Source: Candidatus Micrarchaeota archaeon (GTDB lineage Archaea > Micrarchaeota > Micrarchaeia > Anstonellales > Bilamarchaeaceae). From it: a DNA stretch of 32,600 nucleotides. Position numbers and translations under genes: made by a program. The stretch covers positions 4,068 through 36,667 of the forward strand of contig JAKANX010000001.1 in NCBI GenBank assembly GCA_021823425.1. The letters are read 5' to 3'. The notes under the pieces were generated by a model, which ran no database searches, was not told the DNA's origin, and saw nothing but the letters and a program-made list of their open reading frames with translations. Positions within the stretch are counted from its first letter, which is position 1. Each line of letters begins with the position of its first letter. Positions 1-32,600 of this stretch are shown here, in pieces.

Positions 1-558
1 GTTGCCGGAGGGATGCACGTCGCGAGCTCTTACGAGCACGACGAGACCGGCTTTTCCACGGAACACTTCTCAATGCGCGCCGCGATGGTGAACAAGAGGA
101 TGAGGAAGCTGGACGCGATAATCAAGGGCGAAATCGAGGCTCCGAAGCTCTACGGCCCGCAGGACGCTGAAATCACGCTGGTCTGCTGGGGCTCGCACAA
201 GGGAATCGCCCTTGACGCGATGAACCTGCTCGCCAAAGAGGGCGTGAAGGCCAACGTGCTTCATTTCATATACGTGTTCCCGCTCAACGCAAAGGAGCTG
301 AAGAAGCTCTTCAAGCCCCTCAACAGGACGATGATGGTGGAGAACAACCGCACCGCCCAGTTCGCGGGCGTGCTGCGGGAATACACCGGCCTCAGGCCCG
401 ACTACAAGCTGCTCAAGTACGACGCGAGGCAGTTCTTCCCCGAGGAGATAGCCGCGGAAGTGAAGAAGCTCAAGGAAAGCGGCTGGAAGGGGAAGAAGGA
501 GATACACGTCCTGGACAAGTTTGAATACGACTACCTCCAGGCGGCAAAAGTCCAATAG
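1..558 (+). CDS. korA: 2-oxoacid:ferredoxin oxidoreductase alpha subunit, C-terminal part (5' end lies outside the window)
   Basis: The reading frame is open from base 1 with no stop before the first ATG at 13. The segment ITLVCWGSHKGIALDAMNLLAKEGVKANVLHFIYVFPL looks like the transketolase-C-like domain of OFOR alpha subunits. The beta subunit gene follows immediately. Confidence 0.75.
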   Translation, partial: VAGGMHVASSYEHDETGFSTEHFSMRAAMVNKRMRKLDAIIKGEIEAPKLYGPQDAEITLVCWGSHKGIALDAMNLLAKEGVKANVLHFIYVFPLNAKELKKLFKPLNRTMMVENNRTAQFAGVLREYTGLRPDYKLLKYDARQFFPEEIAAEVKKLKESGWKGKKEIHVLDKFEYDYLQAAKVQ

Positions 559-567
559 GTGATTTTG

Positions 568-1434
568 ATGAGCACTGTTCAGGAACTTTCAACCAAGGAG
601 AAGCCGCAGTGGTGCCCGGGATGCGGCAATTTTAGCTTGCACATGGCGCTCAAGACCGCGCTCAGCGAGCTCGGAATCCCGAGGGAAAAGGCGGTGATGG
701 CCACGGGAATAGGCTGCTCGGGAAAGAGCAACCACTACATCAACACCTACGGCTACGAGTCCCTGCACGGAAGGAGCGTTCCCACGGCTGCGGGAATAAA
801 GCTCGCCAACCACGAACTCACCGTAATAGCCGAAGGAGGGGACGGCGACGGATACGGAATCGGTTCCGCGCACTTCCTGCACTCGTTCAGGCGCAACATA
901 GACATGCTGTATATCGTGCACGACAACGCGATTTACGGACTGACCACCGGGCAGGCCTCGCCCATGACCCAGAAGGGCATGAAGACCAAATCAACCCCTC
1001 ATGGAAATCTGGAAATCCCGTTCAACCCGCTCGCGGTCGCGATAGCCGCAGGAGGGACGTTCGCCGCCCGCGTATTCGCAGGCGACATAATGCACATGAA
1101 GGACGTGTTCAAGCAGGCAATAGCGCACAAGGGATTCGCCCTCGTGGACGTATTGCAGCCCTGCGTGACCTTCAACAAATTGAACACGTTCCAGTTTTGG
1201 CAGCAGAGGGTTTACAAGCTCGACGCGACGCACGACACGTCGAACAAGGCTGCTGCCTTGGAGAAGGCGTTCGAGGAAGTTAATTCCGGGTACGCGAAAA
1301 TCCCCATCGGGGTCTTCTACAAGGAGGAAAGGCCGACGTACGAGAGCGAGGCGCCCCAGCTCCAGAGCGGGCCGCTCGTGAAGCACGCCGTTGCAAATGA
1401 GGCCATAGAAAAAGCCTTGGACGAGTTCATGTGA
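568..1434 (+). CDS. korB: 2-oxoacid:ferredoxin oxidoreductase beta subunit (TPP-binding)
   Basis: Contains WCPGCGNF near the N-terminus and GGDGDGYGIG, a TPP-binding GDG motif. ATG 568 is preceded by AGGTGAT (557-563), a Shine-Dalgarno-like match. The ORF track begins at GTG 559. Confidence 0.85.
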   Translation: MSTVQELSTKEKPQWCPGCGNFSLHMALKTALSELGIPREKAVMATGIGCSGKSNHYINTYGYESLHGRSVPTAAGIKLANHELTVIAEGGDGDGYGIGSAHFLHSFRRNIDMLYIVHDNAIYGLTTGQASPMTQKGMKTKSTPHGNLEIPFNPLAVAIAAGGTFAARVFAGDIMHMKDVFKQAIAHKGFALVDVLQPCVTFNKLNTFQFWQQRVYKLDATHDTSNKAAALEKAFEEVNSGYAKIPIGVFYKEERPTYESEAPQLQSGPLVKHAVANEAIEKALDEFM

Positions 1435-1446
1435 GGGTTTTTGTTT

Positions 1447-1977
1447 ATGATTCGCGGAGGGAAGGGAGGCAGAACGCCCCTAAAGCACGGCCTCCATTTT
1501 GAAAAGAGAACCGATTTTGCGACTGTTATTTCCAGAATTCATGGATACTCGGTTAAGGATGATTGTGTACTGTTCAAAGGAACGGATGTTGCCAGACTTT
1601 ACAAGAAGAATAAGCTCTACCGCAAACTTTTGGCTCCTATGGATGTGGGATATGAAAAATTGATTTCCAAGAAACTTCTACCCGACGACGCTGTGCTGGT
1701 TCTGGGAAACAAAACGTTGTTTATCGTTGAAACGAAATTCCAGACTGTCGCAGGATCTGTTGACGAGAAACTGCAAACCTGCGATTTCAAATTGAAGCAA
1801 TACAGGAAACTCATAAAACCTCTGCACATTGAAGTTAAGTACGTCTACGTCCTAAATGACTGGTTTAGGAAGAAGGAATACAAAGACGTTCTTGATTATA
1901 TTCGGTCAGTAGGATGCGACTACTTCTTCAACGAGCTTCCTTTGGGGTATTTGGGGCTCCCAATTCCTGACTATTAG
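1447..1977 (+). CDS. putative type II restriction endonuclease, PD-(D/E)XK-like, specificity unknown
   Basis: LLPDDAVLVLGNKTLFIVETKFQ gives PD, about 14 residues, then ExK. It converges on a Dam-family methyltransferase and shares its low G+C. First ATG is at 1447; the track starts at TTG 1441. No family was recognised by eye. Confidence 0.5.
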   Translation: MIRGGKGGRTPLKHGLHFEKRTDFATVISRIHGYSVKDDCVLFKGTDVARLYKKNKLYRKLLAPMDVGYEKLISKKLLPDDAVLVLGNKTLFIVETKFQTVAGSVDEKLQTCDFKLKQYRKLIKPLHIEVKYVYVLNDWFRKKEYKDVLDYIRSVGCDYFFNELPLGYLGLPIPDY

Positions 1978-2772
1978 CTCTTTTATTTTGCCACGTTTAT
2001 CTCCCTTGCAGTTTATCGCCCTGATAGCATAGACGACTTCCGGTGTGTATTCTGAGTAAAGATCCGATATAAGATCAGAGTATGAATTGCTGAGAAGCAC
2101 GTAGCAGCCCCGTGAATCCAGCGTTTTGTACGTTTTCATCAGTCTTTCCTGTTCTGTCTCAGAAAAACCCCCTCGCGTGTAATCGGTAAAATTTGAGGTT
2201 CTTGATATTGGCACATAAGGTGGATCAAAATATACCAAATCTCCTTTTCGGGCGTTTTTCAAAACTACGCTAAAATCGCCGCAATAAAGCTCGTCCTTCT
2301 GAAGCGCACGATGGGCAAGAATAAGATTTTGGCTGTCAAGAATTTTTGGGTTCTCGTATCTTCCAAACGGGACGTTAAACTCCCCTTTGGAATTAACTCG
2401 GTAAAGCCCATTGAATGCGGTTTTATTTAGATAAATAAAACGGGCTGCCCGCTCAACATTATTCATAGCTTTTGACGCCCGGATTTTGTAAAAAATCGTT
2501 TCATTATTTGCATATTTTGGCAATGAAAGTTCGGACATCAGCTCAAAAACATCGTTTTTAACAACGCTGTATGCGTTGATTAATTCCTCGTTAAGATCAC
2601 TCAGGTATGCCTTGGCTATTTTTTCTTCAGCCTCCAATCTGAAAAAAAATGCTCCTCCGCCCAAGAACGGTTCATGGTAATTGACGAATTCCGGCAAATC
2701 TTTTGTAAGCTCGTCAAGGAGTTGCCGCTTCCCGCCGGCCCATTTTACAAAAGGTTTTGCTTCGTCCAACAT
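1906..2772 (-). CDS. Dam-family (D12 class, alpha group) N6-adenine DNA methyltransferase
   Basis: N-terminal FVKWAGGKRQLL motif, FLGGGAFFF SAM-binding region and catalytic DPPY (VYFDPPYVP). Confidence 0.9.
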   Translation of the reverse strand: MLDEAKPFVKWAGGKRQLLDELTKDLPEFVNYHEPFLGGGAFFFRLEAEEKIAKAYLSDLNEELINAYSVVKNDVFELMSELSLPKYANNETIFYKIRASKAMNNVERAARFIYLNKTAFNGLYRVNSKGEFNVPFGRYENPKILDSQNLILAHRALQKDELYCGDFSVVLKNARKGDLVYFDPPYVPISRTSNFTDYTRGGFSETEQERLMKTYKTLDSRGCYVLLSNSYSDLISDLYSEYTPEVVYAIRAINCKGDKRGKIKELIVRNWEPQIPQRKLVEEVVASY

Positions 2773-2844
2773 GTTCCCGTTTTTTCCTCTTAGTTGGCAT
2801 TTAAATAATTCTCGTAGCCCTTGCTTTCCACTGCTACCCGAGCG

Positions 2845-3528
2845 CTAAATCTTGTCCAGCTTCTCCTTTATCTTCCCGATGTCCATCTTCGTGACAATGA
2901 GCGGAATCCTTTCCCTCTCCGAAATCTTGAGCGCGAGCTTGTCCACGTCCTCTATCCCGTGCAGCACGACCGCGCTCGGCTTTGATGTAGAAACCCTAAT
3001 CACGACCATCGGGCTCCTTCCAGTGCTCACTCCGGTGAATATGAACACTCTCTCAGAAACATTTCCGTACATGCGCGGGAAATAGGAGAAAGGCATGTCC
3101 AGTATCACTTTCAGCGAGTCTATGAGCGTGTATCCGTAGACCTGCTTGCTCTCCATCATGTCGTGGTTGGTAAGGATTTTCCCCTCAATTAGCGCCGCGA
3201 AGTCCTTTATGCTCATTCCGCGCGCGAACTCGTGCACCTCGAAGTAGTCCTCGACGTTCTTCTCGCCTTCGAGGAGCTTCTGGCTGATTGCGCCGCCCTT
3301 TGCCCGGTCCATTTCAAAGAGGGAGTTCACGAACCTTTTTATCACTCCTGTTCCGGGGCTCTTGCGCCTGTTCGCCTCGTAATCGCTGATCGTGGAGACG
3401 CTTATGCCGAGGTAGCGCGCGAGCTCCACCTGCGAGATGCTGAACACCTCCCTCCACTTCTTCATCGTCGCCCCGGCATCGTCGGAAAGGGATATTTCCC
3501 CTGCGATTTCCAGCTTGATTTTCTCCAT
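2845..3528 (-). CDS. XRE/Cro-type HTH transcriptional regulator with a C-terminal domain (resembles archaeal COG1395-type regulators)
   Basis: SQVELARYLGISVSTISDYEANRRKSP is a classic HTH_3 helix-turn-helix. Its start lies 2 nt after the upstream gene stop and is preceded by GGAGGT. Confidence 0.7.
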   Translation of the reverse strand: MEKIKLEIAGEISLSDDAGATMKKWREVFSISQVELARYLGISVSTISDYEANRRKSPGTGVIKRFVNSLFEMDRAKGGAISQKLLEGEKNVEDYFEVHEFARGMSIKDFAALIEGKILTNHDMMESKQVYGYTLIDSLKVILDMPFSYFPRMYGNVSERVFIFTGVSTGRSPMVVIRVSTSKPSAVVLHGIEDVDKLALKISERERIPLIVTKMDIGKIKEKLDKI

Positions 3529-3530
3529 GG

Positions 3531-5087
3531 TCAGTAAAACCTCCTGCTGCCCTCCAGCGCGAGAACCGAAGTTCCGGCCCCGCGCGCGATTCCGTAGACC
3601 GCCTCGCCCCAGCTTCCCATCTCCGAAATAAGGGCGGACTCGTCCAGCGAGCGCCTGTCCGCGACCTCAATTATCCTTGCAAGGTGCGCTTTAATTTCCT
3701 TTCCCTTGCCGCTCTCCAAAGCCATGGCCCGCTTGACGAGCAGCTTTTGCCCGGAAAGCTCCATTTTCAGCACGTCCGAGCCGCGGGCGACTTCCGTATC
3801 CTCCTCCAGGAGCGCGAGCCGCGGCCCTCCAGCGTACGATGCAACCAGTAGGATGGCGCCCTGCGAGCGCAGCTCCTTCCAAAAAGCGTTCTTTCCTCCG
3901 TGGAGGAAACCGGACGAGAGCGCAACCCATGCGAGCGTCCCGAGGCTCATGGAGACCTTTTCCGCCTGCACGGAGTAATCCTTTCCCCCCGTGAGCCTGA
4001 TTTTCCCGCCGTTGCCGAAATCCGCGCCCAGGCTTTCCAGGAACGCTATCGCGCCCTTATCCAGAGTGAAAACCTTTCCGGCCATGTTCTCGCACGCGTG
4101 GAAGAATTCCGAGAGCTCCAGCATCCTCCCCCCGAGGGGCGAGGCGCGCAGCGAGAGGAACGCGAGGTCCGCGCATGTCCTGAGGTGGAAGAGCGCCTCG
4201 GCCTCGTTCCCCTTCCCTTTTTCGTATTCGGCGCGCGCGAGCATGTAATTGATGTTGGCGAAGAATTCCGGGGAATGCATGGTCTTTCCGCCCATCTCGG
4301 CGTAAGCTCCGTTCCCCTTCGCGCACGAGAGCGCGAAAAACCCCGCGAATTCCCTGCCTTCCGGAAGGGAATTTTCCTCCACATATATCCCCGCGAACCC
4401 GGCAGCCGCAAAGGAGAGCGCCTTGGCGTCCTTTCTCTCCTCAATCCAGCCGTATTCCGCGTCAGGCCCCAGCGCGGAAACCAGGTTTCCCAGCGAGGGG
4501 CTGAACTCCCTGCTTCCGTAAACGTTCTTCCCGTACGCGTATGCGATAAGGAACTCCCTTCCCCCGACCGGCCACACGCCCTCCGTTATGGGAATCGAGA
4601 AAAGCTTCCTCCATCCCCCCCCGACCTTGATATGGCAGTTCGCGCTCTTCCCGTCGCCGTGCACAACCACCTGGGCTTCAAGCTCCCGCCCGCCCCCTGC
4701 CTTGGGCTTGAGGAGGGAAAACGCCTCCCCTTGCCTGCCGGGCTCGCGCGCGTCCCGTATCGCCTTTGAGAAATTCCCAGTTTTAACTTTCGCGAACCTG
4801 AATGCCGAAATTCCCGCCCCCGCAGCCGGCTCGCCTGCCGCCGCTGCGAGCGCCATCGCAAGTGGCGCAAAGGCGAACGCGCCCTTGGGCGTATACGCGA
4901 AATCCGAAAGAAGGCGCGAGCGGTGCGGGGACTCCTGCTGCGCCTCTAGGAACGCGGAAAAATTCTCCGCCGAGGGGACTTCGGACTTGCCCGGGCCCTC
5001 CGAGGGAATCGGAATCCCTATCTCCTCCTCCCGGAAGCCCAGTTCCTTCACGCGCCTAAGGATTGAAATCGAATCGTCAAAGTCCAT
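3531..5087 (-). CDS. hypothetical protein, 518 aa, no recognisable domain
   Basis: Long ORF whose codon usage and composition match neighbouring genes. Start trimmed to ATG 5087 (MDFDDSISIL), 4 nt after the upstream stop and preceded by GTGAT. The 62 codons upstream in the track overlap the preceding gene and are Arg-rich. Confidence 0.6.
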   Translation of the reverse strand: MDFDDSISILRRVKELGFREEEIGIPIPSEGPGKSEVPSAENFSAFLEAQQESPHRSRLLSDFAYTPKGAFAFAPLAMALAAAAGEPAAGAGISAFRFAKVKTGNFSKAIRDAREPGRQGEAFSLLKPKAGGGRELEAQVVVHGDGKSANCHIKVGGGWRKLFSIPITEGVWPVGGREFLIAYAYGKNVYGSREFSPSLGNLVSALGPDAEYGWIEERKDAKALSFAAAGFAGIYVEENSLPEGREFAGFFALSCAKGNGAYAEMGGKTMHSPEFFANINYMLARAEYEKGKGNEAEALFHLRTCADLAFLSLRASPLGGRMLELSEFFHACENMAGKVFTLDKGAIAFLESLGADFGNGGKIRLTGGKDYSVQAEKVSMSLGTLAWVALSSGFLHGGKNAFWKELRSQGAILLVASYAGGPRLALLEEDTEVARGSDVLKMELSGQKLLVKRAMALESGKGKEIKAHLARIIEVADRRSLDESALISEMGSWGEAVYGIARGAGTSVLALEGSRRFY

Positions 5088-5091
5088 CCAA

Positions 5092-6099
5092 TCACTTTTT
5101 TCCCAGCCTGAGCGCGTAAGCCGATGAGAACAGCGCGAAGTTGAGCGCCCCAGCGTCGCCGAAGCGCGAGGTGAACTTTTTCGCCGAAAGCAGGTAATCC
5201 GCCTGCACCGCCCCGGCGTCCAGCCCGAGCTTCCCCGCAATCTCCGCGATTTTTCCGAGCGCCTTCGCCGCAATCCTGGCCGCGGCGCGGTTCCACATCC
5301 CGTTGCGCATGAACGCGGGCGCGAGCATCGCGAAGAACAGGTATTGGGCCGCGATTCCCATCCTGCTCACCTCCGCCATCGCGCCGGACTTGTCCCCGCG
5401 CATGAGCGCATCCCTCGCCTTTGCGAAGGAAGCGTCGCCCAGCACCCTCTGGTAGAGCCTGAGAACCGCCATAATCTCGTTCTTTGCCGCAATCCCGAAT
5501 ATCCTCTCGTAATCGTCCCTCCCTAACCCCAGCGCGTTGCGTGCAGCCACGGACGCGGCCTCCTCCTTCTGCAGCAGCGCGTAGAGCGCGTCGGCGAGCT
5601 CTGGCTTCGCTGCCTTGCCCAGCACCGCGACTATCTCTTCGCGTCTCACCTCGCTTTTCTCTGACAATTCTATGATTTTTGCGAACTGCTGCTCGCCCAT
5701 GCGCTCCGCGTTCGCGTCCAGCACGGAAAGCGAATCCGCGCCCTTTTCCACGTCTCTTCGCAGCTCGAGGAGCGCGTTGAGCCTCTCCTCGGGCATTCCC
5801 ACCGACGCGTACGCGGAGAACGCGTCGCCCTCGGCCTTTCGCACGTCCTCCACCGCCCCCTCCTTGAGCGCCTTTTCCAGCAGGCCGAGAATCCGCTTCT
5901 CCTCCGTGTTCACGAGCATGCCCGTAATCCGCGCGTCAAACCTGTCCACGTCCTTCTCGCTCTTGGGGTTGCGCAGCGCAGCCTTCATTATGTTCCAGAA
6001 GTCGTTCGCGGCGCGCTCAAGCTCCTCGTCGCTCCGCATTATCCCGACCCGGAGCCGCCTCTCCTCCTTCCTCGCATCGGTGAACGCTGATTCGGGCAT
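5092..6099 (-). CDS. hypothetical alpha-helical protein, 335 aa, with a hydrophobic C-terminal third
   Basis: Start trimmed to ATG 6099 (MPESAFTD), which lies 25 bp from the centre of the TATA box at 6117-6131. The longer track ORF would overlap the divergent gene. Composition is E/A/L/K/R-rich and helical. Confidence 0.6.
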   Translation of the reverse strand: MPESAFTDARKEERRLRVGIMRSDEELERAANDFWNIMKAALRNPKSEKDVDRFDARITGMLVNTEEKRILGLLEKALKEGAVEDVRKAEGDAFSAYASVGMPEERLNALLELRRDVEKGADSLSVLDANAERMGEQQFAKIIELSEKSEVRREEIVAVLGKAAKPELADALYALLQKEEAASVAARNALGLGRDDYERIFGIAAKNEIMAVLRLYQRVLGDASFAKARDALMRGDKSGAMAEVSRMGIAAQYLFFAMLAPAFMRNGMWNRAAARIAAKALGKIAEIAGKLGLDAGAVQADYLLSAKKFTSRFGDAGALNFALFSSAYALRLGKK

Positions 6100-6116
6100 G
6101 CTAGGAAAATCAGGCG

Positions 6117-6131
6117 CTATATTTATAATTC
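6117..6131. promoter_or_regulatory. single shared TATA box for the divergent genes starting at 6099 (-) and 6151 (+)
   Basis: CTATATTTATAATTC is the only A/T-rich block in the 51-bp intergenic region. Its centre is about 25 bp from ATG 6099 and about 27 bp from ATG 6151, which fits leaderless transcripts in both directions. Confidence 0.5.
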
Positions 6132-6150
6132 TGGGATACAATTTCACAGC

Positions 6151-6855
6151 ATGGCCAAGAACGCCGAATTTTTCAGGAAGGACAGGATATCCACAGGTGT
6201 GGACGAGCTTGACATAGTGCTCGAGGGCGGCTACCCGAATCCCGGAACAGTGATGGTGCTCGGGCCCGCGGCGCAGGAGAAGCTCGCTTTCGCGTTCCAT
6301 TTCGCGTACGCCGGGATGAAGGAGGGCGAGAAGGTCGCGTACATCGCGCTGGACATGGGCCCCGAGGAAATAGAATCAAAGGCTGCATCGTTCGGTATGA
6401 ACTTCAAGAGCCACACGAACAAGGAGCTCGTATTCATAGACGCATATTCGCAGACGATAGGGACGAGGCCCGAGGGGCGCTCGGACATGTCCATTCCCGG
6501 GCCTTCCGCCCTCAACGACCTCTCGCTCGCGCTAAACGACGTTACGGCGCAGGCCGAGGGCAAGCGCATCCGCGTGATTTTCCATTCGCTCTCCACGATG
6601 AGCCTCTACTCCCCCCCGGAGACGGTAATCAAGTTCCTGCAGGTGATTCAGGGGAGGCTCAAGGGCGCAAACGCGACGAGCCTGTGGCTCGTGGACGAGG
6701 GCATGCACGACAAGAAAGTGACAACGGGCTTAGAGAGCCTCTCGGACCTGGTACTCACCCTCGCGGACAAGGACGGCGGGCACGAGCTCCGCATACCCAA
6801 CATCCCCATGCCGCTTTCGGTGCGCTCGGGCGCGGCAGGGCTGGAAATACTGTGA
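6151..6855 (+). CDS. KaiC/RecA-superfamily protein with degenerate Walker A and Walker B motifs (probable pseudo-ATPase)
   Basis: ISTGVDELDIVLEGGYPNPGTVMVLGPAAQEKLAFAFHFA aligns with the KaiC-like pattern ...GxxGxGKT.... Here the Walker A reads GPAAQEKL, so the second Gly and the Ser/Thr are lost. The Walker B position reads RVIFHSLS, with His in place of Asp. Confidence 0.7.
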   Translation: MAKNAEFFRKDRISTGVDELDIVLEGGYPNPGTVMVLGPAAQEKLAFAFHFAYAGMKEGEKVAYIALDMGPEEIESKAASFGMNFKSHTNKELVFIDAYSQTIGTRPEGRSDMSIPGPSALNDLSLALNDVTAQAEGKRIRVIFHSLSTMSLYSPPETVIKFLQVIQGRLKGANATSLWLVDEGMHDKKVTTGLESLSDLVLTLADKDGGHELRIPNIPMPLSVRSGAAGLEIL

Positions 6856-6885
6856 ATATCATGCTCTCAAGTGCGGAAGAGGCGG

Positions 6886-6940
6886 GTTCCCGTTTCGGGT
6901 TCGCGGTTTTGCCCAGAACGCCGGACCCTGGACACGGAAC
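6886..6940. repeat. heptamer-array palindromic element, copy A
   Basis: Plus strand: GTTCCC GTTTCGG GTTCGCG GTTTTGC (6886-6912). This directly abuts, on the minus strand, GTTCCGT GTCCAGG GTCCGGC GTTCTGG (6940-6913). It shares the 10-mer GTTTCGGGTT with copies B, C and D. Confidence 0.6.
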
Positions 6941-6957
6941 GGTCATGTGGTGATTTT

Positions 6958-7281
6958 GTGGCAGCTGACTTCAAGCAGGTTGTTGACGAGATGAAGGGCA
7001 AGGGCATAGAGACCGCGCTCGTGAAAAGGGACGGCGGCCTCGTGTATTCCACGTTCGGCATGGACGACCCGGCCCCGTACATTGCGCAGTATCTGGCGAA
7101 CAACGCCCAGCTCCTCATGGCGGAGATTGGCGACGACGCAAAGGAGATAGAGGTCGCGTTCGAGGACAACTTCATCGTGCTCATCCCCCTGGACGGCTAC
7201 ATCCTCGTGGGCCTCGTCAAGACGCGGGACGACAAGAAGGTTCTGCGCGGCTATGTGGATTCAATCAAGTCCATGTTTTAG
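6958..7281 (+). CDS. Roadblock/LC7 (MglB-like) domain protein
   Basis: ETALVKRDGGLVYSTFG...FEDNFIVLIPLDGYILVGLV matches the Roadblock/LC7 pattern and size (107 aa). GTG 6958 is preceded by GGTGAT and a 3-nt spacer, almost the same context as the korB start. Start codon choice is uncertain; alternatives are ATG 6871 and ATG 6991. Confidence 0.65.
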   Translation: MAADFKQVVDEMKGKGIETALVKRDGGLVYSTFGMDDPAPYIAQYLANNAQLLMAEIGDDAKEIEVAFEDNFIVLIPLDGYILVGLVKTRDDKKVLRGYVDSIKSMF

Positions 7282-7336
7282 CCCTCGCGCCCGTTTTGCT
7301 TAGCCCGTGTATCTACCCCACACCCCCCGGATTGCT

Positions 7337-7350
7337 CATTTATTTAAACC
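7337..7350 (+). promoter_or_regulatory. TATA box for tldD
   Basis: CATTTATTTAAACC is centred about 27 bp upstream of ATG 7372, consistent with a leaderless transcript. Confidence 0.45.
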
Positions 7351-7371
7351 GCGCCTGCGCAATTCTTTTCC

Positions 7372-8691
7372 ATGGACCCCGACAGCATCCTTTCCACGCT
7401 TTCAAAGCTGGGTTTCTACGCGGACGTACGCACCATTTCCGGCACTTCCTCCTCGGTTTCAAGCGAGGACGGAAGAATCACGGGAACGCAGGGCGGAGTG
7501 TCCGGAATAGGCGTGCGCGCCCTAATCGGCGGCAGTTTCGGATACGCGTGGAGCACGCGCATTTCAGATTTTCCGGATTTGCTAAAGCGCGCCGAGCGCC
7601 TCGCAAGGCTGAGCAAGGGCGACGCCTCGCTCGTTGAACTAAAGCCAGTGCAGGCCGAAACAGGAAGCCTCGCGCAGTTCCCGGACGCAGGAGAAAAGGT
7701 GGCTATGCTCAAGGAGGCAGGGAAGTTCGCGCTCTCCGAGAAATGCAGGAACGCCACGCTCTCGCTGCGCGACTCCAACCTTGAGAAGACATTCCTGAGC
7801 AGCGAGGGCGCACGCATAGTCCAGAAGGAAAGCTACGCCTATTTCGCGGCCACTTCAATAGCAAAAGAGGGCACGCAGATACAGAGAGGAATAGACAGGC
7901 TCGCCTCGCGCAAGGGATGCGTGAAAATGGATTTTTCCAAAATAGCCCAAAACGCGCGCGAGAGCGCAGAACGGCTTCTGAAGTCCGAGCCTCCGCCCAA
8001 GGGAAGGATGCCCGTGATAATGAACCCGGAAATGGCGGGCGTTTTTTCGCACGAGGCGGTCGGGCACGCGAGCGAGGGCGACAGCATAGTGGAGCGCGAG
8101 TCCGTTTTCGCCGGAAAATTGGGGCAGAAGCTCGGCAGCGAGCTGGTGAGCATAACCGACGACCCCACGTTCTCAGATTTCGGGCAGTACTTTTACGACG
8201 ACGAGGGCGCGAAGGCCGAGCCCGCCCCGATTATAGAAAAGGGGGTGCTCAAGGGCTACCTCCACTCCCGCCAGAGCGCATCCGCGCTCAATTCAAAAAC
8301 GAACGGCCACGCGCGCTCCGAAGGGTACGATTACGCGCCGATTGTGCGCATGTCCAACACCCTCTTCTCAAAAGGCAACAGCCCTGAGTCCGAGGTCTTC
8401 GGCGTAAAGGAGGGCATATACGCAATCGGGATGAAGGGCGGCAGCGTGGACATATTCAGCGGCGACTTCATGTTCGCGGCCAAGGAGGCCTACATGGTGC
8501 GCAACGGCTCCAAGGAGAAGCTGCTGCGCGACGTCACAATCAGCGGCAACATAATGGACGCGCTCGCGAACGTTGAATCCGTGGGCAAGGACTGGGGCAC
8601 GAGCCCGGGCTTCTGCGGCAAGTTCGGCCAGAGCGCTCCGGTGAGCGACGGCGGCCCGCACATCCGCGTTTCCGGGATAAAGGTAGGCTGA
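7372..8691 (+). CDS. tldD: TldD/PmbA-family metalloprotease
   Basis: HEAVGHASEGD is the TldD HExxxH metal site. The 439-aa length and the glycine-rich C-terminal region (GFCGKFGQSAPVSDGGPHIRV) also fit the family. Confidence 0.85.
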   Translation: MDPDSILSTLSKLGFYADVRTISGTSSSVSSEDGRITGTQGGVSGIGVRALIGGSFGYAWSTRISDFPDLLKRAERLARLSKGDASLVELKPVQAETGSLAQFPDAGEKVAMLKEAGKFALSEKCRNATLSLRDSNLEKTFLSSEGARIVQKESYAYFAATSIAKEGTQIQRGIDRLASRKGCVKMDFSKIAQNARESAERLLKSEPPPKGRMPVIMNPEMAGVFSHEAVGHASEGDSIVERESVFAGKLGQKLGSELVSITDDPTFSDFGQYFYDDEGAKAEPAPIIEKGVLKGYLHSRQSASALNSKTNGHARSEGYDYAPIVRMSNTLFSKGNSPESEVFGVKEGIYAIGMKGGSVDIFSGDFMFAAKEAYMVRNGSKEKLLRDVTISGNIMDALANVESVGKDWGTSPGFCGKFGQSAPVSDGGPHIRVSGIKVG

Positions 8692-8692
8692 A

Positions 8693-9247
8693 ATGGGAAA
8701 CTGGAACGTTTTCGATAAGTTCCTAGCAAGGCGCAGGCTCGCGCAAATCCTAATGCGCATTCCTCCGAATGCTTCGGTGTGCGACATAGGCTGCGGGCCC
8801 GGGGGCGCGCTGCTTTTTTCCATCCGCAACAGGATAAGAAAAGGGATAGGCATAGACCGCCGCGTGGATTCGGTAAAAGACGACAAGATAGAGCTTATGA
8901 ACGCGGACATAGACGGAAAGAGGCTTCCGCTTGAAGACAATAGCGTGGACTGCGTGATTTTCCTCGCCGTATTGGAGCACCTCCGCGAGCCCCAGAAAAC
9001 AATTGCGGAAATACGGCGCATACTCGCCAAAGGCGGCGTGCTGGTAATGACCACCCCTGCTCCGGCGAGCAAGCCCGTGTTGGAATCCCTATCGTCAGTT
9101 GGAATACTGGACAGGGACGAGATAATGGACCACAAGAAATACTGGAATAAGGGGGAAATAGAATCCCTCCTTCGCGCCTCCGGCTTTTCCGAAGTTGATT
9201 TCTCTTATTTCCAGTTCGGGCTCAACCAGCGCGCGGTTGCCAAATGA
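8693..9247 (+). CDS. class I SAM-dependent methyltransferase
   Basis: VCDIGCGPGGALL is SAM-binding motif I. It is followed by VDCVIFLAVLEHL and GGVLVMTTP, typical of the Methyltransf_11/25 type. The start is 1 nt after the tldD stop. Confidence 0.75.
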   Translation: MGNWNVFDKFLARRRLAQILMRIPPNASVCDIGCGPGGALLFSIRNRIRKGIGIDRRVDSVKDDKIELMNADIDGKRLPLEDNSVDCVIFLAVLEHLREPQKTIAEIRRILAKGGVLVMTTPAPASKPVLESLSSVGILDRDEIMDHKKYWNKGEIESLLRASGFSEVDFSYFQFGLNQRAVAK

Positions 9248-9249
9248 AA

Positions 9250-11304
9250 TCATTTGAGCTTGAACAGGAAGAACGCTCCGTTGCCGCCCGTATTCTGGAA
9301 CTGCGCCGATGTTGCGTACTGGTCCAGCTTTGCCTGCACGCCCTGCGTTCCCGCGCCCTTCGCGCATGAAACGTCAAATATCATGTATTGGTAGCCGTGG
9401 GCCTTCATGAAATCCGCGACCTCGGACGCGGTCCTGTTGAACGCCGTCTTCTTGAAATTCAGGTAATCGGCGTTCCACGGCTCCGAGAGCTTGTCAAACC
9501 CGGCTATTCGGGAATCCGGGGCGCATAACGGCATAACCTTGGTGTCCGCAGGCAGGGACATGAGGGAAACGTAGCCTGCGAGCTCCTCCTGCGCGCTCCA
9601 CATCGCTCCCGGGGGCCACATAGCGGTCTGCACTGCCATGCGCGGCTCTATGCTGGTGATGTAAAGGACGACGAACACGGCAAGCGCGGCAACTATCCTG
9701 AGGGCGCCCGAAGACGAATAGACCTCGAGCTTCCCCCCTTCCTCTTTCGCCCTGTACTCGCCTTCAGCGCCCTCGCTGTTCTTGGCCTTGAAAATGATTT
9801 CATTCTCGCCTTTTTCCAAAATGGAAATCGAGGAGAGCGCCTGCTTGTTGTCCGCGCTTTTAACTCCGCCGGAGATTGCGGAAAGGCTTCCCTGCCCATC
9901 GAACAAATGCGAATAGAATCTTTTGGGCAGCCTCGTGAACGCGTATGCCGCCAGCGCGGCCGCAGGCACCGAAAGGAAAACCCAGAACCTATGCGGGAAC
10001 AGCTTGAGCGGGAGCGCGTTGCCCTCGGTTCCCAATATCCCGATTATGAAGAACACGGCGAGGAAAACCAGGGTGGAATCCCATTTCCCCTTCCTCGCGT
10101 CATTTGCAATGTAAGCGAGCGCGAGCGCGTCCAGCAGGATTATCGCAAGCCCTATTCCCGTAGCCTGGTCTATCTTGCTTGCAGCTGGCGGGAATATGTA
10201 GTCGTCCAGCCCGTACACCACCCCCCCGGACGTGTCGTCGGTGCTCCCTCCCTGCAAAAATGAGCCTGAAAACCCGATTCCGGCGAAGAACTGCTCCTTT
10301 CCGAATTTCAAATACGCGGGGCCCCAGAACACTATGAACGAAAGGATAAGCCCTGCGGCCAGCGCAATGAAAATGTTCTTCGCAACCTCCCTGTTTCCCA
10401 AAGCCGCCTTGACGACAAGGAACGAAGCCGTTATGACGCCGAAAGTGACTGCGACCGAAGGCTGGGTAACCAGCACCGCAGCGACCGAAAGGACCGCGGC
10501 AGGAAGCATCTTCGCGTCCTTTTCCAGCCGCGAGAGCATTATGAAAGAAACTAGCATGAGCATTATCGCCAGCGTCTGCGACCATATGAAATGGCTCATG
10601 AAGCCCGGTATTGAGGCGACGAACAGCGCGGCAATTGCAGCGAGCCATCCTGATTCGGGAAGCGCCTCGCGCAGCCACACGTAGAGCGCCAGCACGGCCA
10701 GCCCCGCGAGAAGGGCGTTGAAGAATTTCATCGTTGTTTGCGTGGAGTCGTTGAGCTCCCTCAGCACCCCGAGGAGGATGTCAAAGGCAGGGGGGTAGGG
10801 CTCCAAGTACCACCTGTCGAATTCCGCTATGGAAGGCGCGACCGGCCTGTGCCCAGAGAAAGTGTGCGCCACCTGGCTCACCCCGAGCGCATGCACCCAA
10901 GGGTCGTCGTCCTCCAAATAAGGGTATGAAAAAGCCCCGGAAAGCAGTATTCCGAACATGAGGACAGCTGCAAGCACGCCCACTGCGTCGCGCGCGTCCA
11001 CGTTCTCTAGCACCATTTCCCTAATTCCGCCGCTGGTTTTGGCGTGCTTCTTCTCCCCGCCCATGCGCTCCTGCTTTTCATCCACCAATTTGAGCCTCGC
11101 TGCAGCGCCTATCGCGCCGAGGGCGAGGAAAACCAGCCAATGCAGCGGAATTGAGATTACCGAAAAGAAGGTCATCGCCACAACGAGCGCGGGAAATCCG
11201 AAAAGCGGCGCCTTCCACCCCCGTTCGCCCGTTACAGCGTAGCCGTACAGATAAGCCGAAACCAGAAGCCATATGACCGAGAACAACAAATAGCCCACCC
11301 TCAT
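9250..11304 (-). CDS. polytopic membrane protein, probable GT-C-fold glycosyltransferase (ArnT/PMT-like) with a C-terminal soluble domain
   Basis: Many hydrophobic helices. An acidic loop, YPYLEDDDPWVHA, follows an early TM segment, as in GT-C enzymes. The gene sits in a glycosylation cluster. No WWDYG motif is present, so I do not call it AglB. Confidence 0.5.
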   Translation of the reverse strand: MRVGYLLFSVIWLLVSAYLYGYAVTGERGWKAPLFGFPALVVAMTFFSVISIPLHWLVFLALGAIGAAARLKLVDEKQERMGGEKKHAKTSGGIREMVLENVDARDAVGVLAAVLMFGILLSGAFSYPYLEDDDPWVHALGVSQVAHTFSGHRPVAPSIAEFDRWYLEPYPPAFDILLGVLRELNDSTQTTMKFFNALLAGLAVLALYVWLREALPESGWLAAIAALFVASIPGFMSHFIWSQTLAIMLMLVSFIMLSRLEKDAKMLPAAVLSVAAVLVTQPSVAVTFGVITASFLVVKAALGNREVAKNIFIALAAGLILSFIVFWGPAYLKFGKEQFFAGIGFSGSFLQGGSTDDTSGGVVYGLDDYIFPPAASKIDQATGIGLAIILLDALALAYIANDARKGKWDSTLVFLAVFFIIGILGTEGNALPLKLFPHRFWVFLSVPAAALAAYAFTRLPKRFYSHLFDGQGSLSAISGGVKSADNKQALSSISILEKGENEIIFKAKNSEGAEGEYRAKEEGGKLEVYSSSGALRIVAALAVFVVLYITSIEPRMAVQTAMWPPGAMWSAQEELAGYVSLMSLPADTKVMPLCAPDSRIAGFDKLSEPWNADYLNFKKTAFNRTASEVADFMKAHGYQYMIFDVSCAKGAGTQGVQAKLDQYATSAQFQNTGGNGAFFLFKLK

Positions 11305-11364
11305 TCAGATATCAATCAAAAGTATTAAAAATCGTCGTCGCCAACCCTTCCTAAGGTATTCTTC

Positions 11365-12024
11365 ATGTCAATAGCAATACTCCTGCCCACGCTTAACGAG
11401 GAGGAGGGCATCGGCGGGATGATAGACAAGGTTCGGGAGGTTTCCAAGGGCGAGTGGAACGTCTACGTGGTGGACAGCGGCAGCACGGACAAGACCGTGG
11501 AAATCGCCAAGGCGAGGAAGGCGAACCTCATACATCTGGAGAAGAGGGGCAAGGGAATAGCCGTGAAAAAGGCGTTCTCCGCGATTTCCGAGGACTTTTT
11601 GGTGCTAATTGACGCGGACATGAGCTATTCGCCCGAGGACATAAACTGGGTGCTCGGCCAGCTGAAGGCGTGCGACGTGGTGCTAGGCAGCAGGTTCCGC
11701 GGCCACATAGAGAAGGGCGCGATAAGCGGCATGAACATCTTCGGCAACTCCGCGCTCACGGCGATGGCGAACGCGCTCTACGGCAAATCCGTCTCAGATG
11801 TGTGCACGGGGATGTGGGGCTTCACGAAAAAGGCGTACAAGTCCATGGAAATAGACGCCCCGCACTTTGAATTGGAGGTCAATTTCTTCACCCAAGCTGC
11901 AAAGCTGGGGCTCAAGCTCTGCGAAGTCCCCATTTCCTACCAGAAGCGCGCCGGAACGTCAAAGCTGGGGATAGGCGACGGGTTCAAGATAGGTACTTAC
12001 CTCATAACCCACAAGCTCAAGTGA
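11365..12024 (+). CDS. GT2-family glycosyltransferase (dolichyl-phosphate sugar synthase-like)
   Basis: ILLPTLNEEEGIG, VVDSGSTDKT and LIDADMSY (DxD) are typical GT2 N-terminal motifs. Confidence 0.8.
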   Translation: MSIAILLPTLNEEEGIGGMIDKVREVSKGEWNVYVVDSGSTDKTVEIAKARKANLIHLEKRGKGIAVKKAFSAISEDFLVLIDADMSYSPEDINWVLGQLKACDVVLGSRFRGHIEKGAISGMNIFGNSALTAMANALYGKSVSDVCTGMWGFTKKAYKSMEIDAPHFELEVNFFTQAAKLGLKLCEVPISYQKRAGTSKLGIGDGFKIGTYLITHKLK

Positions 12025-12028
12025 TTGC

Positions 12029-12943
12029 ATGGACGTTTTGGTAACAGGGGGCGCCGGATTCATAGGCAGCCACCTCACAGAGTCGCTCCTTGCAGCGGGC
12101 CACCGCGTGACCGTGCTTGATTCATTTGCGAATTCCAAAAGGGAGAGCGTGCCCAAGGGCGCGAAGCTCGTTGAATGGGACGTTTCCAGCGCGCCGGAGC
12201 CCGGAATGCTGGACGGAATTGAAACCGTGTTCCACCTCGCGGCTGACCCTGACGTGAAAGGGAGCGCGCTCCGGCCGAGGGAGAATTTCGTCATAAACGC
12301 AGCCGGGACGTTCAACATGCTCGAAGCGTGCAGAAAATCAGGCGTGAAAAGCTTCGTTTTCACCTCCTCCTCGGTTGTTTACGGCGAGGCCAAGGTGCAG
12401 CCCACCCCGGAGGATTATCCCCCCTCGCCGATTAGCAACTACGCCGCGGGAAAGCTCGCGGGCGAGGCGTACTGCATGAGCTACAGCCACACCTACGGAA
12501 TCAAATCCACGGTTTTGCGCCTCGCCAACATATTCGGGGAACGCAGCACGCACGGCGTGATGTTCGACTTCTACAAAAAGCTCAAAGAACGGCCTTCAAG
12601 GCTCGAAATTCTGGGAAACGGGAAGCAGAGCAAGTCCTACCTCCACGTTTCTGATTGCGTCTCCGGAATGCTCGTTGCCTTTGAAATGCAGAAATCGCAA
12701 TCCGTCGTATTCAACATAGGAAGCAAGGAGAAGCACACCGTGGACGAAATCGCCCAAACGCTCTCCCTTGAGCTGGGCTGCTCGCCCCAGCTCGTGCACC
12801 AAGGGGGAGCGCGCGGCTGGGCAGGGGACGTGCCGGAAATGCTCCTTTCCACCTCTAAGCTAGAATCCCTCGGCTGGAAGCCGAAAATAGCGTTCGGGGA
12901 GGGCGTGAGGCGCTACGCCGCATGGCTTAAAAAGCATTATTAG
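12029..12943 (+). CDS. NAD-dependent sugar-nucleotide epimerase/dehydratase (extended SDR)
   Basis: VTGGAGFIGSHL Rossmann motif, TSSSVVYG, and catalytic YAAGK (YxxxK). Confidence 0.85.
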   Translation: MDVLVTGGAGFIGSHLTESLLAAGHRVTVLDSFANSKRESVPKGAKLVEWDVSSAPEPGMLDGIETVFHLAADPDVKGSALRPRENFVINAAGTFNMLEACRKSGVKSFVFTSSSVVYGEAKVQPTPEDYPPSPISNYAAGKLAGEAYCMSYSHTYGIKSTVLRLANIFGERSTHGVMFDFYKKLKERPSRLEILGNGKQSKSYLHVSDCVSGMLVAFEMQKSQSVVFNIGSKEKHTVDEIAQTLSLELGCSPQLVHQGGARGWAGDVPEMLLSTSKLESLGWKPKIAFGEGVRRYAAWLKKHY

Positions 12944-12964
12944 GCTATATCTAACTGCAATTCC

Positions 12965-13022
12965 GTTTCCAGTTTCGGGTTTCCGGTTTTGGCCGCGGAA
13001 CCCGGAACGCGCAACGCAAAAC
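12965..13022. repeat. heptamer-array palindromic element, copy B, immediately upstream of tRNA-Val
   Basis: Plus strand: GTTTCCA GTTTCGG GTTTCCG GTTTTGG (12965-12992), then CC. Minus strand: GTTTTGC GTTGCGC GTTCCGG GTTCCGC (13022-12995). Confidence 0.7.
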
Positions 13023-13029
13023 GCCCATC

Positions 13030-13102
13030 GGGCCCGTAGTCGAATGGCTAAGACGCTACTCTCACACAGTAGAGATTCGCGGTTCAATCCCGCGCGGGCC
13101 CA
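13030..13102 (+). tRNA. tRNA-Val (anticodon CAC)
   Basis: Manual cloverleaf fold. Acceptor stem GGGCCCG/CGGGCCC, anticodon stem CTACT/AGTAG, loop CTCACAC (U33, CAC, A37), T arm CGCGG-TTCAATC-CCGCG, discriminator A. No CCA is encoded. Confidence 0.9.
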
Positions 13103-13120
13103 AGTATTCATAACCTGGCC

Positions 13121-13190
13121 GTTTCCGGTTTCCTGTTTCGGGTTTCGCAACTGAAAACGGTCTTGCTCAGGAAAACCGGAAACCACAAAC
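13121..13190. repeat. heptamer-array palindromic element, copy C, downstream of tRNA-Val
   Basis: Plus strand: GTTTCCG GTTTCCT GTTTCGG GTTTCGC (13121-13148). Minus strand: GTTTGTG GTTTCCG GTTTTCC (13190-13170), plus an isolated GTTTTCA (13158-13152). CCGTTTCCGGTTTCCTG is near-complementary to CAGGAAAACCGGAAACC. Confidence 0.65.
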
Positions 13191-13206
13191 TTTAACGGTG
13201 ATTACC

Positions 13207-14115
13207 ATGAACATTCTCGTAACCGGGGGCGCGGGCTTCATAGGCTCGAACCTCACGGCAGCGCTTCTAAAAGAGGGCCACCACGTCACGGTGCTGGACA
13301 ACTTCCACTCCGGAAGCGAGCAGAACCTGGAAACCCTGAACGTGAAACTCGTACGGGGCGGCGCAGGCGACTTGGACCATTTGGACGTGGGAAAAGTGGA
13401 AGCCATTTTCCACCAAGGCGTCTATTCCTCCTCGCCCATGTACAAGGAGAACCCCCGCCTCGTCGCAAAGGCCATCGACGACTTCATAGTGCTGCTGGAA
13501 TTCGCGAAAAAGCACAGCGCGCCGGTCGTGTTCGCGTCCACCTCGTCCATGTACAACGGCATCGCCCCCCCGCACAAGGAGGACATAATCCCGAAAGTGA
13601 CCGACTTCTATACTGAAGCGAGGATTGAGATGGAGCGCATGGCCGAGCTCTACCACAAGCTTTACGGCATGAAGATAATCGGGCTGCGCTATTTCTCCGT
13701 CTACGGCCCGCACGAGAGGAGCAAGGGCAAGTACGCCAACCTCGTTTCCCAGTTCATCTGGTCCATGGTGAAAGGGGAGGCGCCCGTGATTTACGGCGAC
13801 GGCTCCCAGACGCGGGACTTCACCTACGTTGACGACATAGTGCGCGCGAACATGATGGCCATGAAATCCAATGTGAAATACGGGATGTTCAACGCGGGCA
13901 CCGGAAGGACATACACCCTGAACCAGCTCGTGGAAATGCTGAACAGGCAGATGGGCACCTCCATTAAGCCGCAGTACATAGAGAACAAGATAAAGAACTA
14001 CGTGCAGGCGACGCTCGCGGATACGTCAAAGGCAAAGGCAGAAATCGGCTTTGAGGCCCAAATCACTCTTGAGCAGGGCATAGGCAAGCTCGTGGCCCTT
14101 GAGAAAGGGAAATGA
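13207..14115 (+). CDS. NAD-dependent epimerase/dehydratase family protein (extended SDR) with an atypical YxxxR at the catalytic position
   Basis: VTGGAGFIGSNL and ASTSSMYNG are present, but the expected YxxxK reads YTEAR. ATG 13207 is preferred over the track start GTG 13198. Confidence 0.8.
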   Translation: MNILVTGGAGFIGSNLTAALLKEGHHVTVLDNFHSGSEQNLETLNVKLVRGGAGDLDHLDVGKVEAIFHQGVYSSSPMYKENPRLVAKAIDDFIVLLEFAKKHSAPVVFASTSSMYNGIAPPHKEDIIPKVTDFYTEARIEMERMAELYHKLYGMKIIGLRYFSVYGPHERSKGKYANLVSQFIWSMVKGEAPVIYGDGSQTRDFTYVDDIVRANMMAMKSNVKYGMFNAGTGRTYTLNQLVEMLNRQMGTSIKPQYIENKIKNYVQATLADTSKAKAEIGFEAQITLEQGIGKLVALEKGK

Positions 14116-15272
14116 TGGACCTCATCATAACCTACCCCTTCATAGTCCAGAAAGGGGGCGCGGACAGGCTTCTATTGGAAATAGCCAAGAAGTTCGATCC
14201 CGTGATTCTTACGTCTTATCACAAGAAGAACTCGTCTTTCCTGGAGCTCGAGGAATTCGACATCCGCCAAATCAAGAGGCCGCTTTTCGAGAGCTCGCTC
14301 TTCATGATACGCGACGACGTGAAGCGCAACCTCATACTCTCCGGGATGAAATACTACGACTACAAGATAAAGGAGGACTACGACGCGATTTGCGCGTTCC
14401 TTCCGGGCCACTGGATAAGGAACAAGAACGAGCGCGTGTGCTGGTACTTCCTCGGGCCTTTACGGACGGCGTTCGATCTTTACGAGGAAAAGGTTTCCAG
14501 GCTCCCGGTCCATAAGCGCTTGCCCATGGACGCGGCCCTCAGCGTCTATCGGCACATGGAAAAGCAGATATGCCCGAAAATAGAGAAGACCGTTTCAGGC
14601 TCCCCTTACATAAACGTGCGCGACTCCGAATTCATACGCAAATACATACAAAAACCGCTGGACACAATCATTCCTCCTGCGGTGGACCACAAGGAGTTCA
14701 GGAACGAGGGCTACGGGAAGTATTTCTTCTACCCCTCGCGCGTTGTCCCGGAAAAGAGGTTCGAGTACGCGATAGACGCGTTCCGCGAATTCAGCAAAAA
14801 AGAGAATGGCTGGAAGCTCGTGCTCTCCGGTTTCCTGCTGGACCGGCCCCGCGAGCGCGCGTACGCGGAAAAGCTCAAGGAGCGCGCGCAGGGCCTTGAC
14901 GTTGAATTCCATTTCAGCCCCCCTGACAAGGAGCTCAAGTCCCTTTACGCCAACTGCCACGCGGTCCTGTTCTGCGCGGTGAACGAGGACTGGGGCTTCA
15001 TACCCTTGGAAGCGATGGCTGCGGAGAAGCCCTGCATATCCGTGAACGAGGGCGGCCCCGTATATTCCATCATTGACGGAAAAACAGGATTCCTAGTGAA
15101 CTCAACCGAGGAAATGGCGCAGAAGATGCTCTACCTCGCCCAGCACCCCGGCGAGAACGAGAAAATGGGCAAGGCGGGCAGGAAAAGGGTGCTGGAGAAC
15201 TACACGTGGGACGTGTTCGCGGACAGGATGAAAACCGCGTTCCGGGAGGCCGCGAAGGGAAGGGATTTCTGA
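14112..15272 (+). CDS. GT4-family glycosyltransferase, paralog 1
   Basis: C-terminal [26 protein letters not shown] is the GT4 E-x7-E region. Clear paralog of 15274-16434 and 18348-19496. ATGA overlap with the upstream stop. Confidence 0.85.
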   Translation: MMDLIITYPFIVQKGGADRLLLEIAKKFDPVILTSYHKKNSSFLELEEFDIRQIKRPLFESSLFMIRDDVKRNLILSGMKYYDYKIKEDYDAICAFLPGHWIRNKNERVCWYFLGPLRTAFDLYEEKVSRLPVHKRLPMDAALSVYRHMEKQICPKIEKTVSGSPYINVRDSEFIRKYIQKPLDTIIPPAVDHKEFRNEGYGKYFFYPSRVVPEKRFEYAIDAFREFSKKENGWKLVLSGFLLDRPRERAYAEKLKERAQGLDVEFHFSPPDKELKSLYANCHAVLFCAVNEDWGFIPLEAMAAEKPCISVNEGGPVYSIIDGKTGFLVNSTEEMAQKMLYLAQHPGENEKMGKAGRKRVLENYTWDVFADRMKTAFREAAKGRDF

Positions 15273-15273
15273 A

Positions 15274-16434
15274 ATGGACGTTTTGCTCTTCTACCCGGCG
15301 ATATTCCAAAAAGGCGGGGGCGACCGCGTAGTCCTTGAATTGGCAAAGAGGTTCAACGCCCCTATCTACACTTCAATTTACAGGAGGGAAACCTCGTACA
15401 ACGAATTCCGCGAGCTTGACGTGCGGGAAATCCGCTCCCCGCTTTTCGAAAAGCCATTCTTCTTCCTCAAGAAAGACTTCGTGTCCTACGCGCTCGCGAC
15501 CGCTGGAATGAAATTCCTCAATTACAAGGTCAGGGAGGATTACGACGTGATAAACGCGCACGCGAATCCCTCGAACTGGATAAGGAACAGGAACGAGCGC
15601 GTGTGCTGGTATTTCTACAGCCCGGTTCGCGGGGCCTACGACCTGTACAAGCAGAAGGTCGCGCACCTGCCCATCCACCAGCGCGCCCTCAAGAACGCGA
15701 TGTTCTCGTGGTACAAATTCTGGGACAGGAGGCTGGACCCGAAGATAGAGAAGACCGTCTCCGTCTCCCCGTACGTGAACGTGCGCGACGAAAAATTCAT
15801 CTCCGAATACGTGCGCAAGCCCGTGGAGCCCATACCCCCGGGCGTGGACCACAGGAAATTCAGGAACGAGGGCTACAGGAAATACTTCCTCTACCCTTCG
15901 CGCATAATCCCGGAAAAGAGGTTTGAATACGCCATAGAGGCGTTCAGGGAATTCTGCAGCAAGCAGAAAGGCTTCAAGCTCGTAATCGCGGGCTTCCTGC
16001 CCTACGGCGACCGGGAGCAGAAATACGCGCAAAGCCTTCGCGAGCTTTCCAAGGGCCTCGACGTGGAATTCAGGTTCAACCCCCCGGACAGGGAGCTCAA
16101 GTCCCTTTACGCCAACTCGTACGCGGTGCTGTTTTCCCCCATGAACGAGGACTGGGGATTAGTTCCTCTGGAAGCCATGTCATCCGAGAAGCCCTGCATC
16201 TCGGTGAACGAGGGCGGGCCCACTTACACTATACACGACGGCGAGACCGGCTTCCTGGTGAATTCGCCGCAGCACATGGCGCAGAAAATGCTCTATCTTG
16301 CGCAGGACCCTGCGGAGAACGAGAAGCTCGGCAGGGCGGGAAGGAAAAGGGTGCTAGCCAACTACACGTGGGAAATATTCCTCAGCAAGATGGAAAAGGC
16401 GCTCAGGGAGGTTGCGAAGGAAAAATCGAAATGA
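15274..16434 (+). CDS. GT4-family glycosyltransferase, paralog 2
   Basis: [26 protein letters not shown]. Colinear with paralog 1 over its full length (386 aa each). Confidence 0.85.
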   Translation: MDVLLFYPAIFQKGGGDRVVLELAKRFNAPIYTSIYRRETSYNEFRELDVREIRSPLFEKPFFFLKKDFVSYALATAGMKFLNYKVREDYDVINAHANPSNWIRNRNERVCWYFYSPVRGAYDLYKQKVAHLPIHQRALKNAMFSWYKFWDRRLDPKIEKTVSVSPYVNVRDEKFISEYVRKPVEPIPPGVDHRKFRNEGYRKYFLYPSRIIPEKRFEYAIEAFREFCSKQKGFKLVIAGFLPYGDREQKYAQSLRELSKGLDVEFRFNPPDRELKSLYANSYAVLFSPMNEDWGLVPLEAMSSEKPCISVNEGGPTYTIHDGETGFLVNSPQHMAQKMLYLAQDPAENEKLGRAGRKRVLANYTWEIFLSKMEKALREVAKEKSK

Positions 16435-16435
16435 T

Positions 16436-17275
16436 TCAGGGAAGCGAGAACCCCCTGAACTTGAATCCGGCTTTCGCGAGCTTGGAGCCGTCGCCAAGGA
16501 GCTTTTTCACCTTGTTGCTCACTACTTTCTCCTTCACTCCCTTGGCGCCCGCGTACTCCCGTATTTTAGTGTAAACTTCCGAAATCTTCGCGGGCTTTCC
16601 GCTGCACACGTTGTAGGTGCCGTCCAGTTTCCCGCTCGAAGCCGCGACAAGCACGGCAACAACGTCCTCCACCCTCAAAAGGTCAATTTCCGAATCAGGG
16701 TTGAAAACCTCCACAACCTTTTGCGTCCTGTACTTCTTGATTACGTCCGGCACCAAGAATCCTTCGGGCTGGTCAACCGCGTAAGAATTGAAAAGCCTGA
16801 AAATCGTTTTCTTGAACCCGCGCGCCTTCGCGGCGTAATTCACAGCGTCCTCGCCCACTAGCTTGGTGAGCCCGTAGAACGTCTGCGGGTCCGGAATTTC
16901 ATCTTCCCCATGGAGCGTGTCCCCGTTCTCGTACACGTGCGCCGAGCTCATGAATACCAGCCTAGCTCCCGGCCTCACGCGCTCGGCTATGTTGCGCGTC
17001 CCGTCCACGTTCGTCTTCCACGCGAGCTCCTTGTTCTGCTCGCAAACGCGGGGGTTCGCAATGGCTGCGAGATGGTACACAACGTCGTATTGGGAAATGT
17101 CCAGCTTGGGGTCGTTTATGTCCCCGACGATTACGCACTTGAGCTTCTCGTCCCCCGCGTCCTTGTCCTTGTCAAGCACGAGCAGGCAGACCTCGTTGCC
17201 CTTGGTTTTCTCCAGCGCCTTCTGAAGCCTCCTTCCTATGAAGCCCCTTCCGCCGGTGATGAGTATTTTCATCAA
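16436..17275 (-). CDS. NAD(P)-dependent SDR; putative GDP-4-keto-6-deoxymannose reductase or epimerase/reductase (Rmd/Fcl-like), assigned by context
   Basis: ILITGGRGFIGRRL, MSSAHVY and YGLTK (YxxxK). It lies directly downstream of gmd on the same strand. The substrate assignment is an inference from that position only. Confidence 0.65.
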   Translation of the reverse strand: MMKILITGGRGFIGRRLQKALEKTKGNEVCLLVLDKDKDAGDEKLKCVIVGDINDPKLDISQYDVVYHLAAIANPRVCEQNKELAWKTNVDGTRNIAERVRPGARLVFMSSAHVYENGDTLHGEDEIPDPQTFYGLTKLVGEDAVNYAAKARGFKKTIFRLFNSYAVDQPEGFLVPDVIKKYRTQKVVEVFNPDSEIDLLRVEDVVAVLVAASSGKLDGTYNVCSGKPAKISEVYTKIREYAGAKGVKEKVVSNKVKKLLGDGSKLAKAGFKFRGFSLP

Positions 17276-17289
17276 ATTCGCCCGCAGGA

Positions 17290-18264
17290 CTAAACCTTTC
17301 CTCCTTCGGAAATGAGCTTCACGTCCGAATCTACCATGATCTTGACGAGCTCCTTGAAGCCGGTCTTGGGCTTCCAGCCGAGCAGCTTCTCGGCCTTGGA
17401 CGCATCCCCGACGAGCTCCTGCACCTCGGCGGGCCTCATGAACCTTGCGTCGGTCTTGACGTATTTCTCATAGTCCTTGACGCCGATTGCCTCGAACGCC
17501 GCGATTACGAAATCCCTGACGCTGTGCGTGTGCCCGCTCGCAATCACGAAATCCTCGGGCTGCTTGTGCTGGAGCATCCTCCACATCGCGTCCACGTATT
17601 CGGGCGCGAAGCCCCAGTCCCTCTTCGCGTCCAGGTTGCCCAGCGTAATCGCCTTGTCCAGCCCGAGCTTTATCCTCGCGACCCCGTATGTTATCTTCCT
17701 CGTGACGAATTCAATCCCCCTTCTCGGGGACTCGTGGTTGAACAGTATCCCGTTCACTGCGAACATGTTGTAGCTCTCCCTGTAATTCACCGTCGCCCAG
17801 TATCCCATCATCTTTGCGAATCCGTAGGGGCTCCTCGGATGAAAAGGGGTATTTTCATTCTGCGGCACTTCCCTCACTTTCCCGTAAAGCTCGGAAGTGG
17901 AAGCCTGGTAGAATTTTATCGCGGGGTTGCAGTTCTTTATCGCCTCGAGCGCCTTCACCACGCCCAGGCCGTCAATCTCGCAGGTGCTCTCGGGCAGGTC
18001 CCACGAGCTGCCCACGAACGACTGTGCGGCGAGGTTGTAGAATTCGGAAGGCTCGGCCTTCTTGAGCGCCCTGTAAATGGAATAGCTGTCCGTAACGTCC
18101 CCGTAGATTACCTCAATCTTGTCCTTGAGGTGCTCAATTCTCTGGGTGTTCGGCGTGCTCGTCCTGCGGTTGAACCCGTAGACCTTGTAGCCCTTTGAAA
18201 GAAGCAGTTCCGCGAGATAGGAGCCGTCCTGCCCCGTTATCCCCGTGATGATTGCGCTTTTCAT
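17290..18264 (-). CDS. gmd: GDP-mannose 4,6-dehydratase
   Basis: [27 protein letters not shown]...[14 protein letters not shown] is the characteristic Gmd N-terminus. Start trimmed to ATG 18264 (MKSAIITG). Confidence 0.9.
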
Positions 18265-18347
18265 AAACAGACCCCACCGGTAATACGGCATTATTAACCT
18301 TTTTTTGGTATGGATAACTATTAAATCCATCCGATAGCGTGAATTCC

Positions 18348-19496
18348 ATGGACCTCGTAATGGCGCACCCCTTCCTCTTCCAGCGCGGAGGGGCCGAGCG
18401 GGTAGTGCTTGAAATCGCCAAAAAGTTCAATCCCGTGATATACTCGGTGCTCTACCAGCCGGAAAACACGTTCCCGGAATTCAAGGAGTTCGACATCCGC
18501 ATTTTGCCCCCCTCGCCCCTTGAAAAGCCCTTCTTCTTCCTCAACAACGACATAAGGCGCTCGTCCGCGGTCTCAGCTGGCTTCCGCTACTACTTCAACA
18601 GGATAAGGGAGGATTACGACGTGGTAAACCCGCACGGAACCCCGAGCGAGTGGATAAGGAACAGGAACGAGCGCGTGTGCTGGTACTGCCACACCCCCAA
18701 CAGGGAGGCTTTCGACCTGTACGAATTCCGGATGAAGGAACTTTCCCTTCCGAGGAAGGCGCTCAACGCGACTTTGCTCTCAGGGTACAAGCTATTTGAA
18801 TTCAACACAGTTCCGAGAATAGAGAAAATACTGACGAATTCCGAGGTTTCCAAGTCCAGAATCGCAAAATACCTCAAGCGCAGCGACGCGGAAGTGATAA
18901 GCCCGGGCGTCAATCCGAAGGAATTCAGGAACGACGGCTACGGAAAATACTTCCTCTACCCCTCGCGCATTACCCCGGAAAAGAGGTTCGAATACGCGAT
19001 TGAGGCGTTCCGCGAATTCAGCAGGAAGCAAAAAGGCTTCAAGCTAATAATCGCGGGCTTCGTGCCCAAGAAGGAGCGCGAGGCGAAATATTTCGAGAAG
19101 ATAAAGGGGCTGGCTCAGGGGCTGGAAATAGAATTCAGGCCCGACACGAGCCACGAGGAGCTCGTGAGCCTCTACGCAAACTCGTACGCTGTGCTCTTCT
19201 GCGCGGTGAACGAGGACTGGGGCCTTATCCCGATAGAAGCCATGGCCTCGGAAAAGCCCTGCATTTCCGTGAACGAGGGCGGGCCCGCCTATTCAATTGT
19301 GAACGGGGAAACGGGGTTCCTCGTAAACTCCGCGCAGGAAATGTCCGAAAAAATGCTATTGCTCGCCCAAAACCCGGACGAGAACGAGAAAATCGGCAAA
19401 GCCGGGAGGAAGAGGGTGCTCCAGAACTACACGTGGGAAATATTCCTGGGGAAAATAGAGAAATCGTTCAAGGAAGTTTCCGCGATGAAAAAGTGA
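18348..19496 (+). CDS. GT4-family glycosyltransferase, paralog 3
   Basis: [29 protein letters not shown] 18348 (MDLVMAHPF) aligns with the N-termini of paralogs 1 and 2. A TATA-like CTATTAAAT lies about 25 bp upstream. Confidence 0.85.
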
Positions 19497-19500
19497 GCCT

Positions 19501-20439
19501 ATGCAGTGCCCGTTATGCAAATCAAAAGTCTGGGAAAATGACGCCGCAGAAAAATACGGCGAATACACCCTTTACGCCTGCCCCGGGTGCGGGAATGGCT
19601 TCTGGTCCCCCCTGAAGGCGCCTTCCGGCGACTGGTATGCGAACGCCGACAAGAACGAGACCATGAAGGACGTGTACGAAAAGCTGCACACAACGGGGGC
19701 TGCGCTCGCGCCCACCCACCTCAACTTCTTCAAAAGAATGCCCATTAAGGGAGGCGAACTGCTGGACGTGGGATGCGGGAACGGCTCTTTCATGAAGGAG
19801 GCGTCAAAATCCTTCGAAGTCTACGGAATCGATTTTGACTACAAGTCCGTGGAGGCTGCGCACAGGCTCGGCCTCAAGAACGTGTTCGCACTCAGCCTTG
19901 AGGATTTCGCCAAGAGAAGGAAGGGGAACAAGTTCGACGCCATAACGTTCTTCGAGGTCCTTGAGCACCAGTCCGGCCCTGACGGCTTCCTAGAAGAGGT
20001 CAAGGCGCTCCTGAAAAAAGGAGGCTTCATCGCCGGCTCGGTCCCGGGCCACAACAGGATAATTCCTTTCTCGGAGGGCGACAAGCCGCCCAACCACTTC
20101 CTCCTTTTCACCAAAGAGGGGCTGAAAACCTACCTGAAGTCCATGGGCTTTTCCGAGGTGGGCGTGGAGGAGGTTTACGGGGAGGACCAGGTCAGGTTCT
20201 CGCTTGGCATTAGCGCCGCGGGCCTCCGTTCCGTGGCCGGGGTCTCGGAAAAGGACGCTTCCTTGGGCTCCCTGAAATACAACGCTTACTTGGCTGCAAA
20301 AGGCGCCGGGAAGCTCTTGCTTCCCGCGATAAATTTCGCGTCCGGGCTGTTCATGAAGGCGGTGGGAAAAGGAAGGAGGGAGAAGCTGGAAAAGGAGGTG
20401 ATTGTCAAGTCCCTCTATTTCCAGGCGCGCCTGCCCTGA
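19501..20439 (+). CDS. Zn-ribbon plus class I SAM-dependent methyltransferase
   Basis: N-terminal CPLC...CPGC four-Cys ribbon, then LLDVGCGNGSFM (motif I) and ITFFEVLEHQ. It lies at the end of the glycan cluster. Confidence 0.75.
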   Translation: MQCPLCKSKVWENDAAEKYGEYTLYACPGCGNGFWSPLKAPSGDWYANADKNETMKDVYEKLHTTGAALAPTHLNFFKRMPIKGGELLDVGCGNGSFMKEASKSFEVYGIDFDYKSVEAAHRLGLKNVFALSLEDFAKRRKGNKFDAITFFEVLEHQSGPDGFLEEVKALLKKGGFIAGSVPGHNRIIPFSEGDKPPNHFLLFTKEGLKTYLKSMGFSEVGVEEVYGEDQVRFSLGISAAGLRSVAGVSEKDASLGSLKYNAYLAAKGAGKLLLPAINFASGLFMKAVGKGRREKLEKEVIVKSLYFQARLP

Positions 20440-20464
20440 CCGCGTTTCGCCGCGGTTCCACTCT

Positions 20465-20479
20465 GTTTTATTAAATTTC
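20465..20479 (+). promoter_or_regulatory. TATA box for gatE
   Basis: GTTTTATTAAATTTC lies about 27-40 bp upstream of ATG 20506. Confidence 0.4.
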
Positions 20480-20505
20480 CCAGCGATGTTGAATCGGTTC
20501 TTTTC

Positions 20506-22308
20506 ATGAAACTCGGCCTTGAAATTCATCAAAGATTGAACACGCACAAGCTCTTCTGCGAGTGCCCCAGCCCAGGCAGTTTCGACTTGCCAGTTTCGGG
20601 TTCCGAAACTGGGAACGTGAAACCCAAAACGGTTTTGCGCATGCTCCACCCGGTTTACAGCGAGATGGGCGAGGTGGACAAGGCCGCGCTGGAGGCCGCG
20701 GGCCGCGAGCAGTCCTTTGAATACCTCTTCTACCCGAATTGCGGCTGCCTCGTGGAATTGGACGAGGAGCCCCCGCACCCAATGAACTCCGAAGCGCTGA
20801 ACATAGGGCTGGAAATAGCGGCCCAGCTCAATTCCAAGCCCGTGGACGAAGTCCACACGATGCGCAAAATCGTGATAGACGGAAGCAACACCTCCGGATT
20901 CCAGCGCACCGCTGTTATTTCATTAGGCGGGAAGGTGGAAAGCTCCAAGGGCGACGTGCGCATAACCACCGTGGCGATAGAGGAAGAGAGCGCGGGAATA
21001 GTGGAAAAGAAGGACGGGCGGTCCGTGTATTCCCTTGACCGCCTCGGAATCCCGCTCGTTGAAATAGGCACGGAGCCGGACATAAAGGACCCCGAGCAGC
21101 TCCGCGAAGTTGCGGAAAAACTCGGCCTTATTTTGCGCGCGACCGGAAAGGTGATGCGCGGCCTCGGAACGATAAGGCAGGACGTGAACGTGAGCATAGA
21201 AGGGGGCGCGCGGGTTGAAATAAAGGGCGCGCAGGACCTCAGGACCATTTCCCTGCTCGCCCAGAACGAGGCCAAGAGGCAGGAGAACCTCCTTTCCATC
21301 ATAACCGAGCTGAAAAAGCGCTTCAACAACAAGTTCCATGTGGAAGCGCAAATCGTGGACCTGAGCCCTGCGTTCGTGGGAACGCAGGCAAAGATGGTAA
21401 AAACCGGGCTGGAATCGGGCCAGCGCATCCTCGGAATGAAATTGGCCCATCACGCGGGCCTTCTCGGAAAGGAAATAAATCCGGCAAGGCGCTACGGAAC
21501 CGAGCTCTCGGATTATGCGAAAACCGCCGGAGTGAAGGGGATAATACACAGCGACGAAGCGCTCGAGAAGTATGGAATCACTCCTGAGGAGGCGCAGGAA
21601 GTTCGCGCCCTTCTCGGCGTAAAGGAAGGCGACGCGTTCGCGATGGTCATCGCAAAGGAGAGCGTCGCGCGCAAGGCGTTGGAAAAAGCGCTTGAACGCG
21701 CCAACATGGATTTTGTTCCCAAGGAAACGAGGAAGGCGAACGAGGACGGCACCTCTTCATACATGCGCCCTCTTCCCGGAAAGGCGCGCCTGTACCCGGA
21801 AACCGACATCCCGCCGGTAAAGATAACGCAGGCACTCCTCGCAACCGTTGCCGAGGGCGCGTCCGAAAGCCTTGACCAGAAGCGCGAAAACCTTTCCAAA
21901 ATCCTCAACAAGGACATGGCCGAGCGCATACTTCGCTCAAAGCACCTCAAGCTATTCGAAAAGTTCGTGCAGGAAGGCGTGGAGCCCATGCTCGCAGCCT
22001 CCACGCTGGAGGACACGTTAACCATGCTCAGGCGCGAAAACGTCGCCGTGGACGAGCAGGCCCTCGTCTCCCTGTTCGCCTCCTACAAGAAAGGCGAATT
22101 CGTGAAATCCGCAATACCGGACCTACTTCGGGGGATGGCTGCGGGAAAAACCGTGGAGCAGGCCCTTGACGAAAAACAGCTCAGGAAAATAACCGGAGCT
22201 GAGCTCAAGAGAATAATCGAGGAGAACAAGGGCAACTTCGGCCAGATAATGGCCAAATACAGGCTCAGGGTGGACGCGGCAGAAGTCCAAGTTCTCCTGA
22301 AAAAGTGA
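20506..22308 (+). CDS. gatE: Glu-tRNA(Gln) amidotransferase subunit E
   Basis: MKLGLEIHQRLNT..KLFCEC, SEMGEVDKAAL and CLVELDEEPPHPMN form the typical archaeal GatE N-terminus. Length is 600 aa with a GatB/YqeY-like C-terminal tail. Confidence 0.9.
   Translation: MKLGLEIHQRLNTHKLFCECPSPGSFDLPVSGSETGNVKPKTVLRMLHPVYSEMGEVDKAALEAAGREQSFEYLFYPNCGCLVELDEEPPHPMNSEALNIGLEIAAQLNSKPVDEVHTMRKIVIDGSNTSGFQRTAVISLGGKVESSKGDVRITTVAIEEESAGIVEKKDGRSVYSLDRLGIPLVEIGTEPDIKDPEQLREVAEKLGLILRATGKVMRGLGTIRQDVNVSIEGGARVEIKGAQDLRTISLLAQNEAKRQENLLSIITELKKRFNNKFHVEAQIVDLSPAFVGTQAKMVKTGLESGQRILGMKLAHHAGLLGKEINPARRYGTELSDYAKTAGVKGIIHSDEALEKYGITPEEAQEVRALLGVKEGDAFAMVIAKESVARKALEKALERANMDFVPKETRKANEDGTSSYMRPLPGKARLYPETDIPPVKITQALLATVAEGASESLDQKRENLSKILNKDMAERILRSKHLKLFEKFVQEGVEPMLAASTLEDTLTMLRRENVAVDEQALVSLFASYKKGEFVKSAIPDLLRGMAAGKTVEQALDEKQLRKITGAELKRIIEENKGNFGQIMAKYRLRVDAAEVQVLLKK
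20579..20638. repeat. heptamer-array palindromic element, copy D, in frame inside gatE
   Basis: Plus strand: GTTTCGA CTTGCCA GTTTCGG GTTCCGA. Minus strand: GTTTTGG GTTTCAC GTTCCCA GTTTCGG. Contains a perfect 10-bp stem, CCAGTTTCGG-GTT-CCGAAACTGG (20590-20612). The 13-mer CCAGTTTCGGGTT is identical to copy B (12969-12981). Confidence 0.6.
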
Positions 22309-22321
22309 ATAGAAAAAGCAA

Positions 22322-23647
22322 TCAGTCCTTTAGTGCCCGCTCAACTACTTTCTCGGCCTCGCCTATGTAGGTGGAATAGTCGAAAAGCGCATCCAGTTCC
22401 TTCTTGGAGAACTTCTTCCCGATATCGCTGGCTGAAAACACTTCCCTGAGGTGCTTTCCGTCCCTGAACGCCTTTTGGCTCAGCTCCCTCACGTATTCGT
22501 GCGCGTCCTGCCTGCCCATCAGCCCCTTGTCCGCAATCTCAATCATGAGCCTCTCTGCGAGTATGAGCCCGTTGGTGCGCTCCAAATTCTCCTTTATCCG
22601 TTCGGGGAAGAATTCCAGCCCTGAAAGTATTTTCGTGATTTCGGAAAGCATGTAATCCGTTATTATGAAGCTCTCCGGGAAGATGAACCTCTCGTTCGCG
22701 GAATTAGTCAAGTCCCGCTCGTGCTCCAGCGCTATGTTCTCGAGCGCGACGTGCACGTTCGCCCTCACAATCCTCGCAAGGCTGCACACCCTCTCGCTCT
22801 TGTGCGGGTTCCTCTTATGCGGCATGGTGGACGAGCCCACCTGCCTTTTCCCGAACGCCTCGCCCACCTCCCCTATTTCGGTCCTCTGGAGGTTGCGCAG
22901 CTCCTTGGCTATCTTCTCGGCCCCCGCGGCAGTGAGCGCGAGAATCTGCATTATTTCCGCGTGCCTGTCCCTCTGCACCACCTGCGTCGCAACAGGCGCA
23001 GGCGCAAGCCCCAATTCATCCATGACCATTTTCTCAATCTGCATCCCCTGCCCCTTGAACGTCGCCATAGTCCCGACAGCGCCGCTCATCTTTCCAACCA
23101 AAATCCTCTTCCTTGCCTCCTGAATCCTCTGGAGGTTCCTTCCCGCCTCCTGGTAATAAAGCGCGAATTTCATTCCGTAAGTGGTCGGGACCGCGTGCTG
23201 GCCGTGCGTCCTTCCTATGCACACCGTCTTCTTGTGCTTCTGCGCCAGCGCCTTGAGCACCGCGCGGAGCCCGGCGAGCCTCTTCTCCGCCTGCGCGAGC
23301 GCGTCCCTGAAAATGAGCGCGGTAGCCGTATCCTCTATATCGTAGCTCGTGGACCCGTGGTGTATGTACCCTCCCGCGCCGCCCGCCTGCTCGCTCATCG
23401 CCTTCACCATGGCCATTAGGTCGTGGTGTATCTCTTCCTCTATTTCCTGCACCCTCTCCAGCTTCACTTTCCCCTTTGCGGCCTCGATTTTGGGCACAGC
23501 GTCCTTGGGTATGTTCCCGAGCTTCGCGTGCGCCCTCGCGAGCGCTATCTCGACGTCCATCCAGCGCCCCAGCTTTGATTTCTCTGTGAAAATTTCGCTC
23601 ATCTCGGTCCTGTACCTTTCGTCCAATGGAGAAATTGCGTCAGTCAT
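22322..23647 (-). CDS. purB: adenylosuccinate lyase
   Basis: GSSTMPHKRNP fumarate-lyase signature and an SPLDERY N-terminus. Start trimmed to ATG 23647 (MTDAISPL). Confidence 0.9.
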   Translation of the reverse strand: MTDAISPLDERYRTEMSEIFTEKSKLGRWMDVEIALARAHAKLGNIPKDAVPKIEAAKGKVKLERVQEIEEEIHHDLMAMVKAMSEQAGGAGGYIHHGSTSYDIEDTATALIFRDALAQAEKRLAGLRAVLKALAQKHKKTVCIGRTHGQHAVPTTYGMKFALYYQEAGRNLQRIQEARKRILVGKMSGAVGTMATFKGQGMQIEKMVMDELGLAPAPVATQVVQRDRHAEIMQILALTAAGAEKIAKELRNLQRTEIGEVGEAFGKRQVGSSTMPHKRNPHKSERVCSLARIVRANVHVALENIALEHERDLTNSANERFIFPESFIITDYMLSEITKILSGLEFFPERIKENLERTNGLILAERLMIEIADKGLMGRQDAHEYVRELSQKAFRDGKHLREVFSASDIGKKFSKKELDALFDYSTYIGEAEKVVERALKD

Positions 23648-23727
23648 GGAAATCCACCCTCTCAATATTCCTTCTGAAACTGGCTTTTAATAGCTTCCGA
23701 GGGTGCGCCACAAACCCCCACAAAGAT

Positions 23728-23738
23728 ACATTTTTATA
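23728..23738 (+). promoter_or_regulatory. TATA box for the radical-SAM gene
   Basis: TTTTTATACTC is centred about 27 bp upstream of ATG 23760, consistent with a leaderless transcript. Confidence 0.45.
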
Positions 23739-23759
23739 CTCAAAACGCGCAATATATGT

Positions 23760-25067
23760 ATGGAAACAGCCCCCCCAGAGGCCAGGCTCGCCTCGGCCTA
23801 TTCCAACATAATGCGCATCCTCAGCGGAGAGCAGGGGCTGGCGCCCGAAATTATGCTGGGCGTTCTAGAAGAATCCCGCAAAAACAGGCTTCCTTCAAGC
23901 GGCCCGGCATCCCTGCCCTCAGTCCTTGAAGACTTCTACACCCTCCTTCTCCAGACCCGCCAAATCGTTTCCTCGGGCCCGGTCCCTTTCCACATCGCGC
24001 TCGGCGCACCGCAGGACGGAGCGCTCGAAAGCATGGGCAGGACCCTCAAAACCCTTTCCGAGAGCAGGGCGCAGTTCGCGAATTTCGCCAGCCTCGGAGG
24101 CGGGAAGGAATTTTACATGCGCGCAAGGCTCGCGACCAACCTGATGCGCGAATTCCTCAACGAAGCGGACTTCGCCCATGGAATCCCAGTTAGCGGGATA
24201 AACCTGGTTGAAAGGTGCCTCGCGGGCTGCCCGTTCTGCTCAATAGACGCAAAGGCAAAAGGCCCCCAGATGGAATTCGGGCTTCTGGAATCCATGGCCC
24301 GCAATCCCAGAATAAGCTTTCCGGACGGAATAATCCACCTGGTGAACGGCGAGCCGCTCATCTATTCGGAGGGCGGGAAGAACCTCGGCGACGCGATAAA
24401 AACGCTTGCGGAAGGAACGAACGCCAAGATAAACCTCACCACCGCGGGCCTCATACCCGTGAACAGGAAACAGGGGCTGGAGGCTTTCGCCACCCTATCC
24501 ACGCTCGGAAGGGAAACGCTCTCCCGACTCGAAGTAAACGTGAGCTTCACTCTCCTGAACCTCCGCAGCATGGACGAGAAAACCTACATTGCGGCGATTG
24601 ACGAGACGTTCTCTAAGCTTAGGAACCTGAATGTGCCCCTAGTAGGCGCAATAGTAATCACCGATTCCGCGAACGAGGACCGCACCATGGGCGCGTTCAG
24701 GCAGTTCGGGCGCAAGTACGAGCCCCAGGTGAGCGCGAGGTACGTGGAGCCGGAAGTGGGCCGCGCAAAGCTCCAGAATTATGCGGTGCCGGAATCAGCG
24801 CAGGGCACGAAAGCTTGCACCTACCTAGAGGAAGGGAAAGCCCGCCTTTCAATTGGCGCAGGGGGGCGCGTCAGCATAGGCTGCCAGAAGCCGGGCGCCA
24901 ATTCCGACACTCTCGGGAACATCAACATAAACAGCGTGCAGGAGCTCAAGGAAGCCCACGACCGCTTCATTTCCGGGCACAAAGCGAGGATGGCCAAGCT
25001 CGGGGGCGCGCACCCGTGCGAGGCGCACAGGACCCAAGGGGCGGACTTCTCCCGCATGCGCGCCTGA
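23760..25067 (+). CDS. radical SAM domain protein with an N-terminal extension of about 150 aa, function unknown
   Basis: CLAGCPFC (CxxxCxxC, nt 24216-24239) is followed by LVNGEPLIY (GGE-like SAM motif) and INLTTAG. Start trimmed to ATG 23760 (METAPPEA). Confidence 0.65.
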   Translation: METAPPEARLASAYSNIMRILSGEQGLAPEIMLGVLEESRKNRLPSSGPASLPSVLEDFYTLLLQTRQIVSSGPVPFHIALGAPQDGALESMGRTLKTLSESRAQFANFASLGGGKEFYMRARLATNLMREFLNEADFAHGIPVSGINLVERCLAGCPFCSIDAKAKGPQMEFGLLESMARNPRISFPDGIIHLVNGEPLIYSEGGKNLGDAIKTLAEGTNAKINLTTAGLIPVNRKQGLEAFATLSTLGRETLSRLEVNVSFTLLNLRSMDEKTYIAAIDETFSKLRNLNVPLVGAIVITDSANEDRTMGAFRQFGRKYEPQVSARYVEPEVGRAKLQNYAVPESAQGTKACTYLEEGKARLSIGAGGRVSIGCQKPGANSDTLGNININSVQELKEAHDRFISGHKARMAKLGGAHPCEAHRTQGADFSRMRA

Positions 25068-25103
25068 CGAAACCGATTTATATGTTGGATTGCTAGTTGG
25101 TGC

Positions 25104-25949
25104 ATGGCAAAAAAGCGCAAGGGCGTTTTGGATTACCTAATTGCCTTTTTCGGCTTCATCTTCTTCGCCCTTAAATTCATCTACGGGGCCCTGAAGTGGC
25201 TCGCCCTAGGAATAGCGGGCTTCTTCGCCTACCTCGCTTCCCTCCTAGCCAAAAAGGCTGAAAAGGAAAAGGAGCTGGAAGAGGAATCAAGAAGGCCCAG
25301 GGCAGAAGCCTCGTTCGTTCCCCTTCGCGAAGTGGAAAAAGGGGAAGGCTCCCTTGAACAGTTCGAATCCGGCCTTTATTCCGGGAAAAGCCTCATCGGG
25401 CTCGTAATCGGCGCGCGCGGCTCCGGAAAGAGCGCAATCGGGATGCGCGTGCTGGAAAACATGCGCGCAAAGGGATTGAACGTTTATGCGATGGGCTTCA
25501 ACAAGCAGACCCTTCCAGCGTGGATAAACGCCGTGAATTCTCCGGAAGAAGTGAGGCCGGACTCCTTCCTGCTCGTGGACGAGGGAGGGATAGAATTCTC
25601 CTCGCGCGACTCCATGAGCGAGAGGAACAAGCTCCTCTCCGACCTCCTCCTAATTTCAAGGCACAAGGGCCTTAGCATCCTTTTCATCACGCAGAATTCG
25701 GCGAATATTGAAGTCAATACGCTCAGGCAGGTGGACTACCTCCTGCTGAAAAACCCCTCGCTCCTCCAGCTTGATTTCGAGAGGAAGGCGATACGGGATT
25801 TATACTCAAAATCCAAACCCGGCTTCGAGAAATACAAGGGTGATGCGGGCCTCGCATACCTCCATTCGCACAACTGCGCCCTTTTCGTTTCCAACTCCCT
25901 CCCCTCGTTCTGGAGCAACGAGGTGAGCACCGCCTACCGCGCAAAATGA
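25104..25949 (+). CDS. membrane-anchored P-loop NTPase, FtsK/HerA/Zot-like
   Basis: Two N-terminal hydrophobic helices (LDYLIAFFGFIFFALKFIYGAL and WLALGIAGFFAYLASLLA). Walker A is GARGSGKS and Walker B is FLLVDEGG. SRHKGLSILFITQN resembles the [SG]R[HK]xG-hhhh-TQ segment of FtsK/HerA-type ATPases. Confidence 0.65.
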   Translation: MAKKRKGVLDYLIAFFGFIFFALKFIYGALKWLALGIAGFFAYLASLLAKKAEKEKELEEESRRPRAEASFVPLREVEKGEGSLEQFESGLYSGKSLIGLVIGARGSGKSAIGMRVLENMRAKGLNVYAMGFNKQTLPAWINAVNSPEEVRPDSFLLVDEGGIEFSSRDSMSERNKLLSDLLLISRHKGLSILFITQNSANIEVNTLRQVDYLLLKNPSLLQLDFERKAIRDLYSKSKPGFEKYKGDAGLAYLHSHNCALFVSNSLPSFWSNEVSTAYRAK

Positions 25950-26776
25950 ATCTCGCTTGAGAGCTCGGAATAAATCGCCATGCGCTCTATCTTCCTGATT
26001 GCGGAAACGAGCGTGTGCAGCTCCGTCCCCATCACGCGCGCGAGCGCATCCTCGCACCTTTCAAGGAATTCATGCTCAACGATTTTCCCTCCCTTAACGG
26101 TGGGCACGAAGGTGGAATTGCACGCCGCGCTCGTGATTTCCGCATCCTGCATCGCAGTCTTTCTGAGCATCCCCAAAACGGTCCCTCCGGTTTCCTCGCC
26201 TCCGTTGTGCGTTCCTATTGCGCTCTCCGGATAGCCGAACAGCCCGCCCAGAAGCGTATTCTTCTCCTCGAGAGTGAGTTCCCCTCCGTTCCACGCCCGG
26301 TCTATTTCCCAAAACCTCCTCAAGTTTTCAATTTCGCGGGAGGCGACCGACCACACCCCTGTTTTCTTCAAAATCATGTCCCTTCCCATGACCCCCATTC
26401 TCAGGATTCCGCCGCTGCTTAGGATATCGCCAATTTCCCTCCTTCCATGCAAGGCGAATTCGGAAACCGGCTTTATGCCTTCAACTGCAAGAGCCAGAGG
26501 CACCGCCTTCCTCGCCTCCCGCGAGAACGCGGGCATGAGCCGCCCCATCCGTTCTGTTGCCTCGCTGTTCATGAGCGCGAACTCGTGGCCGTGGCCTTCC
26601 AGGAGCGCCACGGTTTCGCCTGGCCTAAGCTTCCCGGCCTTCTTTCCCGCGTCCGCAAGCCCGCACTCGTGCAACACCTCCTTCATCGTGCCCCATTCCT
26701 CGCGCACCTGGGAGGGCCGGAACGGCCTGAGCAAATCGGTTTTCCTAATTGCCATGGAGCTTACGACGCGCTTCAT
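25934..26776 (-). CDS. hypothetical protein, 280 aa
   Basis: Long ORF with host-like composition. ATG 26776 lies about 24 bp from a TATA block at 26792-26808. The 3' end overlaps the convergent ATPase gene by 16 bp. No domain recognised. Confidence 0.55.
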   Translation of the reverse strand: MKRVVSSMAIRKTDLLRPFRPSQVREEWGTMKEVLHECGLADAGKKAGKLRPGETVALLEGHGHEFALMNSEATERMGRLMPAFSREARKAVPLALAVEGIKPVSEFALHGRREIGDILSSGGILRMGVMGRDMILKKTGVWSVASREIENLRRFWEIDRAWNGGELTLEEKNTLLGGLFGYPESAIGTHNGGEETGGTVLGMLRKTAMQDAEITSAACNSTFVPTVKGGKIVEHEFLERCEDALARVMGTELHTLVSAIRKIERMAIYSELSSEIHFAR

Positions 26777-26836
26777 GCGGTTAATTTAGTTGTAAATATT
26801 TAAAAAACATGTTTAAAGACCGGGCATCGGGATTTG

Positions 26837-26848
26837 AATATAAATTTA
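26837..26848 (+). promoter_or_regulatory. TATA box for gatD
   Basis: AATATAAATTTA lies 19-30 bp upstream of ATG 26867. A separate A/T block at 26792-26808 fits the divergent gene. Confidence 0.4.
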
Positions 26849-26866
26849 ACCGACCATGATAAATCC

Positions 26867-28192
26867 ATGTACTTTTCCAAAACATCATCGATGCTCAAGT
26901 CCGCTGGCGCGGACATAGGAGACAAGGTCAGGCTGGAAACCAAGGAAGGGGTTTTCGAGGGGATTGTGATGCCCCGCGCTGGGGCGAGCGACGACCTCGT
27001 ATTGAAACTGGATTCAGGCTACAACGTGGGAATAAACCCGGAGGGAGCGAAAATCTCGCTCGTGGAAAAATCCCCGAAGAAGCAGGAAGAGGGCGAGGAG
27101 CCGCACAAGCGCGGCGACATCGCGATTCTGGGCTGCGGGGGGACGATTTCCTCAAAGGTGGAGTACAAAACCGGCGCGGTCTACCCTGCGCTCACACCCA
27201 AGGACCTGTTCAACGCGTTCCCCAAGATAAGGCAGATGGCTTCCGTTCACACCCGTTTGCTCTTCCAGCTCTTTTCCGAGGACATGAGCATCGGCCACTG
27301 GAAGCTCGCTGCGCAGGCTGTGCGCGAAGAGATAAGCGAGGGCGCAAAGGGAATCGTGATAATGCACGGCACGGACACGATGGGCTACACCGCCGCTGCG
27401 CTGAGCTTCGCGCTCCAAAGCCTTCCTGTCCCGGTAGTCCTAGTTGGCGCACAGCGCTCCTCGGACCGGCCGAGCAGCGACAACGAGACAAACCTCCTCA
27501 ATTCCATACTGATAGCGAAAAGCGACGTTGCACATGTGGGAATATGCATGCACGCCAATTCCAGCGACGATTTCGCGTATTTCCACAATGGGACCAAAGT
27601 GCGCAAGATGCACGCCTCGCGCAGGGACGCGTTCCAATCCATAAACTCGCTTCCGCTCGCGAAGGCGGATTACAAAACCTCCAAGGTCGAGCCGCTTGTT
27701 CAGGCCTACAACAAGAGGGACGAGAAAAGGAAGCTTGATTTGCAGGACCACTTTTCCGAGAACGTGGGGATGCTCTATATCCACCCGGGGATAAGCCCGA
27801 AACTTGTTGACAAGTTCGCTGATTACGACGGACTTGTATTGGTGGGCACCGGCCTCGGGCACACACCCACGAACCCGTTCGACAACAAGCTCGGAAAAAG
27901 CATAGTTCCGAACCTCAAGTCGCTCGCCTCTTCAGGAGTGAACCTCGTGATGAGCACCCAGACGATATACGGAAGGGTGAACATGGATGTCTATTCGTCC
28001 GGGCGCCTTTTGCAGGAAATCGGCATTATCGGAAATGGCGCGGACTGGGCCCCTGAAACCGCTTACGTGAAGCTCGCGTGGGTTCTCGGGAAGGAGAAAG
28101 AGCCCAAGAAAGTGCGCGAATTGATGCTCAAGAACGTCGCTGGGGAGATAAGCGAGCGCACCCCCTACGAGGAGAAGTTCGTGGACTTCTGA
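26867..28192 (+). CDS. gatD: Glu-tRNA(Gln) amidotransferase subunit D (asparaginase family)
   Basis: ILGCGGTISS and HGTDTMGYTAAALSF asparaginase motifs, plus an N-terminal GDKVRLETKEGVFEGIVMPR domain typical of GatD. The start is ambiguous: the track uses TTG 26834, ATG 26867 is preferred from the TATA spacing, and ATG 26891 is possible. Confidence 0.88.
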   Translation: MYFSKTSSMLKSAGADIGDKVRLETKEGVFEGIVMPRAGASDDLVLKLDSGYNVGINPEGAKISLVEKSPKKQEEGEEPHKRGDIAILGCGGTISSKVEYKTGAVYPALTPKDLFNAFPKIRQMASVHTRLLFQLFSEDMSIGHWKLAAQAVREEISEGAKGIVIMHGTDTMGYTAAALSFALQSLPVPVVLVGAQRSSDRPSSDNETNLLNSILIAKSDVAHVGICMHANSSDDFAYFHNGTKVRKMHASRRDAFQSINSLPLAKADYKTSKVEPLVQAYNKRDEKRKLDLQDHFSENVGMLYIHPGISPKLVDKFADYDGLVLVGTGLGHTPTNPFDNKLGKSIVPNLKSLASSGVNLVMSTQTIYGRVNMDVYSSGRLLQEIGIIGNGADWAPETAYVKLAWVLGKEKEPKKVRELMLKNVAGEISERTPYEEKFVDF

Positions 28193-28197
28193 GCAAT

Positions 28198-28208
28198 CCT
28201 TAAATACA
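28198..28208 (+). promoter_or_regulatory. TATA box for the secreted HExxH protein gene
   Basis: CTTAAATACAA is centred about 26 bp upstream of ATG 28229. Confidence 0.4.
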
Positions 28209-28228
28209 ACCCACTGCATAACATAAAT

Positions 28229-29335
28229 ATGAACAAATTAGCCCATATGCCCGAGCGCAAGCGCACGGATATTCTGCGCAAGCCCGCGCTCGCGTTCGCG
28301 ATGGCGGCCTCGCTCGCATTTCCCATATTCGCAAAAGCGGAAAAGCAGTCCGAGCCAATGGAGCTGGAAACCAAAAAGGCGAGCGTCCAGCTGAAAAAGG
28401 GGGAAATTGACTACGTACTCGACTCCAAGTCCTGCAGGCTCTACATTCTCACCCAAAATTCAAAGGCAATTGACAAAATCGCGCAAGATGACAACCAGAA
28501 GCTGGAGGGCGAGGCGGTCACCTTGGGCTTCGTGCGCTCATCCGGGGAAAGGCAAACCCCGTTCGTCCTCACGCTGGTGAGGAATCCGAAAGGAAGCTTC
28601 GGAGAGCTCGGCATTTTCAAGGGAATAAGCGCGCACGGGAAAAAGGAAGTTGCCCGCATCGCGCATCTCAAGGAATCAAAAGTGGAAAAGGAACTGAGGA
28701 GCCTAAAAACACCCTCGTTCCTACGGCCCGGCAGCAGCACGCGAGGACTTTACGCCGCGTATTCGCGCACCAATCCGAAGGCGGCAAAAGAGCTCCTGAA
28801 CCGGGCAGTTGAATCTTACTACTTGGGAATTGCGATAGACGCGCACGCGCCCCCCTCGCAAAGCGCGTATTTCCTCCAGACCGTGGCGCACGAGGCAATC
28901 CACTGCCTCCTCGTAACCGAGGATTTCAGGCGCGGCAAATCAATACCGCACGGAGGCGCCGAAGCCATGGCTGTGCTGGGCGAGATGGCCTACGGGCAAA
29001 ATCCATGGCTTTCGCTGCGCATGCTGCTTGAAGGATATTTCCCGTTTGAAACAGGGGGGAAATGGGAAATGCCCAAAGACCTAAAGGAAATGGGGAATTA
29101 CGTAAAATTCCACGAGGTCCTGATGCGCGCCCTAAAGGATTCGCTTCGCGCAAGAAGCGTTTCCGCAATCGCGTTCAGGAACGAAACGCAGCTGCGCAAG
29201 GCTGCAGAAAGCGTGCTAAATACGCTCTCGAAGGACTTCTACGGCGCGCCATTTGCGGAAATATTCAACACAGGGGAAATCAAATCCGTGCTGGAAGCAG
29301 CGGAAAAGAGATATAAGCTACCTGAACGGCCGTGA
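28229..29335 (+). CDS. secreted protein with an HExxH motif (putative zinc metalloprotease), family unknown
   Basis: N-terminal signal-peptide-like region: RKRTDILRK, then PALAFAMAASLAFPIFAKA. HEAIH occurs within TVAHEAIHCLLV. Confidence 0.55.
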   Translation: MNKLAHMPERKRTDILRKPALAFAMAASLAFPIFAKAEKQSEPMELETKKASVQLKKGEIDYVLDSKSCRLYILTQNSKAIDKIAQDDNQKLEGEAVTLGFVRSSGERQTPFVLTLVRNPKGSFGELGIFKGISAHGKKEVARIAHLKESKVEKELRSLKTPSFLRPGSSTRGLYAAYSRTNPKAAKELLNRAVESYYLGIAIDAHAPPSQSAYFLQTVAHEAIHCLLVTEDFRRGKSIPHGGAEAMAVLGEMAYGQNPWLSLRMLLEGYFPFETGGKWEMPKDLKEMGNYVKFHEVLMRALKDSLRARSVSAIAFRNETQLRKAAESVLNTLSKDFYGAPFAEIFNTGEIKSVLEAAEKRYKLPERP

Positions 29336-30334
29336 ATTCCTTCTTAGTGGAAGGGCGCCCATTCCGCTCTGCATGGAGAGCGATTTCTGCGCCCGCTCCA
29401 ATTCCATCGGGTCCAGAGCGGCCCGAAGGTCAGCCTCGATTAGCACCGCAGGATATGCGTAAGTCCGGTTAATTTTAGAGAGCGTATATACGAGCGAGGC
29501 GACTTCAGAATAGTTGCCTCCTATGAATTCCACCCGTAAAGGCCTATCCCCTTCCACGGGCTTCAAGTACATCGCATTCACGGCTTCCGCCTCGTTCCCG
29601 AAATCCCGCGTAATCGGATGCCTTTTCACATCCGCAGTATATCGAAATGCGAACGTCCTTTCCCCTTCCTTGAGCAAATGGTTGAGGAATACAGTATCGG
29701 AAGAGTGCAAATCAATCGCAGCCCGTGCGATATCCACAAATCTCTTGGAGCGCGAGTCCTTTATCACTCCCAGGAGCGTGCAGCCCTTTGCCCGCGCGGC
29801 CTCGTAAAGCTTCCGATAGAGCCGAACGACGTTCTGGTATTCGTACGCAACGTCGCTGTCATCGGGCGGCTTGTCCGCAGTCAGAGGAAGAAGGGAGCCG
29901 TCAAGCATGAGGTATTTCGGATTCTTTTTCTCCAAAACGTCTATTGCGCATTCTATCTCCTTCCTAAGCCTGAAAAGCGACCGGAACGCCATCACTTCCC
30001 TCTCATCAAGTCCGATTTTGATTTCGTAATCCGATTCCGGAAATGCATTGGGCAAATATTCATGGGAAACGAGAACCGAATCCTTGTATTCAAAGACAGC
30101 CGCGACGGCGCGCGAAATCACCAAATCAATTCCGTGCAATTCCTGCGCGAGCAGCCCTCCGTCAACTGCGGCAACAGCCCCGTCTATCTTGGCTTCCGAA
30201 ACGGGAAGCACGAGCTGCTTTTCAAGCGCGTCCAGGAAAACGTGGCTGGAGCCGCGCAGCTGCACGGACTTTTCCTTCAGGCCGGCCTGCATCGCGAGTA
30301 TGTGCTCCGCGGCCGCCTTCATCTTGTCAAGCAT
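29318..30334 (-). CDS. nurA: NurA-family 5'-3' nuclease
   Basis: VAAVDGGLLAQE, YLMLDGSLLPL and LLGVIKDSRSKRF match the NurA-domain acidic and DGS motifs. ATG 30334 is preferred over GTG 30340. A TATA-like TTTAATAA (reverse complement of 30358-30367) lies upstream. Confidence 0.7.
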   Translation of the reverse strand: MLDKMKAAAEHILAMQAGLKEKSVQLRGSSHVFLDALEKQLVLPVSEAKIDGAVAAVDGGLLAQELHGIDLVISRAVAAVFEYKDSVLVSHEYLPNAFPESDYEIKIGLDEREVMAFRSLFRLRKEIECAIDVLEKKNPKYLMLDGSLLPLTADKPPDDSDVAYEYQNVVRLYRKLYEAARAKGCTLLGVIKDSRSKRFVDIARAAIDLHSSDTVFLNHLLKEGERTFAFRYTADVKRHPITRDFGNEAEAVNAMYLKPVEGDRPLRVEFIGGNYSEVASLVYTLSKINRTYAYPAVLIEADLRAALDPMELERAQKSLSMQSGMGALPLRRNSRPFR

Positions 30335-30375
30335 GACCACAAATCGGAAAAGGAGTTATTAAAGTTGAGCCGGGT

Positions 30376-31128
30376 CTAGAGTTCCAGTGCCTCCCCGTCC
30401 CTTGCGATAATCGTATTGGGAAATATCTTCCTTGCCGCCTTTTCCGCCTTCGCCCTGTCCGAAAGCTCCGGGTAATCCGTGGGCCCGAAGTGCGTTAGCA
30501 CGAGCATTTTCGCCCCTGCGGCTTTCGCCTGCCCCGCAGCCAGCTCCGGCGTCATGTGCTGCCATCCGGAATCCACCTTCGTCCCAGGTTTCCAGCTGCA
30601 CTCGGTTATGAATACGTCCGCATTCCGCGCCAGCGTTTCCATATTGTCGCAGGGCCAGCTGTCAAGGCAATATGCGACCGTTTTCCCCTCAATCCCGAAC
30701 CTGAACCCGGAATCCGGGACCGAGTGCGGAAGGGGCAGGGACGTGAAATATTCAATCCGTTCGCCGCTCCTGAAAGGCACTATTTTCACATCCGCCTTCA
30801 TTACTTTATTATCAGGGGGCGCGGTGAAAGGCGCATCCAATAGCAGCTTTAGTTTCCCGTAGCTCCCTTCCTCCACGAAAATGCGCACCTCCGTTCCTTT
30901 CGGCAATTTCGGGAGCGTGTGCAGCCCCTCGCAATGGTCCAGATGCAGGTGGGACAGGAACACGTCCGCTTCCCGTATGCCCGCAGCCTCCAGCTCGCCC
31001 GAAAGCTTGTGGAACCCGTCGCCTGCGTCCAGCACAATTGCCCTGGGGCCTGAAATCACCAATGTGCATAGCCCGCTTCCCGCATTCGTGGAATACCAGC
31101 CGTTCGTGCCGAGGAACTTGATTTTCAT
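30376..31128 (-). CDS. MBL-fold metallo-hydrolase (RNase Z / PhnP-like size class)
   Basis: HLHLDHCEG (HxHxDH), an N-terminal MKIKFLGTNG and a C-terminal LVLTHF. Confidence 0.75.
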   Translation of the reverse strand: MKIKFLGTNGWYSTNAGSGLCTLVISGPRAIVLDAGDGFHKLSGELEAAGIREADVFLSHLHLDHCEGLHTLPKLPKGTEVRIFVEEGSYGKLKLLLDAPFTAPPDNKVMKADVKIVPFRSGERIEYFTSLPLPHSVPDSGFRFGIEGKTVAYCLDSWPCDNMETLARNADVFITECSWKPGTKVDSGWQHMTPELAAGQAKAAGAKMLVLTHFGPTDYPELSDRAKAEKAARKIFPNTIIARDGEALEL

Positions 31129-31147
31129 GGGAAAAATATGCGGTGAT

Positions 31148-31165
31148 AAGTTTATATTACAAAAA
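31148..31165. promoter_or_regulatory. single shared TATA box for the divergent genes starting at 31128 (-) and 31182 (+)
   Basis: AAGTTTATATTACAAAAA sits in a 53-bp intergenic region. Its centre is about 28 bp from ATG 31128 and about 26 bp from ATG 31182. Confidence 0.5.
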
Positions 31166-31181
31166 GCGGTTTATTCCACAT

Positions 31182-31568
31182 ATGGGAATTTTGGAAAAAA
31201 TGAGGGTAAAAAGCTCGGGCCTGAAGCAGGCTATTGTAGTGCGGACTGATTTGGAAATGGGGAAAGGAAAGATTGCGGCGCAGGCAGCGCACGCCTCGCT
31301 CTCCGCCTACCTTGAGGCAGAGCGCACCAACCCGCAAGACGCGGAAAAATGGCTGGAAGAGGGAATGAAGAAAGTCGTATTGAAGGTCGCGGGGGAAAAG
31401 GAGCTTTTCCTTTACTTCCAGCAGGCAAAGGACATGGGCATTCCCGTTGAGATAATAAGGGACGCGGGCCTCACCCAGATAGAGGGCGGAAGCGCGACAT
31501 GCTTCGGCATAGGCCCTGCGCCGTCCGAAGACATAGACAAGGTAGTGGGGAAGCTCAAGCTCCTGTGA
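31182..31568 (+). CDS. pth2: archaeal-type peptidyl-tRNA hydrolase
   Basis: KQAIVVRTDLEMGKGKIAAQAAHAS and TQIEGGSATCFGIGP are characteristic of Pth2. ATG 31182 was chosen from the TATA spacing; the track starts at GTG 31143. Confidence 0.88.
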   Translation: MGILEKMRVKSSGLKQAIVVRTDLEMGKGKIAAQAAHASLSAYLEAERTNPQDAEKWLEEGMKKVVLKVAGEKELFLYFQQAKDMGIPVEIIRDAGLTQIEGGSATCFGIGPAPSEDIDKVVGKLKLL

Positions 31569-31572
31569 TTTG

Positions 31573-32088
31573 ATGATACTCTCGGACAGGGACATACGCC
31601 GCTTGCTAAAGGACGGCACGATTAAAATAACGCCGTTGAAGCAGGGCCAGATAGGCGGCGCGGGCGTGGACCTTTCGCTCTCCGGAGAATGGTCTTTTTT
31701 CAAAAAATCGTTAATGGGAAAACAGGTGGACCTGGGCAAGGTGCCCTTCCAGAAGGCAATTGAAACCGTGAAGGCCGATTACGCGATTCTAAATCCCGGG
31801 GAAATAGTGCTGGCCACCACCGCAGAAAGGATTTCCCTTCCCGCCAGCATATTGGGCAAGCTGGAAGGCAGGAGCAGGTACGCGCGGATGGGGCTTTCAG
31901 TCCACATAACTTCGGCGATAGTGCAGCCCGGCTCGGAAAACCGCCAGGTTTTGGAAATACTCAATTCCGCCCCGTTCACAATAGTGCTAAAAAAGGGCAT
32001 GCGCGTTTCCCAAATCGTTTTCCACGAGATGAAAAGCCCGACGTCCAGGCCCTATTCCAAATTCGGCAAAATCGCAAGGAAGCAGTGA
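31573..32088 (+). CDS. dcd: dCTP deaminase family protein (Dcd or bifunctional DCD-DUT)
   Basis: MILSDRDIRRLLKDG N-terminus, GAGVDLSL, and GRSRYARMGLSVH. GTGAT lies upstream of the ATG. Confidence 0.85.
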   Translation: MILSDRDIRRLLKDGTIKITPLKQGQIGGAGVDLSLSGEWSFFKKSLMGKQVDLGKVPFQKAIETVKADYAILNPGEIVLATTAERISLPASILGKLEGRSRYARMGLSVHITSAIVQPGSENRQVLEILNSAPFTIVLKKGMRVSQIVFHEMKSPTSRPYSKFGKIARKQ

Positions 32089-32092
32089 GCAA

Positions 32093-32600
32093 ATGATACG
32101 GCTCGTTATTTTTGACCTGGACGAGACGCTCCTTCGCCTCCCCGTAGACTGGGAGGGGGTGAAGAAGGATGTCATCGCCTACGGAAATGAGGAAAAATTG
32201 GAATTTGACGAAAATGCGCACATCCTCCCCCTCTCGGCCGCGGTTTCCAGCACCCCAGATAGGAAAAAGGAAGTTGATTCAATCTGGAGGAGGCACGAAA
32301 CTGAAACGATTGAAAAAAAAGGCGTTGAGCGCTACCCCGAGGCGGAGGAATTCGTGAAAACGCTCAGGGCAAAGGGGTTCCTGCTTGCAATCGCGTCGAA
32401 CAACAACCACGCGACAATTGATTTGGCGCTGGAGAAGGCTGGCATGCGGAATGCGTTCGCATTGATAATTGGAAGGGACGACGTGCAGAACCCCAAGCCC
32501 GCGCCGGACATGCTCCTCAACCTGGCTTGGAAATTCAAGCTGGAAAAAAGCGAAATCGTGTTCATCGGCGACGGCGAGGGCCACAGGATTGCCGGGGCCG
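32093..32600 (+). CDS. HAD-superfamily phosphatase (3' end lies outside the window)
   Basis: Absent from the ORF track because no stop falls in the window. My translation reads MIRLVIFDLDETLLRL (DxDxT), LAIASNN, KPAPD and FIGDGEG, the HAD motifs I to IV in order. Confidence 0.75.
   Translation, partial: MIRLVIFDLDETLLRLPVDWEGVKKDVIAYGNEEKLEFDENAHILPLSAAVSSTPDRKKEVDSIWRRHETETIEKKGVERYPEAEEFVKTLRAKGFLLAIASNNNHATIDLALEKAGMRNAFALIIGRDDVQNPKPAPDMLLNLAWKFKLEKSEIVFIGDGEGHRIAGA

Follow-up and report, generated by a model that had tools for sequence, protein, structure and literature searches.

A predicted three-gene operon of Micrarchaeia that couples two orphan protein families to a conserved XRE-type HTH regulator

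A stretch of 32,600 nucleotides (here called the window) from a Candidatus Micrarchaeota archaeon, a tiny symbiont, contains three closely spaced genes on the minus strand, two of which encode proteins that could not be assigned in an initial annotation while the third encodes a helix-turn-helix (HTH) protein. They are flanked on one side by a restriction-modification (R-M) cassette and on the other by a divergent pair of genes. Do the three genes belong together, do they form a larger module with either neighbour and is the locus a defence system? DPANN archaea carry many 'dark matter' genes, few of which have a clean, testable context. Two orphan families whose genes share an operon with that of a highly conserved archaeal HTH protein provide such a context.

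Layout, promoter and predicted transcript

The features considered are the following (coordinates are those of the window):

1441-2772, both strands: R-M cassette, with a Dam-type methyltransferase (MTase) gene (1906-2772, minus strand) and a small PD-(D/E)XK-like ORF (1441-1977, plus strand)
2845-3528, minus strand: HTH gene (protein HTH227), 227 aa, last gene of the trio
3531-5087, minus strand: g518, 518 aa, middle gene of the trio
3539-3544, minus strand: Shine-Dalgarno (SD)-like GGAGGT, 10 nt before the ATG of the HTH gene
5091-5095, minus strand: SD-like GTGAT, 3 nt ahead of the g518 ATG and overlapping the stop codon of g335
5092-6099, minus strand: g335, 335 aa, first gene of the trio
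6118-6130, minus strand: TATA-like box AATTATAAATATA, within the 51-nt gap between the divergent genes (6100-6150)
6151-6855, plus strand: KaiC-like gene, encoding a single-domain KaiC/RecA-superfamily protein, divergent neighbour of the trio
6958-7281, plus strand: Roadblock/LC7-like gene, encoding a small protein, downstream of the KaiC-like gene

Long ORFs are weak proof of genes in this region because DNA of 56-62% GC yields many overlapping spurious ORFs. That the trio genes are real follows from their orthologues of matching length and start in approximately ten lineages (34-55% identity), their GC3 (0.77-0.83, the same as that of the housekeeping neighbours) and the AF2 model of g335 (pLDDT 81.7).

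The minus-strand layout is as initially annotated, with 4 nt between g335 and g518 (5088-5091), 2 nt between g518 and the HTH gene (3529-3530) and an SD-like motif at each internal start. At the g335/g518 junction, a GGTGA-type motif precedes the g518 start in five lineages. It is kept in L001, L003 and L008 (L and P numbers are our labels) and is replaced by GGGGGA in L006. The trio gaps are wider in L008 (82 and 33 nt). The scan identified no intrinsic terminator on the coding strand of the trio. Along the minus strand from 6160 to 1801 there are only two TATA-like boxes, one before g335 and one before the Dam gene (2809), and none before g518 or the HTH gene. The gaps, the junction motifs, the lone upstream TATA-like box and the lack of a terminator support the single transcript that had been claimed: g335, g518 and the HTH gene are shown as one predicted transcription unit with a single conserved TATA-like promoter. 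An insertion of 3.8 kb splits the HTH gene from g518 in L003. Since both genes are intact there, their coupling is not obligatory.

The TATA-like box lies approximately 25 nt from the ATG of g335 and approximately 27 nt from that of the KaiC-like gene on the opposite strand. It is the single A/T box in the 51-nt gap and is conserved in orthologous loci, in agreement with the earlier proposal that one TATA box is common to the operon and the divergent pair. The AATTATAAAC/T core is kept in L001, L003, L004 and L008, a related AATTATACAC is found before g335 in L012, and no second copy of the box occurs elsewhere in the window. The 25-nt distance from TATA to ATG suggests that the g335 5' leader is very short or absent.

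The three proteins

The first protein, g335 (18% A, 11% L, 9% E and 9% R), had been described as helical with a hydrophobic C-terminal third. Both its composition and its AF2 model (pLDDT 81.7, pTM 0.73, all-alpha with 19 helices) agree with this, and the C-terminal third is basic and mildly hydrophobic (GRAVY +0.22, net charge +10). No transmembrane segment is predicted, and the protein is taken to be soluble. Foldseek comparison of the model with PDB and BFVD gave no match at E<=1e-3, and g335 apparently represents a new all-alpha fold. Foldseek matches to terpene synthases, ARM repeats and tape-measure proteins (E approximately 0.5-1, TM <0.27) were rejected, and a DUF6574 signal in four of nine family members (E approximately 0.09 in a Pfam search at E<=1) was dismissed as noise. 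The nine relatives of g335 all come from Micrarchaeia or uncultured archaea.

The second protein, g518, is an alpha/beta protein, G/A-rich as claimed (13.7% A, 12.4% G), and has neither a P-loop nor an HExxH motif; no transmembrane segment is predicted. An exhaustive HMMER scan of 1.84 billion (1.84e9) representatives identified only 17 relatives. The C-terminal approximately 90 aa are strongly conserved in the family alignment (RGSD..K.E..VKRAM..ESGKAKEIK.H...GSWGEAVY...RFY-COOH). The AF2 model, built on five sequences before the deeper family was found, reaches a pLDDT of approximately 70 or more only at residues ~335-478, and this poor model (pLDDT 45.8 overall) gave no Foldseek match in PDB at E<=1e-3. 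Two candidate assignments were rejected: a Roadblock-like domain at residues 335-478 (hhalign probability of 0.2% with the Roadblock-like neighbour; MglB at Foldseek rank 45, E 2.9) and a PP2C-like protein, considered from the motifs 'HGDGK' and 'RGSD', for which Pfam gives no PP2C signal and the remaining metal-binding motifs are missing.

Neither orphan matched Pfam, NCBIfam, PADLOC, PHROGs or PDB sequences. Pfam was also run on all nine g335 and 14 g518 family members (E<=1) and gave no recurrent family, while PDB sequence-profile searches with alignments A1, A3 and A4 (E<=10) gave chance matches only. The two proteins remain unassignable, as first reported: profile, exhaustive and fold searches give no family for either, housekeeping or other. 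By these searches, g335 and g518 are previously undescribed families with no detectable relatives outside the Micrarchaeia lineage. They have in common a marginal helical segment of approximately 45 aa (hhalign P 4.6e-4), which would fit partner proteins with a possible common ancestral element.

The third protein, HTH227, matches HTH_3 (PF01381; 37.3 bits against a cut-off of 23, E 2.9e-9, residues 23-65), as expected for the XRE-type HTH protein proposed as the last gene product. The XRE-type HTH (residues ~19-67) is followed by a C-terminal alpha/beta domain of approximately 160 aa, an arrangement similar to that of XRE regulators with a C-terminal effector domain. PDB profile matches are only to XRE/HipB/MBF1-type HTH domains; the C-terminal domain has no match in Pfam, NCBIfam or PDB, apart from weak Rossmann-like similarity in PDB. 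The family, structure and defence libraries searched give HTH227 no function. This is the slowest-evolving gene of the locus, with 80-91% identity across lineages compared with 37-50% for g335 and 34-49% for g518. We take its family to be, probably, COG1709 (PAB0475-type proteins). COG1709 appears, with the label 'regulator', in a list of proteins specific to all Archaea (PMC1852104).

Full-length HTH227 homologues (36-39% identity, 96-98% cover by tblastn or alignment) are present in Halostagnicola and Natrinema. In Halobacteria these stand alone, without a g335 or g518 partner, whereas only in Micrarchaeia is the HTH protein encoded by the third gene behind two orphans. The Halostagnicola homologue adjoins RdfA and an SMC-like gene. 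Its identification as DdfA was rejected because DdfA is a HalOD1 protein and its gene is rarely clustered with those two (PMC10869688).

Conservation of the trio and its proposed role

Gene order is kept outside this genome, in approximately ten lineages: the trio is found in L001/2, L003/4, L006/7, L008, L009, L012, L013/14, L015 and the P0025 contig. The HTH gene directly follows g518 at every locus but one, even where g518 identity is only 27-34%. Named sources of the g335/g518 loci are all Micrarchaeia/Micrarchaeota or 'uncultured archaeon'. Housekeeping genes flank the trio (POR, IF-2, TldD, MetRS, deoxyhypusine synthase and LonB). In L013/L014, MetRS precedes the trio and overlaps it by 4 nt; in L012, the trio comes after deoxyhypusine synthase and a 160-aa membrane protein. 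On the most divergent contig, the upstream divergent gene encodes at least 328 aa. Scans of genome contigs and of metagenome contigs gave one locus each. Searches of plasmids, phages and IMG/VR contigs found no g335 or g518 relatives. Judged from its distribution and composition, the trio is chromosomal, vertically inherited and native to Micrarchaeia. Since these small genomes keep broad synteny (POR, IF-2 and TldD stay near), adjacency is a weaker sign of functional linkage here than in larger genomes. P0002 and the HTH protein P0035 are both on 3480-bp contigs, probably the same contig.

Our preferred reading, offered tentatively and with somewhat less than even chances, is that of a Micrarchaeia operon in which two fast-evolving new cytoplasmic proteins work with a conserved XRE-HTH regulator. 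g335 and g518 would be made together, translationally coupled to HTH227, and would form a cytoplasmic complex. This complex may be a lineage-specific partner of HTH227, serving as sensor, co-regulator or controlled output, and HTH227 would probably feed back on the operon promoter. In the subclade of the window, the inactive-KaiC/Roadblock-like pair, which shares the promoter region, would probably be co-regulated with the trio. If the three proteins do act together, they offer a way into the function of the regulator family and into Micrarchaeia-specific cell biology.

It is somewhat doubtful that g335 and g518 instead form a structural or housekeeping complex specific to this lineage (for example, in cell organisation, envelope or host-contact support, or RNA/protein handling), sharing a transcript with the regulator and having no regulatory relation to it. 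The housekeeping neighbourhoods, including the MetRS overlap, would suit such a complex, as would the single-copy, vertically inherited state of both genes and the solitary HTH family of Halobacteria; the basic, mildly hydrophobic C-terminal third of g335 could mediate membrane or nucleic-acid association. However, the HTH gene keeps its place behind g518 at all loci but one in spite of the divergence of g518, neither orphan has a transmembrane segment and Foldseek found no fold match to known structural proteins. A more specific version of the preferred regulatory partnership is, in our view, rather unlikely: that g335 and g518 are two new folds in a heteromeric complex, which in Micrarchaeia has become the obligatory partner of a COG1709-type HTH protein, one of few archaea-wide regulators to which these searches assign no function. 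The complex would serve as sensor or effector and, in one subclade, would be wired to the inactive KaiC and Roadblock proteins through a common bidirectional promoter. If true, this would be an archaeal regulatory machine of a new kind and a handle on the role of a universal regulator.

Among known gene families, the orphans may be compared with the DPANN 'dark matter' clusters, such as the alpha-helical cls.004340 (PMC6393860), which are likewise lineage-restricted, vertically inherited and located among housekeeping genes. These clusters are DPANN-wide by their description, whereas g335 and g518 are narrower (nine and 17 relatives).

The divergent pair and the R-M cassette

The divergent pair had been interpreted as a pseudo-KaiC and a Roadblock protein, and the first part of this interpretation stands. 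The KaiC-like protein matches PF06745 (80.4 bits against a cut-off of 26.6, E 1.7e-22) and DUF7504 (3.4e-11), with KaiC, PH0284, PH0186 and SSO2452 as PDB matches. Compared with the catalytic consensus (Walker A GxxxxGK[ST], Walker B hhhhD), it has GPAAQEKL where RecA has GPESSGKT, and IFHSLS where, by eye, Walker B would be expected; it conforms to neither motif. The degenerate motifs are kept in all KaiC-like orthologues, and the protein is probably inactive as an ATPase and would serve as a scaffold or pseudo-enzyme. The Roadblock part is less secure: Robl_LC7 (PF03259) matches two of four orthologues, with a best E of 0.0016 that is below the curated cut-off, and the window copy matches neither Robl_LC7 nor any PDB sequence. 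Its start is ambiguous, since the ORF reaches a GTG at 6871 and the L009 gene call is at ATG 6991 (96 aa), 33 nt inside the start at 6958; orthologues have 106 aa.

The initial annotation had also suggested a co-regulated five-gene module. The pair adjoins the trio in one subclade only (window/L009, L001, L003/L004, L006 and L008), with MetRS or deoxyhypusine synthase in its place elsewhere, and the conserved unit shown by this comparison of loci is evidently the trio, not the five-gene set.

Archaeal signalling modules with KaiC-like ATPases are reportedly the subject of a study by Makarova, Galperin and Koonin (2017, mBio). KaiC-centred signal-transduction hubs, including inactivated KaiC (iKaiC) domains, have been proposed for archaea, and alpha-helical partner proteins are predicted for KaiC-like ATPases (PMC5847659, PMC4858521). 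The present locus is similar in having a dead-Walker, single-domain KaiC/RecA-fold protein beside small helical or unassigned partners and an HTH protein, and it likewise appears cytoplasmic and non-enzymatic. It differs in that linkage of the KaiC-like gene with the trio is confined to one subclade, and the sequences of g335 and g518 match none of the partner domains described (KaiB-like, Death-like, MEDS and HalOD1).

By analogy, one could imagine a signalling module in which inactive KaiC and Roadblock proteins are scaffolds, g335 and g518 the input or adaptor and the HTH protein the output. The divergent layout, found in six lineages with one conserved TATA-like box in a common promoter region of 51 nt, points in this direction, and inactivated KaiC-like domains are recognised archaeal signalling parts (PMC5847659, PMC4858521). 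We nevertheless consider it improbable: the pair is not beside the trio in L012 or L013/L014, nor probably on the P0025 contig, the Roadblock assignment is sub-threshold and hhalign does not relate the Roadblock-like protein to g518. Moreover, TldD and POR are also syntenic, so that the adjacency could be simply inherited.

On the other side of the trio, the operon 3' end does border an acquired R-M cassette, as had been stated: the cassette lies directly downstream and has a GC3 of 0.43-0.50 against 0.77-0.84 in its neighbours. The Dam-type MTase matches TIGR00571 dam (1.6e-86) and the adjoining ORF has a weak PDDEXK_11 match. The cassette carries its own TATA-like box (at 2809) and is present only in this strain and in a 99.8%-identical strain (L009). 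In relatives, the same spot is empty (L006, L013), holds a SAM-methyltransferase-like gene (L001) or holds a PDC-S01-type ATPase, a Gp49/HigB-like gene and AbiEii (L003). From composition and distribution, the cassette is evidently a foreign low-GC insertion at a variable spot, outside the operon.

The hint of a defence function drawn from this neighbour did not survive. PADLOC (PADLOC-DB 2.0) gave zero families for g335, g518 and the KaiC-like and Roadblock-like proteins, and only generic HTH matches for HTH227 (HTH_VI 3e-6, RmrA, capH). No toxin family was detected in g335 or g518 (Pfam, NCBIfam, PADLOC). In place of the patchy distribution of mobile systems, the trio has a fixed position between housekeeping genes in approximately ten lineages and native codon usage. 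Its HTH protein also departs from a Type II antitoxin in its length (227 aa), its conservation (80-91%) and a family that reaches Halobacteria. It is highly improbable that the trio serves in anti-virus defence or as a toxin-antitoxin system, its XRE-HTH protein being the regulator or antitoxin: XRE-HTH proteins often control such modules and the adjoining spot holds defence genes here and in L003, but these genes are insertions that vary between lineages, the orphans have no PADLOC, PHROGs, plasmid, phage or IMG/VR relatives, and HTH227 is the most conserved gene of a fixed locus, unlike fast-turnover antitoxins. By these comparisons, the trio is not a defence or mobile system, and nothing marks it as such. 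Since its R-M neighbour was inserted at a variable spot, the locus does not belong among candidate defence systems. Its likeness to Type II R-M systems and defence islands is confined to the adjoining Dam-type MTase and PD-(D/E)XK ORF, an adjacency that is strain-specific and due to the insertion, the operon itself being without a defence hallmark.

Gene organization

The initial annotation described a tightly coupled operon, read as one transcript, of two genes for proteins unassignable from sequence (g335 and g518) and one for an XRE-type helix-turn-helix (HTH) protein (HTH227):

5092-6099, minus strand, g335 ORF (335 aa)
3531-5087, minus strand, g518 ORF (518 aa)
2845-3528, minus strand, HTH227 ORF (227 aa)

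This description holds. The spacers are 4 nt (g335/g518) and 2 nt (g518/HTH227) and Shine-Dalgarno-like motifs accompany both internal starts: GTGAT (5091-5095) lies just 5' of the g518 ATG, overlapping the g335 stop codon, and GGAGGT (3539-3544) 10 nt 5' of the HTH227 ATG. A GGTGA-type motif before the g518 start is kept in the related loci L001, L003 and L008, and L006 has GGGGGA. The minus strand carries only two TATA-like boxes from 6160 to 1801, at 6129 (before g335) and 2809 (before a Dam-type methyltransferase gene), and the coding strand yielded no intrinsic terminator in a scan. For these reasons the trio looks, from its sequence, like one transcription unit. Tight coupling has an exception in L003, with 3.8 kb inserted between g518 and an intact HTH gene.

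Long spurious ORFs are frequent in the GC-rich DNA of the window, so the reality of these genes rests on evidence beyond ORF length. Orthologues of matching length exist and GC3 of the trio (0.77-0.83) is similar to that of POR, TldD and other neighbours. It is firmly established that the trio is native and conserved, and that it combines two orphan proteins with a conserved regulator.

The orphan proteins g335 and g518

Both large proteins proved as unassignable as had been stated. Neither matched Pfam, NCBIfam, the PADLOC defence library or the PHROGs phage families, sequence profile searches of the PDB gave nothing, and a scan of all their family members at E<=1 revealed no recurrent family. 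A word-indexed search of 5.8 billion proteins retrieved five relatives of g518 and nine of g335, a g518 profile run exhaustively with HMMER against 1.84 billion cluster representatives only 17 proteins, and the plasmid, phage and IMG/VR contigs searched contained no relatives of either. Relatives of named source are all labelled Candidatus Micrarchaeia, Candidatus Micrarchaeota or 'uncultured archaeon'. These are two families without a describing name in the libraries and databases searched. Orphan genes are plentiful in DPANN genomes (PMC6393860).

The AlphaFold2 model of g335 is confident and all-alpha (pLDDT 81.7, pTM 0.73, 19 helices), which is part of the evidence that the gene is real. 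Foldseek found no match to this model in the PDB or BFVD at E<=1e-3, and the predicted structure may represent a new fold. The g518 model, built from a five-sequence alignment, is poor (pLDDT 45.8). No transmembrane segment was found in either protein. g335 has a basic (+10), mildly hydrophobic C-terminal third; the C-terminal region of g518 is strongly conserved and ends in RFY. Residues 136-184 of g335 (5548-5694) align with residues 466-509 of g518 (3561-3692; hhalign probability 33%, P 4.6e-4, 45 comparisons), pairing a three-helix stretch of g335 with the conserved C-terminal helices of g518. This similarity of about 45 helical residues is marginal and serves as a lead only. By eye, the shared pattern (…AKIIEL.EK.EV.KEDV…LG….E.A.A.Y…) resembles an HTH.

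The conserved regulator and a possible function

The proteins of the region contrast in evolutionary rate, judged by their identity to relatives.

Identity of relatives to the corresponding window protein
HTH227: 80-91%
POR beta: 81-84%
KaiC-like: 60-75%
Roadblock-like: 63-68%
TldD: 65-69%
g518: 34-49%
g335: 37-50%

Full-length HTH227 homologues occur in Halostagnicola and Natrinema (36-39% identity by tblastn or alignment, 96-98% coverage), where they stand alone in unrelated gene contexts; HTH227 thus belongs to a broad archaeal family, which is probably COG1709. In PMC1852104, COG1709 figures as a 'regulator' and is counted as specific to all Archaea. For the C-terminal domain of HTH227, no solved relative was found beyond weak Rossmann-like similarity. 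On a Halostagnicola plasmid (NZ_CP007058.1; L010, 5983-9553) the homologue adjoins two genes, one for an SMC-related protein specific to archaea and the other for the rod-determining factor RdfA. Probably this adjacency is coincidental: the homologue is distinct from DdfA (a HalOD1 protein), and the other haloarchaeal homologue lies in an unrelated context.

Being translationally coupled and jointly conserved, g335 and g518 may form a cytoplasmic complex. The HTH gene invariably lies behind them, which suggests that this complex works with HTH227, whether as its sensor, as a co-regulator or as the output under its control. The promoter would, in one subclade, be shared with an inactive-KaiC/Roadblock-like pair. 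We put this reading forward tentatively. Among known systems the trio comes closest to the archaeal KaiC-like or HTH regulatory modules and would be a variant of these. Only slightly less likely, in our view, is a lineage-specific, non-regulatory complex whose genes merely share the transcript with HTH227.

Flanking genes

A full five-gene signalling module, with the divergent KaiC-like and Roadblock-like genes included as in the initial annotation, is unlikely. The pair does adjoin the trio in the window's subclade: L001/L002, L003/L004, L006/L007, L008 and L009 (a strain 99.8% identical to the window) all have the order TldD, Roadblock-like, KaiC-like and, divergently, g335, g518, HTH227, a variable spot and POR. 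The proposed single TATA box for both sides is also seen, as one central conserved AATTATAAAC/T box in the 51-nt intergenic region, about 25-27 nt away from either start codon; such a box would fit a bidirectional promoter serving both sides, with 5' leaders that are very short or missing. L012, which has no KaiC gene there, also has a related box ahead of g335; the box therefore serves g335 first.

More divergent relatives keep the g335-g518-HTH227 order with a changed upstream neighbour. In L013/L014 this is a co-directional methionyl-tRNA synthetase gene whose stop codon g335 overlaps by 4 nt (L013, 3594-3597; L014, 1795-1798), so that the trio is probably co-transcribed there with a core translation gene. 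L012 has deoxyhypusine synthase and a 160-aa membrane protein upstream, and LonB and a TldD/PmbA-like gene downstream. The most divergent g518 (P0025, 27% identity) lies on a contig whose upstream divergent gene encodes at least 328 aa. The KaiC/Roadblock link is therefore subclade-specific, and what is conserved is a unit of three genes, the trio, rather than five.

The KaiC-like protein (6151-6855) is a single RecA/KaiC domain (PF06745, 1.7e-22). Its label of 'pseudo-KaiC' is fair: Walker A is degenerate (GPAAQEKL versus GPESSGKT in RecA), IFHSLS stands, by eye, where Walker B is expected, and all orthologues keep both degenerate motifs. It also scores on PAXNEB (Elp4-like, 33.6 bits, above cut-off) and on haloarchaeal DUF7504/DUF7090; degenerate motifs and matches together suggest that inactive single-domain KaiC/RecA scaffolds form a widespread class. 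The 'Roadblock' label is weaker, with a sub-threshold Pfam match in two of four orthologues. The start of that gene, in the stretch 6856-6990, is ambiguous. Its ORF reaches back to a GTG at 6871, 15 nt past the KaiC-like stop; the 106 aa of its orthologues would imply a gap of about 100 nt here, absent in relatives (9 nt in L001).

A defence function, hinted at earlier from the restriction-modification neighbour, or a toxin-antitoxin function is highly improbable. That cassette (1441-2772, between the HTH227 gene and POR) does not argue for a defensive operon: it is an insertion with 42% GC and GC3 of 0.43-0.50 versus 0.77-0.84 in native genes, confined to the window and the near-identical strain. 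Its Dam-type methyltransferase gene and small PD-(D/E)XK-like ORF converge and overlap by 72 nt. The latter has a TTG start directly past the POR-beta stop; in the sister strain the gene call begins at an internal Met and yields 112 aa. The spot is empty in L006 and L013 and holds a SAM-methyltransferase-like gene in L001 (9083-9793). In L003 (3657-7147, 8155-9836) it holds two unknown genes, an AAA_14/DUF4143 ATPase (PADLOC PDC-S01-type, 5e-118), a Gp49/HigB-like gene and AbiEii. It is a variable insertion site beside a stable operon, apparently a hot spot at which Micrarchaeia chromosomes repeatedly acquire insertions.

After TldD lies a large glycan-biosynthesis cluster (8693-19496). It includes a SAM methyltransferase, a 684-aa protein without Pfam match (9250-11304; by eye hydrophobic and multi-spanning), a GT2-like gene (its L001 counterpart has Pfam Glycos_transf_2), three paralogous GT4 glycosyltransferases and four NAD-dependent epimerase/dehydratase-family genes, one a GDP-mannose 4,6-dehydratase. 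A tRNA-Val gene (13030-13102) lies in mid-cluster.

Follow-up and report, generated by a model that had tools for sequence, protein, structure and literature searches.

What are the short arrays of 7-nt units that occur four times within the window, the whole 32.6-kb stretch of DNA analysed here, and how did they come to lie beside a tRNA gene, at an operon junction and inside the reading frame of an essential gene? The preliminary description had reported the four elements, and its coordinates and sequences all proved correct on re-reading. We refer to them as A to D:

Element A, 6886–6940, plus strand: arms adjoin directly; the most degenerate copy
Plus arm of A, 6886–6912: GTTCCC GTTTCGG GTTCGCG GTTTTGC
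Minus arm of A, 6940–6913: GTTCCGT GTCCAGG GTCCGGC GTTCTGG
Element B, 12965–13022, plus strand: plus arm 12965–12992, minus arm 13022–12995, centre of 2 nt
Element C, 13121–13190, plus strand: plus arm 13121–13148, centre 13149–13169 (21 nt), minus arm 13190–13170
Element D, 20572–20637, plus strand: 66 nt; plus arm 20579–20606, minus arm 20630–20603

Each element spans 55–70 nt and carries three to four GTTYCSN heptads on the plus strand followed by three to four on the minus strand. This arrangement, which had been put at about four plus-strand units and then three or four on the opposite strand, is borne out by the 7-nt register of all eight arms. The 10-mer GTTTCGGGTT had likewise been singled out as common to the four elements, on the plus strand and above chance. 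It occurs exactly four times in the window, only on the plus strand (at 6892, 12972, 13135 and 20593), against 0.06 occurrences expected from dinucleotide shuffles, and a count of four was reached in 0 of 100 shuffles. Moreover, a scan for three-unit heptad arrays found seven in the window compared with 0.1 in mononucleotide shuffles. Tandem Repeats Finder (TRF) independently assigned period 7 to the left and right parts of B (12961–12989 and 12994–13017) and to the left part of C (13121–13146). The units it aligned match at 82–84%, and neighbouring units are no more alike than distant ones.

Conservation is concentrated at the start of the unit. Among 31 units in register, G is found at position 1 in 30, T at position 2 in all 31 and T at position 3 in 29, although this apparent conservation of GTT is inflated because the register was itself set on GTT. 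Position 4 is T in 19 units and C in 10, position 5 is C in 21, position 6 is G in 19 and C in 10, and position 7 is weak and nearly free. The elements had also been described as imperfect palindromes. This is clearest in B, C and D, whose arms are 76–83% complementary across 18–21 nt, the core of D being a perfect 10-bp hairpin (20590–20612); in A no inverted repeat of at least 10 nt (seed 6) was found. As single RNA elements, the copies fold only modestly better than shuffled sequences (z from −0.2 to −2.5, with −0.2 for A). The weak folding and the lack of an inverted repeat in A indicate that the hairpin has been retained less well than the periodic GTT(Y)(C) core; indeed, GTT at 7-nt spacing is better conserved than the complementarity between arms.

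The copies are related to one another, if distantly. Their pairwise likeness is only about 60–70%, and the consensus of the aligned copies, about 60 nt long and reading CGGTTTCCAGTTTCGGGTTTCCGGTTTTG...CCCGGAACCCGGAACCCGCAACCCAAAACGG, has a mean column identity of 61%. Nevertheless, the core and the order of units recur between copies at different loci: GTTTCGGGTTYSSGGTTTTG is common to A and B, and GTTTCGGGTTYCGMAACTGR to C and D. The ends of the elements are of the form CCGTTT.. and ..AAACGG, and all copies finish in ..RAACGG. The longest run of T within any of the four is 4.

The genome is compact, with most spacers shorter than 60 nt, and A, B and C fill three of the few longer ones. The window encodes GatE, GatD, NurA and KaiC-like/DUF7504 proteins, which mark it as archaeal, and its source is an uncultivated member of Micrarchaeota (DPANN). 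The closest named relatives of its GatE and TldD belong to metagenome-assembled genomes (MAGs) of Candidatus Micrarchaeota or Micrarchaeia, and the same DNA or the same encoded GatE protein is present in ENA sample ERZ27237563 and in NCBI assembly GCA_027346415.1, so that three assemblies of the organism are available. The features next to the elements, or hosting them, are:

Lineage-specific spacer carrying A, 6856–6957, plus strand: 102 nt, between the stop codon of a KaiC-like gene (6855) and a small conserved ORF
tRNA-Val(CAC), 13030–13102, plus strand: identified by ARAGORN and Rfam; between B and C
GatE (Glu-tRNA(Gln) amidotransferase subunit E) ORF, 20506–22308, plus strand: hosts D

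All four sites are inside transcription units. Element A is at an operon junction; the small conserved ORF that follows it has its true start at GTG 6958, preceded by a Shine–Dalgarno sequence GGTGA at 6949–6953. Element B occupies the tRNA leader, between the stop codon of an epimerase gene (12943) and tRNA-Val, and may overlap the promoter region of the tRNA. Element C lies in the spacer between the tRNA and an mRNA, ahead of the Shine–Dalgarno sequence GGTGA (13197–13201) of the downstream epimerase gene, which starts at ATG 13207. With the tRNA placed at 13030–13102, 7 nt separate it from the end of B and 18 nt from the start of C, as the preliminary description had it. Because tRNA-Val(CAC) occupies the same locus in relatives, we consider it native. 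The fourth site is an in-frame position in a tolerant loop of GatE.

Element D is thus not intergenic. The true start of GatE is ATG 20506 (MKLGLEIHQRLNTHKLFCEC...), and D corresponds in frame to GatE codons 23–44, encoding PGSFDLPVSGSETGNVKPKTVL. The segment bounded by the anchors TGCCCCAGC and CGCATGCTC measures 66 nt in the window, whereas in four relatives it is a conserved stretch of 33 nt encoding [TE]EGKGEP[KR]R[VL]. The net gain is 11 codons, placed in a loop after a CxC motif, and the GatE domains remain intact; the protein is 600 aa long compared with 589–590 aa in its nearest relatives. The extra 11 residues are absent from 13 further close GatE proteins, and in a neighbor-joining (NJ) tree the window GatE nests with P0002 and P0003, both of which are without D. 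D swaps out the 33 nt instead of being a plain insertion. We compared its halves with the native 33 nt of the four relatives, and the likeness was no better than that of shuffles (p 0.2–0.9). An origin of the left arm of D by inverted copying of native GatE sequence was rejected on the same alignment grounds (p 0.2–0.9 against shuffles). The GatE clade of P0010 and P0016 has a GAAAC-type heptad array in the same loop. Common ancestry of this SETxN..PKT loop between the window and P0010/P0016 was also rejected, since the two fall in different NJ clades, and we take the arrays in the two GatE loops to be independent for the same reason.

The presence of the elements was then compared with orthologous sites in syntenic relatives, namely GCA_902386315.1 (the sister genome), GCA_037440825.1, GCA_041694885.1 and several Logan/ENA contigs. 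All four copies are missing from them. The junction of the KaiC-like gene and the small ORF, which measures 102 nt in the window, is 4–9 nt long and without A in L397, L398, L399 and L400. The spacer between the epimerase gene and the tRNA is element-free and about 31–34 nt long in L398 and L004, against 86 nt with B. The spacer between the tRNA and the downstream epimerase gene is element-free and 27 nt long in L397, against 104 nt with C; at this site L004 has just a three-unit, one-strand array. A 27-nt spacer is too short for a promoter, so the tRNA and the downstream epimerase gene are probably co-transcribed. D is absent in L128, L127, L004 and L006. Since the elements are missing at orthologous sites of both the sister genome and the other relatives, A to D were gained after the split from the sister genome, which amounts to at least four gains in 32.6 kb.

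The relatives are nearly devoid of heptad arrays. In about 85 kb of their DNA, one array is clear (L004, score 15) and five further matches are weak (score 14), compared with seven arrays in the window; partial one-strand arrays occur in L004 (1475–1502), L398 (5464–5484) and L403. The filled and empty sites do not differ by clean insertions: A is accompanied by about 45 additional, non-palindromic nt and by an altered start codon, and comparison of flanks with empty sites revealed no consistent target-site duplication, with a possible TCATG pair at A only. No transposase, Y1_Tnp/RAYT or other mobility domain was detected among the 30 ORFs of the window, and no autonomous insertion sequence with the same ends in the window or in the relatives' contigs compared. 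In Rfam searches only the tRNA reached the gathering threshold; the best matches on the elements had E >5, so they correspond to no annotated Rfam family.

Similar arrays exist well beyond this lineage. Another Micrarchaeota MAG (Sv319, L328) has a member of the same repeat family at the 3′ terminus of an ORF, where it encodes LPVSGS, as D does in GatE. In a viral collection, inverted arrays built on the GTTTC core were found in 25 stretches, compared with four each for GTCTT and GCTTT, making them about six times commoner in viral contigs than arrays of two composition-matched cores. The enrichment is confined to the inverted form: tandem arrays of three GTTTCNN units occur in at least 120 viral stretches, but so do those of the GTCTTNN control, and we rejected GTTTC as a special core for tandem arrays. 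In a genome collection, inverted GTTTCSN arrays were found in at least 120 stretches. The matches listed are mostly from Acidobacteriota, and also include Bacteroidota, Verrucomicrobiota, Binatia, Planctomycetota, Chloroflexota and Nitrospira, together with one Micrarchaeota locus. Among these listed matches, the bacterial inverted arrays begin 5–25 nt past stop codons, lack a trailing T tract and lie between co-directional genes in 50 cases, convergent genes in 22 and divergent genes in 10. Their placement is REP-like. Positions 6–7 of the unit differ by genome, as if each had its own dialect, while GTTTC is kept. One 36-kb viral contig has at least six copies with differing central sequences. 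Moreover, a heptad palindrome of about 130 nt recurs at about 90% identity in three contigs of one metagenome and in two from other samples; its flanks cannot be aligned, which is the signature of a dispersed multi-copy element.

Taken with the findings in the window, these observations lead us to favour, tentatively and at somewhat less than even confidence, the reading that A to D are copies of a lineage-specific, REP- or MITE-like dispersed palindromic repeat within the unexplained class of prokaryotic heptamer repeats. The heptad periodicity, the shared core and unit order, the absence at orthologous sites and the multi-copy inverted GTTTCNN families with unrelated flanks elsewhere all speak for it. 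New copies would arise by DNA-level copying from existing ones, either through transposition by a factor encoded elsewhere or through recombination or gene conversion between copies, and heptad slippage would afterwards alter the number of units. Copies would last only where the hairpin or insert is harmless in a compact genome. Effects on transcripts, such as hairpins or a helix that B and C may form around the tRNA, would be by-products and not the reason for the existence of the elements; any effect of the hairpin on RNA or DNA is probably incidental. In the most economical reading, copies are tolerated where neither a hairpin nor 11 additional codons are damaging. Against the dispersed repeat stand the lack of a mobility gene in the 32.6 kb, the lack of a consistent target-site duplication, the unclean boundaries and the modest likeness of the copies. 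The better conservation of the 7-nt GTT spacing than of arm complementarity is explained equally well by a periodic binding motif, by genesis driven by the motif or by descent from a master copy, and the array at the same GatE loop in P0010/P0016 could reflect genesis in situ instead of insertion.

The preliminary description had proposed a REP- or MITE-like mobile hairpin as one of its options and a new repeat family overall. The former is the option best supported, by absence at orthologous sites and by the in-frame position of D, although the window contributes neither a transposase or RAYT nor a target-site duplication. The latter holds for this organism, with no match in Rfam and none in a prokaryotic context in the papers searched with the array sequences as strings, but the architecture is not unique.

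Several known systems resemble the elements in part. Among the intergenic periodic repeats of prokaryotes, tandem heptamers are the most abundant, and their function is unexplained (PMC6344855, the SPADE survey; PMC4679880), and long simple-sequence repeats (LSSRs) of heptanucleotides have been described (Mrazek 2007, as cited in PMC4679880). Like A to D, heptanucleotide LSSRs consist of head-to-tail 7-nt units, are mostly intergenic and often lie near gene ends or start codons, and the arms of A to D contain the three or more head-to-tail units that define them. In contrast, the arrays of A to D are short (3–4 units) and degenerate, and they come in inverted pairs that make up a palindrome; they also recur with a shared unit order and were gained at four orthologous sites. 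Other heptanucleotide repeats include the cyanobacterial STRR and the TAACTGA repeats of Beggiatoaceae. In Geobacter metallireducens, four tandem heptanucleotide repeats (GGGACCG) make up a family with 49 copies, located in genes as well as between them (PMC2700814). This family shares with A to D the roughly four heptads, the multiple copies and the inter- and intragenic positions, but it is bacterial, has another unit and direct repeats only, and comes with no comparison of filled and empty sites. What is new here, then, is not the tandem heptamer but a palindromic heptad variant gained at four sites, one of them in frame in an essential gene.

The comparison with palindromic repeats is similarly mixed. 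REP, BIME and REPIN sequences are short imperfect palindromes, species-specific in sequence, that lie after genes and within operons; A, B and C are placed in this way, whereas D is intragenic. REP stems are not heptad-periodic, and REPs have a GTAG-type 5′ motif and a cognate RAYT, neither of which is seen in the window. We know of no report of REPs in archaea. MITEs and the Rickettsia palindromic elements (RPE) are small, non-autonomous palindromic insertions variably present between relatives, and RPE can lie in frame within a protein gene without destroying it, as D does, keeping both the frame and the protein. Terminal inverted repeats (in B, C and D) and presence or absence at orthologous sites are thus shared with MITEs, but A to D are without target-site duplication, shorter (55–70 nt), less alike and internally periodic in their arms. 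A further parallel is provided by omega of plasmid pSM19035, a ribbon–helix–helix repressor that reads contiguous heptads in direct and inverted orientation. Omega/inc18 arrays, with the unit WATCACW, are promoter operators with a known cognate protein; they share contiguous 7-bp units in both orientations with the elements studied here, but A, C and D are placed inside a transcription unit or an ORF.

This parallel bears on the possibility that A to D are arrays of protein-binding sites, in which a DNA- or RNA-binding protein would read the GTTYC core once per 7 nt and opposed arrays would bind a symmetric oligomer. The pattern of conservation is what such a protein might impose: positions 1–3 are near invariant and positions 4–5 semi-conserved, while positions 6–7 and the complementarity of the arms decay, and the fold of A as a single hairpin barely beats shuffles. 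The excess of inverted GTTTC arrays over both control cores in viral contigs and the retention of GTTTC while positions 6–7 vary by genome point the same way. We nonetheless regard this explanation as unlikely, because the sites of A, C and D, inside a transcription unit or an ORF, are not promoter-like, close relatives with the same genes do without them, the GTT-based register exaggerates the conservation, and a protein reading such sites across domains is purely hypothetical. Another explanation dispenses with copying altogether. Arrays could be born in place by slippage and template switching and then decay, their likeness reflecting shared mutational or compositional bias. The abundance of tandem heptamers in prokaryotes, the tandem arrays of the GTCTT control in at least 120 viral stretches, the partial one-strand arrays in L004, L398 and L403, the independent array that the P0010/P0016 clade has in the GatE loop, and the lack of a target-site duplication and of a transposase in the window would all be expected from it. 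Slippage sits poorly, however, with neighbouring units that are no more alike than distant ones and with TRF matches of just 82–84%, and bias alone with the same 10-mer and unit order at different loci. Moreover, the left arm of D tested negative as inverted native sequence, and the sites of A and C have almost no spacer DNA in relatives from which an array could be seeded. Local genesis of all four therefore seems to us rather improbable.

The position of B and C suggests a role in tRNA processing, also raised in the preliminary description, with the leader (B) and the trailer (C) forming a long helix that would enclose pre-tRNA-Val in the manner of archaeal rRNA processing stems. Pairing of B with C is indeed predicted: the modelled fold of 12958–13196 nests B-left with C-right and B-right with C-left at a minimum free energy (MFE) of −86 kcal/mol (z −3.4, with 0 of 200 shuffles as good), GGTTTCCGGTTTT of B and AAAACCGGAAACC of C can pair without mismatch over 13 bp, and the 27-nt spacer in a relative makes co-transcription with the epimerase gene probable. 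Yet such pairing is open to any two members of a palindromic family, and local hairpins of B and C (about −53 kcal/mol) plus the tRNA (−25 to −30 by our own estimate) are of broadly similar stability. A and D, with no tRNA nearby, would be left unexplained, and the leader–trailer helix is not conserved, as relatives have and process the same tRNA-Val without B or C. A processing function is thus very unlikely, and the helix is better seen as a possible side effect, automatic for two flanking palindromic copies. Least probable of all, in our judgement, is that the elements are archaeal terminators or attenuators whose T-rich heptads, on either strand, provide oligo-T signals after genes. A, B and C do each follow a plus-strand gene or tRNA, L004 has a T-rich array directly 3′ of the tRNA, and the bacterial counterparts start shortly past stop codons. 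On the other hand, archaeal intrinsic termination normally needs a T run of 5 or more, so that A to D, with none above 4, would make poor terminators; D is inside an essential ORF, the genes on either side of A and of C are in relatives tightly coupled or co-transcribed, and the bacterial versions have no trailing T tract.

As a natural experiment the window is unusually clean: it comes from a compact genome, syntenic sister genomes are at hand, the four gains can be dated, and each site is under a different constraint (the junction of coupled genes in an operon for A, the tRNA leader for B, the tRNA–mRNA spacer for C and a protein loop for D). If the full genome turned out to hold many copies, Micrarchaeota would have their first described REP/MITE-like repeat, and the origin and spread of period-7 repeats a tractable entry point; otherwise the repeat is a local curiosity. 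A broader proposal, which we consider quite unlikely as a whole, is that GTTTCNN heptad palindromes form one class of dispersed repeats across DPANN archaea, many bacterial phyla and phages, spread or read by a hypothetical conserved machinery (a hairpin- or heptad-specific transposase or binding protein), with the Micrarchaeota copies currently active. If true, it would offer a mechanistic handle on the prokaryotic preference for period-7 repeats and would mean that copies are able to settle at operon junctions, beside tRNA genes and even in frame within an essential gene.

Some further regularities concern strand and unit sequence. A universal polarity with the GTTTC arm first, suggested by viral arrays (12 vs 0), was rejected because at least 120 inverted arrays in a metagenome collection have the opposite architecture. 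Three of the elements A to D fold better as the plus (sense) strand than as the minus strand. Selection on sense-strand RNA through G–U pairs was rejected as well: 40 co-directional bacterial cases divided 21 vs 19 (Wilcoxon p 0.8). We also dropped the notion that GTTTCAC units are parS half-sites, as GTTTCGG and GTTTCCG predominate among the units in the window and an array of half-sites does not make a parS site. Finally, among the matches listed for viral tandem GTTTC arrays, the sense strand of the neighbouring genes reads GAAAC in 70 cases vs 18, and the GTCTT control core, again among the matches listed, has a similar strand trend just upstream of start codons (9 vs 1). As the control core trends alike, the viral strand bias may be ordinary purine loading.

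In two other Micrarchaeota, the GatE loop that in the window holds the in-frame insert D contains a GAAAC-type array with a period of 7 (L401:10055-10130 and L403:4633-4660). The loop of L401, the GatE of GCA_040757035.1, also carries two 12-nt tandem duplications, giving ECPS-ECPS and ETEN-ETEN. Repeat-driven changes in length recur at the GatE loop. About 15-30 nt 5' of the GatE start codon lies TTTTATTAAATTTCCC (window 20476-20491). This stretch is identical in three genomes, namely the window, L128 and L004, and the spacer around it differs; the stretch probably serves GatE as its archaeal BRE/TATA promoter.

The Micrarchaeota MAG Sv319 (JACCLI010000064.1, L328:6925-6990) has a heptad palindrome that belongs to the family of the window elements. 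There it makes up the final ~20 codons of a minus-strand ORF of 315 aa, and the peptide that it encodes, ..LPVSGS.., is also encoded by the GatE insert D. The end of this ORF may represent a repeat-derived C-terminal extension. Within the window, the minus strand at 13328-13348 holds a weak three-unit array, GTTTCAC GTTCAGG GTTTCCA, inside the epimerase ORF and shortly 3' of element C, which may be either a chance occurrence or a decayed fragment.

Inverted heptads were also found in viral and metagenomic contigs. The 36.5-kb viral contig IMGVR_UViG_3300044816_000209 (L028, L137, L140) has at least six inverted GTTTCTG/GTTTAAG/GTTTCAC palindromes, which share their arms and differ in each case in the GC-rich centre of ~20 nt. 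A ~130-nt heptad palindrome of the opposite architecture, with the GAAAC arm first, is ~90% conserved in five contigs among the matches listed, three from metagenome Ga0315286 (L408, L430 and L460) plus L439 and L461. Its flanks cannot be aligned across the five contigs, and the palindrome looks like a dispersed multi-copy element. Tandem GTTTCNN arrays in viral contigs show a strong strand bias relative to neighbouring genes: among the matches listed (L007-L126), GAAAC lies on the sense strand in 70 cases versus 18, and the arrays often abut a start codon and are frequently adjoined by arrays of other heptamers.

The orthologous tRNA-Val of two relatives (L397:6755-6860 and L398:14880-14937) has an insert of ~31 nt in the D-loop region and reads GGGCTCGTAGTCGAA[AGCGTTTTTATCCCGGTAAAAATGCCGACAAC]GGTTAAGAC.... 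ARAGORN called no gene at this locus in L397 or L398. The insert is probably a non-canonical archaeal intron; tRNA-Val of the window (13030-13102) and of L004 both lack it.

Between the genes for the PFOR beta subunit and an HTH_3 protein, where relatives carry other genes, the window has a low-GC island (1441-2772; GC 0.44-0.49 versus 0.56 for the window) containing:
within 1441-2772, an unannotated ORF of 178 aa
within 1441-2772, on the opposite strand, a D12-class N6-adenine DNA methyltransferase
The island was probably acquired horizontally, as a methylase or as a restriction-modification remnant.

Follow-up and report, generated by a model that had tools for sequence, protein, structure and literature searches.

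Results

The gatE locus carries an in-frame palindrome of heptamer arrays

The window analysed here is a stretch of 32,600 nucleotides, C16:4068-36667 of the source genome (labelled G000), a 1.07-Mb assembly in 141 contigs with 57% G+C and 77% completeness. It encodes GatE, subunit E of the Glu-tRNA(Gln) amidotransferase, together with its partner subunit GatD, and thus the GatDE pathway is complete within the window. The GatE product scores 688 bits against the NCBIfam equivalog NF003107 (cut-off 456) and matches the crystallised GatEs of P. abyssi and M. thermautotrophicus (1ZQ1, E 4e-132; 2D6F, E 7e-124), and superposition of its AlphaFold2 (AF2) model on 1ZQ1_C and 2D6F gives target-normalised TM scores of 0.82-0.84 (0.84 for 1ZQ1_C). 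The relatives retrieved by protein search bear Micrarchaeota names, the best non-self match among 5.8 billion proteins being 79% identical (P0002), with P0003 at 78%. GatD is identified by a PF18195 (GatD_N) match of 64.6 bits at 26912-27064 (G000:C16:30979-31131). The features of the locus are as follows.

20506..22308, + strand: gatE, 600 codons, Glu-tRNA(Gln) amidotransferase subunit E
20572..20604, + strand: net extra 33 nt or 11 codons (P23-S33, PGSFDLPVSGS), from protein and codon alignments; the exact limits are alignment-dependent
20579..20606, + strand: left arm, four units GTTTCGA CTTGCCA GTTTCGG GTTCCGA, 18/20 core positions matching
20590..20612, + strand: perfect 10-bp stem with a 3-nt loop at the middle of the palindrome, seen in 0 of 100 dinucleotide shuffles
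20603..20630, - strand: right arm, four units GTTTTGG GTTTCAC GTTCCCA GTTTCGG, 19/20 core positions matching; found by the strict genome census
26834..28192, + strand: gatD, partner subunit of GatE, PF18195 GatD_N match

Within gatE, two GTTYCNN heptamer arrays of four units each form an inverted pair, 52 nt in all, that lies in frame at 20579-20630 and reads GTTTCGA CTTGCCA GTTTCGG GTT CCGAAAC TGGGAAC GTGAAAC CCAAAAC. Reverse complementarity between the two arms extends to 17/21 positions, the inner 10 pairing perfectly to give the hairpin CCAGTTTCGG-GTT-CCGAAACTGG (20590-20612). The 13-mer CCAGTTTCGGGTT at 20590-20602 recurs at 12969-12981 upstream of tRNA-Val and occurs six times genome-wide. 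These observations bear out the first-pass annotation, made from the sequence alone, which had described an in-frame copy of a heptamer-array element in gatE with this stem-loop and a 13-mer identical to an intergenic copy; both arms prove to be of the family type described below. Its statements on the sequence of the segment were right, whereas its coordinates were one base off, the codon boundaries being 20578-20637, which encode S25-L44.

The peptide LPVSGS plus SETGNVKPKT is the exact product of the full palindrome. The left arm encodes FDLPVSGS, a type of peptide made by sense-oriented arrays in other genes (LFPVSGS, RFPVSGSG), and the right arm, read on the sense strand, encodes SETGNVKPKT, with similarly patterned peptides on C53 (AETGNRKPRT), C63 (SETGNGKL) and C89 (AGNGKPKT). 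Folding of the 76-nt region 20570-20645 gives an RNA minimum free energy of -28.4 kcal/mol (z -2.45) and a DNA z score of -3.0. Counted from the start codon, the hairpin lies at 85-107 nt and takes up codons 29-36. An archaeal bulge-helix-bulge intron was considered and rejected, the fold showing no pair of 3-nt bulges 4 bp apart; a G-quadruplex was likewise rejected, as the purine strand (CCGAAAC TGGGAAC GTGAAAC CCAAAAC) has a single G-tract. A search of known RNA families gave no Rfam match for the element.

The extra residues are lineage-specific and lie in a predicted disordered loop

The distance from the CP to the SEMG motif in GatE is 30 residues in G000 and 19 in its closest relatives, in place of the 24 against 14-16 that the first-pass annotation had given. 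P0002 and P0003 read CPS-TEGKGEPRRVGR-MLHPV where G000 reads CPS-PGSFDLPVSGSETGNVKPKTVLR-MLHPV and is 11 residues longer; the net gain of 33 nt agrees with the roughly 30 nt that had been anticipated. The 11 residues are absent from P0002, P0003, G004, G005, G002, G001, G007 and about 40 sequences of other genera, and alignment to the two PDB GatEs opens gaps of 11 (1ZQ1) and 10 residues (2D6F) at the insertion point. The segment as a whole is missing from 5/7 congeners, the nearest orthologs being 79-70% identical, and in a maximum-likelihood GatE tree G000 is nested among insert-free sequences. At the gatE loci of the insert-free relatives, no window reaches 16/20 against the array pattern. 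The lineage specificity that had been proposed as a check thus holds across the two closest orthologs, most congeners, the outgroup genera and both crystal structures. The evidence supports a segment of repeat-family origin that is recent at genus scale and retained in a disordered loop.

The AF2 model (71-sequence alignment; mean pLDDT 88, pTM 0.83) predicts residues 24-37 as coil with pLDDT below 50, between a strand at residues 2-11 and a strand at 41-46. In line with the suggestion of a tolerant loop, an insertion at this position would be compatible with the GatE fold, as judged from the modelled coil and from PDB homologs that do without the segment. Loop length also differs in three other lineages, namely P0015 (+14 residues), G006 (+2) and G003 (+12), and the growth in G003 includes 12-nt tandem duplications. 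The P0015 loop was considered as a third array acquisition and rejected, its DNA not being array-like.

The element measures 52 nt and the net gain is 33 nt, so that about 20 nt of the ancestral loop were either replaced or overlain by the right arm. The right arm indeed shares alignment columns with ancestral residues (ancestral loop EEGKGEPKR), and the GatE of G001 has an array-like peptide, EGGNGKPKS, at the same columns with its length unchanged; together, these two observations make some conversion, as opposed to simple insertion, possible.

At the columns of the G000 right arm, G006 reads SETQNLEPKT and G003 reads NETENFKPKT, encoded by period-7 DNA that matches the pattern at 17/20 and is not accompanied by a left arm. 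G006 and G003 are sister taxa (support 100/98) distant from G000 in the GatE tree. Shared ancestry of the three was rejected by an AU test with the first 55 residues removed (p 0.002, for a group chosen after the tree had been seen), and by hand count the G000 and G006/G003 arrays agree at variable positions no more than unrelated arrays do. The GatE loop thus seems to have gained an array on two occasions, with orientation and frame alike in both, which could reflect strong filtering for permissive sites or a target preference. G006, a genome of 33% G+C, has AT-shifted arrays with GTTTT units, one of them 130 nt upstream of its own gatE.

A genome-wide family of four-unit arrays

Under a strict census rule of at least three consecutive period-7 GTTYC units, G000 contains 135 arrays and a shuffled genome contains none, with exactly four units in 93/135. 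Within the unit, near-invariant bases stand at positions 1-3 and 5, T or C at position 4, and variable bases at positions 6-7; along the array, position 6 shifts from C in the first unit to G in the fourth. Directly downstream of about 53 arrays lies an inverted partner (gap -4 to +5 nt); the others are single arms. Counts of the array pattern are 68 in G000, 41 in G004, 38 in G005 and 0-5 in the remaining congeners; in the rest of the family hits are sporadic, and the reversed pattern, used as a control, gives about 0. Contig ends show no enrichment of arrays (3/135), and between co-directional genes the orientation bias of arrays is weak (19:9). Besides the gatE copy, the window holds the following members and array-like sequences.

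6886..6940, no strand assigned: intergenic copy with a 1-nt indel
12965..13022, no strand assigned: intergenic palindromic copy of 4+4 units between a TATA-like box and tRNA-Val, with the 13-mer common to gatE
13121..13190, no strand assigned: intergenic copy between tRNA-Val and an epimerase gene, comprising a strict array (13121-13148) and a degenerate inverted partner
13321..13348, - strand: array-like 28 nt in the epimerase gene (QNLETLNVKL), equal in length to the G005 ortholog

The copy at 6886..6940 was missed by the strict census because of its 1-nt indel.

In-frame arrays recur in other conserved genes

In a set of 881 confident coding sequences (807 kb), windows matching at 18/20 or better number 24 in antisense and 4 in sense orientation, against 0 in 20 codon shuffles. 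Gene calls from a crude self-trained ORF scorer, whose starts are unreliable and for which arrays less than 90 nt from a predicted start were excluded, put 32 arrays well within ORFs, and 28 of these arrays run antisense to their host gene. In-frame arrays are carried by at least 26 conserved genes of G000, gatE included, and recurrence in at least 25 other conserved genes makes the Rickettsia palindromic element parallel, drawn earlier for gatE alone, closer than had been recognised. Pfam domains were found in all 23 host ORFs scanned, among them DnaK, UvrA, UvrC, type IA topoisomerase, class I tRNA synthetase, GluRS, an Mre11-like protein, RibA, phosphoglucomutase, leucyl aminopeptidase, HypC, D-Tyr-tRNA deacylase and a DHH/RecJ-like protein; the hosts LysRS, L32e, FolD and a GTPase were named from their own sequences. 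Antisense arrays encode permutations of E-T-G-N-x-K-P-x-T ("xETGNxKPxT"), for example AEPETGNGKR, and the product of sense arrays is F/L-P-V-S-G-S. L32e and the GTPase carry inserts like the full palindrome of gatE.

Seven sites beyond gatE were compared across five congeners. At six of them, in five genes, G000 is longer than the congeners, with the following extra residues.

GluRS: +9
L32e: +16
GTPase: +29
LysRS, two sites: +11 and +6
FolD: +10

At the FolD site, G004 carries +8 of the +10 extra residues of G000, which implies that some inserts are older than speciation and diverged afterwards. The seventh site, in the epimerase gene (13321-13348), has array-like DNA at unchanged length.

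Across sites, the net gains are 18, 27, 30, 33, 33, 48 and 87 nt; none of these equals the length of the array, and ancestral codons next to the insert have been replaced. At the seven sites we found no consistent target-site duplication and no fixed ends, the orthologs (65-84% amino-acid identity) being too diverged to define junctions. Copy-paste subfamilies were not seen, pairwise identity at variable positions equalling a column-shuffle null. A Y1/RAYT transposase (PF01797) has 0 matches in G000 (77% complete) and is present in 6/14 named control genomes. A search of this 77% of the genome for an ORF-bearing element flanked by inverted arrays found none, the genes between arrays being DUF711 and GNAT, and the array flank consensus contains no conserved tetranucleotide head. 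Selection for hairpin pairing was also considered and rejected: genome-wide, the arms are complementary at about 6/12 variable positions, as the unit consensus predicts, and gatE, at 6/9, is unexceptional.

Discussion

Origin of the gatE segment

Our preferred reading, which we consider quite likely, is that the gatE segment belongs to the dispersed array family, joined gatE in the G000 lineage, and is tolerated as selfish or neutral DNA. A typical family member would be a block of four GTTYCNN units, single or as an inverted pair, and such a copy would have entered gatE in frame, replacing about 20 nt of the ancestral loop and adding 11 residues net. Presence and absence at orthologous sites leads us to infer that insertion of some form underlies the spread of the family, and to this extent the earlier idea of a mobile hairpin stands; the search for a transposition mechanism found none. 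The hairpin itself does not define the element, since in-gene copies are mostly single arms and paired arms match only as well as the consensus predicts.

It is extremely improbable that a loop rich in Glu, Thr, Gly, Asn, Lys and Pro merely resembles the repeat through chance or composition. The ancestral loop EEGKGEPKR is of similar amino-acid composition, and the epimerase gene has array-like DNA with no change in length; yet the shuffle controls, with 0 windows in the codon-shuffled 807 kb of coding sequence and 0 arrays in the shuffled genome, effectively refute chance resemblance, both gatE arms fit the family, and the 11 extra residues are missing from all close relatives. A local origin in two steps, in which a right arm or an array-like loop came first and the left arm arose from it by snap-back or template-switch inverted duplication with no insertion of a unit, would account for the 17/21 reverse complementarity with its perfect inner 10, for a net gain close to one arm, for the column-by-column alignment of the right arm with the ancestral loop, and for the presence of a right arm only in G006 and G003. 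We nevertheless judge it unlikely: array-like DNA is missing from the right-arm position in the closest relatives (no window of 16/20 or better), the left arm too fits the family consensus and yields the typical peptide LPVSGS, full palindromes of the gatE kind also occur in L32e and the GTPase, and the complementarity of the gatE arms is ordinary for the genome.

A function of the DNA or mRNA could instead keep the segment in place, either through a hairpin that pauses ribosomes or stabilises the transcript or through arrays that bind a regulator of many genes. The stable hairpin, the retention of a GTTYC core with 3/7 positions free and a position-specific C-to-G gradient, as in a constrained motif, the four-unit preference recalling the heptamer repeats of Xanthomonas and Nostoc (PMC4692102), and the orientation bias, both within genes (24:4) and weakly between co-directional genes, all lend themselves to such a role. 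Against it, in-gene copies are mostly single arms that form no hairpin, presence at orthologous sites is not conserved among congeners, the host genes are functionally unrelated, and the element has neither an Rfam match nor, in the gatE copy, G-quadruplex potential. Selection at the peptide level is the simpler account of the orientation bias, and the regulatory role raised earlier as an alternative, for which we found no support, is in our view improbable.

If the gatE segment is tolerated family DNA, two properties may explain its persistence. The loop, which joins strand 1 to strand 2 of the GatE N-terminal domain, is predicted to be unstructured and varies in length, and arrays are open in all frames, those in antisense orientation encoding hydrophilic peptides of Gly, Thr, Asn, Lys, Pro and Glu. 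Selection would then sieve insertions by frame, orientation and the permissiveness of the loop, and the 24:4 orientation bias would follow from selection on frame and peptide character. On this account the GatE insert would require no function, and is presumably neutral for GatDE, behaving like the palindromic elements of Rickettsia.

As to how copies are made, a trans-acting transposase, microhomology or template-switch repair, and gene conversion are candidate routes. The variable gains, arms of merely consensus-level complementarity, and the absence of a consistent duplication, of subfamilies, of a transposase and of an autonomous element would argue against classical mobilisation of the MITE or REP type. 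Several 3' junctions already resemble a unit in the ancestral sequence (GTPase GGGAAAC, LysRS GGGAAA, FolD CGAAAA), which, read from orthologs only 65-84% identical, may speculatively point to microhomology. A more far-reaching idea, which we hold to be rather unlikely, is that four-unit GTTYCNN blocks are written unit by unit, possibly guided by (micro)homology, or that the arrays are binding sites for a nucleic-acid-binding protein of Micrarchaeota. A block-writing process, if true, would reach dozens of essential genes and could strike the GatE loop independently in two lineages; either reading, if true, would be a new genome-shaping mechanism in DPANN archaea.

Comparison with known repeat systems

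The Rickettsia palindromic elements (RPEs) of Ogata et al. are dispersed palindromes of about 100-150 bp with family-specific sequences, found in frame in many housekeeping genes of a reduced genome; in R. felis, 85/728 copies lie inside ORFs (PMC10969869, PMC1166351). The arrays of G000 resemble RPEs in being dispersed and palindromic, in a small reduced genome, with both intergenic copies and in-frame copies in unrelated housekeeping genes, in encoding a recurrent peptide, and in residing in host proteins predicted to be functional. Like RPEs, they form a multi-copy family whose members are in frame in conserved genes and absent from orthologs. About 28-32/135 arrays of G000, a fifth to a quarter, lie in ORFs, as compared with the 85/728 in R. 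felis, and the G000 element differs in measuring 28 nt as a single arm and about 52-60 nt as an inverted pair, and in being built of degenerate 7-nt units. It differs further in its archaeal host, the lack of copy-paste subfamilies and the varying net insert lengths. Size, sequence, unit structure and host domain appear to set the family apart from RPE-1 to RPE-10. The gatE element is thus RPE-like in behaviour and apparently not a member of the Rickettsia RPE families.

In architecture, the closest systems are the dispersed heptamer repeats of Xanthomonas, (GGGAATC)n, and Nostoc, (GGGGAYT)n, together with the cyanobacterial STRR, which share a four-unit preference; the Xanthomonas and Nostoc repeats are near-perfect, G-quadruplex-forming and depleted in coding regions (PMC4692102). 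The G000 arrays share their period of 7, chromosome-wide dispersal and four-unit bias (93/135), and the purine-strand unit NSGRAAC (e.g., GGGAAAC) resembles GGGAATC of Xanthomonas. However, the G000 units vary at positions 4, 6 and 7 (3/7), most arrays, including that of gatE, do not have four G-tracts, inverted pairing is frequent, and genes contain about one-fifth to one-quarter of the arrays. With MITEs and REP/BIME sequences, the family has in common short non-coding inverted-repeat elements in many copies that are present or absent between related genomes; the whole G000 element is an inverted pair. In the 77% of the genome assembled, we found no parent insertion sequence or transposase such as MITEs have, and neither the RAYT/Y1 transposase nor the GTAG/CGTC head of REP/BIME; insert lengths are not fixed. 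Our literature search found no published description of such repeats in Micrarchaeota or DPANN.

The gatE case exemplifies how a heptamer-array family has colonised coding regions across the genome in RPE-like fashion. To our knowledge, in-frame colonisation of housekeeping genes by selfish repeats is known mainly from Rickettsia; here an unrelated type of repeat does the same in an archaeon with a similarly reduced genome, affecting about 2% of G000 genes, including aminoacyl-tRNA synthetases, a ribosomal protein, DnaK and GatE. The family offers a second independent system in which to ask how random peptide insertions come to be tolerated, and filtered, by essential proteins, how loops in proteins lengthen, and what spreads arrays with no visible transposase. 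For DPANN phylogenomics, array inserts of this kind inflate apparent divergence and indels in marker proteins.

Arrays within protein-coding genes

One heptamer array of the window lies within a conserved portion of a protein and encodes QNLETLNVKL.

Window 13321–13348: 28-nt array in the NAD-dependent epimerase gene (13198–14115), units CAGAACC TGGAAAC CCTGAAC GTGAAAC

At this site the epimerase does not differ in length from its ortholog in the congener G005, which reads SEGNLKGVNVKL. The array could be an old insert common to both genes, the product of a conversion-type event, or a rare chance occurrence.

Elsewhere in the genome, array peptides occupy the C-terminal tails of DnaK (AQNPEPGTGNGKP; G000:C53:2-1504) and of a type IA topoisomerase (IGTGNAKQET; G000:C85:13043-15208), which fits with survival of insertions in disordered regions. 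Another ORF (L062, G000:C14:6456-7712) combines a HypC/HupF domain (residues 1–66) and a radical-SAM domain (residues 144–298) in a single frame. It carries two arrays, with DRNAKLETGN located within HypC and TGTQNPKL in the linker, and this two-domain ORF may reflect either gene fusion via an array or an erroneous ORF call.

The GatE loop and its genomic neighborhood

In the congener G003, the gatE codons 3' of LFCEC (locus L007) contain two 12-nt tandem duplications in the same GatE loop, GAATGTCCAAGC/GAATGCCCAAGT, encoding ECPS ECPS, and AACGAGACAGAA/AACGAAACAGAA, encoding NETE NETE; this loop is thus indel-prone in general.

Around gatE (window 20440–20505; loci L031/L032), a methyltransferase or glycosyltransferase gene is followed by gatE and then by purB on the opposite strand, an order kept in the nearest relatives. 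On the contig encoding the near GatE ortholog P0003, gatD directly follows purB, whereas in the window it lies ~3 kb farther along. Window 14112–19496 holds three paralogous glycosyltransferase genes (~386 aa each; nucleotide identity 60–78%, repeat families D1–D4), with a minus-strand gene pair between copies 2 and 3.

Elements flanking tRNA-Val and AT-shifted arrays

A TATA-like box, GCTATATCTAA, is found ~75 nt 5' of tRNA-Val (window 12945–13103). A 58-nt palindromic element sits between this box and the tRNA, and a second element lies 3' of the tRNA. The position of the 58-nt element therefore predicts its transcription within the pre-tRNA leader, of which it is probably a part.

The low-GC congener G006 carries AT-shifted arrays (GTTTTCA GTTTTCG GTTTCCA GTTTTGC; L004, positions 1342–1369). 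Because the strict GTTYC pattern overlooks such AT-shifted arrays of G006, pattern counts perhaps understate the spread of the family, and heptamer arrays may be more widely distributed than these counts imply.
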